Below, one piece after another: positions 1 through 64,000 of a stretch of DNA of 64,000 nt. Numbering within the stretch: position 1 is the first letter of the stretch; each line of letters opens with the position of its first letter. The notes beneath the pieces were generated by a model that did no database searches, was not told where the DNA came from, and saw nothing but the letters and a program-made list of their open reading frames with translations. A program made the translations under genes and the position numbers. Source of the DNA: Dipteris shenzhenensis (Eukaryota); the NCBI GenBank assembly GCA_047967505.1, contig CM106538.1, one strand, 5' to 3'.

Positions 1-289
1 GAGGCCAATGGGAGAGGAGATAATGTTATAGAAGGACCAATGAGAGAGAAGCACTTAAAACCCTAGTTTTTCTTATATATACTCTCCTTCTCTCATTGTT
101 TCTCTCATTTCAACAAGGAAGAGCAAGAGGAGAAGCAAAAAGAGGAGGAAGAGCAAAAGCAAGCACAAGCATAGTTTTCAACTTTTTTCCAGGTACTTTT
201 TTTAAAATTTGTATTCTTTGAAATTTTATTATAGAGAGAGAACTTAGAGAGAGAAAAGTGAAGGAAATATTTTTAGAGAGAGAATATAA

Positions 290-2640
290 GAGAGAGTCTT
301 GCTGCCTCGGCAGCAAAAGAGAGAGAGAAAGAGAGAGGGAGAGAGAGGAGAGAAGGGGGGGGAAAGAGAGGGGAGAGAAAGGGAGGGGGGAGAGAAGGGG
401 GAGGGGGGGAAGAGAGGGAAGAGAGGGGGGAAGCCGTGACGGGGGGGAGAGAGAGAGGGGAGGGGGAGGCAGCTGCCGCGGCAGTGAAGAGAGGGGGGGG
501 GGAGGGGAGGGGAGGGGAGAGAGAGGGGAGGGGAGAGGGAGGGGAGGGCAGGGGAGAGAGAGAGGGGCAGCGAGAGAGGAGGGGGGGGAGAGAGAAGGGG
601 AGGGGCCGCGGCAGCGAGAGAGAGGGGGAGGGAGAGAGAGAGAGGGGGGGGCAGCTGCGACGGCAGCGAGAGAGGAGGGGGGGGAGAGAGAGAGAAGGGG
701 GGGGCCGCTGCCGCGGCAACGAGAGAGGAGACGTTGGGGAGAGAGAGAAGGGGGAGGCGTGGCAGCGCGAGAGAGGGGGGAGAGAGAGAGAGGGGGGGAG
801 GCTGCGACACGCTATCGCGGCAGCAGAGAGAGGGAGGGAGAGGGAGGAGGGGGAGGGGGGAGAGAGAGGAGGGGGGGCTGCCGCGGCAGCGAGAGAGGAA
901 CGAGGGGGGGAGAGAGAGAGGGGGGGCGCGAGAGAGAGGGGAGGGAGAGACAGAGAGGGGAGGGCCGCTGTCGCGGCAGCGAGAGAGGAGGGGGGGAGAG
1001 AGAGAAGGGGGGGCAGTGAGAGAGAGGGGAGGGAGAGAGAGAGAGGGGGGGCTGCTGCCGCTGCCGCGGCAGCGAGAGAGGGACGGGGGGAGAGAGAGCA
1101 GGGGGGGCAGCGAGAGAGAGGGGGGAGAGGGAGGGGAGGGGAGGGGAGAGAGAGAGGGGGGAGCCGCTGCCGCGGCAACGAGAGAGGGGGAGGGGGGGGA
1201 GAGGGAAGGGGGGGGGCGAGGGCAGCGAGAGAGAGAGGGAGGGAGAGAGAGAGAGGGGGTGGGCCAGTGCCACTGCCGCGGCAGCGAGAGAGGGAGGGGG
1301 GGAGAGAGAGAAGGGGGGGCAGCGAGAGAGAGGGAGGGAGAGAGAGAGAGGGGGGAGAGGGAGGGGAGAGGAGGGGAGAGAGAGAGGGGGGAGCCGCTGC
1401 CGCGGCAGCAAGAGAGGGGGAGGGGGGGAGAGGGAAGGGGGGGGGAGAGAGAGAGGAGGGGGGGGAGAGAGATAAGGGGGGGCAGCGAGAGAGAGGGGGG
1501 GGAGGGGAGGGGAGAGAGAGAGGGGGGGGCCGCTGCCACGGCAGCGAGAGAGGAGGGGGGGAGAGAGAGAAGGGGGGGATGCGAGAGCGAGAGAGGGGGG
1601 GAGGGAGAAAGAGAGAGGAGGGGGGGCCGCGGGCCGCTGCCGTGGCAGCGAGAGAGGAGGGGGGAACAGAGATAAGGGGGGGCAGCGAGAGAGAGGGGGG
1701 GGAGAGAGAGAGAGGGGGGAGAGGGAGGGGAGGGGAGGGGAGAGAGAGAGGGGGGGCCGCTGCCGCGGCAGCGAGAGAGGAGCGGGGGGATGCGAGAGCG
1801 AGAGAGAGGGGGAGGGAGAGAGAGAGAGGAGGGCGGGGCCGCTACCGCGGCAGCGAAAGAGGGGGGGGCAGCGAGAGAGGAGGGGGGGAGAGAGAGACAG
1901 GGAGGGGAGGCCGTTGCCACGGCAGCAGAGAGAGGGGGGGAGGAGAGGGAGGGGGGGAGAGGGAGGGGAGGGGAGGGGAGAGGAGAGAGAGAGGGGGGGC
2001 CGCTGCCGCGGCAGCGAGAGAGGAGGGGGGAGAGAGAGAGGAGGGGCGCAGCAGCGAGAGAGGGGGGGAGGGAGAGAGAGAGAAGGGGGGGGACCACTGC
2101 CGCGCCGAGAGAGAAGGGGGGGAGAGAGAGAGAAGGGGGTGGGAGAGGAGGGGGGCAGCAGAGAGAGAAGGGGGGGGAGAGGAGGGGGGCAGCAGAGAGA
2201 GAAGGGGGGCCGCTGCCACGCCGAGAGAGAAGGGGGGGAGAGAGAGAGAAGGGGGTGGGAGAGAGAGAGGGGGGGCCGCTGCCGCGACAGCGAGAGAGAA
2301 GGGGGGAGAGAGAGAGAAGGGGGGGAGGCGCAGCGAGAGAGAGGAGGGAGAGAGAGAGAGAGAGGGGGGGGCCGCTGCCACGGCAGTGAAAGAGAGGTAG
2401 GGGGGAGAGAGAGAGAGAGGGAGGGGGGAGAGAGAGAGAGAGAGGGGGAGGCCGCTACCGCGACAGCGAGAGGGAGAGAGGGGGGGAGAGAGAGAGAGGG
2501 GAGGGGAGAGAGAGAGAGGGGGGAGGCCTCGACAAGTGAGAGAGAGAGTGGGGAGCGCAAGTGAGAGAGAGGAAAAAGGTGAGGAGAAAGGGAGAGAGAG
2601 AGAGAGAGGGGAAATGAAGAGGAGGGGAGAGAGTAGACTA
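290..2640 (+). repeat. Purine-rich (GA/GG) low-complexity tract with many copies of the palindrome CGCTGCCGCGGCAGCG
   Basis: Almost only G/A except for recurring GCCGCTGCCGCGGCAGCGAGAG motifs. Confidence 0.95.
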
Positions 2641-2710
2641 AGATGAGAGGAAACGTAGACTAGAGCGAAAAGGAAAGAGAGAGAGAGAAGAGTGAGAGAG
2701 ATGGACGAGA

Positions 2711-3330
2711 GATGAAAATTTAGAGAGGGAGGACACGAGAAAGTACGATCGAGATAGAAAATCTTACCAATGAAGAGGAGAAATGAGTGGGCGACGATCG
2801 AGAAAAGATAAAGGAGCTACGATCAATGAGGCATATGAGAGGAGATTGGTGTGTGATTTAGTCGAAACTTAAACAAACAAAACTATAAACCTTTGGTGTT
2901 TGATGATAATTTAGAGAGGAAGGGCACAAGAGAAAGTACGATCGAGATAGAAAATCTTACCAATGAGGAGAAAAAATGAGTGGGCGACGATCAAGAAGAG
3001 ATAAAGGAGAGATGTTTTGATGGAAGAATTTGGGAGCTACGATCAATGCGGCATATTAGAGGAGATTGGTGTGTGATTTAGTCGAAACTTAAACAAACAA
3101 AACTATAAACCTTGGTGTTTGAAAAGAGAAACGTGTGGAAACTAGAATTTCAAATTTCCCGCCTTTTTTTAAACTATGAATCCTTGTGTTTGAAAAGATA
3201 AACGTGTGAAAACTTGAAAATTGTGATAAAAGACAACCTTGTGTTTCAAAAGACAAAACGCGTGGATGTGAAAATTGTGATAAAAGACAACCTTGTGTTT
3301 CAAAAGACAAACACGTGGATGTGAAAAGAC
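2711..3330 (+). repeat. ~190-220 bp tandem duplication followed by ~56 bp short repeats
   Basis: GAAAGTACGATCGAGATAGAAAATCTTACCAATGA...GATTTAGTCGAAACTTAAACAAAC occurs twice; GAAAATTGTGATAAAAGACAACCTTGTGTTTCAAAAGAC occurs twice. Confidence 0.9.
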
Positions 3331-4733
3331 AAATGTATGCTAGAAGCAAAACTTGTAGAAACTTGAATTTAAATTTTTCTTTGTTTTTGAATTTAAAATG
3401 AGTTTCACTTTCATTTTCAATTTACTAGTTTAATTTAGACTATAATGCATTTTGTTTTGGAATATAAAAAGTATAATTTTAATTTTATTACATTTAGATT
3501 TTAAAAGTAGTTTAACTTACATTCGTTATTATTACTTTAATTTATTTCTTTTTAGGGAGAATTAATATATTCTTCTAGGTAAATATTAAATTTTTAATTT
3601 TAAGTCTTGTTTTCTTTATTTTATGTTATTTTTTCATAAACTTTAAGTTAAACTACTTTATAGTTTTTATTATTTAAATTTAAATTTATTAAGATTTTTA
3701 ACTTCTTATTAATGTGAATGTTCAATTCTTATGAGTTGTAAGTAAATTAGTTTTTGAAAATATAAATTTTATCTTTTTAAAATGAGAAGGGGAAGGGAGA
3801 GAGAGAGAAGGGGGGGGCCGCTGCCACGGCAGCAAGAGAGAATGGGGGGGGAGAGAGAGAGAAAGGGGTGGGAGGATGGGAGTGGGAGAGGGAGTGGGAA
3901 TGGGGAAGATGAAAGAATGGACGTGGGCGTGGGAGTGAGAATGGGGGAGGTGGGGTAGGAGGATGGGGGCGGCAGCGAGAGAGAAGGGGAGGGAGAGAAG
4001 GGGGGGAGAGAGAGAGAAAGGGGCGTGAGTTTAGAAAAGATAAAATATAAATTTTATCTTTTTTAAACTCACAACCTTAGTGTATTAAAAAGAATAATGG
4101 AAAACAGATTATTTTTTGCTTTTAATTCGCAACCTAAGGATATTAAAAAGAACAATGGAAAAGAAATTATTTCTTGCTTTTCTTCACTTCGACGGTTGGT
4201 GTAGTCTAGATTAGCATAGATTAGTTTGTCCTTAGAGGAGAGAACTCCAAAAAAACCAATCAAAGCCATGCTCAAAATTTTTCGACTAGATCCTAATCGG
4301 AGTTAGTCCATTCGTTCACATTCAGTTTCACAGTCACAACCACCCTACCATTTAAGCAACGATTAAGGTTTTTAAAAGTCTTTCAAGATGATTGAAAGTT
4401 GTATCAGTGGACATGACAGATTACAGTTGTGGAAGTTGACAGAGCATTTTACACTTATATCAGTTGCGGGAGTTGACAGAGCATTTTGCACTTATATATG
4501 ACAGACTTCAAATTTGTATTCAGAGATCATTGTAAATCCTTATTTTTTTTCACATTTATGCTCTAAGCATTGTAAAGCCTTTTAGGCTATTCCCAAAGCA
4601 TGAAATTGATACTTATATGATTGGGAAGAATAAAAACTTGAGGTGTATTAATGGGACTCATTGTACTTTTGATTTTTCAAAGTAATTGTAGTTTGTCAAA
4701 GTACTTAAAATTTGTGTTGTGCTTGAATACAGG

Positions 4734-5042
4734 ATGGATCTTGAGGCTACAGCATTTGTCAATGGTATGACACTGAAATACAATGGAAGAATTTATGCCC
4801 CAAAGGACTTCACAAACTGGACAGTTGTTGACACAACAAAGAAAGCATGGTTCTTGGTCTTAAGTAAAGGAAATCTCATTCTAGTGATGACAAAGAGAGA
4901 GTTGGAGAAAGATGAGTGGGCATCAAATGTATCTTTCTCAAAGAGCAATTTGATTCAAGGGGGCACCTTAGTAGGAATAAAAATTCAAAAAGACAGTAGT
5001 ACAATGATGATTTACACAAAGTCAAGAATGAGCAACAGATCG
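4734..5042 (+). CDS. Possible exon of a bulb-type (B) lectin-like protein, cut by the assembly gap
   Basis: Open frame after a TACAG acceptor-like site. LVLSKGNLIL...WASNV loosely resembles the B-lectin GNLVL...W.S motif. Weak. Confidence 0.25.
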
Positions 5043-5142
5043 NNNNNNNNNNNNNNNNNNNNNNNNNNNNNNNNNNNNNNNNNNNNNNNNNNNNNNNNNN
5101 NNNNNNNNNNNNNNNNNNNNNNNNNNNNNNNNNNNNNNNNNN
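5043..5142. other. Assembly gap (100 N)
   Basis: Run of 100 N; true size and relative contig orientation unknown. Confidence 1.
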
Positions 5143-5445
5143 TCTTTCCCCCCCCTTCTCTCGTCTCTCTCCCTCTCTCTTTCTTTCTCTCTTTTGCTGC
5201 CGAGGCAGCAAGACTCTCTCTCTTCTTTTCTCTCTCTAAAAATCTATCCTTCAAAAATTTCAAAGAATACAAATTTTAAAAACAGTACCTGGAAAAAAGT
5301 TGAAATCGATGCTTGTGCTTGCTTTTGCTCTTCCTCCTCTTTTTGCTTCTCCTCTTGCTCTTCCTTGTTGAAATGAGAGAAACAATGAGAGAAGGAGAGT
5401 ATATATAAGAAAAACTAGGGTTTTGAGTGCTTCTCTCTCATTGGT

Positions 5446-6300
5446 CTCACTCCCATCCTCCCACCCCACCTCCCCCATTATCACTCCCACGCCCACGCCC
5501 ATTCTTTCACCTTCCCATTTCCACTCCCTCTCCCACTCCCATCCTCCCACCCCACCCCTCCCACTCCCACCCTCACTCCACCCCCACCTCCCCCATTCCC
5601 ACTCCCACTCCCACTCCCATTCTCCCACCCACTCACATCCTCCACCTACACGTCTCACTCCCACTCCCATCCTCCCACCCCCCACCCCTCCCCCCCCATT
5701 CCCACTCCCACTCCCATTCTCCCACCCTTATCCTCCCACCTCACCCCTCCCACTCCCATCCTCCCACTCCCATTTTCCCACCCCCCCACCTCCCCCATTC
5801 CCACTCCCACTCCCATTTTCCCACCCCCCCCACCTCCCCCACTCCCACTCCCTCCCCCATCCTCCCACCCCACCCCTCCCACTTCCACCCCCACCTCCCC
5901 CATTCCCACTCCCATCCTCCCACCTCACCCCTCCCACTTCCACCCCCACCTCCCCCATTCCCACTCCCTCTCCCACTCCCATCCTCCCACTCCCACTCCC
6001 CACCCCACCCCTTCCACTCCCACTCCCATCCTCCCATCCTCCCACCCTCACCCCACCCCCACCTCCCCCATTCCCACTCCCACTCCCATTCCCACTCCCA
6101 TTCTCCCACCCCCACCTCCCCCATTCCCACTCCCTCTCCCACTCCCACTCCCACTCCCACTCCCACTCTCCCACCCCCACCCCCACCGCCCCCATTCCCA
6201 CTCCCTCTCCCACTCTCCCTTTCTCCCACTACCACCCTCCCACACTCCCTTTCTCCACTTTCCCACTCTCCCTTTCTCCCACTACCACCCTCCCAACTAT
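5446..6300 (+). repeat. C-rich (ACTCCC/ATTCCC/ACCCCC)n hexamer tract; G-quadruplex-prone on the minus strand
   Basis: Directly visible degenerate hexamer repeat. Confidence 0.93.
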
Positions 6301-6374
6301 CAATTCCACTATTACTTATAAATTCTAATTAAAACTATTACTTAAATAAATGATATTACTTGAAAACACTCATA

Positions 6375-7155
6375 GGATTTAAGGTTTAGGATTTCGTGGT
6401 TTGGGTTTAGGATTTGGGGTTTGGTGAGTTAGGGTTTAGGGTTTAGGGTTCAAGGTTTGAGGGTTAGGGTTTGGGGGTTAGGGTTTAGAGTTTGGTGGTT
6501 TAGGGTTTAGGGTTTAGGGGTTAGGGTTTAGGATTTAGGGTTTGGGGGTTAGGGTTTAGGGTTTGGGGTTTAGGGTTTAGGGTTTGGGGTTTAGGGTTTG
6601 GGAGTTAGGGTTTAGGGTTTGGGAGTTAGGGTTTAGGGTTTAGGGTTCAGGGTTTGGGGTTTAGGGTTTGGGTTTTGGGAGTTAGGGTTTAGGGTTTAGG
6701 GTTTGGGAGGGTTTGGGAGTTAGGGTTTAGGGTTTAGGGTTTAGGGTTTGGGGGTTAGGGTTTGGGGTTTGGGGGTTAGGGTTAAGGGCTTAGGGTTTAG
6801 GAGTTAGGGTTTAGAGTTTAGGGTTTGGGGGTTAGGGTTATGGGTTTAGGGTTTAGGGTTTCGGGTTTGGGAGTTAGGGTTTGGGGTTTGGGGTTTGGGA
6901 GTTAGGGTTTAGGGTTTAGGGTTTAGGGTTTAGGGTTTGGGAGTTAGGGTTTAGGGTTTAGGGTTTAGGAGTTAGGGTTTAGGGTTTGGGGTTTAGGGTT
7001 TAGGGTTTGGGAGTTAGGGTTTGGGGTTTGGGGGTTAGGGTTTAGGGTTTGGGGTTTGGGGGTTAGGGTTTAGGGTTTAGGGTTTAGGGTTTAGGGTTGT
7101 TATTGGTTAGGATTTAGGGTTGTTTTGGTTTACGGTTTAGGGTTTAGGGTTTATG
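6375..7155 (+). repeat. Interstitial telomere-like array (TTTAGGG with TTAGGG, TTTGGGG, TTTGGGAG variants)
   Basis: About 780 bp of plant-type telomere motif and variants. Confidence 0.97.
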
Positions 7156-7242
7156 GTTGTTATTGGTTAGTGTCTAATTAAATTTTCAAACACGTTCTGG
7201 ATTTTTAAATCATTAATAAAGTAGATTATTAAGAAGAGACTA

Positions 7243-10200
7243 ATGTTCTTTATAATGGTTGTTACAGCTTGTTTGCAGAGGAAACTCACAAAGGAGATGG
7301 CTACAAAATTTATTCCGGGGATGGAGGTGATTTTATGTTGCAAAAGAGAAGTAGTTGCATTTGCTACAATCCATGAAAGTGATCCAAATTCTATTTGTCA
7401 CTTTAGAAGACTTGGCGAAGATAAGGTAGCGGTTATCGTATCAAGGATTCTTAGTGCACATGTTGAGCTAAAGCATAAGTGTGGGGATATGGAAATCCTT
7501 GGAGATGTTATGCCCTATAATACTTCCAACAAAGCATTTATTGCATGGGACAGAGATGAGACTTATCCAACACATGTCATCAGGAATACAAAGTGCATAT
7601 CTTTGGATTTTAGAGTGGGAGATATTTTACAAATGTTATCATTTACAAATAAGTATGTAGCAGAAGGTCAAGTCTTGGGATTTGAACAAGTTGAACACTG
7701 GACATTTGCGCAGATGAGAATTCAAAAAGTTACTGATGATGGTATGGATGATAACTCAATGTCATTGGATGGTCCCTACTATGAGGTAGGTAAGGATTTG
7801 AGATGGAGCATGCAATTTTTAAAGATTGGAAAGACTCGGCATGTGGTTTTTAATGATAAACATAATGTATACTACAACATCAAAGAATTGAAAGAATATG
7901 CCAATGTACCAAGCTCTATTCCTTCAGAGATGGATGATTCCAATGCACTCAACTATAGCACTGACGTCTTATCAGAAGTCGATGAGTTCATTGGTACCGA
8001 GAAAGAAAAATATTTCACAAGTGATGCCTTATCCGGGGTGGATGAGTTCATGCACATTGAGAACTTGGGCAAAGATGTGAAAAGTGTTATATCTTCAAGC
8101 ATGGATGGCTTCATGGATACTGATAAAGTTCTTGGAGTCAAAGCAGGTAACTATGGAATTATGGAAATCATGCACGATAGTATAATGAGTGATGTTCTCT
8201 CTGGAGTAGAGGAGTTTCAAGACTATGGAGTTATGAAATCCATAGAAAGTGCATCAATGAGCGATGTTCTCTCAGGAATAGATGAGTTTGAAGATCATTC
8301 TGGACAGTCTATCACCACTGACTATGGAGTTATGAAATCCATAGAAAGTGCATCAATGAGTGATGTTCTCTCAGGAATAGATGAGTTTGAAGATCATTCG
8401 GGACACTCTAATGCCATTGTGACAAGTGGTTCTACGATTGTATCAAAAGTAGGGATGAGATCAACAAAGGACTATTCGGTGTTTGACTTTGATTGTGAAC
8501 TTGTAAATGTTACAAATGGTTTGACGAATGTATCAAAAGCAAGGATGACATCAACAAAGGAATATTCAGTATTTGACTGTCAGAGTGATAAGATCAAGGA
8601 TGCAACATCTCATGAAAACAACGTGACAAATAAATCTTACAAGGAGAACTACACAAATCCAAATAAGAATGAACAGAAGGTCCCAAAACGGACATACAGA
8701 TGCATGAAAAGACAACGAGTGCAGGCAGATCTAGAAAAGCAACCAAAGAGAATAAGAGTAATGAATGAAGATGTTATGCTAAAAGCAATGCGATCTACAT
8801 GCTGTAAGCATACATGTATGCGATCCATTAACTTACATGACATCAAGGGTTGTAGAGAACATGTATGGCAAAGGAAAGGAAGCAGAAGAAATGAATACCT
8901 ACTCACGAGATTGTCTTGCTTTCTTGTAAATGATAAGAGAAGGCGAAGTTCAGGACATCAAATAAGGCCTCTTATAAATGGAAAAAGTATATGCAATAAT
9001 GCATATCGCATTATTACAGGATTATCACATGGCACATATTGGAATTTGGCTAATAAAGCAAAGTATGGAGTTAAATTTAACATTCATGGAAACATAGGAA
9101 GGCCCAAAACAAGAGCCTCAACGGTTGCGGCAACAGCAATTTTGAAAGATTACATTTATGAAAATGCTTTACCACAACCCCACCTATCAGAAATGCATCT
9201 TCCGATAGGTTTGACCAAAAAAGAAGTATTTAACTCTATTGGAGAAACACAGAGGCAAAGAGGGCATGCACCGGCATCTTTTCATACTTTGTATACTCTT
9301 TGGAAAAAAAGCTTTGGACATGTTAAAATCCCAAAGAGGCAAAAAATGTCAAAGTGCAACGACTGTGATGATCTAAAGCGAGCACTTGAGAGTGCAACAT
9401 CTCCAGAACAAAAAGAAGCTTACAAAAGAAAGAGAGAATTTCATCATGGACTTGTTCGACATTCTAGAATAAAATATGCATTTTGGAAGGAGCAAGCTAT
9501 TTCTCACCCAAATGAGTACATGTGCATTATTGTAGATGGTATGGATCAAAATACAACAACATTACCTTGATTCGTTAACACTCCACCTAAGCTACAAGGC
9601 AAATACTTTTTAAAGACACATCTATGTGGAGTGTTAGTGCACGGATTTAAGTTTTTGGCAGACATATGGATTGATTCCTTGCATCTACACGATAGCAATC
9701 AAGTTGTAACATCCGTTATGAAGGCAATTCACAATGTACATGCAAAAAAAAGGTCGCCTACCAGCAACTTTGAGAATACAAGCAGACAATTGTGGACGAG
9801 AGAATAAGAATGTACTCTTCTTTGCATTTTGCTCAACGCTAATCGCTCATAGAATCTTCAATGAGATTGAAGTTGGGTTTTTGTTGGTTGGGCACACACA
9901 TGAGGATATCGATCAGGTATTTAGCACAGTTTCAAGAGAACTAAAACACAAGGACATGGAGACAATGGATGACTTGATAAGAAAATGCGGGAGGCAAGTT
10001 GGTGGCCGTAAGGAAGCAACAATATGCTCAATGGTTGAGAGGATGTATGATTGGAAGAGCTTTATTCTACCTTTCATACAAAAAGGTGGTGATGCCCTGA
10101 TTGGTCATAGCGCTCCACACTATTTTCGATTTTTCTTAAAGGATGAAAAACCAGTGATGCAATGGCAACACTATTCTCTTGATACAAAATGGGAACCTGA

Positions 10201-11005
10201 AGAACCTTACTCTCTCTTAACTTCAATCCCGAGCAAAGAAATGCATCCAACATGGGCTCCTATAAAAGAATTCAGCGAGAAATCCAAAGGTGAAATAGAA
10301 GGCTTAAAAGCTTTTATTGCATACAAAGAGGAAATGCTCCGGAGATTTCCTGATTGGAAGCCCTCTTGGAAGGAACACACTACTGTTGTAATTAGCAAGA
10401 CCTACCAATTGATAAAGGACCTTGCAAAAATGCGAGAAGATGATATTAAGGCAGAACGGCCTTTATTTTGGCCAAATGTTGGTAATGACTTGCGTCCAGC
10501 ATGTGGTCTCTTTGAAAATGAGTTTGAATCGTTGCTCCCACGTCCATATTGTGGACCCAAGAAGAGAGAGTTTATGCCACAAATAGACATAGATGTCCAT
10601 TGTTTTGTTGCAGTTCGACCATCGGATGATGAACATGAGAACGTGAAGTTTTGGGTTGCAAAAGTAGTTGACGTGAGCATGGATGACTGGGGGAGAGCTA
10701 CAACATTTACAGCGGTATGGTATGAGCCAAGGGGCAGGAAGGAGAACCAAGATAACAGTACATTGTATAGTAGTTGTTTGAAAAAGGAATGGGTCCCAAA
10801 CCATGAAGCAATTTCAAGACTTTCCACAGAGACAGTCATAGTATCCTGGAAATCAAGGTCAAAGAAAACAAAGAAACACATGGGGTATGATGTAGAAGAC
10901 AAAATAAAATTACCGCAACCAATTATTACGCACATTACAGAGTTCACAAAGATGCTCGCCCGGGAGGAAGTAGAAGGAGATAGCGCAAATGAAGAATGCC
11001 CATGA
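7243..11005 (+). pseudogene. ~1250-aa DDE transposase (Sola1/DUF7869-type core), disrupted by one stop and one frameshift
   Basis: Motifs CCKHTC, KCNDC, IIVDGMDQ, QADNCGRENKN and FLLVGHTHEDIDQVFS. TGA at 9568-9570 (probably from CGA) is followed by in-frame FVNTPPKLQGKYFLKTHLCGVLVHG. An A8 run at 9744-9751 shifts into ORF 9734-11005. Confidence 0.85.
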
Positions 11006-11639
11006 TAACACCATTCAAATATCGAGAAAGAGTGAAGGTGGTGGTGGTTGTCAGATGAGAATGAATGAAGATGGCACCCAAGCGAGAAGTGACGACAGAA
11101 AGGACATTCTGAACAAGCAAATGTTTGGATCGCTCATTTCTGTGATCATGATAGAAAAGGACATTCAAACAAGCAAATGTTTGGATCGCCCATTTGTACT
11201 AAACTCATTGTAAAGGAAAAATTAAATTATTGAAAAGGCCACAGGAGATCCTTTGTACAAAGACTCATCCAGAGCAATATTTGTTGTAAAACTTATGACA
11301 TGATAATGTAAAATTGCAAGCATAGCTATTGCTACTTTTTGGAGTACAAAAGAGGCTTCCATCATGTCTCATGTGTATATAAACCTTTTAATTTCTTGAA
11401 TATTCAAGAGTGTTATAGTTTTCTGCATTGAAAGTAAAAAGAGTCTTACAGGTCTCTTATGTATACATTTTTAAAATGTTGTGAATCCTCAATAGCATGG
11501 TTTTTCATGGATTTAAACTAATAACTCGGATTTTTTATTTTAAGAATATGATTCTTATAAACAAGAAATAGAAATTTAGGATTTAATAGTAGTTTTTGCA
11601 TTATTTGTACAACATTGTAGAGAGATATTTTGAAATGTC

Positions 11640-13631
11640 TTATGTGAAAATGATAGTGCCAGAAAGTAAACTTTTGATTCTCGAATGACAGTTTCATAAA
11701 GTAAACTTTTCAGTTGGGAAGGATTTTAAGGAATAGTCCAAAAGTAGACATATGAGTCCAAAATTAATGAAATAAGTGTTTAGAGGGACTTTTGGGAGAT
11801 GATGGAAAGCAGTGTGGTTGCACCAGGCATCCTAGAGCATGTAGAGTCCCTGTGTAAATGGTTTTGGGCTTGGGATATTTTTATCTTCAGATGTGTCCTT
11901 TTGTGTTCCTCAGAGAAGTTTTTTTTCTATCACTCAGAGAGCTTCCCGTTAATGTGGAGTCTACATTTGTGAAGTATATGTGCCCTGGGTGAGTGCCTAT
12001 GACAGGAATGTGGGTTTTTATGGGCTTGAGGAGGTTTGTCATCAGTGAAATTTGAAGTGGAGGTGCTAGATTGTGCCTTGGTACTAGTATTTCTTCAGTG
12101 TGTGGGTAGAGTGGTCTTAAAAAATGATGATGTGGCTATTTGTGAGAGAAGGCAATCCATGCAAGCAAGCATGGTTACGTAAAAGGAAAGAAGAGCTTCT
12201 GGAGAAAAAAAGAACATGTACGTGGAAAAGGTGGCGAAAAGATGGTCTTGGAAGGTAGTATGTGGGCACACGAAGGATCGACACAGAGGAAAGAGCTACT
12301 GGAGAGTCCGGAAGAGGAGGTACTACTAGACAAAGAAGGGCGACACGCATGTTCTAGGAGGAGGAAGCTATTGCAGGGTGACAAAACGCGGGGTTTCAGC
12401 TTGCTGGAGAAGGCAGAGGTCATAAAGCTTGGGAGGTCACTGTTGTGGTGTGGTTATTGTGTAGCACGGTGAACCTTGGGTGATAGGATTCTGATAAGGG
12501 CTTCATGAGTTCTGTGAGTTAGGGAAGTCGATTGGGAGCTTCGCGACTTGGCTGGAGATATCTACTAAGGAGGACAAGGAGCTCGTGGAGGGAGTCCCCA
12601 GCTAGGTGTGGCAAACTGTGTGGATGGAGGCCTCTTGATGAAGGGGTCATCACGTGTAAAGAGCAGAACTCTTCAAGTCTCTGTTGCAAAGTGAGAAGCA
12701 TTACTACAGGTGGAGAAGAGCTCTGAGAAAAGATTCAAGCATCGTGGGCACCCAGAGGATCTTAGAGGGCAGAGAGGAGCTCTAGAAGAGAGCACAGGTC
12801 ACTGCTGAGTGGCTAGAAGGAGCTCAGAAGCATCAGGGCCAAGATTAGATAGAGAAGGAGATCTTTTGATGGGAGCTCTGAAGCAAGGGAGAGCGGCTGC
12901 AGTGTGGACGTGATTACAGACTGTAGGGTCTAGAGGGAGGCCAAAAATATATGAGGCATGGGAGAGGCTTGAGTGCGAGAAGGAACAAACGGGGATGGGT
13001 CGCTACTAGACGAGTTGGAGAGACCTTGGCTGTGAAGAGCTTTGGGAGTTGGCGTTGTTACTATGCGGCCAGGGAGATCCTTGGATGATGCGGGTGGACT
13101 ATGGCTTGGTAGAAATCTTGAGGGCTTGGTTGTATCTCGGTCATGGAGAGTCTTGGAGAGATAATGGGCCAGGAGGGAGATTTGATGAGATGATAACCAT
13201 ATGATAAAGACTGATTGCCACGTATAAAATAGCCATAGCAACTCTAAAGAGGCAAGAGACTAGGATAATCTGGTTGCAAAGAGGTGTGGAGTCTCTTCAA
13301 TCCGATGAAGTGAGTGGGAGATCTGAAGTTTGCTTCTAAGTGGATTCAAGAAGAGTTGTGGTGATTATACTAAGCTGATCTAAAGAGAGCGTGGAAGCTC
13401 TACATAATTCAGTAAAAGGAAGAGCGCCACTGTTGATGATTTCCTCTCTTTGTAAGCCTACCATGAGTACGTATTGTGGTAAATCATTACTATATGCATA
13501 TGCTATGTTTTCCAATTCTCATTGTTAAAGATTGATTTTGTAGTGAGTATCACATTGGATTGCGAATTGAGGAATTGTTACCTAGCAAACTCACATTGGA
13601 TTGTGAATTGAGGCATTTTTACCGAGCAAAC
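11640..13631 (+). mobile_element. Possible LTR or retroelement non-coding relic, ending in a 41-bp tandem duplication
   Basis: Purine-skewed non-coding block with no convincing ORF. TCACATTGGATTG(C/T)GAATTGAGG...GCAAAC occurs twice (13550-13631). No PBS or second LTR identified. Confidence 0.25.
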
Positions 13632-13691
13632 TCAGTCGCAGGTGACTATGGCAACATATGAGAGTAAGTCAAAATAATGTGTTGTAGGATA

Positions 13692-13845
13692 TGTGTGTGT
13701 GCGCACGCGCACGCGTGTGTGTGTGTGTGTGTGTGTGTGTTTGTGTGTGTGACTGTGCATGCACGTGCATGCGTGTGTGCGTGCATGTGCATGTGCATGC
13801 GTGCACATGCATGTGTATTTGCATGTGTGTGTGCATGTGTGCATG

Positions 13846-13922
<77 letters not shown>
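13692..13922. repeat. Compound (TG)n/(TGCA)/(GA)n microsatellite
   Basis: Directly visible. Confidence 0.97.
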
Positions 13923-13924
<2 letters not shown>

Positions 13925-13956
13925 TTGACAACTATAAATTGGCATGCATATCAATA

Positions 13957-14413
13957 AGAAAACTTATAAGAACTTTAGAGGCCATCACCCAAGAGTCGGC
14001 AGACATTTTAGAGAACACCTCGACAATAAGAGTTTGAGTTCCACAACAGCAAGATGGCTACAGATACGGCTGAAGAAAGCCCCTAAATGCCCAATCGTTA
14101 TTGCATACAATTTTTAATTTGCCCTCATAAAATGTATGTATCAACTGCTTTTCATGATATATATAACTTCCATTTCTCATTCTACAAGATCTTACTTTAT
14201 ATTTTGCATTTTTTGTAGATTCCACGATTAAGCGACTACTCTGACCTGGGTGTGGAGCTATTTAGACAATAGTGCGTTGAAGATATTATCAACAACATCC
14301 AGAATTGGCCACTCGATGCCCCTATTAATTGGGTTCCCCCTGCTCCACGAGTGTGGAGACCACCACCTCCTCTATTCAATTTCGGAAGGAAATTCGTTCC
14401 TGATTTTGTATAA
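13957..14413 (+). pseudogene. Ulp1/Peptidase_C48-like protease C-terminal relic (two exons)
   Basis: Frame from 13981 reads AITQESADILENTSTIRV*VPQQQDGYRYG*, resembling the PQQxNGxDCG catalytic motif with TGC>TAC at the Cys. A second exon after TTTGTAG reads IPRLSDYSDLGVELFRQ*CVEDII. Confidence 0.5.
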
Positions 14414-15649
14414 GTACCTCCTAACTAGTCTCTACCAGCCATGTGTTTAGAGAGGATTGGCTTTATAAAATATCTGACATTGACAATATTTGGCATTGTA
14501 CAATATTTTACATTGAAAATGTTGGCAACTCATTCTTTAAAATTTTCCATATATCTTACTTTATTTTTTTATTTCATATGTTTCATTGTAACTTCAATTG
14601 TTAAGTTTTTTAAACAAAGTGAATAGGTTCCCACGTGAGTTTTCAGCAGTATTTGATTAAATGGGAAAAACAAGGGCTAACGTTAACCAAAGAAATTAAA
14701 TATTAAGGTGGCACATTCTGATGTTTTGTTGCTGTGTGAATCTTCCACAAAAACATGTGAGCAATGTCCAAATTAATGTTTCTTGGAGCAAACATTGCTA
14801 TTTTTAATTCAATTATGATTCATAGGGCCAATAATGTGATGTAGAGCATTGCGTTTCATTTGCTTTCTCTTCATCACGGTGAAATAGAATATCCACATAT
14901 CAAAATAAATACAGAATGTCACACATGGCCGATGATTTACGTAAGTGCAAATCCTGAATCTCTCATCCGATGATTTACGCAAGTGCAAATCCTGATGTGC
15001 ACAGGCTCTAATCATCTCCATCCTAATCAGAATTGTCCCCCCCACACAATGTGCCCTCGAAGTCATGATAATGGCTGGATACTCCCCGAGATAGAGAATC
15101 CTCAGGGTCAGAATGGAGTGATAGAAACTTTAGAGACTGGAGACGAATTCGTCTTGAACACACTATTCAAAATTTTTGGACTTTTTTTTTGGAGCATATC
15201 CTCTCCACTCAACTTCACTTAGTGAGCTAAAAAATTGGGTTTTTTAGAGCACTAAATGGGTCACTTATATACAAATATGGCCTTATTAAGCTAAAAAGTC
15301 AAGTGGTGACCTCTAATTTTTAAAAAAATGGCTCAGTGAAGCTATAATTCCCAAACTCGTGCATGGTGCCCCCATCCAATAACTATAATAATAATAATAG
15401 TAGTCTCCTAACTCAAGTTCAATTTTAACACTATGAAGTGAAAATATGACACCATATGAAAAGAGTTTGTTGAATTTAACATATAAGTGGTGTATAGATA
15501 CCCATTTTTTTGAAAAAAAAGAGTTTGTTGAATTCAATATCTAAGTGGTGTATAGATACACCCTTTTTTTGAAAAACAAACCATACAATAAATTATCTTA
15601 TTGGTGGTGTATAGATACACCATTTGTATGGAAAAAAGCATACAAAACA

Positions 15650-18600
15650 TTATCTTATGCATCTGAATCTCGTTCAGAGTCATCAGATTCATGTAATGTA
15701 TTTGCGCTTGATGGGTCAAGTCTTGCCAAACGATGTTTAAAATGAACACGACTTGGATCGGGGATTGTGGTACATTTTTCAACATTGTATCCATGCTTCA
15801 TTTTAAAACTTCGTGTCTTTGATTTCTAGCAATGAATAATGCTACTGACTTCCACCTCTATTAATCCCTCATTATTTGGAACCCATTCACGTTTCTTTTG
15901 CAAGCATCCCTCATAGAGTTGTTTTATTGTATATCTTCTCCGGAGATTTTTCAATGGCTTTGGTTCATACCATAAAGCTATAAATGTTATAGGAGTTCCC
16001 TTGTCATCCCTTTCTATCTTAGCAACCTTTGCAATCCAAATTGGGCCACCTTGGTCATCCAACTTTGAACCTGGATCAAATGCCCAAACTGCAACAAATA
16101 GACCCTCTTCAATCTCATTAGATGGTATAAACTCTGGTAAGGGTTTGTCTCCCTTCCTGCCACAATATTTTTGAGGTAAAAGGCATTCCTCTACTTCCTC
16201 CATATCTACTAACATATTTATATCCAAAGGAAAACTTCGTGACCTAGCTTGTTCCAGCCAAAAGGATTCACAGTATTTAATGCTCATTAAGTTTTATTGT
16301 CTTTCTAAAGATTGGATAAGTTCTTCAGTTGATTTAATTGTCTCCAAATTCTTAGTTGATTGCTCAAGATATTTTTGCATCATACTTTGAAGATGTTTAA
16401 TGAAGGATTTCAAGCCTTTCATTTCATCTATGTCAAGTGATTTGTTTTTTGCAAGAACAAATCTAGTTTCCTCCAATGGAATTATTCGTTGTAATAAAGC
16501 ATATGACTCACTCCATAAATGATCTCCATCTACTGAGCAGTGCTTCCATTGCATCACTGGAATATTGTTATGCATGTGAAACCGAAAGTAGTGTGGATTT
16601 GTGTGTCCTATTAGGGCATCATCTCCTATTTGTAAATGTGGCTCTATCAATGCTCTCCAATCTACCATCCTCTCTAAGATAGCCACTTCTGATTCTTCCT
16701 TGCGAGAACCTCCAATTTTTTTCCCAATTCGAAATAGCATATCCTCCATTGTCAAAACATCCATTGCCTTCAACTCACCAGAGATAACACTGAAGATTTG
16801 ATCTATGTCTTCATGTGTATGGCCGACAAGAAGAAAGCTATGAATAAGTTTTTCTTTCACCTTTGCCCAGATGGTCCAGTATGTGCCATGTGATAGTCCA
16901 GTTAACCATTGATATCCTCGATTACAAATGGGTCTCCCATTAACCATGGGTTTCAATCTAGGTTTATAGTGTCTTGTGCTCGAATCTTGATTAGTGCCTT
17001 GATGAAGAAAGCATGAAAACTCTTGAAGAAGATAGTTATGTCTATTAGGCACTGTCTTACTCCAAATACCAAGGCATATGGCTGCACAATCATCTTTCCC
17101 AACTTTTCTAATGCAAAGTCTCTTGCAACAAACTTGCATAAGCATCCTTTCCATATTCTCCTCGGATAGCATCACATGTCTCTTTGGTTCTGGAATTGAT
17201 GCCATGATTCTTCGCCTCTTCACACCTCACATACTTTCTTTTTGTAAATAGTGTCTTGCGTTCTCTAGTTATAAGACCATCAAACCTCGAATCCATTTCC
17301 CTTGAATCTTCATCTTTATAATCAAATGCTATGTGGGCTTGAGAATTATTTGGTACCTTATAATATCTTGGAAATGGCAATCTGGTAGACATGTTCATTG
17401 ATGTCAATTTGTTGCCAATGCCTCTTGAATTTTGTGGTTGAACTGTTTCTCCTTCGTAACTCAAGATTCTCCCATCTATATTCTCTGGCATGCTAGCAAC
17501 AATATTATGAACAACATGACAAGTCTCAAATTCTCTGCCCCTTTTGCCTTGTGTTCGAGTCTTGTGTTCGAGTGGTAACATCATGATCATTGTCACTAAT
17601 ATCATCAATTCATGTTATTGCATCACTTATCCCATCGATCTTTGCATGTATTTTTCTTTGTGGTCCCATCTTATTATTCTCAACACAAGACAAGTCTTCT
17701 ATATCAATAAGCATGTTTGAGTCACTTGCAGCACAAGACAAGTCTTCTATACCAGTGAGCCTGTTCGAGTCACTTGCAACACATGACAAGTCTTCTATAC
17801 CAGTGAGCCTGTTTGAGTCACTTGCAACACATGACAAGTCTTCTATACCAGTGAGCCTGTTCGAGTCACTTGCAACACAAGACAAGTCTTCTATACTAGT
17901 GAGTATATTTGAGTCACTTGCAACACAAGAAACCTTTTCTACATCAACATCTATTACTATAATGTCCTCAATACCTATGAGCATACCACTATGATACTCT
18001 TGATTACTACTATAGCTTCTTATCAATTTGGATCCCATTTGTGTTATAGTCTTTTTCTTCTGATAATATTCCGTTGTGTCTTCCATGACATTGAAGGAAA
18101 CTGTCTTGGGCAAACTTGATTTCATAAAAGCTAACCCCCATTTACAAGTACTATGAACTTGTAGTTGAGACGTAGTATTATGGACGTCTAAATGTGAAGT
18201 ACTATCCATTGCATTTTGAATGACACCTGCACTAGTCAACTTAATTATCTCCACTATATAGAGAAAACTCTGAGCATAGCCCTTAAAGTTGCCAATTGCT
18301 AAAACTTCTCCGGAGCAAGATAACATCTCTACTTTTTTCCCCTCAAAATAAGTATTCTTGATATCTTGAAAGTATGTCTTTGAAACAATTTCGTCTTGGT
18401 CCCAGAGTGTTTTGTGTGCTTTCATATCAAATATGTCACATTGTAAGATATCTCCCAATGTTTCAAAGTCTCCATGTGGATATTTTAAATGTACTTCAGG
18501 ATTTACAACATTGGTGATTATCACTACACATCTTCTCTCACCACAATGTTGGAAATGACACACATTCATAGGATCAAGACTATGAATTCATCCAAAAGCC

Positions 18601-18655
18601 ACCACTCCATTCTTCTTATATAACACCACATCCATACCCTCTGTTAGGGTGAATA
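15650..18655 (-). pseudogene. Second, divergent copy of the Sola1/DUF7869-type transposase, with an internal deletion, stops and frameshifts
   Basis: Collinear with copy 1: GMDVVL..GVVAF, CHFQHCGE, CCKRLC, NGRPICN..TGLSHGTYW, FLLVGHTHEDIDQIFS, ALIGHTNPHYFRF, WIAKVAKI..WYEPK, GYNVE. Confidence 0.85.
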
Positions 18656-18764
18656 CCTGTTTTATGTACAAAAATAGATTAGCAACTCAAAATGAACATA
18701 ATAAATAATCATTGAGCTTATTATTACTTAATAACTTCTATATCAAAACTAGCAGAGAAGGCAT

Positions 18765-18990
18765 TAAACCTAAACCCTACATCCTAAACTTTAAATAATT
18801 AATACCAAAACATCTTAACCACCGTAAATCCTAAACTTTAAACATTTAATTCCTAAACCCTAAACCCTAAATCCTAAACTCCTAAACAATAAATCCTAAA
18901 CCTTAAACCCTAAACTCTAAATCATAAACCCTAAATCTTAAATCCTAAACCCTAAATCTTAAATCTTAAACCCTAAACCTTAACCCTAAA
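18765..18990 (-). repeat. Degenerate telomere-like array (CCCTAAA/TCCTAAA on +)
   Basis: CCTAAACCCTAAACCCTAAATCCTAAA runs. Confidence 0.9.
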
Positions 18991-18999
18991 ATACAACCA

Positions 19000-19560
19000 A
19001 AATTTAATGATTTTTTTAAGTTTGTGCAATAGGTTGGATATATCCCCCAACCTGTTGCTTGAGCAACAGGTTGGATATATCAAGCAATAGGTTGGGGGAT
19101 ATATCCAACCTGTTGCACAAATCAAGAATTTTTCTTATTTGTGCAACAATTTGATATACAGTTGGGGAATATATCCAACCTACAACTCAAAAATTTTCTT
19201 GATTTATGTAAGGTTGGATATACCCCCAACCTGTTGCTCAAGCAACAGGTTGGGAGGTATATCCAACCTGTTGCACAAATCAAGAATTTTCTTAATTTGT
19301 GCATCAGGTTGGGGGTACCCCCCAACCTGTTGCTTGAGCAATAGGTTGGAGGCTGTTGTTGGATATATCCCCCAACCTATTGCTTGAGCAACAGGTTGGG
19401 GGGTATATCTAACTTGTTGCTCAAGCAACAGGTTGGGGGGTATATCCAACCTGTTGCACAAATCAATAAAATTCCTTGATATTTACAATAGGTTTAGTGC
19501 ACCATTAACCTATTCGACTTGCAACAGTTTGGAGGATATATCAAACCTATTGCACAAATG
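19000..19560. repeat. Cluster of hairpin motifs CAACCTGTTGC(TTGA/TCAA)GCAACAGGTTG
   Basis: More than ten full or half copies in both orientations, with GGATATATCC spacers. Confidence 0.92.
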
Positions 19561-19589
19561 GAAAAAAATCATAAAATTTTGATTGTATT

Positions 19590-20010
19590 TTAGGGTTAAA
19601 GTTTAGGGTTTAGTATTTAGGGTTAAGGATTTAGGGCTTAGGATTTAAGATTTAGTGTTTAGGGTTTCGTGTTTATGATTGTCTTTAGGGTTAGGGTTTA
19701 GGATTTAGGGTTTAGGGTTAAGGGTTTAAAATCTAGGGTTTAGGGTTTAGGATTTAGCATTTAGGGTTTATGATTATTGTTTTAGGGTTTAGGATTTAGG
19801 ATTTAAGTTTTAGGTTTCAGGGTTTAGTATATAAGATCATGAGCTTAGAGTCTAGAATCTTGGGTTTAGAATTGAAAATTAGGTTCTAGAATTTAAGTTA
19901 TAGGGGTTAGGGTTTAAGGTCTAGGGATTATAACTGTTATATAAGTTTAAGAGCTTAGATTGTATAACCTAAGATTTAGGGAACTTTAGGATTTAAGATT
20001 TAGGGTGTAA
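19590..20010 (+). repeat. Degenerate telomere-like array (TTTAGGG/TTTAGGA)
   Basis: TTTAGGGTTAGGGTTTAGGATTTAGGG runs, decaying to the right. Confidence 0.88.
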
Positions 20011-20110
20011 GATTTAAGATATATAGACTATATAAAATATGCATTCTAAAGTATTTAGTTTAGATATATATAGACTATATGTTATATGCTTTCCAAAGTG
20101 TTTTGTTTAT

Positions 20111-20630
20111 AGGTATAATCCATTGCAAAGGCTTTACTTTAAGTAAGTATAAGTCTACCTAGTCAAAGTATCCTACTGATTAGGGATAAGCACATAGACT
20201 AAAAGCACACCGATTCATATTTTCTTACATTCATGCTGCATGGTGTATCAAAAGGTACAATCCTTTGAAAAGGCTTTACTTTAAGTAGTCATAAGTCTAC
20301 CTAGTCAAAGAATCCTACTGATTAGGGACAAGTACATAGGCTAAAAGCACATCGATTCATATTTTCTTACATTCATGCTGCATGGTGTATCAGAAGAAAT
20401 TAAAAAGTATGTGATAAGAAATATTCAAAAGAAATATGTATTCCATATCATGGATACCATGGATATCTGGTGGTTGCTAAAGTAAAAAAATGATATGGAT
20501 GCAATGATACTGTAGTCTTCTAGATTCTATGGTTTTAAATACCTACCTTACAAATACATTATCTAAATTTTCATTCTATTCTATGGTTTTAAATACCTAC
20601 CTTACAAATACATTATCTAATTTTTCATTC
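20111..20630 (+). repeat. ~142-bp and ~53-bp local tandem duplications
   Basis: AAAGGCTTTACTTTAAGTA...GCTGCATGGTGTATCA occurs twice; TTCTATGGTTTTAAATACCTACCTTACAAATACATTATCTAA occurs twice. Confidence 0.9.
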
Positions 20631-21147
20631 TTCGACTAACTAACAAGTATTATACACATGGAATAAAAGCATACATGCTAAAAGTAAGTGTGTAAAATTT
20701 AATATTTTCTTACTTTTTAAATTAATTCAATTCTTTTATTGACTACTTTTTAAAATTGAAAGGTTGTTAGTATATAATCTACATAATTTTAAATGTTATT
20801 AATGTATAATATTAATTATTTATATATTTATTTACATTTATATAATAATTAATTTATATTTATATTAGTTTATAAGTTAATAATGTATAGAATAGCAATA
20901 TATTCACTAATTCTTCATTGTTTTAAGAGTAAGTATTATATAAAGCACATATGCTAGAAGACCTCCCTTTCAAGTTATATTTTTTTGATCAATGTATTTA
21001 TATATTTATTTATATAATAATTATATAATATTTATAATAATTTATAGATTAATAATATATATTTTTAGCAAAATTATATTTTAACATTAGTTAATAAAAA
21101 TTTATTATATTATGGAGTAAAAATATTATAAATGGATTTCTTATATT

Positions 21148-21770
21148 AATAAAGTGTCGTGAGAAGAGTTTTTTGAAAAGATTTATGATTAAATTTTGTT
21201 TTGAAGTTGTTCCATACGCAATAGTTAGGGACATTTGAGTGGTTTTGAGGTTGAGAGAGAAAGTTGTAATAAAGTGTCGTGAGAAGAGTTTTTTGGAGAG
21301 ATTTATGATTAATTTTTGTTTTGAAGTTGTTGCGTACGCAATAGGTAGGGAGGTTTGAGTGGTTTTGAGGTTGAGAGAGAAATGTGTAATAGATTGTTTT
21401 TTTCTTAAAGGAGTTTTTTGGAGAGATTTATGATTAAATTTTGTTTTGAAGTTGTTGCGTACGCAATAGGTAGGGAGGTTTAAGTGGTTTTGAGGTTGAG
21501 AGAGAAATTTGTAATAGATTGTTTTTTTTTGTTGATGAGTTTTTTGGAGGGATTTATGATTAAATTTTGTTTTGAAGTTGTTGCATACGCAATAGGTAGG
21601 GTTTGAGTGGTTTTGAGGTTGAGAGAGAAATTTGTAATAGATTGTTTTTTTTTTTTTGAGGAGTTTTTTGGAGAGATTTATGATTAAATTTTGTTTTGAA
21701 GTTGTTGCATAAGCAATAGGTAGGGAGGTTCGAGTGGTTTTGAGGTTGAGAGAGAAATTTATAATAGAAT
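21148..21770 (+). repeat. ~120-bp tandem repeat, 5 copies
   Basis: GATTTATGATTAAATTTTGTTTTGAAGTTGTTGCGTACGCAATAGGTAGGG...GAGGTTGAGAGAGAAA repeated five times. Confidence 0.93.
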
Positions 21771-22185
21771 AGGTTAGGAGAGAAATTTCTAAAAATAGGT
21801 TGTGAGAGTTTGAGGTAAAGAGAAAAATTTATGGGAAAAAAGATTTAATGCAAAAATGGTTTTTTAAGTTATTGTGTACACACAAGTTTTTGAGAAAAGG
21901 ATCGGATTTGAAAAAAAATTCAAATTTATAAAAACTTGATTCTTAGAAGTTCTTACGTACACAATAGGTTAGAAATGAAGTCACCTCTTGCAACATTTTG
22001 AAAATTTTTGAGAATCCTGCAACAGGTTGATGAGAGGAGAGAAGCGTGGAGTGTAAGCGAATGATCTTTGAATGAAAGAGAGAATGAAGAATGTTCTACT
22101 TATAGTGAACCTAAAAGAACTAAAAAAACTTTAAAAACTAAAAAAATCTAACTTGACCTAAAAGCTACCGATTTCCTATAAAACT

Positions 22186-23990
22186 CTACTTCTCCTCATT
22201 CTCTCTCACAACTCTCCTTATTCTCTCTCGCAACTTTCCTGGAGCTCCACCACCTCTCCACCCAGGTACTCCCTCCCTCCCTCCCTCTCGTCCCTCCCCT
22301 CCTGCTTCCCATCCCCTCTTCTCCTGCTTCCTCTCTCCCCTCCTTTCCCCTCTCCTCCCTTCCCTCCCTTGCCCTCCCCTCCCCCTCCCTTCCCCTCTCC
22401 TCCCCCTTCTTCTCTTGCTTCCTCTCTCCCCCTCCCTTCCCCTCTCCTCCCGCTTCTCCCCTCCCTCCTTCGGCTTCCTCTCCTCCCCTCCCTTCCCCTC
22501 TCCTCCCCCTTCCCCTCTCCTGCATTCCGCCTTCCCCTCTCCTCCCTGCCTTCCCTTCTGCTCCCCCTCCCTTCCCCTCCTCTCCCTCCTCGCTGGCCCT
22601 TCCCCCTCCCTTCCTCTCCCTCTGCCTCCCTGCAGGCCCCTCCCTCCTTGCCGTCCCTCCCTTCCCCCCCCTCCCCGCGGCCCCTCGCTCCCCTTCCCCA
22701 CCATCCCTCCCTTCCCCCCCTCCTGTGCCCCCGCCCCGCCCCCTTCCCCTCCCCCGTGCCCCCCCTCCCCCACCCCGCCCCCTTACCCTCCCCCGCGTCC
22801 CCCTCCCCCTCCCCCTCCCTCGCCCCGCCCCGCCCCCTTCCCCTCCCCCACGCCCCCCCTCCTCCTCCCCCGCCCCCTTCCCCTCCCCCTTCCCCCCCCC
22901 CCTGTTGAGCCGACGGAGAGGCGGGGGAGGGGAGGGGCACGGGGGAGGGGCAGGGGCAGGGGAAGGGGGAGGGGTAGGGGCAAGGAAAGGGGAGGGGGCG
23001 GGGGCGGGGCAGGGGCGAGGGGGAGGGGAGGGGGAGGGGGCGGGGCGGGGGAGGGGAGGGGGAGGGGGGGCCCCCTCCCCCTCCCCGCCCCACCCCCTGC
23101 CGCTCTCCGCGCCCTCCCCCTCCCTCCCGCCCCTCCCCCGTGCCCCTCCCCTGTGCCCCTCGCCCTCCCCTCCCTCCCCCGAGGGCGGGGGATGGGGCGC
23201 AGCGGGGAGGGGGAGGGGGAGGGCCCCCCCTGTTGCGCGCGCAACAGGTGGGGGGGGGGATGGATCCCCCCCACCTGTTGCACACGCAACAGGGGGGAGG
23301 GAGGGGAGGGCGAGGGGCACGGGGGAGGGGGAGCTCACGAGGAGGGGGGGAGGGGAGGGGTGCAGGGGAGGGAGAGGGGGCAGGGGGGGAGGGGGAGGGC
23401 AGGCAGGGAGGGGGCCCCCCCTATTGAGTGCACAACATGGGGAAGGGGGAGGGCGAGGGGCACGGGGAGGTGGAAGGGAGGGGGGTGCGGGGAGGGGGGG
23501 GGCAAGGGCACGAGGGAGGGGGAGGGAAAGGGGCGGGGGAGGGGGAGCGGCCGGGTTGGGGGGGGGGTAACCCCCCCATCCACGTGTTGTGCACGCAACA
23601 GGAGGGAGGGGGGGTGAGGGCGCGGGAGGGAAAGGGGCAGGGAAGGCGGGAGGGGGAAGGGAGGAGAGGGGGGTTAAGGGGGAAATTCCCCCCCACCCAC
23701 TTGTTGCGCACGCAAGAGGGGGGAGGGGAGGCGCAGGAGCAGGAGGGGAAGGGGAGGGGCACGGGGAAGGGGCAGGGGCAGGGGAGGGGGAAACGAGGCA
23801 GGGAGGGGAGGGGAGGTTGGGGGGGTTGGGAAGCGGAGGGGCAGGGGAAGGGGTGGGGATGAGGGAGGGGAGGGGGGTCAACCCCCCACTTGTTGCACAC
23901 ACAACAGGGGGAAGGGGGGCAGGGGAGGGGAGGGGAAGGGGAGGGGCACAGGGAAGGGACATGGGCGGGGAGGCGGGAAGGGGGAGGTGG
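22186..23990. repeat. Very GC-rich pyrimidine-then-purine tract with CCTGTTGC-N4-GCAACAGG palindromes at C/G switch points
   Basis: For example CCTGTTGCGCGCGCAACAGG at ~23229 and CCTGTTGCACACGCAACAGG at ~23274, with variants at ~23420, 23585, 23700 and 23890. Confidence 0.9.
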
Positions 23991-24339
23991 ATGAAAAGAA
24001 TTAATTAACTTAATTTATTTTAAAAAAATAAAAAAGTTAAAATAAATAAAACTTACAAAAATTTAAAAAATTAAATTAAATTTTAAATATAAAAATAAAC
24101 TAATTAACTTTGTACTTGGTCATCGGGTAGACTACCTTAGTACCCATCCAGGATCGAGAGTGGGACATGGTAGGATGGGGCATCTAGAGCATCAGCGGCG
24201 TTGATGCGAGGCACCAGAGCTGCACACTATCCCTGCACCGGCATTGCAAGCTATTGGAGGATGGATTAGGGGGGATGTTCATTCAATGGCCTCATCCTTG
24301 CATGACATGGTCTCTGTCCTATTGAGATAACTTTCGATT

Positions 24340-25530
24340 CCACCTCCCCCACCTCCCAGATCTATGGAGCCTCCCACATCTACACCACCTCCCACATCTA
24401 CACCGCCTCATGGATACTTGAGATGCACAGATTGCAGAGTTGAGTCTAGGGTCATGGATATTATTCTGATTATTTTAGTTTATTTTTTTGTTGCGTGTTT
24501 TGAACTGAAGTTTTTTGGTTCATTCTCACCATATACGTGACATGTTTGCTTGGCAGGCACATCTATTGCGACAGGATATGGAGTCTCGTGTATGACAGTT
24601 GGAGGCAGATTTAGAGCAGAGGATTCAGACATGCATAGCCTACCATGGAGCGGAGCACTATATTTTGCAGTTGAGACATATTAGTCATGATCCATCTCGC
24701 CATAGGATCCACCCCAGTGTGGCCCTATACCCCACTCCTCCTACCCCACTCCTCCTGTAGATGTGCTGACTAGGACACCCATAGATGCACCAGTCAAAGC
24801 CAGGCTTCCTACTGCCACTTGCATCCTCTGCCATAAGGATTTTGACACCGTAGGGTGGTTTGGACTAGGGTGCGGCCACATCGCACATCTCCATTGCATG
24901 ACCTGCCACATGGTGGCACGATCAATGTGCCCTGTATGCTTTGCTGACATTGATGTGGCCACATACAGAGGACTAGGCATGGATGATCTATATCTTGGTC
25001 ATGGTCAAGCCGTTGATCGATTTGCCCATGTGGTCTTGACAGAGCACTACAAGGAGGAGGCACAGAGAGCTTTGCTGTAGAATAAGGGTGCTGATACTTC
25101 AATGGTTATAGCGTGTGTTCCGCAATGCTTCTCACATGGTGATTTCAAGCCAGGTGACGAGGCACGAGCAGAGGAGGCACATCGTATTGAGCGAGAGGCA
25201 GAGCTTCATATATCATTGCAGTAGTGGGTGGAGCAGCAGCTTGGGCGGACAGCATCTTCTACATGTAGATATGATTACTTGCATTGGATTTGAGGCACGA
25301 GTATTTGCAGATGCATGACTTTGGGAGTTGAGGCGCATACATAAAGGAGGCGAGGGAGGTAGAGATGGGAGTAGTGGCTCATGCAGCATGCCCTCCTCTT
25401 CATCAGGATGAGGCTGGCCCATTTGATCTAGGAGATGAGGCTGGACCATTTGATCCGGCTTTGCCTGAGGGCACATAGTGGATGGTTGGGCAGCGGGTCA
25501 TATAGGAGCCATGTCAGAGGATGACTAGAA
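24340..25530 (+). pseudogene. Degenerate gene encoding a Pro-rich/coiled-coil segment plus a RING-H2 finger
   Basis: ORF 24763-25080 contains CILC-x13-CGHIAHLHC-x10-CPVC (~24820-24939). Upstream exon after TTGGCAG reads AHLLRQDMESRV*QLEADLEQR. Multiple stops. Confidence 0.7.
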
Positions 25531-25889
25531 GATCATATGTGGAGTTATCAGATTATGATTTAGGATGATTGTTTAGGCTTCACACATATCTTGTTTAGGG
25601 ATGCACTTGTGCACGATGATGATGATGATGTACACATTCATTTTGGTACTTTCATGATGTTGTTCTTACTTTTATGATGTATGAGCATTTTGGTGCTTTC
25701 ATGATGTTCTTCTTACTTTGTTTATCTCAGTTTATAGTTTGTTCAAATCTAACATAAACATTTAATATTAGGAGTATCATTTTGAATTTCAGATATCTCA
25801 ATTCACACATCTAATACATAAGGTATTTTAAAAATAATGCCGTGTGAAGTAATTGTAAACATTAAGCATTGAAAAGGTGTTCAAGTATA

Positions 25890-25892
<3 letters not shown>

Positions 25893-25922
<30 letters not shown>
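25893..25922. repeat. (TC)n microsatellite
   Basis: Directly visible. Confidence 0.95.
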
Positions 25923-25925
<3 letters not shown>

Positions 25926-26149
25926 CTATGAACTTTATCATTTTGAATATCATATTGAATTTCATATATATCAATGCTTGCAATTATTACACTAATATTA
26001 TCACTAATTTTTGTAAATTGTAGATTAAGAAAAAAATGTCAATGTTTAGCATGGAATGGTGCTCATTGGTAGTAACATGTGTCAAACATTAATACATAAT
26101 TATGTACGATTGGTCCAAAATCATATAATACATATATACTTTCTCATAG

Positions 26150-28775
26150 GTAGTCACTAGTAGTGGGTGCATACAAAAATGTACGCATTATACCTTCTAC
26201 CTGGCACATACCAAATCAGTTGGAGACCAAATCTTGCATGAATGTATGTCTAGAGTATCCTAAGAGCTATGCAAAGTTTTATGCACAACAGATAAGTCCA
26301 CCGGCATATTTGGTTAGTATGTTTGCCATTTTTCATACATAGTCACTAGTAGGGAGTAGTGCATGCAAAAATGTATGCATTATACCTTCCACGTGGCACA
26401 TACAAAATCGATTGGCAACCAAATCTTGCATGGATGTATGTCTAGGGTAGCCTAAGAGCTGTGCAAAGTTTCATCCCCAACAAATAATTCTACATGCATA
26501 TTTGGCTAGTATGTGCACCATTTTCATACATAGTCATCACTAGTAGTGAGTGCATGTAAAAATGTATGCATTATACCTCCCACGTGGCACATACCAAATC
26601 ATTTGGAGACCCAATTCTGCATGGATGTAGGTCTAGGGTATCCTAAGAGTTGTGCAAAGTTTCATCCCCAACAGATAAGTCCACATGCGTATTTGGTTAG
26701 TATGTGCGTCGTTTCTCATACGTAGTGATTGTAAAAATGTACACATTATACCTTCCACGTGGCAGATACCAAATCAGTTGGAGACCAAATCTTGCATGGA
26801 TGTAGGTCTAGAGTAGTCTAAGAGCTGTGCAAAGTTTCATGCACAACAGATAAGTCCACCGGTGTATTTGGTTAGTATGTTTGCCATTTTTCATACATAG
26901 TCACTAATAGGGAGTGCATGCAAAAATGTATGCATGATACCTTCCACGAGACACATACGAAATCGATTGGCAACCAAATCTCACATGGATGTATGTCAAG
27001 GGTAGCCTAAGAGCCGTGCAAAGTTTCATCCCCAACAGATAAGTTCACATGCGTATTTGGTTAGTACGTGCACCATTTTTCATATGTAATCATCGGTGTT
27101 ACTAGTAGGGATTATAAAAATGTAAACATTATACCTTCCACGTGGCACATACCAAATAAATTGGAGACCAAATATTGCATGGATGTAGGTCTAGGGTAGC
27201 CTAAGAGCCGTGCAAAGTTTCATCCCGAACAGATAACTCCACATGCATATTTGGTTAGTACGTGCATCATTTTTCATACGTAGTCACTAGCAGGGATTGT
27301 AAAAATGTACGCATTATACCTTCCATGTGGCACATACCAAATCATTTAAAGACCAAATCTTGCATGGATGTAGGTCTAGGGTAGCCTAAGAGCTGTGCAA
27401 AGTTTCATCCCCAACAAATAAGTCCACATGCGTATTTGGTTAGTACGTGTGCCATTTTTAATATGTAGTCATCACTAGTAGTGAGTGCATGCAAAAATGT
27501 GCACATTATACCTTCTACATGGCACATACCAAATCATTTTGGGACCAAATCTTGCATGGATGTAGGTTTAGGGCACCTTAGAGCTAGGCAAAGTTTCATC
27601 CCCAACAGATAAGTCCACATGCATATTTGGTTAGTATGTGCACCATTTTTCATACGTAGTTACTAGTAGGGATTGTAAAAGTGTACACATTATACCTTCC
27701 ATGTGGCACATACCAAATCAGTTGGAGACCAAGTCTTGCATGGATGTAGGTCTAGGGTAGCCTAAGAGACGTGCAAAGTTCATCCCCAACAGATAAGTCT
27801 ACATGCGTATTTGGTTAGTACATGTGCCATTTTTCATACGTAGTCACTAGTAAGGATTGTAAAAATGTATGCGTTATACCTTCCACGTGGCTTATACCAA
27901 ATCAGTAAGAGACCAAATCTTGCATGGATGTAGGTCTAGGATAGCCTAAGATCTGTGCAAAGTTTCATCCCCAACACATAAGTCCACATGCGTATTTGGT
28001 TAGTGCATGTGCCATTTTTCATATATAGTCACTAGTAGGGATTGTAAAAATGTATGCATTATACCTTCCATGTGGCACATACCAAATCAGTTGGAGACAA
28101 AATCTTGCATGGATGTAGGTATAGGGTAGCCTAAGAGCCGTGCAAATTTTCATCCCCAACAAATGAGTCCACATGCGTATTTGGTTAGTACGTTCGCCAT
28201 TTTTCATACGTAGTCATCACTAGTAGTGAGTGCATGCAAAAATGTACGCATTATACCTTCCACGTGGCACATATCAAATCAATTGGAGACCAAATCTTGC
28301 ATGTATGTAGGTCTAAGGTAGCCTAAGAGTGGTGCAAAGTTTCATCCCCAACAAATAAGTCCACATGCATATTTGGTTAGTACGTGTGCCATTTTCCATA
28401 CGTAGTCACTAGTAGGGAGTGCTTGCAAAAATGTACACATTATATCTTCCACATGGCACATACCAAATCAGTTGGAGACCAAATCTTGCATGGATGTAGG
28501 TCTAGGGTAGCGTAAGTGCTGTGCGAATTTTCATTCCCAACAGATAAGTCCACATGCGTTTTTGGTTAGTACGTGCACCATTTTCCATACATAGTCACTA
28601 GTAGGGAGTGCTTGCGAGAATGTATGCATTATACCTTCCACGTGGCACATACCAAATCATTTGGAGACTAAATATTGCATGGATGTAGGTCTAGGGTAGC
28701 CTAAGAGCCATGTAGAGTTTCATCCCCAACAGATAAGTCCACATGCGTATTTGGTTAGTATATGCACAAATTTTC
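26150..28775 (+). repeat. Tandem array of ~188-bp units (14 copies, 175-194 bp)
   Basis: ATACCTTC anchor at ~26190, 26382, 26573, 26748, 26937, 27131, 27316, 27508, 27692, 27876, 28061, 28253, 28442 and 28631. Confidence 0.97.
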
Positions 28776-29099
28776 TTAGTCACATTTTTTAAATGTCCCA
28801 AAGCACAAAACACAATTACAAAATAACTACTAATAAACAATTTTTTGTTTTACAAAAGCAACAAATCCCATTGAGAAGATAACGGACATCATGTATAAAA
28901 TAGAATCTAATACAATGATGTGTATGAATGTGTATAAAACCATCATAGTGAAATACAAAATATGAGTCCATGAAAATTACAATGGTACGGTCACACAGTG
29001 AGCCTATACATATCGAATACAAAAATATGTAATCAACTAGTGATACCCAATAAAAATCTATCTGATCAACTGATGATCCCAAAACTATGATATGTAATG

Positions 29100-29912
29100 T
29101 GCTAGAATACATGTATGCCGCCATGTACTCCTGGAACTTCCTGCATCCTGATCATCATGTACCTTCTCCCAAGGCTGGAAGGGAGAAAGCACTCGTCGTG
29201 CCCATGGATCGGCCCATGGTATCATGGCGCACCCTCCCTAGTCATCATCAATGCATGCGGAGAAAAAACATGCAAACTGTCGAGAAAAGATTATGGGGTG
29301 AGACTCACCTATGCTCCTGATGGAATGGAAATCAAGAGTGCCAGACATTGAATGACAATCAAAAGGCCTAGATAGATCAAGACTCACAATGTCCACGCAC
29401 CAAAAATATTGGCTCATCGCCCTATCATCATGCAACTGAAATGAGGCGATAGCACTAGTGGATAAGTGATGTCTTCACCACTGCATCACATCATGTACAT
29501 CCTTGAAGCGATCGGCACTGTGACGCAATTGGTATCGATGCAAAGCATGCTTCACACAAGAACCTACACCATCATGCTCTCCCTTACCATGCACTATCTC
29601 GAAGTAGCTCCATGTGATCGAAATGCATGTCTCACGGTGCCATCTGTAGAACCAATAAAACTGTCTAGCAGATTTGAACTGACCACCACAGCTGTCTAAC
29701 CAGATCCAGCACCACTGCCATGTGACACCATGATCCCTCAAGAAACTATCATGCAAAGTGAAACAATGCTGCACAAAATGGGCATCATGCAATCGATCAT
29801 CACTAATGTAGAAGTGATACTCTCGCACAATGACGCGTGAGTCCATGGTGCTATCAATGCCATCCACATGAGCCTGTGCATGACGATAGCTAATGTGCAC
29901 AAATATAGCAAC
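29100..29912 (-). pseudogene. Sola2-like DDD transposase, C-terminal catalytic exon
   Basis: YISDDRLHDAHFVQ...WLDSCGGQFKS...WSYFEIVHGKGEHDGVG...GTLDFHSI...RQFACF. TTGCAG acceptor at ~29913; in-frame stops. Confidence 0.75.
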
Positions 29913-30446
29913 CTGCAATATGGCATTGAAAAAAAATATGACTATTGAAATAATTCAATATAATGAGGACATAACACAACAACACAAAGCAACTATAGAC
30001 ACGCTTGGTAGAGTGCAAAATAACGGGCATGTCTATAGCCATTGCTTGTATAGAGAAATTATGGGCGCATCTAATCGTGTGTCTAACAGCTCGTCTATTT
30101 GCGCGTGTATTAACACATCTATTTGTGCGTCTACACTAAGAAAATACGGGCCCATCTAACATTGCATTTATTAGCGCATCTATTTGCACGTGTATTAGTG
30201 CATCTATTAGCGCGTTTACACTGAGACAAATGCATATTTAGACGCATATTTTGATGCAAAATAGAGAATACAAAAAGTGAGATTTTGGTGTACATCATTG
30301 CTTTCCAAACATTTCCCATGATTACCAAAGCACATAATTTTAACAAAAACATCAATGCTTTTTTGCAAGCCCACATATACAAGAATTAAGTGAAGTGAGG
30401 AGAATGAGACAATATGTAAAATAGTTTTACCAATATCAATGATGTG

Positions 30447-33335
30447 CTACAGTTCAATCTCATCCTTAATGAGATCAACCCTTGACAAACTATCTACTTC
30501 AAAATCCAAACAAGTGTTTAGATCTACAATTACATTCAACCCACTACTACTTGTGCTACTCATGTGCTCATCGAAATCAGCATCACCAATGGTAGGCTCG
30601 TCCTCATGAGTAATGGCCTCAATATCTGTATCTCCTATCTCATGATCATTCTCCTCTCTCGTATCATGGTCATCATCACGTCCATGTCCATGATCATCCT
30701 CCATACGCTCCATATTAGTAAATGTACTATACATCACTTTGGAACGTGGCATACTAGGTATGACATGCCACCATCTATTATTATCCACCATTGGTTGATA
30801 GACAACCTAATTCAAACACAAATACAATCATGTTATTTTCCTTGCATCAAATATTTAAAAGCGAGTATTTTTATATGTGTGCATAGTACCTGTTCACATT
30901 GTTGCAGTAGTACTAGTGTGTCCTTCCTACTTTGCCAAAACTTTGTGGAGCCAACAGTTACAAAGCCACTTGCATGCCATTTGATTGTTGCATTAGGGCC
31001 TCTTTCCACCACGTTCTTAAACCACTTTACATCCAAAACATACACAAAGAAGCGTCGAAAGTCAAGCTTAATAATATCTTGGATTATGCCACAATAATCA
31101 TCCATGGCTCCATATGCTCCCTCAAAGCTAGCAATGATGCCACAATCTTGTATGTTTCTCTTATCATCAATCTGTTGTGTTTGAAAATGCTTGCCCTCAC
31201 ACCATATAGCATTGAACATAGTGCACTACACCAAGAAAAAATCAATTAAGTAAGAAATCTAAATTATTGAAAGCTCCTAACTTATGCATAACATTCTATA
31301 TACCGACCTTGCTCATGCATCCCCTAGCATACTCCCATTCTTCCATTGTGATATGCATCCCCTCGTCTTTCACTGCTTTCTCCATTTCATCAAGTAGCCA
31401 ATCCACATGAATATCCTTTAGAAGTGCTCCTAGATACTGAGGGTATGGCACACGAGATCCGTGGTGTGTACGAAAGAGGGACCTTTCTTCTTGTCTTCTT
31501 GCCTTTGCATCCTCGTATCTTGTCACCCATCTTTTCATCACATCACTATTAAGCACGCAATAGAGGTTGATACTATTATGCAACTCTGTATCTATTACTT
31601 TGTTGCATCCTTTCCCTTGAGGCACAATAGAGGTCATCCTTAGGTCTTCATCATCTCTCCATAGTCATGGGAGAGAGCTATCCATGTCAACAAGAAACTC
31701 GGAAATATATACAAGTGACTCTTGTACCAACCAACCCTCGTCCATGCTACCCTCGGGTCTTGCATTTTGTCTCACGAAACCCTTCAAGGTCTTCATGAAG
31801 CGCTCGAGGAAGAACAACCATCGTGCATGTATAGTATTGCATATAGCAATCTCACCCACCAAATGCACTATGAGATGTAGTTGGCTTGTGAGAACAGAAC
31901 GTGGAAATGTCTCCTCCACTAAACAAACCACCTCCACTGACATAACTCGAGCATTCTCAAGCCTGGTGGGATCTATTTCCTTTGAGCTCACATACCTAGA
32001 AATAAAAAAGTACACCATATCAGCAATATGAACACCTTGCATGGAGCATTGATATGCATCATATTTTGTATCATGTAAAGTACCTCACAAGCTCGCCCAT
32101 CTTGTAAATACAATCTTTCATGTCCTTCGATGAACTACGTCAAATGCTAGTAGGTAGTATGAACTGAACCCACGAGGAGATGGTTGATTAGTTGCTTATA
32201 ATTATTCACTCACAAATTTGAAAGGAAAAAGATATTATGCACATAAAATACTTACTTGGAGCATCTTGTGCCAATCATGAGATTTCAAGCCATATAATTG
32301 CTCTACACCTCTTTTCTTGCTCTTTGTAAAGGCTCCCTTCAAAAACCTCATGCATCCACCAGTGGGAGTACGAATTATAGTAATAGCGTGCTTCACCACC
32401 ACCATCTCTAGCTTTGATAACCTCCACGGTGCACGAAGTAAAAAACACGCCCATTTTTTCTCTCTTGTGGCCAAGCTTCACGCATCCTCCCTGTGGTACG
32501 TAGATCCTCCCTTATGCCTACGGAATCTCGTGTCCCATTCAAATGCTCCCAAATGGTAGATGCCACATTCTTGAAGATATGCATGGGATCAAGCAGGTGA
32601 TTGATCTTGAGGTGGGACCAATATGGTAAACGATAAAAGATGGAGTATCTAAACAAAATAAAGTGTTAGCAGGCAATCTTTATTTCCAGCCAATATAGCA
32701 CACAATAGTTACAAACCGTTACCTCCTCATGCCAAGTGGAGGAGTCATGGAACCCATCCCAAATTCTCATCCAATCTCCCACGGTGAGTGATTGTGGGAG
32801 GACTTCCTTCCAAGGGGCAACATATCTAGGATGATCAGGTGGGAGAAATCGATGGTAATTCTCATAGATGACCTTATTCAATGTGTTTGCCCGTGAGGCA
32901 ACTAGCAAAGGACCACAAACAGGGCATGCATGGTAACCCGATGTAGTGAGACCTGAACAATAGATGCAATTAAGAGTTGAAGGTGGGTTTATGGTGCCAC
33001 ATCCTTTGCCTATTAATAATTAGAAGTGCAATGCTTACCTGAACACTCACCATAGCCTGGGAAGTCATGCATCGTCCACATCAAGATTGCTTTGCAATTG
33101 AAGTCTCGTGACAAGGGAGGCCTGCTCACATCATGCACCTCGATACCTCTCCAAAGTATCTCTAGCTCGTCAATCAAAGGCTCCAAATAAACATCAGAAT
33201 TTTTGACTTTATGTTTCCGTGTAATTAGAACGGACAGCATAACATGTCCTTTCTTAATAGCCATAGAGGGTGGAAGATTATAATTCACCAATATCACTAG
33301 CCATACATTGTAAGAGGTGCTTTTGAGACCAAATG
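30447..33335 (-). pseudogene. CACTA/En-Spm family A transposase (Transposase_21, DUF4218, DUF4216), 5'-truncated, multi-exon
   Basis: PFGLKSTSY..W.VILVNYNLPP, WTMHDFPGYG, GYHACPVC, LDPMHIFKNV, GLKSHDWH, HLIVHL..RWLFFLERFMKTLKGFVRQNARPEGSM, YCGIIQDIIKLDF; GT-AG introns. Confidence 0.92.
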
Positions 33336-34190
33336 GGCTCATGCATGAGCATAAGCATGAGCTATTGCTTATGCTTATGCTTAAGCATAAGCATAAGCAT
33401 AAGCTCATGCTTATGCTCATGCAGAAAAAGAGGAGCTTATGCATAAAAAGAGAAAGAGGAGCTTATGCAGAAAAAGAGAAGGAGCTTATGCGGAAATAGA
33501 GAATGAGAGAAGCATAAGCTTCTCTCATTCTCTATTTCTGCATAAGCTCATGCATAAGCATAAGCTTATGCGGAAACTTAAGCATAAGCTCATGCTCATG
33601 CTCATGCTCATGCTTATGCTTATGCATAAGCATAAGTATAAGCATAAGCTCATGCTCATGCTCATGCTCATGCGAAAAAAGAGCTTATGCGAATGAGAGA
33701 AGGAGGAAATAGAGAAGGGGGAATGAGAGAAGCATAAGCATAAGAGAATAAGAGGAGCTTATGCAGAAAAAGAGGAGGAGCTTATGCAGAAATAGAGAAT
33801 GAGAGAAGCATAAGCTTCTCTCATTCTCTATTTCCGCATAAGCTCATGCATAAGCATAAGCTTATGCGGAAACTTAAGCATAAGCTCGTGCTCATGCATG
33901 AGCATAAGCTCATGATCATGCATGAGCATAAGCTCATGCTCATGCAGAAAAAGAGCTTATGCGAATGAGAGAAGGGGGAAATAGAGAAGGGGCAATGAGA
34001 GAAGCATAAGCATAAGAGAATAAGAGGGAAAGGAAATAGAAAATAAGAGGGAAAGGAAAGAGAGAAGGGAAAAGAGATGAGGGGGAAAGAGAGAAGGGGG
34101 AAAGAGAGAATAAGAGAAGAGGGAAAAAAGAGAAGGGGGAAAAGGAGAAAAAGAGAAGGGGGAAGAAGGAAAGAGAGAGAGGGGAAGAGA
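33335..34190. repeat. (GCATAA/GCTCAT)n hexamer and GA-rich tract of CACTA family B
   Basis: Directly visible; reverse-complement counterpart at 53520-53960. Confidence 0.9.
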
Positions 34191-34874
34191 GGGTTCCTAC
34201 GCCCATCACTGCAGCTAGCTCTTAAGGCGCTAGCTGCACGCCAATGCAAATAACAAAAATAATAAACGGAAAGAAGAGGAAGCACTTAACTGTAAAAGTA
34301 TGTCCCGCTCGGTGTAGTGGACTGGCCCTACAAAAGAGAGAAAACAACCCATTTTTTCAAATAAGATGTTAGTGGAAAGAGGAGATTACAAAAGCAACTT
34401 CTTGAAGGGAGGAGATTGAGGAGACAAGGAAAGGAGGAGATTGAGGAGACAAGGAGAAAGAGAAGGAAGAGAAATACAGAAAAAAGAGGTGAGTTTTCTT
34501 TCTTTCTTTCTTGAAATCTCGTTTTTTGTTTCAATCCTTTCAAATCAAGCATGAAAACTAGTTTACAGGTTTAGCAATACAAGTAGAAACACTCACAAAA
34601 CTAAAGCTAACAAATAAACAACCTTTATTGTTGAAACAAACTCACCTCTTGAAGAACTTTCTTTCAAGAAACCAAAGAGGGAAAAGGAGAGAGAGGGAGT
34701 ACAAGAGGTAGGAGAAGGGTGAGGAGTGGAAAATAGAGTGGGAGGTTGCTTGGAATAGATGGGAGGTCGTCGAAAATAGGTGGGGGGAGATTTTGGGTTG
34801 CTTACTTGAGAGATTAGGGAATGGATTGAGCAAAACGCCACACGTTTCGGTGTTTCGGGTTTTAACCCACAGCA

Positions 34875-35105
34875 TCGCTATATAGCGACGCTTATTCGTC
34901 GCTATATAGCGACGTTTTTAATTAAAAACGTCACTATATAGCGACGGAACAGAGCGCCGCTATATAGCGATGCTTACTGTTCATTTTTTTAATATGGCCT
35001 CAAGTGAAGCTCAAACATGCTATGCTTATAATTGTCAATATCTCCTCTTACTATATAGCCTTACTATATAGGATTTTTTGTTTCAATCCTTACTATATAG
35101 CGACG
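34875..35105. repeat. GTCGCTATATAGCGAC palindrome cluster upstream of the family B transposase
   Basis: At least 5 copies. The same cluster occurs at 44404-44552, 52657-52815 and 57639-57737. Confidence 0.93.
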
Positions 35106-35209
35106 TCATTCTTTTTATATGGCCTCAAGAGAAGCTCAAATTAAACATGCTATGCTTATAATTGTCAATATCTCCTCTTCATGCTTATGTTGTGATTTTA
35201 TAAGTGTAG

Positions 35210-38035
35210 ATGGAAGGGACGAGTGGAAGGTCATCCGCCGATGATGCGCCAATGCCCGGGAGCATGAAGCGGCTTACGAAGAGGTTATACTGTCATTGCA
35301 CTCATTGCAAGCGAGAAGTATGACATCAACATCGTATTATCATGCGCCACTTGCGGATGTATGGGGAGGAGCCGGAACCAGTACCCCCTGTTGGTGTTGC
35401 ACATGTTGATGGATCATCTGTAAGTCAAAGCTATTTAAGTTCACAATCTTATTGTATACCAGGAAATAGAAGATCTTATATTTAGACATATGAGCTTATG
35501 ACAGGATGAGGAGGGTGATGAGGGTACACATATACCTTGTCACTTTCAACAAGACTATAGTCTCCCGGATGACGACGAGGGTATGGTCGACATGATGGAT
35601 TCCATTTTTAGGGGCACTACATCCCACGTACACGTGATGTCAGAGTCTGAGGTCAAAATGCGAGAGTTGCAATCAACACAATTGTATGAGGGCGCTAGGA
35701 TGTCTAAACTACGTGCTTGTCTCTCAATCTTGAATCTACAAGTACAGTATGGGTGGTCGGATACAAGTGTCTCGGCCTTAATGAGGTTAGCCCTTGCATT
35801 AATTTGACTCATTATTTGAATATTGTTTGTTTTGAGAATCATCATTTGGATAGTGTCTTTGTCATAGGTTGCTCCAGAAGATGTTGCCTGCACCAAATAC
35901 CATGCCCGCATCAAGAGATGAAGCAAAAAAGATGCTAACAATGGTGGGTATGGATTATGATACCATCCATGCTTGCCGTAATGATTGTATTCTCTTTCGT
36001 CGTGAGCATGGAGATTTGGCTAGTTGTCCAAAGTGTGGGGAACAACGATATAGAGATGACTTGTAGGGTGAGCAGATACCGGTAAAGGTCTTAAGACACT
36101 TTCCCATCATTGCAAGAATACAACACATGTTTCGATGCAAATCCATAGCAGAGTTGATGACATGGCATGCATCTCATCGGTCCACTGATCACACATTAAG
36201 GATTCCCGCAGATTGTGCAGCTTGGAAGCACATAGATAATCAGTGGCCGGACTTTGCAAGAGAGCCACGCAACTTACATCTTGGGCTAGCCATGGACGGC
36301 GTGAATCCTTTCGGGTTACGCTCGACATCTTGGTCGACATGGCCCATAGTCGTGGTGAATTACAATATCCCACCATGGCTAACAATAAAAAAGGGACACC
36401 TCATGCTTGCACTACTTGTGCCAGCAAAGTAAAAGGCAAAAAACATGGACATGTACATGGCACCTTTGATAGAGGAGTTATAGATATTATGGAGAGGAGT
36501 GCAGGTCTTTGATATTTCCAGAGCTCCTAGGCATACCAATGATATTTTGGTCAGGGGTATCTTGATGTGGACCATGCATGACTACCCAGGATATGGAGAG
36601 TGCACAGATACGTGGTTATGTCTTTACATGTACAATGAGGGATTATGCTTTTTTTACTCTCTTTTGCACGCATGTCTTGTACTAACATATTCATGCACGC
36701 GTGCAGGACTTGTTACAAGTGGGTACCATGCTTGTCCTGTTTGTGGACCCGCTCTGAAATCGCTTGCACGCTACTCCAAACATATGAGGAAAAATGTTTA
36801 TGAAGGTCATGCTCGATACCTTCCGCTCGACCATCTCGCACGTGGAGGTCAGCTTGATCCACCACCATCATATTTGAAAGCAAGTGATTGGATTCAAGCT
36901 TGGAGGGAGAATGGAGAGGAACCTTCTCCTGGTATGAAGAGGCTAGCGATCTTTCACAAGCTTCCTTATTGGGGTCAGTTACAAATCAATCATCTCTTGG
37001 ATCCCATGCATATCTTCAAGAATGTGGGGGCTACCATTTGGGCACACTTGGTTGGTTCCAAGGACTCGAGAGGAGTGCGAGAAGACTTACGTGCTATGAA
37101 TAGGATGTCTCGTTTATGGCCCCAAGTGCATGCTTCGGGAAAATTTGTCCTCCCGAAAGCAACGTGGATCCTCTCTACGAGGGAGGAGGCGGCGATCAAC
37201 AAGGCAGGCATTGCCTCTTTTCAAACACCGACAGGGTACATGCGTTGCTTGAAAGGAGCATTTTCAAAGGACAATAAGCTTAGTGGCCTCAAGTCCCATG
37301 ATTGGCACAAGGTCTTACAGGTATTCTAAGTAGAATTAGTGTACCGATAATAGTGATGCGTTAGCGTAATTATTATTATGTTATATTGTTGACATGATTT
37401 CATTGTTGCTTTGATAGTTCATCCTTCCAATTACAATAAAAGGGTGCTTACAAGAAGATGTTAGAAATGCTATATTCAAGATCTATGGTATTGTGAGGTA
37501 TGCTTACTATCAATTCGCATTATGTATTTTCTTCATGGACATGTGAAATAGGTGGATATCTCAAATATCTTACATATGCATGGACATGTGAAATAGGTGG
37601 ATATCTCAAAAAGAGATCTCTATATCGAGCATCGAGAAGGCTAGGGTGGAATCCATCAAAGCCGTATGCTTGCTTGAGAAGCACTTTCCCTCAAGCATTA
37701 TGACAACTCAAGTCCACTTGCTTGTGCACATAGTTGATGAGGTGGCTATAGCAGGTACCGTTCATAATCGATGGATGTTTTTTCTCGAGCGGTTTATGAA
37801 AACTTTAAAGGGGTTTGTAAGACAAAGAGCAAGACCAGAAGCAAGCATGGCAGAGGGATGGCTTGTGCAAGAGTCATTAGTATATATCACAGAGTTTCTT
37901 GCATCCACAGATCCTGATATGCCGCAAGCTTGGCACAACAAGGATGATGATCGCATCATTGGCGAGGTCCCCCAAGGAAAAGGGATTGAAAGAAAGACGA
38001 GCGAAGAGCAAATGGAGAAATTCAATAAGTTTTGT
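35210..38035 (+). pseudogene. CACTA family B transposase, 3'-truncated
   Basis: ATG at 35210 (MEGTSG), LYCHCTHCK, IHACRNDCILF..CPKCGE, LAMDGVNPFG, WTMHDYPGYG, LDPMHIFKNV, RWMFFLERFMKTLK. Several in-frame stops; runs into the 188-bp array. Confidence 0.93.
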
Positions 38036-39763
38036 TGGAGATGAAACTTTGCACCACTCTTAGGCTACCTTATACCTACATCCATGCAAGATTTGGTCTC
38101 CAATTAATTTGATATGTGCCACGTGGAAGGTATAATGCGTACATTTTTGCAAGCACTCCCTACTAGTGACTACATATGGAAAATGGCACACGTACTAACC
38201 AAATATACATGTGGACTTATTTGTTGGAGATGAAACTTTGCACCACTCTTAGGCTACCTTAGACCTATATCCATGCAAGATTTGATCTCCAACTGATTTG
38301 GTATGTGCCACGTGGAAGGTATAATGCATACATTTTTGCATGCACTCACTACTAGTGATGACTACGTATGAAAAATGGCGCACGTACTAAATAAATACGC
38401 ATGTGGACTCATTTGTTGGGGATGAAACTTTGCACGGCTCTTAGGCTACCCTAGACCTACATCCATGCAAGATTTGGTCTCCAACAGATTTGGTATGTGC
38501 CACATGGAAGGTAGAATGCGTACATTTTTACAATCCCTACTAGTGACTATATATGAAAAATGGAGCATGCACTAACCAAATACGCATGTGGACTTATCTA
38601 TTGGGGATGAAACTTTGCACAGCTCTTAGGCTACCCTAGACCTACATCCATGCAAGATTTGGTCTCTAACTGATTTGGTATGTGCCACATGGAAGGTATA
38701 ATGTGTACATTTTTACAATCCCTACGAGTGACAGCTATGTATGAAAAAAGGCACATGTACTAACCAAATACGCATGTGGACTTATCTGTTGGGAATGAAA
38801 CTTTGCATGGCTCTTACGCTACCCTAGACCTACATCCATGCAAGATTTGGTCTCCAACTAATTTGGTATGTACCATGTGGAAGGTATAATGTGTACATTT
38901 TTACAATCCCTACTGGTAACTACGTATAAAAAATGGTGCACATACTAACCAAATACACATCTGGACTTATCTATTGGGGATGAAACTTTGCCTAGCACTT
39001 AGGCTACCTTAGACCTACATCCTTGCAAGATTTCATCTCCAAATGATTTGGTATGTACCACGTGGAAGGTATAATGCATACATTTTTACATGCACTCACT
39101 ACTAGTGATGACTACGTATGAAAAATGGTGCACGTACTAACCAAATACACATGTGGACTTATTTGTTGGGGACGAAACTTTGCACAGCTCTTAGGCTACC
39201 CTAGACCTACATCGATGCAAGATTTGGTCTCCAACTGATTTGGCATGTGCCACGTGGAAGGTATAATGTGTACATTTTTACAATCCCTACTCGTGACTAC
39301 GTATGAAAAATAGCGCATGCACTAACCAAATATGCATGTGGACTTATCTGTTGGGTATGAAACTTTGCACGGCTCTTAGGCTACCCTAGCCCTACATCCA
39401 TGCAAGATTTGGTCTCCAACTGATTTGGTATGTGCCACGTGGAAGGTATAATGTGTACATTTTTACAATCCCTACTAGTAACTACGATGACGACTACGTA
39501 TGAAAAATGGCCCACGTACTAACCAAATACACATGTGGACTTATCTGTTGGGGATGAAACTTTGCATGGCTCTTAGGCTACCCTAGACATACATCCATGC
39601 GAGATTTGGTTGCCAATCGATTTCGTATGTCCTGTGTGGAAGGTATAATGCATACATTTTTGCATGCACTCCCTACTAGTGACTACATATGAAAAATGGC
39701 AAACATACTAACCAAATATGCCGATGGACTTATCTGTTGCGCATGAAACTTTGCACAGCTCTT
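38031..39763 (-). repeat. Inverted copy of the ~188-bp tandem array (~9 units)
   Basis: GAAGGTATAAT anchor about every 188 bp; reverse complement of the 26150-28775 units. Confidence 0.96.
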
Positions 39764-40222
39764 AATTGAAAAAATTCTATGATTTGTATGTTGCATACTT
39801 GATGAAACTAATTTTGCAAGATGTTTTATGAATTGTTGGATAATAGCATTGCATTATTCACAATTCCACTTCATAGTATCAGTCATGACAATCATGCAAC
39901 CCATATCCCAATGCATCCATGTTAAATACTTCGACAATTGCATAATAATAATTTGACATAATATGTCGCTTGATATAGCATTGAATTATTTAAACATCTA
40001 CATTAGTTACTTCAATTGCACATGTTTTGTGAAGTGTGTGATAATATCATTGCATTATTTACAATTTCACTTCAAAGTATGACAATTCGATGTAAAGCCC
40101 TTCAACCTCTTCACAATAATACTTTGACAAAATGTGTTGTTATAAGCATCAACACATTATTATACATTTCAAGTTATAAGCTGTTCGTATTCGTGTCTTG
40201 GAGTTCGCATCTCCGGAAACAT

Positions 40223-41165
40223 TACTATTACAATAAATGGGCCCCAAAAAAAAAGGAGCCAATAGATGGCAATATCCATATAAGGTGTAGATAGGCAAAA
40301 ATTGAAGCTAATAGATAGGTAAAACTGAAGCCAATGGGTGTGGCATGCCAAAAAAGATTTACATGAAGGTTTTTACATAACAGCCCATCTTGCAATAGAG
40401 GTTGGTGGGTGTCTTGGGCCCCTAGCAAGATATGTAGTCCACGTTGGTACCGGACCACGAAGCCTCCGCAGATAACGGTAAGCTTTCTAGCAGCATGTTG
40501 GCGATGATCAACATCCACAACAAGACAAAGCCCCCACAGATGCATTTTCTTAACTGAAAATAAATAAATTACGTGTGCGTCTATTTGGGCATCTACAGAC
40601 CCGCATCTATAGGCGCGTTTATACAACAAAGAAACGTGCCTATAGATGAGCTTTTAGACACTCTATAAAAATTTAAAAAAAAAAAAAAAGACAGATACAT
40701 AGATGCGCTCATAGACTCTCTATAGAATCTTTTCTTTAAAATCAAAGCAGAATTTCATGTGGGTTAATAGAATGTTGTGTATGTTGTGTATGCTATGTGG
40801 TTACAAGAATCCCATTTCCACATTATGCAATTCAATTCTTACAGCCAACTGCATTTTAATTAGCACGATTCCAAGCACGTCTATAGCCAACGATTACAAT
40901 TCTGAATAAAACATTACAACTCCAAAACATTTAGTTCACAAGGCATTCATTGATAGAATGTTACACAAGGAAATTGAAAGCCAAAAAAATAATAGGAGTG
41001 TATATTAATTCATAGCCCAAAAAGTGCTTGTATGTACATATAGCATGAAGCCAAGCCAGGTCCTATGGCTTCAAGTACAAAAATTAAGAGGAGTGTAGAT
41101 ATAAGAGAGGCACGAAGCCAAGCCAATGGCTTCAAGTACAAAAAAGAGTACCAAGCACTACTTTA
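40223..41165 (-). mobile_element. CACTA family A distal (post-TnpA) non-coding end; ~40520-41165 is an inverted copy of ~50290-50920
   Basis: GGCTTCAAGTACAAAAA...GCCAAGCCAATGGCTT and CACAACAAGACAAAGC are reverse complements of ~50305-50390 and ~50905-50920. GCGTCTA-type motifs present. Confidence 0.75.
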
Positions 41166-41173
41166 TGACTAAA

Positions 41174-41230
41174 TCAGTCGCAAGTGACTATGGCAACGTA
41201 TGAGAGTAAATCAAAATAATGTGTTGTAGA

Positions 41231-41266
<36 letters not shown>

Positions 41267-43131
41267 ATGTGTGTGTCTGTGCATGCACATGCATGCGTGT
41301 GTGCATGCGTGTGCGTGTGCATGCGTGCAAATGGCTACAGATACGGTTAGAGAAAGGCCCTAAATGCCCAATCGTTATTGCATACAATTTTTAATTTGCC
41401 CTCATAAAATGTATGTATCAACTGCTTTTCATGATATATATAACTTTCATTTCTCATTCTACAAGATCTTACTTTATATTTTGCATTTTTTGTAGATTCC
41501 ACGATTAAGCGACTACTTTGACTTGGGTGTGGAGCTGTTCAAACAATAGTGCGTTGAAGATATTATCAACAACATCCAGAATTGGCCAATCGATGCCCCT
41601 ATTGATTGGGTTCCCCCTGCTCCACGAGTGTGGAGACCACCGCCTCCTCCATTCAATTTCGAAAGGGAAATTGTTCATGATTTTGTATAAGTACCTCCTA
41701 ACTAGTCTCTACCAACCATGTGTTTAGAGAGGATTACTTTATTTTTTTATTTCATATGTTTCATCGTAACTTCAATTGTTAAGTTTTTTAAACAAAGTGA
41801 ATAGGTGCCCACGTGAGTTTTCAGCGGTACTAGATTAAATGGGAAAAACAAGGGCTAACATTAACCGAAGAAATTAAATATTAAGGTGGCGCATTCTGAT
41901 GTTTTGTCGCTGTGTGAATCTTCCACAAAGACACGTACTTCATTAATTTTGGACCGAGCAATGTCCAAATTAATGTTTCTTGCAGCAAACATTGCTATTT
42001 TTAATTCAATTATGATTCATAGGGCCAATAATGTGATGTAGAGCATTGTGTTTCATTTGCTTTCTCTTCACCACGGTGAAATAGAATATCCACATATCAA
42101 AATAAATACAGAATGTCACACAAGGCCGATGATTTACGTAAGTGCAAATCCCGATTCTCTCATACGATGATTTACGCAAGTGCAAATCCTGATGTGCATA
42201 GGCTCTAATCATCTCCATCCTCTCCCTTTCCTTCTCCATCTTCTCCCTTTCCCTCTCACATCCCCTCCTTCGTTCTGCCTCTTTTATTGTTGGCAATATC
42301 TCGTGAATATGGGATATGTATATTTTGCTGTATCAAGTTTCGAAGTCTGAGACTGGACTCTGGAGTAAGTTTACTGTGCGGTGCACTGAGAAATTGTGAG
42401 AATCACAATTGCGCGGCGCATCATATATGTCGTATCAAATGAGACGTGGGACCAGGAGAACAGTTTCCAAAAAGATCCATCACTGACAAGACGTGAATGT
42501 GATGTGTCTCTCGCTCGTGTCAAATCTACCACCTTGCATTATGACCTCAGTAGTCAGGTCCTCAGTAGATGGTGTGACGGTAAGCATGAACCTTTCATGC
42601 GTGGCGTGTTACCCATGTAAGCGTGAGCCACTGTGCACCACTTAACTAGAATGAAGTGTTTTTGGACTTCAACGTAGCAAGGTAAATTCTGCTGCCAAAC
42701 TCAGCAGCAGCCAGAGTGATGCAATTGTTTGAATTACGGTCTAAAGACAACTCAAAAGGAAAGAGATCAGACATTAGGAGAATAGAGCCAAATGACGATG
42801 CAACAGTGCGTATGTTTCCATTGAACGTACATGCGTACAAATAGCCGGGAGATGGTTGCAACTGATTTCATGCTTTGAATTCGCACACACCCTTTTACAA
42901 CGTTTCACATCTCCTTCAATCTACTACTAACGTAGATGAACATTTATTCTCCTCTATTTAACACAGTTGCGTAATGCTACGGTTACACAATACTTCAATA
43001 GCAATCAGAATTATCCCCCCCACACAATGTGCCCCCGGAGTCACGATAATGGCCGGATACTCCCCGAGATAGAGAATCCTCGAGGTCGGAATGGAGTGAT
43101 AGAAACTTTAGAGACTGGAGACGAATTCGTC
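41174..43131 (+). repeat. Longer copy of 13632-15153, including a (TG)n tract and part of the Ulp1-like relic
   Basis: Collinear identity with 13632-15153. Confidence 0.92.
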
Positions 43132-43689
43132 CTGGCAATAGAATGCCCACCCAAAGAAACTCTAAAGGAGACAGAACTCTCCTGGGAGTCAGATCAAAGC
43201 CTTTGGAGTCCAAAACAAGAATTGGACTAGAGTTTAGATAAGTTTAGATAAGCATTGGACTAGATTTTGGAGGCCTTGCAGCAGGAGCTGGATCTCCGAA
43301 CTAGTGTCTCCCACTGCCTTTTCCCGTACTGCATCCTTGGGTCACCGGTGGATGCATGAAAGGTCCCGGAGTGGAGACAACCAGTGGTACTATTGACGAC
43401 TAACTTTTCAGCACTCTGAAATGGTTTTCATACTCGAAATTCAAATTCGATGCTATCATGGTCATCAATTCGAAATGCAAATTCAAAGCTATCACTCTCA
43501 TCAGATAGTAATAGGGAGCCAAATTTTTGTTTTTTAGCTTACCAAAAATAATTTGGAAGAAAGAAAACTCTGAAAGACACTCTTTAGGTGAGTGAGGGAT
43601 GGTGGTACTAAGGCAATGTTCATCCAAAAAATGGTTCACCAACAAGTTCTTATTTCTCAATATTCAAATGTAGAAAGTCTAAACCATTT

Positions 43690-44340
43690 GGAGAATGAGG
43701 AATGTATTAAGGTAGGTGCACGTAATCATATGTCTCATGAAGAAGAATGTACTTTTTAAATGCATTCGAATGAGAATTAAAAGAAAATGTAATCATGTCC
43801 CACACAAGATTGAAGAATAAAAAATATCCTGCTTCATAGTGTTGAAAATTTTACATAGAGCATAGGAGATGCTGTATTTATTCCATCAATGGTTCAAAGC
43901 CTCTTATTAGTTGGCTCTTAGTTGGCCAAATGACTGAAAGGGAATGGTGCTAGATTTTAGAAAATTAGGTTGGACGATTTGAAAAATGTACAATCCACAT
44001 AAATTTATTGCAAACAAGTGTAAAGATTAGATAATATTTTGAACTTTCAGTTCATCCATGCCTATCCAAAGAGACTTGATAGCATCTCATCAAAACCATG
44101 ATCCTTACTTAAGCGCCCTATGGCATTAGAGGTTTGGACACCTCAATTTCAAAACCTTGGTTTCACTCCAGCAAACAAACATGGTCTAAAGCCTTTCGTG
44201 TTTCATGGGAAATTCACAACATCAATCATTTCCCATTCTTGGTCAAGGAGCATTGACATACTCTAGATCATCCATTCTTATGTTTGGAGATATGCATGAC
44301 CTTTATTTACTAATACACATGGGCCCTATTCTGATGCTTA
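43690..44340 (+). mobile_element. Ty1/copia pol relic (protease, GAG-pre-integrase, start of integrase)
   Basis: Degenerate translations: CIKVGARNHMS (cf. W.IDSGA..HM), IGDAVFIPSMVQSLLLVG, ALWH*RFGHLNFKTL (44115-44159), L*IIHSYVW (cf. LEIIHSDVWG). Confidence 0.82.
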
Positions 44341-44755
44341 AGCACTAACGTTTAGCATGCGTGGGGCGCTAATCATCGGTAACCAAAGTGGGATTCGTTA
44401 ACTGTCGCTATATAGCCAAGTTTAAAGAGCATCACTATATAGAGACATTTATTAGACTTGTAAATAGTCGCTATATAGCGACACTTATTAGACTTGTGAA
44501 TGGTTGCTATATGGTCGCTATATAGTGACACTAAGATAATTTCCTATAGCGATGTTTTACAGAGAGTGTTTTTTTCCATACCGACTTTAAAAGATAGTTT
44601 TCCCCAATGACAAAATTTTTTTCCCTTTTCATACATGTTTGATCCTTTGAGAGAATAAAAGTACAAGAGCATGTACATCAAGCCTTTGAAGCTCATATAT
44701 TCATGTCTAAGTTTGAGATGAAAAAAATCAATGAAGAGCATTGACATCAACAGCT

Positions 44756-46675
44756 TCATCCTAAGCCAAGTTTAATGCACCAAACAAGTCTATCTCTAAC
44801 TCTATACCGAGTTGATCTCCTATCATCATTGTACTCTAGCATTGTACGTTCACCTAAGACTTGATCATCTTCTTCAATAAAGTGTGGTGATTCTTGATGA
44901 TCGTCATCTTCTTCCTCAATATCATGATCTCCATCTTCCTCTCGTACGATGTCATTATGTGTATCTTTTTCTTGGCTCATATTGTGATCTTTATCTTCTT
45001 TGCTAGATCCATCCGGATCAATTGGATCCAAAATTGGTAGTGGCATCTCCATATCCACGTCTCTATCTTCAAAAATTTGCTTACTTCATGGTGCAACTTG
45101 GATCACGTACCACCATCTTGGATCAAAACGATCCGGATGAAAAATCACCTATATTAAAGATGGGTGCCAAATGCCATCAATTATATATATGAAATTATGC
45201 TTAAGTACATGTATCAATGGATCTTAAAAAATGAAAGCGATGATTAATTAAATCATTAGTATGCACCTCCTCACAATGCTCGGGAAGAACAAAAGCATCA
45301 TTTTCATTGGTCCAAAGTTTGGTGGAGTCTATTGCAAAGAAACCACTACTGTCTTTTCTCACTATTGCATGGGGACCATTGTAAATAGTTCTAGACCATT
45401 TTACATCAAGAATGAAAATACTAAATTATCTGAAATCAATTTCATAGATTTTGTGTGTGGTTCCACAATAATCCAACTGTGAGGAGAGAAGATTGGTATC
45501 CAAAGCACTTGCTCGGCTATCTTGTGTGAAGTTAGCCATGACTTCACAATCATACATGACTCTCTTTGAATCGATGCATTTCACGTGAAAATGGCATCCA
45601 TATGACCATAATGCACTATACTTTTTGTACTGCAAAAGAGCATCATTAAAACAATGAAGATGCATCTATTTTATAGCGTATATTGTCACAAATAATTACT
45701 TTATTATGTCAAGAGGTAAGAAACTTACATGCATCATACATCCAGATGATAACTCTCGCTCGCACTTGTTTATTGTCTCTCCATCGCGTTCGGCTTTACG
45801 TAGAGCCAGTTGTAGCCAATGAAGTGACATGTGAGTGGGGAGATAGGCGAGATCCCATGGATATGGTTGCGATCGCCTATACATTACTCTGAATCTCATC
45901 CTTGCATTTATTCTTTCTACTTTGGCTGCTTCATATCTCTCAATCCACTTCTGCATCTCCTTGCTATTGAGGATACAAAGCTTATTGAATTTCTCCATTT
46001 GCTCTTCGCTCATCTTTCTTTCAATCCCTTTTCCTTGGTGAACCTCACCAACGATGTGATCATCATCCTTGTTATGCCAAGCTTGCGGCATATTGGGATC
46101 TGTGGATGCAAGAAACTCCGTGATATATACTAATGACTCTTGCACAAGCCATCCCTCTACCATGCTTGCTTTCGGTCTTACTCTTTGTCTTACAAATCCC
46201 TTCAAAGTTTTCATAAACCGCTCGAGAAAAAATATCGACTGACTATGAACGGTACCTGCAATGGCCACCTCATCAACTATGTGCACAAGCAAGTGCACTT
46301 GAGTTGTCTTAATGCTCGAGAGAAAGTGCTTCTTAAGCAAGCGTACGGCTTCGATGGATTCCATCATAGCCTTCTCGATGCTCGATATAGAGATCTATTT
46401 TTGAGATATCCACCTATTTCACATGCCCATGTAAGATATATTCATAATCAGTCTAGAGATTATTCAACTTAAATTGAAGAAAATGCAATCAATGCGATTT
46501 GATAGTAAGCACACCTCACAATACCACTGATTTTTAATATAGCATTTCTACCATCTTCTTGTAATAAGTACCCTTTTATTGTAATTGGAAGAATGAACTA
46601 TCAAAGCAACAAAGAAGTCATGTCAATAATATAACATAATCATAATTACACTAATGCATCACGATTATCAGTACA
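44756..46675 (-). pseudogene. CACTA family B transposase, 3' half (DUF4218, DUF4216, acidic tail)
   Basis: VHLLVHIVDEVAIAG..FLERFMKTLKGFVRQ, LDYCG...IYEIDF, WWYVIQVAP and an acidic C-terminus. Confidence 0.9.
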
Positions 46676-47744
46676 GATATCTCTCCAAAGTATCTCTAGC
46701 TCATCAATCAAAGGCTCCAAATAAACATCACGGTTTTTGACTTTATGTTTCCCTGGAATTAGAAGGGACAGCATGACATGTCCTTTCTTAATAGCCATAG
46801 AGGGTGGAAGATTGTAATTCACCAATACCACTGGCCATACTCTCCACAAGTAGGACACTCTCTTGCATCCTTATGTAGTCCACGAAACAAAATGCAATCG
46901 TTGACACATGCTTGGATGCGCTTGTAATCTAATCCTCCAAGAGAGGTCACATGTTGCCTTGCCATATCTCTTGAGGTCGGTAATTTATTCTCCCTTGGAA
47001 GCATTTTACACAATAGCCTGCACGTGAAGACCATAAATGAGGAAAAACATTCGAGTAATTGACCCATGCGCATAATTCATCATGTTTGCAAAATCGACTT
47101 TAAATTAAAGCTTACTTGAGTAATGCATTCAAACTTGCATTGCTCCATCCATAGATGGTTTGCAAGTTTAGTAACTCAAGGGAGGCACGTAGAACAGAGA
47201 ATGTGCACCCCTCAAACAGTGGAGTCAATGCTGCGGTAAAAACATCATCCTGCTCCATGCTATTATCCCTCCCTTGATGGACATATAAATCCCGCACCAT
47301 ATCATCAAACACCTCCTCCTCCACGGCTTCATGAGGTAATGGTGGAGGGCTACTATCACCATCACTCCATGCATCCGTAACGGTCCCTCCTGAAGATCCC
47401 ACCTCATATCGCCGACGCTTCGCCTCCTCACGACGGGCATAGGGTAACATGTGCGGGTGTGGCACTGCATCCTGTATCAAATTAAAACGGGATCATTATA
47501 ACTCAAACATATGAGCACCCATAGGTATCTCAATCAACCTTAACTTACAAATGCTTACCCTGTTTACGGTCACATCCCATTCTCCATACTTTGAGATATG
47601 ATTGAGTGTAATCCTGCGTGCACGATACATGTTTCCTCGACATCGATCACACAGACATTTGATTTTTTGCTCCAACCACATTTCGCGATGGTGGATACGG
47701 AGCGATTCATCCTTACTGGAGCTGCTTGTTGAAGATGGAGACAT
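46676..47744 (-). pseudogene. CACTA family A transposase, 5' part with an internal deletion
   Basis: ATG at 47744, IKCLCDRCRG (Transpos_assoc-like), YGWSNASL, IQACVNDCILF..CPTCGE, then jumps to WPVVLVNYNLPP, which is nearly identical to 33145-33305. Confidence 0.88.
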
Positions 47745-47804
47745 CCTACAAACAAACAACCCACCAAATTTGCTCTTCTTCAAATGCTTAACTTAAAAAC
47801 TCTG

Positions 47805-48720
47805 TGTCGCGTCTAAATGCCCGTCTATCGTCGCGTCTAATGTCGCGTCTACCTGCGCGTCTAAATGTCCGTCTACTCTGTGTATTTAAACGCGCTTGTA
47901 GACGTGCTAATAGACGCGACTATAGACGCGCTTACTCTGTGTATTCAGACGCGACTATAGACGCGCTAATAGACGTGACTATACCCGCGACTTTTAAACC
48001 TATTTTTCGGCGCGCCGCTCGCTTTGCTTTTCTTTTAACTACTTAAACTTCGCGAGCGGCTTTCTTCCTTCTTTATTAGCAGTTATATAGATTCTAAGCT
48101 TAAGAGAGAGCCTCCCATACACACACAGTTCCAAGCTTTCACTCAAGACAAAGGGACCGTACCTACACAGCTTGCTTCCAAGCCTAAAGAAGAGGAGGAG
48201 TACGAACAAGGAGAAGAAACAAGTTTGGAAAAGAAAGATCCTTCCATACCTTTTTCCAAGTAAGTCTTTTTGAAGTTGTTCTTGCTTGCTCTTTCCAGTT
48301 TTGTACTTTTTCGCATCCACGAAACGCAGCATCTAGGTATGGGCGACACGTTCTTTTGTCGGGCGAAACGTCCTTTTCCACTTTTGAGTATTCTCGACTG
48401 TCGGAGCGCGTGTATACAGGCGTCTGAGGGCGCGTCTAAACGCGTGTCTACACGTGCATCTATTTGCGTGTCTGGTTTGCTACAGACACGCACAGACGCG
48501 TATATAGACGCTCAAACAGACGATCTGTTAAACAGAAGTTTAAACGAATTGTTAGATGCGCTGTTAGACGGATGTTTGGACGGGTTCTTGAACGCACTTT
48601 TTAACGCACTGTTAGACGACTGTTTTGACGGTCTGTTAAACGCGGTGGTAGACGCGCTTTTACTTGAACTGTTAAACGCTCTTTTAGACACGTTTATAGA
48701 CGCGAAGATTAGATGGGTCT
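47805..48720. repeat. Dense CGCGTCTA/TAGACGCG motif field between the divergent family A genes
   Basis: Dozens of copies in both orientations. The same motif occurs at 30060-30250, 40575-40720 and 50645-50900. Confidence 0.9.
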
Positions 48721-48813
48721 ATAGATGCGCTCTGACAGAGCCTCTTTTTTTTTTTTCCCCCTTTCTTCTCAGCTCCCAAAGTAATAGATTTGTTTATTTT
48801 TTTCCAGTTTAAC

Positions 48814-50287
48814 ATGTGGGGAGGAAGTGCTTCTACCTCACCTGATCCGCGTGAATCGATATGGAAGGATTTATATAATATTTTAGGGCACCCTCCTAGT
48901 CCTGCGGAGTTATACGGGTACATGACGGGTACCCTTAACACTCCCCAGGAGTCAGCACTATAGACTCCGAGCCACCCCACACCACCTGAGATCACCCCAG
49001 TGGAGTCCGCACAGCCGTCTTATGCCCCATCTTATGCCCCTTCCCCCGTACCGTCTTATGCCCCTTCCCCCATGCCGTCTTATGTCCCTTCTGCCATCCC
49101 GTCTTATGCCCCTTCCCCCATGCCTTCAGGAGGTCCTTCTGCCTCAGCGAGCCGTCGACGTACTCCCCAGCCGTCGAGACTCGGTTCTCCAGCTACGAGT
49201 GGTCAGCGTAGTCTCATGCAGTCCCGAGCTACGAGTGGCCAGCGTACGAGCTCGACACGACAGGGTGGCAGGCGTAGTAGCAGGGAGAGCGGTGGCGGAT
49301 GCATGGCACAGTGCTTTGGGCCATGTGGCGGTGAGGCCGAGGATGATGATTTCGATGATTTAGACGTGCCTCTAGGTGATGGTACGATTTATTATGACAT
49401 CACCCAGACAGGAGGCATCTTGATGGATGCGCGGGGGAAGGATGTAATGGCCTTCATGCGCTCTGTAATTGCTAACAATTACAGAGATTGCTTTGTCCAC
49501 TATAAAGACCACCCAAAGAGGTTGGCTGATGAGACCCTCGCTATTGTTCGCTCTAGGTATCCTAACCCCCCCAATCGCCAGTTCACAGATAAATGGGGGA
49601 AGTCAAAGATTGTTACGATACTTAGCAATAAAAGATCTTCCCTTAAGAGGCAGGCACTAGCAGAGCTTGCTAGACTTGAGGCAGGTCAACCTCCAAGGGG
49701 CCTGCCCCACACCGCTCAGAAGCGTGAGTGGAAGAAGGCAATGAAGTCAACGAGGGAGGACCCCAGTCTGCAGCACGTGGAGGCACAGAGGATCTAGATG
49801 GAGGAGTATGGGAGCACGCATTTTGGAGCTGGGGGTGTTGAATCATGGGAGGCCCAATTTGTAAGTATCGATCTCAAATTATATTGCTTATGTAGTTTAT
49901 TAGGAGGTTGGTTGTTTCTTTGTACTAATCCCTCCACAAAGTGTATCGCGGTCATGCAGCTTGAGATCATGGGCAGATACCCTACTCCAGTGGAGACAGC
50001 CTGCCACCGCCACCATCGCAGAGGAGATACATGGAGGCACTTCTATGATGACGGGTTGATTACTGAGGAGCAATATACCCGAGCGACTGGACAGGCCCCC
50101 CAGGTATTTGAAAGTAATTAAATAATGCCAAAATTATAAGTAAAGATTTGATTTTTCATACATTGATATATGTTGTCCCTTGTTTACAGGGCGCCCCTGC
50201 ACAAGACGATGAGGAAGACGAGGAAGGAGGTGCAGAAGGGAGCACAGAAGGCAGCGTAGAAGGGAGCGTGGAAGGCAACAAGGATTA
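48814..50287 (+). pseudogene. CACTA accessory (TnpA/Ptta, Transposase_24-like) gene, 3 exons
   Basis: ATG at 48814 is in frame with ORF 49000-49797; stops at 48961 and 49795. Contains PSYAPSP repeats and THFGAGG...IMGRYPTPVE, resembling the HxGGS...GRxPT..E motif. Introns 49861-49940 and 50104-50189 are GT-AG. Confidence 0.62.
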
Positions 50288-50920
50288 GTCGAAGAAGTAG
50301 TGCTACTATTCTTTTTTGTACTTAAAGCCATTGGCTTGGCTTTGTGCCTCTTGTATATAGACTCCTCTTATTTTTTGTACTTGAAGCCACATGACATGGC
50401 TTAGCTTCCTTATTTTTTGTACTTGGAGCCACATGACGTGGCTTAGCTTCGTGCTATATGTATATACAAGCACTTTTTGAGCTTTCAATTTTATTGCGTT
50501 TTGGAGTTGTAATATTTTATTTGGAATTGTAATTAAAATGAGGTTGCCTGTAAGAATTGAATTACAGAATGTGGATATGGGATTCTTGTAACTATATAGC
50601 ATACACAACATACACAGTATTCTGTAAAATTTTTTTTTAAAAAAAAGGCGCGTCTATCAGTGCGTTTACAAATGCGTTTATATTCGCGTCTGTCTGTTTG
50701 ATTTGCGTCTATACGTGCGTCTATCAAAGCGTTTATTTGCACGTCTATTTACGCGTGTATGAGCGCGTCTATATGCGCATAAGTCTGATATATAGATGCA
50801 TTAATAGACGCGGGTCTCCTGACGTGCAAATAGACGCGCAAATAGACGCGCCCGTAAGTTTTTTATTTAGTTCATGAAATGCGTCTGTGCGCGCATCTAT
50901 GGGTGCTTTGTCTTGTTGTG

Positions 50921-52548
50921 ATGCATGCCAAGTCATCAACTCCGCTATGGATTTGCATCGGAACATGTGTTGTATTCTTGCAATGATGGGAAAGTGTCTC
51001 AAGAACTTTACCGGTATCTACTCACCTTGCAAGTCATCTCTATATCGTTGTTCCCCACACTTCGGACAACTAGATAAATCTCCATGCTCACGATGATGAA
51101 AGAGAATATAGTCATTATGGCAAGCATGGATGGTATCATAATCCATACCCACAGTTGTTAGCATCTTCTTTGCTTCATCTCTTGATGTGGGCATGGTATT
51201 TGGTGTAGGCAACATCTTCTGGAGTAACCTATCACAGTTCAAACATACATAGGCTTGGAATAATGATGATTCTCAAACATACATGATGATTCTCACCTCT
51301 CTTTTTCCTTTTCCCCTTTTCTTTCTCTTTTCCCCTTTTCTTTCTCTTTTTCCCTCTTTCAAAGCAACAAAGAAGTCATGTCACTAATCCTACAGCTTAG
51401 AATACCTGTAAGACATTGAGCAAGCTTAGAATCCTATAGCCTAACATTGAGCAAACATTTATAGACTCCTGCATTCTTTAAATTAGAGTGATAGAAGTCT
51501 GTATCTATTTGCTCAATGGTAGGCTATTAAAGCTTCACATGGGAAAAAAGAGAGGAGAAAAGAGAGAAAAAGAGAGGAGAAAAAAGAGAGAAAAAGAGAG
51601 GAGAAAGAGGAGAAAAGAGAGGAGAAAAAAGACAGAAAAAGAGAGGAGATAAGAGAGAAAAAGAGAGAAAGTGAAAAGAGAAAAATTGGGAATAAAAGAG
51701 AGAAAAAAAGAGAAGGAAAGAGAGGGGAAAAGAGAGGAAAAGAGAGGAGAAAAAAGAGAGAAAAAGAGAGGAGATAAGGAGAAAAAGAGAGGAGAAAAGA
51801 GACGAAAACTAGAGAGGATAAAAGAGAGAATGACAAAAGAAAGTCACAATTTAAACATACATAGGCTTCAAATAATGATGATTCTCAAACATACATGATG
51901 ATTCTCAAAACATACAATATCCAAATAATGAGTCAAATTAATGCACGATCTAACCTCATTAAGGCCGAGACACTTGTATCTGACCACCGATATTTTGCTT
52001 GTAGACTCAAGATTCAGAGACAAGCCTATAGTTTAGACATCCTAGCACCCTCGTTCAACTATGTTGATTGCAACTCTCGCATATTGACCTCAGACTCTGA
52101 CATCACGTGTACATGTGATGTAGTGTCCCTAAAAATAGAATCCATCATGTCCCCATATCCTCGTCATCATTTGGCACATCCGGGAGACTATAGTCTTGCT
52201 CAAAGTGTGAAGGTATATGGGCACCCTTGCCACCCTCCTCATCCTGTCTCAAGATTTTGTATAAATATAAGATCTTGTCCCAAGGTTTCGTGTCATAATG
52301 GTATCCAATATTAATCACAAACTCAAATAGCATTGACTTACCGATGATCCATCACCACGTGCAACACCAACAATGGGTACTAGTTCGGACTCCTCCCTAT
52401 ACATCCGCAAGCGGCACATGACAATATGATGTTGATGTCGTACTTCTCGCTTGCAATGAGTGCAATGACAATACAACCTCTCCGTAAGCCACTCTACGCT
52501 CTCGAGCATTGGCGCATCATTTGACGAGTTTCCACTCGTCCCTTCCAT
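50921..52548 (-). pseudogene. CACTA family B transposase, 5' fragment (diverged subfamily)
   Basis: MEGTSGNSS at 52548, LYCHCTHCK, IHACHNDYILF..CPKCGE, RHFPIIARIQHMF; breaks after WHAS. Confidence 0.9.
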
Positions 52549-52849
52549 CTGCACACTTCCAAAATCACAGCATGAGCTACAAGGAAATTTATTAAGATCC
52601 AAAAAATAGCCACCCATGAGCTCCTTTTCTCTCTTGTGATAATAAGTGCCCTGAACCGTCGCTATATAGCGATGGTTTGCCCTGAACTGTTGCTATATAG
52701 CAACGCTTTGCCTTGTTCCGTCGCTATATAGCGATGCTTTTTGGATAAACGCCGCTATATAGTGACTGACTAGCATTGCTATACAGTGACTGACCAGCGT
52801 CGCTATATAGCGACGCTGAGGGCTTAAACCCAAATCCCCGCACGATGCC

Positions 52850-53960
52850 GTCTTTCACATGTCTATTGCAAGAAAAAAAAAATTCTCCTCCCACCTTATA
52901 TTCGACGACCTCGCTTTCTGGCTCCTCTCTATTCCCCACTCCTCACCCCTACCCAGCCCCTCTTCCAACACTTGTGCTCCCTTTCCACCCTTCTTCCTGT
53001 CTGCTTGTGTGAATTTTGAAAGAAAGTTTTTTAAGAAGGTGGGTCTCTTTAAACAATGTAGATTCATTTTTTATGAGATTTCATTTTGTGAGTGTTGAAG
53101 CATGTTTCTCCTTTTATTTCTAAGTCTATGTGCTAATTTTCATGCTTAATTTTCAAAGCTTAAGGATAAAAAAAGAGATTTGGTGAAAGAAAGAAGACTC
53201 ACCTCTTCTCTTTTTGGTATTTCTCTTCCTCCTCTTTCTCCTTGTTTGTAGGGTGATGCTTTCTCCTTGTTTGTAGGCGTCTCCAAACTCATCCAATCCC
53301 TTTGAAAAGTTGCTCCTCCTTCCTCTAACTAGTTATCTGAAAAAATGGTATGTTTTCTCTTTTTTGTAGGCCCGCCAGGACACGAAACACGGTTCGAGAC
53401 TTTTCTAGGTAAGAAAGTGCTTCCTCTTTTTCCCTTTTGTTATTTCTGTTATTTGCATTGGCCTGCAGCTAACGCCTTAAGCGTTAGGTGGAGTGATGGG
53501 TGTAGAAACCCTCTCTTTCCCTCTCTTCTCTTATTCCCTCTCTTTTTCTCTTATGCATATGTTTTTCCTTCTCTTATGCTTATTCTCTTTTCCCCTGTTC
53601 TTTTTCCCTTCTTTCAATCGCTTTTCCCCTCTTCCTTCTCTTATTTTCCACTCTTTTTTCCTCTCTTTTTCTCCTCTTTTCATAAGCTCATAAGCACAAT
53701 TAATCTTATGCTTTCTCTTTTTCACTATGCTTATATGCTCATGCATAAGCATAAGCATATGCTTTCTTTTTTTTTCTCTTATGCTTATGCTCTTTTTCCC
53801 TCTTCCTTCTCTTATGCTTATGCTCTTTTCCTCTCTTCTTTTTTCCCTCTTCCTTCTCTTCTTTTTTCCTCTTCTTTTTCCCCTCTTCCTTCTCTTATGC
53901 CTATGCTCTTTTCCCCTCTTCCTTCTCTTATGCCTATGCTCTTTTCCTCTCTTTCAATCT
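52850..53960 (+). mobile_element. Family B internal region pointing away from the transposase (CT-rich leader, short exon-like piece, CTTATG repeats)
   Basis: 53340-53520 is the diverged reverse complement of 34185-34355, followed by (CTTATG)n. Confidence 0.75.
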
Positions 53961-53961
53961 C

Positions 53962-56900
53962 TCCGGATGAAAAACCACCAATATTGAAGATGGGTGCCAA
54001 ATGTCGTCAATTATATATATATCAATGGACTTTAAAAACGAAAGCTTCGACTAATTAAATCATTAGTATGCACCTGCTCACAGTGCTCGGGAAGAACAAA
54101 AGTATCACTTTCATCGGTCCAATGTTTGGTGGAGTCTATTGCAAAGAGACCGCTACTATCTTTTCTCACTGTCGCATGGGGACCGTTGTAAGTAGTTCTA
54201 AACCATTTTACATCAAGAATAAAAATAGTAAATCGTCTGAAATCAATTTCATAGATGTCGCGTATGGCTCCACAATAATCCAACTGTGAGGAGAGAAGAT
54301 TGGTATCCGAAGCACTTGCTCGGCTATCTTGTGTGAAGTTAGCCATGACTCCAGAATCATACGTGACTCTCTTTGAATCGATGCGTTCCACGTGAAAATG
54401 TCGTCCATATGACCATAATGCACTGTACTTTTTGTACTATAAAAGAGCATCATAAAAACAATGAAGATGCACCTATTTTATAGCATATACTGCCACAAAT
54501 AATTACTTAATTACATCAAGAGATAAGAAACTTACATGCACCATACATCCAGATGACAAGCGCTCGTTTATTGTCTCTCCATCACGTTCAGCTTTACGTA
54601 GAGCTAGTTGTAGCCAATCAAGTGACATGTGAGTAGGGAGAAGAGCCAGATATCGTGGATATGGTTGTGATCACCTGTACATTACTCTGAATCTCGTCCT
54701 TGCATTTATTCTTTCTGCTTTGGCCACTTCATATCTCTTAATCCACTTCTGCATCTCAGGGCTATTGAGGATACAAAACTTATTGAATTTCTCCATTCGC
54801 ACTTCGCTCATCTTTCTTTCAATCCCTTTTCCTTGGGGAACCTCGCCAATGATGCGATCATCATCCTTGTTGTGCCAAGCTTGCGGCATATCAGGATCCG
54901 TGGATGCAAGAAACTCTGTGATATATACTAATGACTCTTGCACAAGCCATCCCTCTGCCATGCTTGCTTCCGGTCTTGCTCTTTTTCTTACAAACCCCTT
55001 TAAAGTTTTCATAAACCGCTCGAGAAAAAACATCCATCGATTATGAACGGTACCTGCTATAGCCACCTCATCAACTATGTGCAGAAGCAAGTGGACTTGA
55101 GTTGTCATAATGCTTGAGGGAAAGTGCTTCTCAAGCAACCATACGACTTTGATGGATTCCACCCTAGCCTTCTCGATGCTCGATATTTTGAGATATCCAC
55201 CTATTTCACATGTCCATTAAGAAAATACATAATGCGATTTGATAGTAAGCATACCTCACAATACCACAGATCTTGAATATATCATTTCTAACATCTTCTT
55301 GTAAGCACCCTTTTATTGTAATTGGGAGGATGAACTATCAAAGCAACAATGAAGTCATGTCAACAATATAACATAATAATAATTACACAAACGCATCACT
55401 ATTATCGGTACACTAATTCTACTTAGAATACCTATAAGACCTTGTGCCAATCATGGGACTTGAGGCCACTAAGCTTATTGTCCTTTGAAAATGCTCCTTT
55501 CAAGTAACGCATGTACCCTATCGGTGTTTGAAAAGAGGCAATGTCTGCCTTGACCGCTGCCTCCTCTCTCGTAGAGAGGATCCACGTTGCTTTCGGGAGG
55601 ACAAATTTTCCCGAAGCATGCACTTGGGGCCACAAACGAGACATCCTATTCATAGCACGCAAGTCTTCTGGCACTCCTCTCGAGTCCTTGGAACCAACCA
55701 AATGTGCCCAAATAGTAGCCCCCACATTCTGGAAGATATGCATGGGATCCAAGAGATGATTGATTTGTAACTGACCCCAATAAGGAAGCTCGTGAAAGAT
55801 CGATAGCCTCTTCATACCAGGAGGAGGTTCCTCTCCATTCGCCCTCCAAGCTTGAATCCAATCACTTGCCTTCAAATATGATGGTGGTGGATCAAGCTGA
55901 CCTCCACGTGCGAGATGGTCGAGCGGAAGGTATCGAGCATGACCTTCATAAACATTTTTCCTCATATGTTTGGAGTAGCGTGCAAGCGATTTCAGAGCCG
56001 GTCCATAAACAGGACAAGCATGGTACCCACTTGTAACAAGTCCTGCACGCGTGCATGAATGTGTTAGTACAAGACATGCGTGCAAAAGAGAGTAAAAAAA
56101 GCATAATCCCTCATTGTACATGTAAAGACACAACCACGTACCTGCGCACTCTCCATATCCTGGGTAGTCATGCATGGTCCACATCAAGATGCCCCTGACC
56201 AAAATATCATTGGTATGTCTAGGAGCTCTGGAAATATCAAAGACCTGCACTCCTCTCCATAATATCTGTAACTCCTCTATCAAAGGTGCCATGGACACGT
56301 CCATGTTTTTTGCCTTGTACTTTCTTGGCACAAGTAGTGCAAGCATGAGGTGTCCCTTTTTTATTGTTAGCCATGGTGGGATATTGTAATTCACCACGAA
56401 TATGGGCCATGTTGACCAAGATGTCGAGCGTAACCCGAAAGGATTCACGCCGTCCATGGCTAGCCCAAGATGTAAGTTGCATGGCTCCCTCGCAAAGTCC
56501 GGCCACTGATTATCTATGCGCTTCCAAGCTGCACAATCTGTGGGAATCCTCAATGTGTGATCAGTGGACCGATGAGATGCATGCCATGTCATCAACTCCG
56601 CTATGGATTTGCATCGAAACATGTGTTGTATTCTTGCAATGATGGGAAAGTGTCTTAAGACCTTTACCGGTATCCGCTCACCCTGCAAGTCATCTCTATA
56701 TCATTGTTCCCCACACTTTGGACAACTAGCCAAATCTCCATGCTCACGACGAAAGAGAATACAATCATTACGGCAAGCATGGATGGTATCATAATCCATA
56801 CCCACCGTTGTTAGCATCTTTTTCGCTTCATCTCTTAATGCGAGCATGGTATTTGGTGCAAGCAACATCTTCTGGAGCAACCTATGACAAAGACACTATC

Positions 56901-57533
56901 CAAATGATGATTCTCAAAACAAACAATATCCAAATAATGAGTCAAATTAATGCAAGGGCTAACCTCATTAAGGCCGAGACACTTGTATCCGACCACCCAT
57001 ACTGTACTTGTAGATTCAAGATTGAGAGACAAGCATGTAGTTTAGACATCCTAGCACCCTTGTACAATTGTGTTGATTGCAACTCTCACATTTTGACCTC
57101 AGACTCTGACATCATGTGTACGTGGAATGTAGTGCCCCTAAAAATGGAATCCATCATGTCGACCATACCCTCGTCATCATCCGAGAGACTATAGTCTTAT
57201 TGAAAGTAAGAAGGTATATGTGTATCCTCGTCACCCTCCTCATCTTGTTTTAAGATTTCGTGTAAATATAAGATCTTCTATTTCCTGGTATACAATAAGA
57301 TTGCGAACTTAAATAGCTTTGACTTACCGATGATCCATCAACATGTGCAACACCAACGGGGGGGTATGGTCTGGCTCCTCCCCATACATCCACAAGTTGC
57401 GCATGATAATACGACGTTGATGTTGTACTTCTCGCTTGCAATGAGTGCAATGATAGTATAACCTCTCCATAAGCCACCTCGTGCTCTCGGGTGTTGGCGC
57501 ATCATCGGACGAGCTTCCACTCGTCCCTTCCAT
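53962..57533 (-). pseudogene. CACTA family B transposase, most complete copy (last exon truncated)
   Basis: ORFs 57324-57533, 55432-56688, 54671-55162 and 54032-54391 give Transpos_assoc, Transposase_21, DUF4218 and DUF4216 motifs in order. Inverted near-copy of 35210-38035. Confidence 0.94.
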
Positions 57534-58247
57534 CTACACTTATAAAATCACAACATAAGCATGAAGAGGAGATATTGATAATTATAAAATAGCATGTTTG
57601 AGCTTCTCTTGAGGCCACATTAAAAAAGTGACAGTAAGCGTCGCTATATAGCGACGCTCTGTTCCGTCGCTATATAGCGACGCTTTTAATTAAAAACGTC
57701 GCTATATAGTGATGAATAAGCGTCGCTATATAGCGATGCTGTTGGTTAAAATTCAAAACGCTAAACGCGCGGTGTTTTCTTCAAACTATTCCCTAATCTT
57801 TCAAGTAAGCAACCCAAAATCTCCTCCTACCTACTTTCGACGACCTCCCACCTATTCCCACCAACCTCCCACTCTATTTTCCACTCCTCACCCTTCTCCT
57901 ACCTCTTGTACTCCCTCTCTATCCTTTTCCCTCTTTGGTTTCTTGAAAGAAAGTTCTTCAAGAGGTCAGTTTGTTTCAACAATGTAGGTTGTTTGCTTGT
58001 TAGCTTTAGTTTTGTGAGTGTTTCTTCTTGTATTGCTAAACCTGTAAACTAGTTTTCATGCTTGTTTTGAAAGGATTGAGACAAAAAACGAGATTTCAAG
58101 AAAGAAAGAAAGAAAACTCACCTCTTTTTTTTGTATTTCTCTTCCTTCTCTTTCTCCTTGTCTCCTCAATCTCCTCCTTTCCTTGTCTCCTCAATCTCCT
58201 CCCTTCAAGAAGTTGCTTTTGTAATCTCCTCTTTCCACTAACATCTT

Positions 58248-58925
58248 AAACCCTAAACCCTAAACCCTAAACCCTCTAAACCCCAACTCCTAAACCCTAA
58301 ACCCTAAACCCTTAACCCTAACCCCCAAACCCTAAACTCTAAACCCTAACCCCCAAACCCTAAACTCTAACTCCCAAACCCTAAACCCTAAACCCTAGAC
58401 CCTAACTCCCAAACCCTAAACCCTAAACCCTAAACCCCAAACCCTAAACCCTAAACCTTAAACTCTAACTCCCAAACCCTAAACCCTAAACCCTAAACCC
58501 TAACTCCCAAAACCCTAAACCCTAAATCCTAAATCCTAAACCCTAGCTCCCAAACCCTAAACCCTAAACCCTAAACCCTAACTCCCAAACCCTAAACCCT
58601 AAACCCTAAACCCTAAACCCCAAACCCTAAACCCTAAACCTTAAACTCTAACTCCCAAACCCTAAACCCTAACCCCTAAACCCTAAACCCTAAACCCTAA
58701 CCCCCAAACCCTAAACCCTAAACCCTAAATCCTAAACCCTAAACCCTAAATCCTAAACCCTAACCCCCAAACCCTAAACCCTAACCCTAAACCACCAAAC
58801 TCTAAACCCTAACCCCCAAACTCTAACCCTCAAACCTTGAACCCTAAACCCTAAACCCTAAAGCCTAACTCACCAAACCCCAAATCCTAAACCCAAAGCA
58901 CGAAATCCTGAACCTTAAATCCTAT
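58248..58925 (-). repeat. Interstitial telomere-like array (CCCTAAA on +)
   Basis: About 680 bp, with the same variant spectrum as 6375-7155. Confidence 0.97.
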
Positions 58926-58999
58926 GAGTGTTTTCAAGTAATATCATTTATTTAAGTAATAGTTTTAATTAGAATTCATAAGTAATAGTGGAATTGATA

Positions 59000-59945
59000 G
59001 TTGGGAGGGTGGTAGTGGGAGAAAGGGAGAGTGGGAAAGTGGAGAAAGGGAGTGTGGGAGGGTGGTAGTGGGAGAAAGGGAGAGTGGGAGAGAGAGTGGG
59101 AATGGGGGCGGTGGGGGTGGGGGTGGGGGTGGGAGGATGGGAGTGGGAGTGGGAGAGGGAGTGGGAATGGGGTGGGAGGATGGGAGTGGGAGTGGGAGAG
59201 GGAGTGGGAATGGGGGAGGTGGGGGTGGGGCTGGGAGAATGGGAGTGGGAGTGGGAGAGGGAGTGGGAATGGGGGAGGTGGGGGTGGGGTGAGGGTGGGA
59301 GGATGGGAGTGGGAGTGGGAGGGGTGGGGAGTGGGAGTGGGAGGATGGGAGTGGGAGAGGGAGTGGGAATGGGGGAGGTGGGGGTGAAAGTGGGAGGGGT
59401 GAGGTGGGAGGATGGGAGTGGGAATGGGGGAGGTGTGGGTGGAAGTGGGAGGGGTGGGGTAGGAGGATGGGGGAGGGAGTGGGAATGGGGGAGGTGGGGG
59501 GAGTAGGAAAATGGGAGTGGGAGTGGGAATGGGGGAGGTGGGAGGGTGGGAAAATGGGAGTGGGAGTGGGAGTGGGAGAGGGAGTGGGAGGATGGGAGTG
59601 GGAGGGGTGAGGTGGGAGGATAAGGGTGGGAGAATGGGAGTGGGAGTGGGAATGGGGGGGGAGGGGTGGGGGTGGGAGGATGGGAGTGGGAGTGAGAGGT
59701 GTAGGTGGGAGGATGGGAGTGGGTGGGAGAATGGGAGTGGGAGTGGGAATGGGGGAGGTGGGGGTGGGGTGAGGGTGGGAGTGGGAGGGGTGGGGTGGGA
59801 GGATGGGAGTGGGAGAGGGAGTGGGAATGGGGAAGGTTAAAGAATGGGCGTGGGCGTGGGAGTGAGAATGGGGGAGGTGGGGTGGGAGGATGGGGGTGGG
59901 AGTGGGAGTGGGAATGGGGTGGGAGGATGGGAGTGGGTGGGAGAG
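59000..59945 (+). repeat. (GGGAGT/GGGAAT/GGGGGT)n G-rich tract
   Basis: Reverse-complement counterpart of 5446-6300. Confidence 0.93.
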
Positions 59946-59967
59946 AGAGAGAAGATAATCTAATAGA

Positions 59968-62900
59968 GAGGCCAATGGGAGAGGAGATAATGTTATAGAA
60001 GGACCAATGAGAGAGAAGCACTTAAAACCCTAGTTTTTCTTATATATACTCTCCTTCTCTCATTGTTTCTCTCATTTCAACAAGGAAGAGCAAGAGGAGA
60101 AGCAAAAAGAGGAGGAAGAGCAAAAGCAAGCACAAGCAAGCACAAGCATAGATTTCAACTTTTTCCAGGTACTTTTTTTAAAATTTGTATTCTTTGAAAT
60201 TTTATTATAGAGAGAGAACTTAGAGAGAGAAAAGTGAAGGCAATATTTTTAGAGAGAGAGTCTTGCTGCCTCGGCAGCAAAAGAGAGAGAGAAAGAGAGA
60301 GGGAGAGAGAGGAGAGAAGGGGGGGGAAAGAGAGGGGAGAGAAAGGGAGGGGGGAGAGAAGGGGGAGGGGGGGAAGAGAGGGGAGAGAGGGGGGAAGCCA
60401 TGAGGGGGGGGAGAGAGAGAGGGGAGGGGGAGGCAGCTGTCGCGGCAGCGAAGAGAGGGGAGGAGGGAGGGGAGGGGAGGGGAGAGAGAGGGGAGGGGAG
60501 AGGGAGGGGAGGGTAGGGGAGAGAGAGAGGGGGGGCCGCTGCCGCGGCAGCGAGAGAGGAAGGGGGGAGAGAGGGGGAGGGGCCGTGGCAGCGAGAGAGA
60601 GGGGGAGGGAGAGAGAGAGGGGGGGGCAGCTGCGACGGCAGCGAGAGAGGAGGGGGGGAGAGAGAGAGAAGGGGGGGGCCACTGCCGCGGCAGCAAGAGA
60701 GGAGAGGATGGGGAGAGAGAGAAGGGGGAGGCGCGGCAGCGCGAGAGAGGGGGGGGAGAGAGAGAGGGGGGGGAGGCTGCGACACGCTATTGCGGCAGCA
60801 GAGAGAGGGAGGGAGAGGGAGGAGGGGGAGGGGGGAGAGAGAGGAGGGGGGGCTGCCGCGGCAGCGAGAGAGGAACGGGGGGGGGGAGAGAGAGGGGGGG
60901 GGCGAGAGAGAGGGGAGGGAGAGACAGAGAGGGGGGGGCCGCTACCGCAGCAGCGAGAGAGGAGAGGGGGGGAGAGAGGGAAGGGGGGGCAGCGAGAGAG
61001 AGGGGAGGGAGAGAGAGAGAGGGGGGGCTGCTGCCGCTGCCGCGGCAGTAAGAGAGGGAGGGGGGGGAGAGAGAGAAGGGGGGGCAGCGAGAGAGAGGGG
61101 GGAGAGGGAGGGGAGGGGAGGGGAGAGAGAGAGGGGGGAGCCGCTGCCGCGGCAGCGAGAGAGGGGGAGGGGGGGAGAGGGAAGGGGGGCGGGGGGCAGC
61201 GCGAGAGAGGGGAGGGAGAGAGAGAGGGGGGGTGGGCCGCTGCCACTGCCGCGGCAGCGAGAGAGGGAGGGGGGGGAGAGAGAGAAGGGGGGGCAGCGAG
61301 AGAGAGAGGAGGGAGAGAGAGAGAGAGGGGGGAGAGGGAGGGGAGGGGAGGGGAGAGAGAGAGGGGGGAGCCGCTGCCGCGGCAGCGAGAGAGGAGGAGG
61401 GGGGGGAGAGGGAAGGGGGGGGAGAGGGAAGAGAGAGGGGGAGGGAGAGAGAGAGAGGAGGGGGGGCCGCTGCCGCAACAGCGAGAGAGGGGGGGCAGCG
61501 AGAGAGGAGGGGGGGAGAGAGAGACAGGGAGGGGAGGCCGCTACCACGGCAGCGGAGAGAGGGGGGGAGGAGAGGGAGGGGGGGGAGAGGGAGGGGAGGG
61601 GAGGGGAGAGGAGAGAGAGAGGGGGGGCCGCTGCCGCGGCAGCGAGAGAGGAGGGGGGGAGAGAGAGAGGGGGGGCGCAGCAGCGAGAGAGAGGGGGAGG
61701 GAGAGAGAGAGAAGGGGGGACCGCTGTCACGCCGAGAGAGAAAGGGGGGAGAGAGAGAGAAGGGGGTGGGAGAGGAGGGGGGCAGCAGAGAGAGAAGGGG
61801 GGGCCGCTGCCGCGCCGTGAGAGAAGGGAGGGGAGAGAGAGAGAAGGGGGTGGGAGAGAGAGAGAGGGGGGGCCGCTGCTGCGGCAGCGAGAGAGAAGGG
61901 GGGAGAGAGAGAGAGAGAGGGGGGGAGCCGCTGCCGCGGCAATGAAAGAGAGGGAGGGGGGAGAGAGAGAGAGAGGGAGGGGGGAGAGAGAGAGAGAGAG
62001 GGGGAGGCCGGTGCCGCGGCAGCGAGAGGGAGAGAGGGGGGAGAGAGAGAGAAGGGGAGGGGAGAGAGAGAGAGGGGGGAGGTCGCGGCAAGTGAGAGAG
62101 AGAGTGGGGAGCGCAAGTGAGAGAGAGGGAAAAGGTGAGGAGAAAGGGAGAGAGAGAGAGAGAGGGGAAATGAAGAGGAGGGGAGAGAGTAGACTAAGAT
62201 GAGAGGAAACGTAGACTAGAGTGGAGAGGAAAGAGAGAGAGAGAAGAGTGAGAGAGATGGACGAGAGATGAAAATTTAGAGAGGGAGGACACGAGAAAGT
62301 ACGATCGAGATAGAAAATCTTACCAATGAAGAGGAGAAATGAGTGGGCGACGATCGAGAAAAGATAAAGGAGCTACGATCAATGAGGCATATGAGAGGAG
62401 ATTGGTGTGTGATTTAGTCGAAACTTAAACAAACAAAACTATAAACCTTGGTGTTTGATGAAAATTTAGAGAGGAAGGGCACAAGAGAAAGTACGATCGA
62501 GATAGAAAATCTTACCAATGAGGAGAAAAAATGAGTGGGCGACGATCAAGAAGAGATAAAGGAGAGATGTTTTGATGGAAGAATTTGGGAGCTACGATCA
62601 ATGAGGCATATTAGAGGAGATTGGTGTGTGATTTAGTCGAAACTTAAACAAACAAAACTATAAACCTTGGTGTTTGAAAAGAGAAACGTGTGAAAACTAG
62701 AATTTCAAATTTCCCACCTTTTTTTAAACTATGAATCCTTGTGTTTGAAAAGATAAACGTGTGAAAACTTGAAAATTGTGATAAAAGACAACCTTGTGTT
62801 TCAAAAGACAAACGCGTGGATGTGAAAATTGTGATAAAAGACAACCTTGTGTTTCAAAAGATAAACGCGTGGATGTGAAAAGACAAATGTATGCTAAAAG

Positions 62901-64000
62901 TAAAACTTGTAGAAACTTGAATTTTAAATTTTTCTTTGTTTTTGAATTTAAAATGAGTTTCACTTTCATTTTCAATTTACTAGTTTAATTTAGACTATAA
63001 TGCATTTTGTTTTGGAATATAAAAAGTATAATTTTAATTTTATTACATTTTAAATTAAAATTTTAAAAGTAGTTTAACTTACATTCGTTATTATTACTTT
63101 AATTTATTTCTTTTTAGGGAGAATTAATATATTCTTCTAGGTAAATATTAAATTTTTAATTTTAAGTATTGTTTTCTTTATTTTACGTTATTTTTTCATA
63201 AACTTTAAGTTAAACTACTTTATAGTTTTTATTATTTAAATTCAAATTTATTAAGATTTTAACTTCTTATTAATGTGAATGTTCAATTCTTATGAGTTGT
63301 AAGTAAATTAGTTTTTGAAAATATAAATTTTATCTTTTTTAAAATGAGAAGGGGAAGGGAGAGAGAGAGAAGGGGGGGGCCGCTGCCGCGGCAGCAAGAG
63401 AGAATGGGGGGGGAGAGAGAGAGAAAGGGGTGGGAGGATGGGAGTGGGAGAGGGAGTGGGAATGGGGAAGGTGAAAGAATGGACGTGGGCGTGGGAGTGA
63501 GAATGGGGGAGGTGGGGTGGGAGGATGGGGGCGGTAGTGAGAGAGAAGGGGGGGGAGAGAAGGAGGGGAGAGAGAGAGAAAGGGGTGTGAGTTTAAAAAA
63601 GATAAAATATAAATTTTATCTTTTTTAAACTCACAACCTTAGTGTATTAAAAAGAATAATGGAAAATAGATTATTTTTTGCTTTTAATTCGCAACCTAAG
63701 GATATTAAAAAGAACAATGGAAAAGAAATTATTTCTTGCTTTTCTTCGCTTCGACGGTTGGTGTAGTCTAGATTAACATAGATTAGTTTGTCCTTAGAGG
63801 AGAGAACTCCAAAAAAACCAATCAAAGCCATGCTCAAAATTTTCCGACTAGTTCCTAATCGGAGTCAGTCCATTCGTTCACATTCGGTTTCACAGTCACA
63901 ACAACCCTACCATTTAAGCAACGATTAAGGTTTTTAAACTTTCAAGATGATTGAAAGTTGTATCAGTGGACATGACAGATTACAGTTGTGGAAGTTGATA
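59968..64000. repeat. Direct copy of 1-4441, including the GA tract with CGCTGCCGCGGCAGCG palindromes (60255-62200)
   Basis: Collinear identity with the window start. Confidence 0.95.

Follow-up and report, generated by a model that had tools for sequence, protein, structure and literature searches.

Little is known of how DNA transposons select the sites where they insert, save for a few cases of tethering by host factors. In TNP1/TnpA proteins, the Transposase_23 unit is located at the C-terminus. Regarding the chromatin readers captured by transposable elements, chromodomain integrases, e.g. MAGGY, and Chromo/PHD-transposase fusions have been described, and the accessible part of the source reports mostly Chromo and PHD modules in the transposase fusions and BAH only for the host gene ASH1L (bioRxiv 10.1101/2021.11.30.470311). 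The hallmark of Sola1, according to the available part of the article, is a 4-bp AWWT target-site duplication with terminal inverted repeats (PMC3845634), and the aromatic cage of SHL is given, in the accessible part of another, as Tyr41/Trp63/Tyr65 (PMC6013494). Our literature searches found no paper describing the architecture presented below, no paper mentioning DUF7869, and none joining Sola1 and BAH or a BAH domain with a DDE DNA-transposon transposase. Furthermore, by title and abstract no BAH-bearing transposase was evident among the papers on transposases and bromo-adjacent homology, and no description of structure or function came up for Transposase_23, PF03017 and DUF8039.

The window, that is, the whole stretch of DNA analysed, comprises 64,000 nucleotides of Dipteris shenzhenensis (contig CM106538.1). 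On its plus strand, positions 7243 to 11005 hold a single intronless transposase reading frame of around 1,255 codons, hereafter copy 1, delimited by the list of open reading frames, the Pfam match to DUF7869 and the homologs covering the DDE core and the tail. We read it, with a probability of about 0.65, as a decayed cut-and-paste DNA transposon of the DUF7869 family, with N-terminal barrels and a BAH-like tail in an old, shared layout that would tether the enzyme to chromatin. Copy 1 itself is an ordinary dead transposon; its interest is the family architecture that it exposes.

The first ATG of copy 1 is at 7243 and the homology to relatives starts near the ATG at 7297. The frame 7225-9567 encodes 781 aa, including VVAFATIHESDPNSICHFRRLGEDKVAVIV...LGDV...FIAWDRD, then YVAEGQV...LRWS, and DGMDQ at its end. 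There, an in-frame TGA stop (9568-9570) interrupts it, and the overlapping frames 9571-9807 and 9722-11002 place a frameshift at a run of eight A (9742-9749). After this +1 shift, the frame 9722-11002 encodes 427 aa with ADNCGRENKN, GHTHEDIDQ, CFVAV (10601), FWVAKV (10649) and VWYEP (10715). Thus, the single-exon transposase proposed by the sequence-only reading was recovered, as one intronless frame broken by the TGA and the frameshift, and the motifs that it quoted (LGDV...FIAWDRD, YVAEGQV...LRWS, DGMDQ, DNC..ENKN, GHTHEDIDQ, FVAV, FWVAKV and VWYEP) were all found at their place. In contigs of other copies, assembled from the public sequencing runs X1, X2 and X8, position 9568 is a C; at position 9746 the public-run contigs of other copies have one letter fewer, and the frameshift in the A8 homopolymer may be an assembly error. 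Four public runs contain copies at 85-99% likeness, deletion derivatives included, and their contigs leave 11808-13500 uncovered. Among the public runs listed, there was no RNA run with matching sequence. Neither terminal inverted repeats nor a target-site duplication could be found convincingly around copy 1 or around the two metagenome loci L001 and L003.

A diverged paralog, copy 2, was found on the minus strand at 15700..18638 by tblastn and its open reading frames. Its identity to copy 1 is 31% across 189 aa at the N-terminus (E 2e-18), 35% in the Cys-rich region (124 aa, E 2e-21) and 37% in core plus tail (393 aa, E 4e-64), and it matches DUF7869 with 73 bits. The N-terminal units are therefore conserved in copy 2, as had been claimed, and so are the Cys-rich region, GHTHEDIDQ and the tail. 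Copy 2 is also decayed: an internal deletion of around 270 aa has removed the first two catalytic motifs, and there is a stop in the N-terminal unit. Its acidic 48-bp repeats (17681-17930, minus strand) are its own. Both copies form one clade with a support of 99. Repeats and satellites are abundant around the copies.

Regarding the catalytic core, the frame 9722-11002 matched the Pfam family DUF7869 (PF25273) with 144.1 bits (E 5.1e-42) and the piece 9571-9807 with 24.2 bits, the curated cut-off being 26 bits. The match, at 9595..10177 on the plus strand, corresponds to the second half of the RNase H-like core, so the DDE core of DUF7869 type announced by the earlier reading is borne out at E 5e-42. 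The first catalytic Asp motif, DGMDQ (9535-9549), has both Asp columns nearly invariant, and ADNCGRENKN (9782-9811) and GHTHEDIDQ (9890-9916) lie inside the DUF7869 match on the same strand. In an alignment of 17 sequences D22, N28-K29-N30, G57-H58-T59-H60, D62 and D64 were invariant. Three acidic residues, in DGMDQ, ADNC and HTHEDID, follow the expected DDE/DDD order, with Asp columns invariant or nearly so in the 17 sequences, and these would be the catalytic Asp residues. All homolog counts given here refer to the 120 homologs listed. PF25273 is carried by all of them, a regular expression for the DGMDQ-type motif matched 102, and the motifs DGMDQ, DN..ENKN and GHTH.D.D are common to 102-110. 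The core is an RNase H-like DDE/DDD transposase, with catalysis as predicted from its residues. Sola enzymes have been described as DDD transposases, and the invariant Asp residues of the third motif fit this description. The label Sola1 for the element comes from the sequence-only reading and is a putative one.

Between the N-terminal units and the core, again on the plus strand, copy 1 has an acidic region rich in Ser, Asp and Glu (7897..8630), which contains a 99-bp tandem repeat (8221-8410, Tandem Repeats Finder), and a basic stretch KVPKRTYRCMKRQR (8677..8718), a putative nuclear-localisation-like signal. These are followed by a Cys-rich region (8800..9042, from CCKHTC to GLSHGTYW) that is conserved in relatives, has Cys columns nearly invariant in the 17-sequence alignment, and presumably binds DNA.

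The tail consists of a BAH-like barrel (10601-10897, plus strand), supported by the AF2 model, Foldseek and the profile search, and of a helix after the barrel (10916-10978, plus strand) in the AF2 model, which is a confident fold (pLDDT 86.9). When the tail profile was searched against solved structures, all seven matches at E<=10 were BAH proteins; SHL was found at E 0.0045, in an alignment of profile positions 20-117 that spans the whole BAH core. Foldseek gave BAH-containing proteins in all but one of the 39 matches listed (best E 7.3e-3). The VIA-align scores were middling and tied (MazF Z 7.2, chromo-barrels 6.5-6.6, BAH 6.0-6.3, none reaching 8), and therefore structure alone says only that this is an SH3-like barrel. 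Pfam BAH recurs as a sub-threshold match on 10 of 37 family tails (best E 0.0014), and because the tail of copy 1 has no match to Pfam BAH (PF01426) at E<=5, we call it BAH-like and not a member of Pfam BAH. Thus, of the BAH/Tudor-like tail originally suggested, the BAH side stands, by the seven solved structures and the Foldseek list, but the Tudor side does not.

Regarding the methyl-lysine cage of SHL, as given in the accessible part of its source, the solved-structure profile alignment places W (10652-10654), W (10718-10720) and E (10724-10726) of copy 1 at its positions, so that two out of three are aromatic and the third is Glu. The P0001-like proteins have Y, W and W there. In the tail alignment W63 is nearly invariant, and so is its neighbour F40; at cage position 41 most sequences have W, and the P0001-like ones have Y. 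The tail is present in 86 of the 120 homologs, and in 71 of these no more than 60 aa lie between its end and the C-terminus. The named animal homologs have no BAH-like tail.

At the other end of the protein, two small beta-barrels were modelled on the plus strand. Unit 1 (7324..7569, model residues 10-91, also by hhalign) resembles TNP1/Transposase_23; unit 2 (7624..7827, model residues 110-177) is supported by VIA-align and hhalign. The AF2 model of the 191-aa query shows the two beta units with pLDDT 73.8, and of the five N-terminal models, two had a low pLDDT of 47. The second similar unit proposed from the letters is therefore present in the model, and hhalign supports it weakly (unit 2 against unit 1 of L001 and L003, E 2.2e-4).

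In the hhalign comparisons, unit 1 of the window family aligned to the four units of L001 and L003 with 96.2% probability (E 2.3e-9), to unit 1 of both loci with 94.9% (E 4.5e-8) and to the P0028-like N-termini with 77% (E 2e-5), and the P0001-like N-termini aligned to the same four units with 83.7% (E 8e-6). The direct comparison of unit 1 of the window family with the P0001-like N-termini was non-significant (E 0.062), and the reverse search with a P0001-like HMM missed the N-terminus of copy 1; the link runs only through L001 and L003. The profile of unit 1 gave only spurious coiled-coil matches among solved structures, and a word-index protein search with the N-terminus gave no match. An exhaustive HMMER search with the N-terminus gave ten matches, all but one of them short fragments; two of these matches, P0129 and P0130, look like low-complexity noise. 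A search with residues 40-140 of P0001 returned only seven proteins, all of them already known.

The layout is thus two TNP1-like barrels, an acidic repeat linker, a basic stretch, a Cys-rich region, the RNase H-like core and the BAH-like barrel. In the reading that we prefer, the core would cut and paste the element, and the enzyme would be tethered to nucleosomes marked by methyl-lysine through its BAH-like tail, perhaps with the help of the N-terminal barrels. Such tethering may steer insertion, in analogy to the chromodomains of some retrotransposon integrases; chromatin targeting is thus a proposed role of these modules.

Nevertheless, the N-terminal barrels could bind DNA, namely repeats near the 5' end of the element, instead of histones, so that only the BAH-like tail would touch chromatin. 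We regard this as possible, although on the unlikely side. The only Pfam resemblance of the barrels is to a family named after TNP1/En/Spm accessory proteins, and subterminal repeats are what the accessory proteins of such elements bind, which is an argument by analogy. In L001, the 1.1 kb upstream of the ORF contains eight copies of the palindrome TTGGCCATATGGCCAA with up to three mismatches, against 0.06 expected by chance. Both window copies lie around 150 bp downstream of TTTAGGG arrays found by Tandem Repeats Finder: a (TTTAGGG)n array (6373..7158, plus strand) stops 157 bp short of the conserved GM(E/D)V in copy 1, and a degenerate one (18781..18990, on the minus strand, that of copy 2) stops 143 bp short of the GMDV in copy 2. 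Farther upstream of copy 2 there are 37-bp palindromic repeats (19372-19461, Tandem Repeats Finder). However, at 58248 the end of another, unrelated repeat also adjoins an array of TTTAGGG, so the region may just have many of them. Concerning the fold, KOW-type barrels are among the structural matches: VIA-align placed Tudor, SAWADEE and KOW domains best for unit 2 (Z 6.5-7.1). For the whole N-terminus, its best match was a single Tudor barrel (Z 7.1), and the two-barrel match to NtAGDP3 had Z 5.5 and an rmsd of 6.6. Against DNA binding, the best Foldseek matches of the two-unit model are histone readers, with the tandem Agenet domains of AGDP1 and ADCP1 at the top (E 1.0e-3 to 5e-3) and the tandem Tudor domains of 53BP1 and UHRF1 also among the best, all at an rmsd of 8-12 A.

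The likeness to Transposase_23 (PF03017) might also be due to chance or convergence, in which case the family would have an SH3-like barrel pair of its own, sharing no ancestry with CACTA; we consider this unlikely. Transposase_23 is the only Pfam match other than DUF7869 on L001 and L003, and the only match on P0126 and P0127. It was found on the tandem units of L003 in two stretches, one in each unit (20.1 bits, E 5.6e-4), on unit 1 of L001 (18.9 bits, E 0.0014), on P0126 (15.5 bits, E 0.016) and on P0127 (14.4 bits, E 0.034). None of these reaches the Pfam cut-off of 21 bits for this 66-position model, and the N-terminus of copy 1 has no Pfam match at all, even at E<=10; because of this we call the module TNP1-like. 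Chance or convergence would fit these facts, as well as the absence of Transposase_23 matches on the P0028-like (n=4) and P0001-like (n=10, alignment A2) N-termini, the other lone weak matches at similar E-values, e.g. ToxB_N and TolB_N, and the language-model look-ups (Protein Atlas), which gave nothing usable. On the other hand, of 24,736 families it is the same one that comes up on all four proteins, which belong to three subfamilies only around 20-30% identical to one another, every match falls on an N-terminal unit and covers most of the model, and L003 matches with both units. Furthermore, the sequence-only reading had named Transposase_23 before any search. Its Tnp1/Transposase_23-like N-terminus survives in part: this is the only Pfam resemblance of the repeat family, but it lies below the cut-off and on relatives instead of copy 1.

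The same reading saw in copy 1 a special chimera, and this has to be given up. The tail occurs in 86 of the 120 homologs and the N-terminal module in several separate clades, that is, a sister clade, a distant clade and intact metagenome loci, and therefore there is no local chimera: the layout is an old one that the family has in common, and it was not assembled at the locus of copy 1. Among metagenome contigs, 505 out of 597 candidate stretches encode relatives, and L001 and L003 among them show this three-part layout in intact ORFs of 1,058-1,063 aa; a metagenome scan with P0001 found nothing. The N-terminal extension of two other loci, L030 and L059, looked SET-like by eye, and Pfam at E<=0.1 gave only DUF7869 there.

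That this element, in this genome, recently acquired a TnpA/TNP1 domain from CACTA looks refuted by the same distribution, and we consider it very improbable. The window does contain CACTA fragments of the TNP2 type (Transposase_21, DUF4218 and Transpos_assoc in Pfam), and therefore the donor class is present in the genome. However, copies 1 and 2 both carry the module at only 31% identity, tblastn with the N-terminus of copy 1 matches only copy 2 in the window, and no TNP1/TnpA family was matched in 107 ORFs (E<=0.01) or in 45 ORFs (E<=1) outside the element, the CACTA fragments included. A host gene domesticated from a transposase is hardly credible. In its favour, domains of the chromatin-reader type are characteristic of host regulators, and the search for element ends was negative. 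Against it, both copies are broken, copy 1 by a stop and a frameshift and copy 2 by a stop and the loss of catalytic motifs; many diverged copies and copies with internal deletions occur in the public runs; and repeats and satellites abound in the surroundings.

A bolder version of the preferred, chromatin-tethered reading would make this a widespread undescribed eukaryotic DDE-type clade, in which a BAH-like tail with cage residues and TNP1-homologous tandem Tudor/Agenet-like barrels jointly steer insertion to marked heterochromatin or telomere-type arrays. We consider it speculative and doubtful in this full form. Steered insertion at telomere-type arrays would explain why both copies, 31-37% identical, are around 150 bp downstream of TTTAGGG.

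If the tethering is true, this large transposase family, with its own BAH-like reader and in several clades a second barrel module, would lend itself to the study of chromatin-guided cut-and-paste insertion, and the intact relatives L001 and L003 are directly testable. The link to Transposase_23 suggests a fold, a tandem small SH3-like barrel, for a plant CACTA domain that so far has only a name; if it is true, the TNP1 domain would gain its first structural and functional assignment.

Compared with known systems, copy 1 shares with the DUF7869 transposase-like proteins the core family, far above the cut-off, and the motifs DGMDQ, DN..ENKN and GHTH.D.D, whereas the named animal homologs of this family have no BAH-like tail and copy 1 has one. 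Transposase_23, the 'TNP1/EN/SPM transposase' domain of CACTA elements, is the only match besides DUF7869 on the N-terminal units of relatives; here, however, the unit is at the N-terminus of a catalytic transposase and is duplicated in tandem, and the CACTA copies in the window have no domain of this type. The plant BAH histone readers SHL, EBS and AIPP3 are the best profile and Foldseek matches of the tail, with the whole BAH core aligned. According to the accessible part of the SHL source, the Tyr41 and Trp63 positions are aromatic in the tail of copy 1, and the Tyr65 position is Glu in copy 1 and Trp in the P0001-like clade. Nevertheless, the identity to these readers is only around 16-18%, and the tail is part of a transposase, with no PHD as its partner. 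Finally, like the chromodomain integrases and the Chromo/PHD fusions, as far as the available part of their description goes, the element has a mobile-element enzyme with a barrel of the methyl-lysine-reader type and proposed tethering; it differs from those fusions in that the module is BAH-like, a predicted reader carried family-wide by a DUF7869 DDE-type enzyme (86 of 120 homologs), and in that often a second, N-terminal barrel module is present too.

The transposase gene at 7243-11005 on the plus strand (copy 1) is a single intronless gene of ~1,255 codons that carries two lesions. The 781-aa open frame at 7225-9567 (+) is closed by a TGA at 9568-9570; in the ORF list this frame continues past the TGA to 9807 (+), and a +1-shifted frame of 427 aa follows at 9722-11002 (+). 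Regarding the lesions, the first base of the TGA is a C in the contigs of other copies from three public runs, and the frameshift lies within an A8 run (9742-9749) that is one letter shorter in other copies in public-run contigs, a possible homopolymer assembly error. The second copy that the sequence-only reading had claimed was confirmed at about 18638-15700 (-), with 31-37% protein identity to copy 1 (tblastn). This copy 2 has a stop inside the N-terminal unit and is missing ~270 aa, including the first two catalytic motifs. The public runs hold further copies of the element, deletion derivatives among them, and the copy 1 locus is a dead transposon copy. In both window copies an acidic tandem repeat follows the N-terminal units and precedes the Cys-rich region (8221-8410 and 17681-17930), although the two repeats are unrelated, with units of 99 and 48 bp respectively; one diverged copy in the sequencing run X8 is short of one 99-bp unit.

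The first 781 aa of copy 1 gave no Pfam match, the second piece matched DUF7869 (PF25273) at 144.1 bits, against a cut-off of 26, and the short middle piece reached 24.2 bits. A search for longer homologs among 2,285 candidates yielded 135 at E<=0.001, and all the 120 homologs listed carry PF25273. In a 17-sequence alignment the Asp of ADNC, NKN, GHTH and both Asp of HTHEDID were invariant, whereas the Glu of HTHEDID was not; both Asp of DGMDQ and several Cys columns upstream were nearly invariant. By simple pattern matching, the three catalytic motifs were present in 102, 110 and 106 of the 120 listed homologs. In copy 1, where every motif quoted in the sequence-only reading was found in the translated frames, the catalytic motifs are intact and a conserved Cys-rich region lies upstream of the core. 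Judged by these motifs, it is a predicted RNase H-like DDD/DDE transposase core.

The C-terminal tail is BAH-like. A local iterative search found it in 86 of the 120 listed homologs, ending 60 aa or less from the C-terminus in 71 of them. When each of 37 tails was run singly against Pfam, BAH was the sole family to recur, with matches on 10 tails (best E 0.0014), and the copy 1 tail itself gave no Pfam BAH match. Against the sequences of solved structures the tail profile had seven matches at E<=10, all of them BAH proteins, among them the plant histone reader SHL (E 0.0045), DNMT1 BAH1, ORC1 and EBS, and the alignments cover the entire BAH core. The AlphaFold2 model of the tail (37-sequence alignment) reached a pLDDT of 86.9 and a pTM of 0.80; Foldseek gave no match to it at E<=0.001, the best row having E 7.3e-3, and of the 39 rows shown 38 were BAH-containing proteins. 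VIA-align was not discriminating (MazF 7.2, chromo-barrels 6.5-6.6, BAH 6.0-6.3, none reaching 8). The tail resembling an SH3-fold chromatin reader that had been noticed from the sequence is BAH-like both by profile and by the Foldseek list. According to PMC6013494, the H3K27me3 cage of SHL is formed by Tyr41, Trp63 and Tyr65. In the profile alignment to SHL, these positions are occupied by W (10652-10654), W (10718-10720) and E (10724-10726) in copy 1 and by Y, W and W in the clade of P0001-like homologs. The tail is plausibly a putative methyl-lysine reader.

The N-terminus of copy 1 had no Pfam match, even at E<=10, and an exhaustive HMMER search of 1.8 billion representatives returned only 10 matches, almost all of them short fragments. 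Two fragments, P0126 (E 0.016) and P0127 (E 0.034), matched Transposase_23 (PF03017, TNP1/En/Spm) weakly, over 54 of the 66 model positions. An N-terminal domain of comparable pattern is present in the P0001-like group, which comprises the closest full-length homologs; compared directly with unit 1 of the window family, its profile gave no significant match (E 0.062). The copy 1 N-terminus is tied to its relatives by bridges through the P0028-like proteins, the metagenome loci and the hhalign comparisons with L001 and L003. Four P0028-like proteins, which belong to a distant clade, contain the unit (77% probability, E 2e-5, 81 columns in hhalign against the window family). Of 597 candidate stretches in the metagenome scan, 505 yielded relatives, and 80 loci were retained; two of these, L001 (1,058 aa) and L003 (1,063 aa), have intact ORFs in which a pair of N-terminal units is combined with DUF7869 and the tail. 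In hhalign, unit 1 of the window family matched unit 1 of L001/L003 at 94.9% probability (E 4.5e-8) and all four of their units at 96.2% (E 2.3e-9); the P0001-like domain matched the four units at 83.7% (E 8e-6), and window unit 2 matched their unit 1 at 44.9% (E 2.2e-4). With a combined HMM, the unit was also recognised N-terminally in three more homologs (P0033, P0083 and P0076). These profile comparisons argue that the N-terminal units are one repeat family.

Regarding Transposase_23, this and DUF7869 were the only Pfam families on L001 and L003. Unit 1 of L001 scored 18.9 bits (E 0.0014) and the tandem pair of L003 20.1 bits (E 5.6e-4, two stretches matched), all under the 21-bit Pfam cut-off. 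We estimate at roughly 70-75% the probability that the units are related to Transposase_23, a relationship below Pfam's own criterion. The Tnp1-like N-terminus of the sequence-only reading thus holds in part, as the relatives match this family, although under the cut-off and with no match on copy 1 itself. Directly upstream of the L003 transposase ORF, a 109-aa ORF (L003:443-769) is also picked up by the HMM of the N-terminal unit (E 1e-6); it could represent either a third unit read in a different frame or a decayed one. Two other metagenome loci, L030:220-4773 and L059:1018-5352, have DUF7869 ORFs of 1,518 and 1,445 aa with a long extra N-terminal region; by eye this looked SET-like, a reading left unconfirmed by Pfam, which at E<=0.1 shows DUF7869 only.

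The AlphaFold2 model of the N-terminus (20-row alignment) had a pLDDT of 73.8, three models lying at 68-74 and two at 47, and predicts two beta units, residues 10-91 and 110-177, with strand order alike. The best Foldseek rows were the tandem Agenet readers AGDP1 (E 1.0e-3) and ADCP1, followed by the tandem Tudor domains of 53BP1 and UHRF1, SAWADEE and KOW pairs, with high rmsd. In a search independent of Foldseek, the best Z was 7.1 for unit 2 (53BP1 Tudor) and 6.5 for unit 1 (Spt5 KOW). The predicted model shows tandem small SH3-like barrels, whose kind is not discriminated.

From these parts we infer that the core would move the element by a cut-and-paste mechanism; the BAH-like tail, possibly joined by the N-terminal barrel pair, would anchor the enzyme to marked nucleosomes. 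The main rival is that the N-terminal pair binds repeated DNA near the 5' end of the element. Upstream of the intact ORF, L001:527-1583 contains eight copies, against 0.06 expected by chance, of the 16-bp palindrome TTGGCCATATGGCCAA (<=3 mismatches), ~100-280 bp apart, which may be subterminal binding sites. Furthermore, of the four telomere-type (TTTAGGG)n arrays in the window (6373-7158, 18781-18990, 19589-19827 and 58247-58924), one stops 157 bp short of the conserved GM(E/D)V in copy 1 and another 143 bp short of it in copy 2, and with four arrays in 64 kb two such placements would have a chance of ~1e-4 by rough reckoning, not computed. However, a separate, unrelated repeat end adjoins the array at 58248. 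A search for inverted repeats around copy 1, L001 and L003 gave none that was convincing, and the ends of the element were not located.

Several other repeats were observed around the gene. The TTTAGGG arrays and the CACTA TNP2 fragments give the window a plant- or alga-like look, and one of the public runs that cover it best is labelled an algae metagenome. Relative to their genes, the arrays upstream of copies 1 and 2 are oriented alike, and across ~600 bp the array at 18781-18990 faces that at 19589-19827. Just past the array upstream of copy 2 there are palindromic repeats CCAACCTGTTGCTCAAGCAACAGGTTGG with a 37-bp period (19063-19482), reminiscent of the palindrome array of L001. Large duplicated blocks lie towards both ends of the window. 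An inverted repeat (5143-7057 against 60331-58248, 80-88%) consists of CT-rich low-complexity sequence and a telomere-type array and encloses ~51 kb, and a GA-rich block recurs directly at ~87% identity (1-4439 against 59968-63998); 100 N occupy 5043-5142. A satellite of ~189-bp period (14 copies) occurs at 26140-28760 and again, inverted and ~10 kb away, at 38031-39764 (84-92% identity). The short ORF at 24706-25077, with weak RING-finger matches (zf-RING_2, E 5e-4, under the cut-off), adjoins a very GC-rich low-complexity block (22157-24014). Decayed CACTA elements of the TNP2 type lie at ~28800-38040, 45000-48000 and 54000-58248; the copies at 34362-38035 (+) and 58248-54773 (-) are ~94-95% identical, and the end of the latter adjoins the telomere-type array.

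The domain readings made from the sequence were largely right, except that they had been taken for a chimera at this locus, whereas the tree and the homolog distribution make the architecture a family trait. The core tree (quick IQ-TREE, LG+G4, SH-aLRT support only) has 97 rows, omitting 25 of the 122 (120 homologs and the two window copies) that match fewer than 150 profile positions. Copies 1 and 2 group together (support 99), and their sister group is the P0001-like clade (17 rows, support 99), whose rows without the N-terminal unit or the tail are always shorter (757-842 against 1,044-1,070 aa) and missing that end. The P0028-like carriers lie far off in the tree, within a 51-row clade of tail-bearing proteins, and the rows without a tail are mostly named animal proteins. 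Because the N-terminal units and the tail recur across separate clades, the layout is old and common to the family; either it was ancestral and then lost in places, or it passed between lineages of the DUF7869 family. Several CACTA TNP2 fragments are in the window (Transposase_21, DUF4218, Transpos_assoc), none with a TNP1/TnpA family match, and by tblastn the copy 1 N-terminus matched only copy 2 there. Given the wide spread of the N-terminal module and the lack of TNP1/TnpA in these fragments, its local capture is very unlikely.

In our literature search, with subscription papers and Repbase reports outside it, we found no paper mentioning DUF7869, none on BAH-bearing DDE transposases and none dealing with Transposase_23 in structural or functional terms. 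The available part of one preprint on chromatin evolution (10.1101/2021.11.30.470311) describes 823 gene models fusing chromatin domains with transposable-element domains, mostly Chromo and PHD, and there BAH is mentioned for a host gene only. The transposase architecture described here appears undescribed in print, and the intact relatives make it testable.

What the first reader, a model, noticed from the sequence alone, without database searches (positions are those of the whole stretch)
18765..20010. 1.2-kb palindrome capped by outward-facing telomere repeats (mini-chromosome-like)
Seen: (CCCTAAA)n, then CCCTAAAATACAACCAAAATTTAATGATTTTTTT..TTTGTGCAATAGGTTGGATATATCC (~18984-19046), then a hairpin cluster, then the near-perfect reverse complement (~19534-19595), then (TTTAGGG)n. 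This is the orientation of the two ends of a linear chromosome. It lies between the transposase on the minus strand and the RING relic on the plus strand. Inference: a bidirectional promoter or cruciform, or a small self-contained foldback element with telomeric ends.
Basis: partly seen in the sequence, partly recalled or inferred. Interest (0 to 1): 0.72.

Follow-up and report, generated by a model that had tools for sequence, protein, structure and literature searches.

The report
Transposon hairpin cluster flanked by telomere-like repeats
The palindrome is real, but it looks like the upstream control region of a decayed, little-known DNA transposon, in which a cluster of hairpin repeats is flanked by an amplified telomere-type motif, rather than a captured mini-chromosome.

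Summary
The structure exists as described. A degenerate (CCCTAAA)n tract lies at 18765-18990, a 598-bp hairpin-rich core at 18991-19588, and a degenerate (TTTAGGG)n tract at 19589-~20016. The arms are 85% identical, so this is old DNA and not an assembly fold-back.

It abuts the 5' end of a decayed DUF7869-type (RNase H-like) putative transposase, E2, on the minus strand. The only other DUF7869 gene in the window, E1, shares 31-37% amino-acid identity with E2. E1 also has a telomere-like array about 150 nt upstream, in the same orientation.

I examined 80 metagenomic loci that encode relatives. Clusters of lineage-specific hairpin repeats sit at the same place (about 2 kb upstream of the DUF7869 domain) in 7 of the 45 loci with enough upstream DNA. 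One clade carries a conserved telo-box (TTTAGGGTTTAG) directly between the hairpin cluster and the gene.

Best reading (0.6): the core is the transposon's hairpin-repeat region. The arrays are a local amplification of its telo-box, and an old inverted duplication made the palindrome.

A telomerase-capped mini-chromosome is unlikely. Genome-wide copy number could not be tested because no genome is held. Function (transposase binding, promoter, TRB recruitment) is inferred.

The parts
18765..18990 (.). Left telomere-like tract, (CCCTAAA)n on the + strand, which is (TTTAGGG)n in the sense of the E2 gene. Decayed: 7 exact units of 32 possible.
18991..19588 (.). Core: a chain of about 16 copies of the 12-mer CCAACCTGTTGC in alternating orientation. 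Three spacer types occur: GG(G)ATATATCC, the short loop TTGA/TCAA, and the long loop ACAAATCAAGAATTTTCTTRATTTGT. The symmetry centre is near 19288. The first and last ~56 nt are unique inverted flanks.
19589..20016 (.). Right telomere-like tract, (TTTAGGG)n on the + strand. It has 13 exact units of 61 possible and is regular only to about 19810.
15829..18638 (-). E2: decayed DUF7869-type putative transposase. It is broken into four ORFs and has an internal 48-bp x 5.2 tandem repeat at 17681-17930. Homology to E1 starts 127 nt from the left tract.
15459..15658 (.). 59-bp x 3.1 tandem repeat with hairpin units (GTTGAATTCAAC, GGTGTATAGATACACC), immediately 3' of E2.
21162..21768 (.). 125-bp x 4.9 tandem repeat. 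Each unit carries a variant of the core hairpin (GTTGCRTACGCAATAGGTAGGGAGG).
22157..24004 (.). 70% G+C low-complexity block holding 5 copies of a GC-rich variant of the hairpin (CCCCACCTGTTGCACACGCAACAGGGGGG).
   Evidence: family D8
6373..7170 (+). Array 1: (TTTAGGG)n-like tract (39 exact units of 114 possible). It lies 148 nt upstream of the start of E1/E2 homology.
7225..11002 (+). E1: DUF7869-type putative transposase in two long ORFs (781 and 427 aa), followed by a 56-bp x 2.1 repeat at 11099-11217.
58235..58924 (-). Array 3: an inverted duplicate (82-87% identity) of array 1 plus its upstream flank (5143-7106 versus 60331-58235). No DUF7869 gene lies behind it.

Best explanation
The core (18991-19588) is the hairpin-repeat cluster that DNA transposons of the DUF7869 family carry just upstream of their transposase gene. 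Here it belongs to the decayed copy E2.

The telomere-like tracts are a lineage-specific amplification of a telo-box (TTTAGGG units in the sense orientation of the gene). In a related clade this telo-box is a 2-3-unit element between the hairpin cluster and the gene's TATA box.

The palindrome beyond the hairpin cluster (inner unique flank plus array on both sides) arose by an old inverted duplication across the self-complementary cluster. After that the two arms decayed independently.

How it works (inferred): the lineage-specific hairpin repeats are binding sites for the element's own protein, as subterminal repeats are in other DNA transposons. The telo-box tract is an upstream promoter element that recruits host telomere-repeat-binding Myb proteins. 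In this copy, with E2 broken and the arrays decayed, the region is probably no longer functional.
For: Shown:
1. Association with the gene. The window's only two DUF7869 genes (tblastn) share 31-37% amino-acid identity. Each has a telomere-like array 127 nt (E2) or 148 nt (E1) upstream of the point where their proteins become alignable, with TTTAGGG on the coding strand in both.
2. Hairpin clusters are a family trait. Dense clusters of hairpins (stem 10 with at most 1 mismatch, at least 4 within 200-nt steps) occur in 7 of 80 relatives' loci. All 7 have a cluster 1.7-2.4 kb upstream of the DUF7869 match (L016, L029, L030, L037, L041, L046, L047). 45 of the 80 loci have at least 2250 nt upstream.
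3. The window core lies about 2.0-2.6 kb upstream of the equivalent point in E2.
4. Looser palindromic repeats lie upstream in L002 (TTTGGCCATATGGCCAAA, 4-5 copies), L014/15/18 and L017 (GGTGGCCACC arrays) and L027.
5. Each lineage has its own stem sequence.
6. Hairpin repeats also follow the gene in L016, L030 and L001. 59-bp and 56-bp repeats follow E2 and E1.
7. Telo-box. The block GTCCGTACAGTTTAGGGTTTAG follows the cluster in L029, L037 and L046. TTTAGGGTTTAG occurs twice in L027. L047 has C-strand telo-boxes on the side of its divergent second gene.
8. 7 of 9 cluster-bearing loci have a telo-box-like 7-mer within 150 nt of the cluster, against 0.49 sites per kb overall.
9. The hairpin motif TTGC-N4-GCAA occurs 12 times in the window, all within 19055-23704 (shuffles: 1.0). 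So the arrays do not bound the motif domain.
10. Age. The arms are 85% identical. Each array is closer to a perfect repeat (scores 222 and 249) than to its partner (181).
11. A 393-nt contig of an independent small run (X1) reproduces 18613-19010 with 5 substitutions and 8 gap letters.
12. A fold model of a relative has an RNase H-like beta-beta-beta-alpha-beta-alpha-beta core around the invariant D509, D512, D591 and H627-T-H-x3-D633. Its best (weak) structural matches are transposases and other RNase H-fold nucleases.

Inferred: transposase binding, promoter function and TRB recruitment.
Against: - None of the 80 relatives' loci has a telomere-like array.
- The relatives closest to E1/E2 (L002, L005) have no telo-box-like 7-mer upstream. 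The telo-box link may therefore be convergent rather than inherited.
- 32 of the 45 loci with enough upstream DNA show no hairpin cluster by any of my criteria.
- The cluster-bearing loci fall into a few clades, so they are not independent counts.
- E1 has no hairpin cluster beside its array. It has only a different palindrome (TTGCTGCCNNGGCAGCAA and relatives) scattered 1.2-7 kb upstream.
- No terminal inverted repeats or target-site duplications were found for E1, E2 or the relatives. Element boundaries are therefore unknown, as is whether the cluster is terminal or internal.
- No gene is recognisable to the right of the right array.
- The core has no second copy in the window.
- The conserved block GTCCGTACAG is absent from the window.
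Confidence: 0.6

Rival explanations
1. A self-contained foldback or MITE-like non-autonomous element. Its long inverted arms are built of tandem sub-repeats (telomere-like 7-mers outside, hairpin units inside). It is mobilised in trans and sits next to E2 by insertion or by descent from the transposon's own end.
For: The anatomy fits: a 1.2-kb near-palindrome whose arms are made of short tandem repeats, with no ORF inside. The hairpin motif is of the kind that DUF7869 elements carry, so a transposase could act on it.
Against: - There is no second copy in 64 kb.
- No target-site duplication can be read at the decayed outer edges.
- The hairpin motif continues outside the supposed element up to 23.7 kb.
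- E1 has the array without the palindrome.
- The array-to-gene distance is the same in E1 and E2, which an independent insertion would not explain.
Confidence: 0.12
2. Ordinary interstitial telomeric repeats with no function. Telomerase or repair added repeats at breaks in a fragile, hairpin-rich or transposase-cut site, and later duplication produced the inverted arrangement.
For: Insertion of telomeric repeats during double-strand-break repair is documented for human and horse genomes (PMC7215372, abstract seen in the listing). A review of interstitial telomeric sequences is PMC6410037 (abstract seen). The window has four such arrays in 64 kb. All are degenerate, and the variants in L and R are often C-to-T changes on the C strand.
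Against: Two very divergent gene copies have the array at the same distance and in the same orientation. Distant relatives keep 2-3 units inside a conserved block at the equivalent place, which repair would not produce repeatedly.
Confidence: 0.12
3. Relic of a linear mini-chromosome or linear extrachromosomal palindrome. The core once existed as a free linear DNA whose two 3' ends were extended by telomerase, and it was later integrated.
For: The orientation 5'-(CCCTAAA)n...(TTTAGGG)n-3' is that of two chromosome ends. Each array is closer to a perfect repeat than to its partner, as independently decaying arrays would be. Palindromic linear molecules with telomeres at both ends exist (ciliate rDNA; recalled, not from a call).
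Against: - The array/unique junction is the same on both sides.
- The arrays are best preserved at the inner side and most decayed at the outer side.
- The same array type precedes E1 with no palindrome.
- The telo-box sits at the homologous place in relatives.
- The hairpin motif extends beyond the right array.
Confidence: 0.04
4. Assembly artefact, such as a fold-back chimera or a mis-join in repeats.
For: The assembly is scaffolded, with a 100-N gap at 5043-5142. The region is highly repetitive. No laid run covers the core.
Against: Fold-back chimeras give near-identical arms; these differ at 15% of aligned positions and by many indels. A contig of run X1 reproduces 18613-19010, including the gene/array and array/core junctions, with its own differences.
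Confidence: 0.03

Closest known systems
Subterminal repeat regions of plant DNA transposons, such as the 12-bp TnpA-binding motifs of En/Spm (CACTA) in direct and inverted orientation (recalled, not from a call)
   Same: A short element-specific motif (here a 12-mer) is repeated many times in both orientations next to the transposase gene. It differs between lineages of the same family.
   Different: Here the units form perfect hairpins arranged as a tandem array. No terminal inverted repeats were found. In some relatives the cluster lies between two divergent genes rather than at a visible end. The transposase is of a different, uncharacterised family (DUF7869).
Plant telo-box: short interstitial telomere motifs in gene promoters bound by TRB Myb proteins (PMC10167121 and PMC11287191, abstracts seen in the listings)
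   Same: The same motif (AAACCCTAA/TTTAGGGTT) lies directly upstream of a gene. In relatives, 2-3 units lie about 175 nt upstream of a TATATATAG box.
   Different: In the window the motif is amplified to 0.2-0.8 kb tracts and belongs to a transposon. Binding by TRB proteins was not tested.
Telomere-bearing elements (TBE) of Oxytricha (PMC4724952, abstract seen in the listing) and Tel-1 of Tetrahymena (recalled)
   Same: Telomere-type repeats are physically associated with a DNA transposon, in the outward 'chromosome-end' orientation.
   Different: In those elements the repeats sit at the extreme ends, with the transposase between them. Here the transposase lies outside the pair of arrays and only the hairpin cluster lies between them. 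The hosts are ciliates with programmed DNA elimination.
Foldback (FB-type) transposons (recalled)
   Same: Long inverted arms made of short tandem sub-repeats, strong self-complementarity, and no ORF inside.
   Different: Multiple copies and target-site duplications were not shown, and the motif domain is not bounded by the arms.
Interstitial telomeric sequences and head-to-head telomere fusion sites (review PMC6410037, abstract seen; orientation of fusion sites recalled)
   Same: Degenerate telomere repeats lie inside a chromosome.
   Different: Fusion sites have the arrays facing inward, (TTTAGGG)n(CCCTAAA)n. Here they face outward with 598 bp between them.

Membership tests
5' region of a DUF7869-family transposon | Lies directly upstream of a gene with the DUF7869 domain | tested here: met
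   In E2, Pfam DUF7869 scores 3.2e-20. The tract begins 127 nt from the start of E1/E2 homology.
5' region of a DUF7869-family transposon | Cluster of lineage-specific hairpin repeats about 2 kb upstream of the DUF7869 domain | tested here: met
   The window core lies about 2.0-2.6 kb upstream. Relatives have clusters 1.7-2.4 kb upstream in 7 of 45 loci with enough upstream DNA. The feature is my own definition, not a published one.
5' region of a DUF7869-family transposon | Telo-box between the hairpin cluster and the gene, G strand in the gene's sense | tested here: met
   Present in the window (E2 as an array; E1 as an array without a cluster) and in L029, L037, L046 and L027. Absent from the closest relatives L002 and L005.
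5' region of a DUF7869-family transposon | Defined element ends (terminal inverted repeats, target-site duplication) enclosing the region | tested here: not met
   No inverted terminal repeats were found for E1, E2 or four relatives.
Former chromosome ends / telomerase-capped linear DNA | Arrays added independently to two ends, with homogeneous distal repeats and degenerate proximal ones | tested here: not met
   The arrays are most regular next to the core and decayed outward. The array/unique junction is identical on both sides.
Former chromosome ends / telomerase-capped linear DNA | Molecules or reads that end in the arrays | not testable with these tools
   Only contigs of unrelated or low-depth runs could be laid, and none covers the core.
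Foldback / MITE-like element | Many dispersed copies with target-site duplications | not testable with these tools
   No genome is held. There is one copy in the window. Pattern scans of genome contigs and viral contigs found 0 matches, but these collections hold no plant genomes.
Foldback / MITE-like element | Long inverted arms of tandem sub-repeats | tested here: met
   Arms 18766-19267 versus 19810-19358, 85% identical.
Telomere-bearing transposons of ciliates (TBE/Tel-1) | Telomeric repeats at the extreme ends of an element that encloses its transposase | tested here: not met
   The transposase relic lies outside the pair of arrays.
Head-to-head telomere fusion site | Inward-facing arrays (G strand then C strand) that abut | tested here: not met
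   The arrays face outward and are 598 bp apart.
Known RNA families (miRNA precursors and others) | Rfam gathering score | tested here: not met
   The best match is MIR6140 at 52 bits against a gathering score of 140. It matches on both strands, which marks it as a generic hairpin hit.

The most novel reading that the evidence does not exclude
A previously undescribed clade of DUF7869 DNA transposons in TTTAGGG-telomere hosts has made the host's telomere repeat part of its own control region. The repeat sits beside a cluster of element-specific hairpins. In this genome it has been amplified into outward-facing arrays that recruit telomere-repeat-binding (TRB-type) proteins. The arrays could drive expression in dividing cells, or attract or deflect Polycomb silencing, on both sides of the hairpin cluster.
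Probability: 0.3. Interest if true: 0.65.

Novelty: new variant of a known kind. Interest (0 to 1): 0.45.

Why it matters
If this reading holds, some interstitial telomere-like arrays in plant-type genomes are neither scars of chromosome fusion nor scars of repair. They would be amplified cis-elements carried by a transposon family.

That would link three things usually treated apart: interstitial telomeric repeats, telo-box/TRB regulation, and transposon control regions.

It also gives a first anatomical description of DUF7869 elements: a hairpin-repeat cluster, a telo-box, the transposase gene, and 3' repeats. My literature search returned no paper for this domain name.

Practically, it warns against reading outward-facing telomere repeats as former chromosome ends.

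Tried and rejected
- **Whole-genome search:** no genome is held for this window.
- **Earlier findings of the scan:** nothing by place or by sequence.
- **Sequencing runs:** 22 runs listed, none holding half or more of the words, and no RNA holder listed. Four runs were laid. X2, X4 and X5 cover only the telomere-like tracts. X1 covers 18613-19010 and some short pieces. No laid run covers the core.
- **Pattern scans for the full hairpin:** 0 matches in genome contigs and 0 in viral contigs. These collections are not expected to hold plant DNA.
- **Protein search with the 781-aa N-terminal ORF of E1:** no hit at E <= 0.001, and no Pfam family.
- **PDB sequence search with the family profile:** nothing meaningful; best E-value 0.31.
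- **Foldseek:** no match at E <= 0.001. The best is IstA at 3.8e-3.
- **Terminal inverted repeats:** none for E1, E2 or relatives.
- **Second gene of L046-type relatives:** tblastn against the window gave nothing better than E = 0.8.
- **RING-like ORF:** single copy and unrelated to the relatives' loci.
- **Shared variants between the two arrays:** the in-register score (181) falls within the range of the controls (maximum 193). This test therefore gives no evidence for or against duplication of an already decayed array.
- **Rfam:** only sub-threshold hairpin matches.
- **Bacterial promoter/terminator scan:** not informative for a eukaryote.
- **Literature:** searches for 'DUF7869', interstitial telomeric + transposable element + TTTAGGG + inverted, telomere-like repeats + transposon + subterminal, telo-box + TE + TRB + PRC2, telobox + TE + H3K27me3 and telomeric repeats + DNA transposon + TIR + telomere-bearing found no description of such an element. 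The Linum preprint and the H3K27me3 preprint were checked by passages and are not relevant.

Full report
**Observation**

The region reads as described.
- A degenerate CCCTAAA-type tract lies at 18765-18990. TRF gives period 7 and 77% matches. Only 7 exact units of 32 possible are present.
- It is followed by 598 bp of nested hairpins.
- A degenerate TTTAGGG-type tract then runs from 19589 to about 20016. TRF gives 71% matches, and 13 exact units of 61 possible are present.

The two sides are inverted copies. A local alignment pairs 18766-19267 with 19810-19358 at 375 of 439 identical positions, with many indels. The symmetry centre is near 19288.

The core is a chain of the 12-mer CCAACCTGTTGC in alternating orientation. 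Of 19 window matches with at most 1 mismatch, 16 lie at 19026-19532, against 0.23 expected. As single-stranded DNA the core folds at -217.8 kcal/mol, with z = -26.6 against shuffles.

**Real DNA, not an artefact**

The arms differ at 15% of aligned positions. Each array is closer to a perfect repeat (scores 222 and 249) than to its partner (181). The palindrome is therefore old and its arms decayed separately. A chimeric fold-back read would give near-identical arms.

A 393-nt contig from a small independent run (X1) reproduces 18613-19010 with 5 substitutions and 8 gap letters, including one missing 7-mer. That stretch covers the gene leader, the whole left tract and the first 20 nt of the core. 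The other three laid runs hold only telomere-type words, and no laid run covers the core.

**Context in the window**

The DNA is of plant type. It has TTTAGGG repeats and CACTA-type Transposase_21 ORFs. Named relatives of the DUF7869 protein occur in the liverwort Riccia sorocarpa and in marine invertebrates.

The left tract abuts the 5' end of a decayed DUF7869 gene, E2 (minus strand, 18638 down to 15829). The only other DUF7869 gene in the window is E1 (plus strand, 7225-11002), which is 31-37% identical to E2 at the protein level.

E1 is preceded by a longer telomere-like array at 6373-7170. The distance from the array to the point where the two proteins become alignable is 148 nt in E1 and 127 nt in E2. 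TTTAGGG is on the coding strand in both. The telomere-like tracts cover only about 3% of the window, so two such placements are unlikely to arise by chance. This is my own rough estimate, on the order of 1e-4, and comes from no tool.

A third array (58235-58924) is an inverted duplicate of E1's array and upstream flank.

**Relatives**

No genome is held. I therefore fetched 80 metagenomic loci that encode DUF7869 relatives at about 25-53% identity over the matched segment.

None has a telomere-like array. Many do have tandem arrays of short palindromic units upstream of the gene.

With a fixed criterion, dense hairpin clusters occur in 7 loci. Each of these has a cluster 1.7-2.4 kb upstream of the DUF7869 match. 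45 of the 80 loci have at least 2250 nt upstream. The window core lies about 2.0-2.6 kb upstream of the same point in E2.

Looser palindromic repeats occur upstream in L002, L014/15/18, L017 and L027. The stems differ from lineage to lineage:
- AACTCGATAC..GTATCGAGTT
- AAGTCGATGC..GCATCGACTT
- CCACGGGTG..CACCCGTGG
- TCATCCCAG..CTGGGATGA
- TTTGGCCAT|ATGGCCAAA
- GGTGGCCACC
- CCAACCTGTTGC..GCAACAGGTTGG in the window

In L016, L030 and L001 the hairpins also follow the gene. E2 and E1 are followed by 59-bp and 56-bp repeats.

In L046, L047, L029, L039 and L027 a conserved second gene lies on the opposite strand. In L046, L047 and L029 the cluster lies between that gene and the transposase gene.

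**Telo-box**

In L029, L037 and L046 the cluster is followed within about 60-140 nt by the conserved block GTCCGTACAGTTTAGGGTTTAG. In L029 and L037 a TATATATAG box lies about 175 nt downstream of the block, and the start codon about 280 nt further on.
- L027 has TTTAGGGTTTAG twice.
- L047 has C-strand telo-box-like motifs on the side of its divergent gene.
- Seven of nine cluster-bearing loci have such a 7-mer within 150 nt of the cluster, against 0.49 sites per kb overall.

These loci belong to a few clades and are not independent. The relatives closest to E1/E2 (L002, L005) have none. The link may therefore be inherited with losses, or it may be convergent.

**What the palindrome is**

The hairpin cluster and a sense-oriented telomere motif in front of the gene are features of this transposon family. 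The window's genome has amplified the motif into arrays.

The window-specific part is that the inner unique flank plus an array occurs on both sides in inverted orientation. The flanks of L047's cluster are not inverted repeats. The simplest origin is therefore an inverted duplication across the self-complementary cluster. This is an inference.

The hairpin motif TTGC-N4-GCAA is confined to 19055-23704 (12 sites; shuffles give 1.0). It recurs in a 125-bp tandem repeat and in a 70% G+C block to the right. The arrays therefore do not delimit the motif domain.

**Against the mini-chromosome reading**

- The array/unique junction is the same on both sides.
- The arrays are best preserved next to the core and decayed at the outer edges.
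- E1 has the array without a palindrome.
- Relatives carry the motif as a short conserved element.

**The protein**

The family alignment has invariant D509, D512, D591 and H627-T-H-x3-D633. An AlphaFold model (mean pLDDT 65.5) has a beta-beta-beta-alpha-beta-alpha-beta core at these residues.

Foldseek finds only weak matches. The best are IstA (3.8e-3), Mos1, Argonaute PIWI domains and retroviral integrase, all with the RNase H fold. 'Transposase' remains a well-founded inference and is not shown.

**Limits**

- Element boundaries are unknown.
- Copy number in the genome, transcription, small RNAs and protein binding could not be tested.
- I found no paper describing such elements. The library does not hold most subscription journals.

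Noticed in passing
window 5043-5142: A run of 100 N, which is a scaffold gap. It lies just left of the flank shared by telomere-like arrays 1 and 3.
   Followed up: no
window 1-4439 vs 59968-63998; 5143-7106 vs 60331-58235: A large direct repeat (85% identity; purine-rich, 66% G+C low-complexity DNA) and an inverted repeat that includes arrays 1 and 3. The array module is inverted relative to the purine-rich block in the two copies.
   Followed up: partly
window 299, 1054-1059, 1758, 2001, 5194: A recurrent palindrome, TTGCTGCCNNGGCAGCAA / CGCTGCCGCGGCAGCG, lies in the GC-rich DNA upstream of E1. It may be E1's counterpart of E2's hairpin motif.
   Followed up: partly
window 26140-28778 and 38031-39764: A satellite with a 189-bp period occurs in two blocks in opposite orientation.
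   Followed up: no
window 55435-56700 (-), 36484-37326 (+), 32669-33019 (-); 33227-33923: CACTA-type Transposase_21 ORFs, and a second dense hairpin cluster with stem GCATAAGCA at 33.2-33.9 kb.
   Followed up: no
L029 1648-2421 (-), L039 860-1594 (-): Metagenomic DUF7869 elements carry an ORF matching Pfam N6_N4_Mtase (DNA methylase, 1.3e-10). It sits beside a conserved ~590-aa gene of no known family, divergent from the transposase.
   Followed up: partly
window 24706-25080 (+): A RING-like ORF scores below Pfam's cutoff (zf-RING_2, 20.7 bits against 27.3). It is single copy in the window and has no counterpart in the relatives' loci.
   Followed up: partly
window 13715-13922: A (GT)n and (GA)n microsatellite block lies between the 3' ends of E1 and E2.
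   Followed up: no
window 14049-15024 vs 41327-42221: A direct repeat of 92-94% identity, probably another dispersed element, lies next to the 3' side of E2.
   Followed up: no
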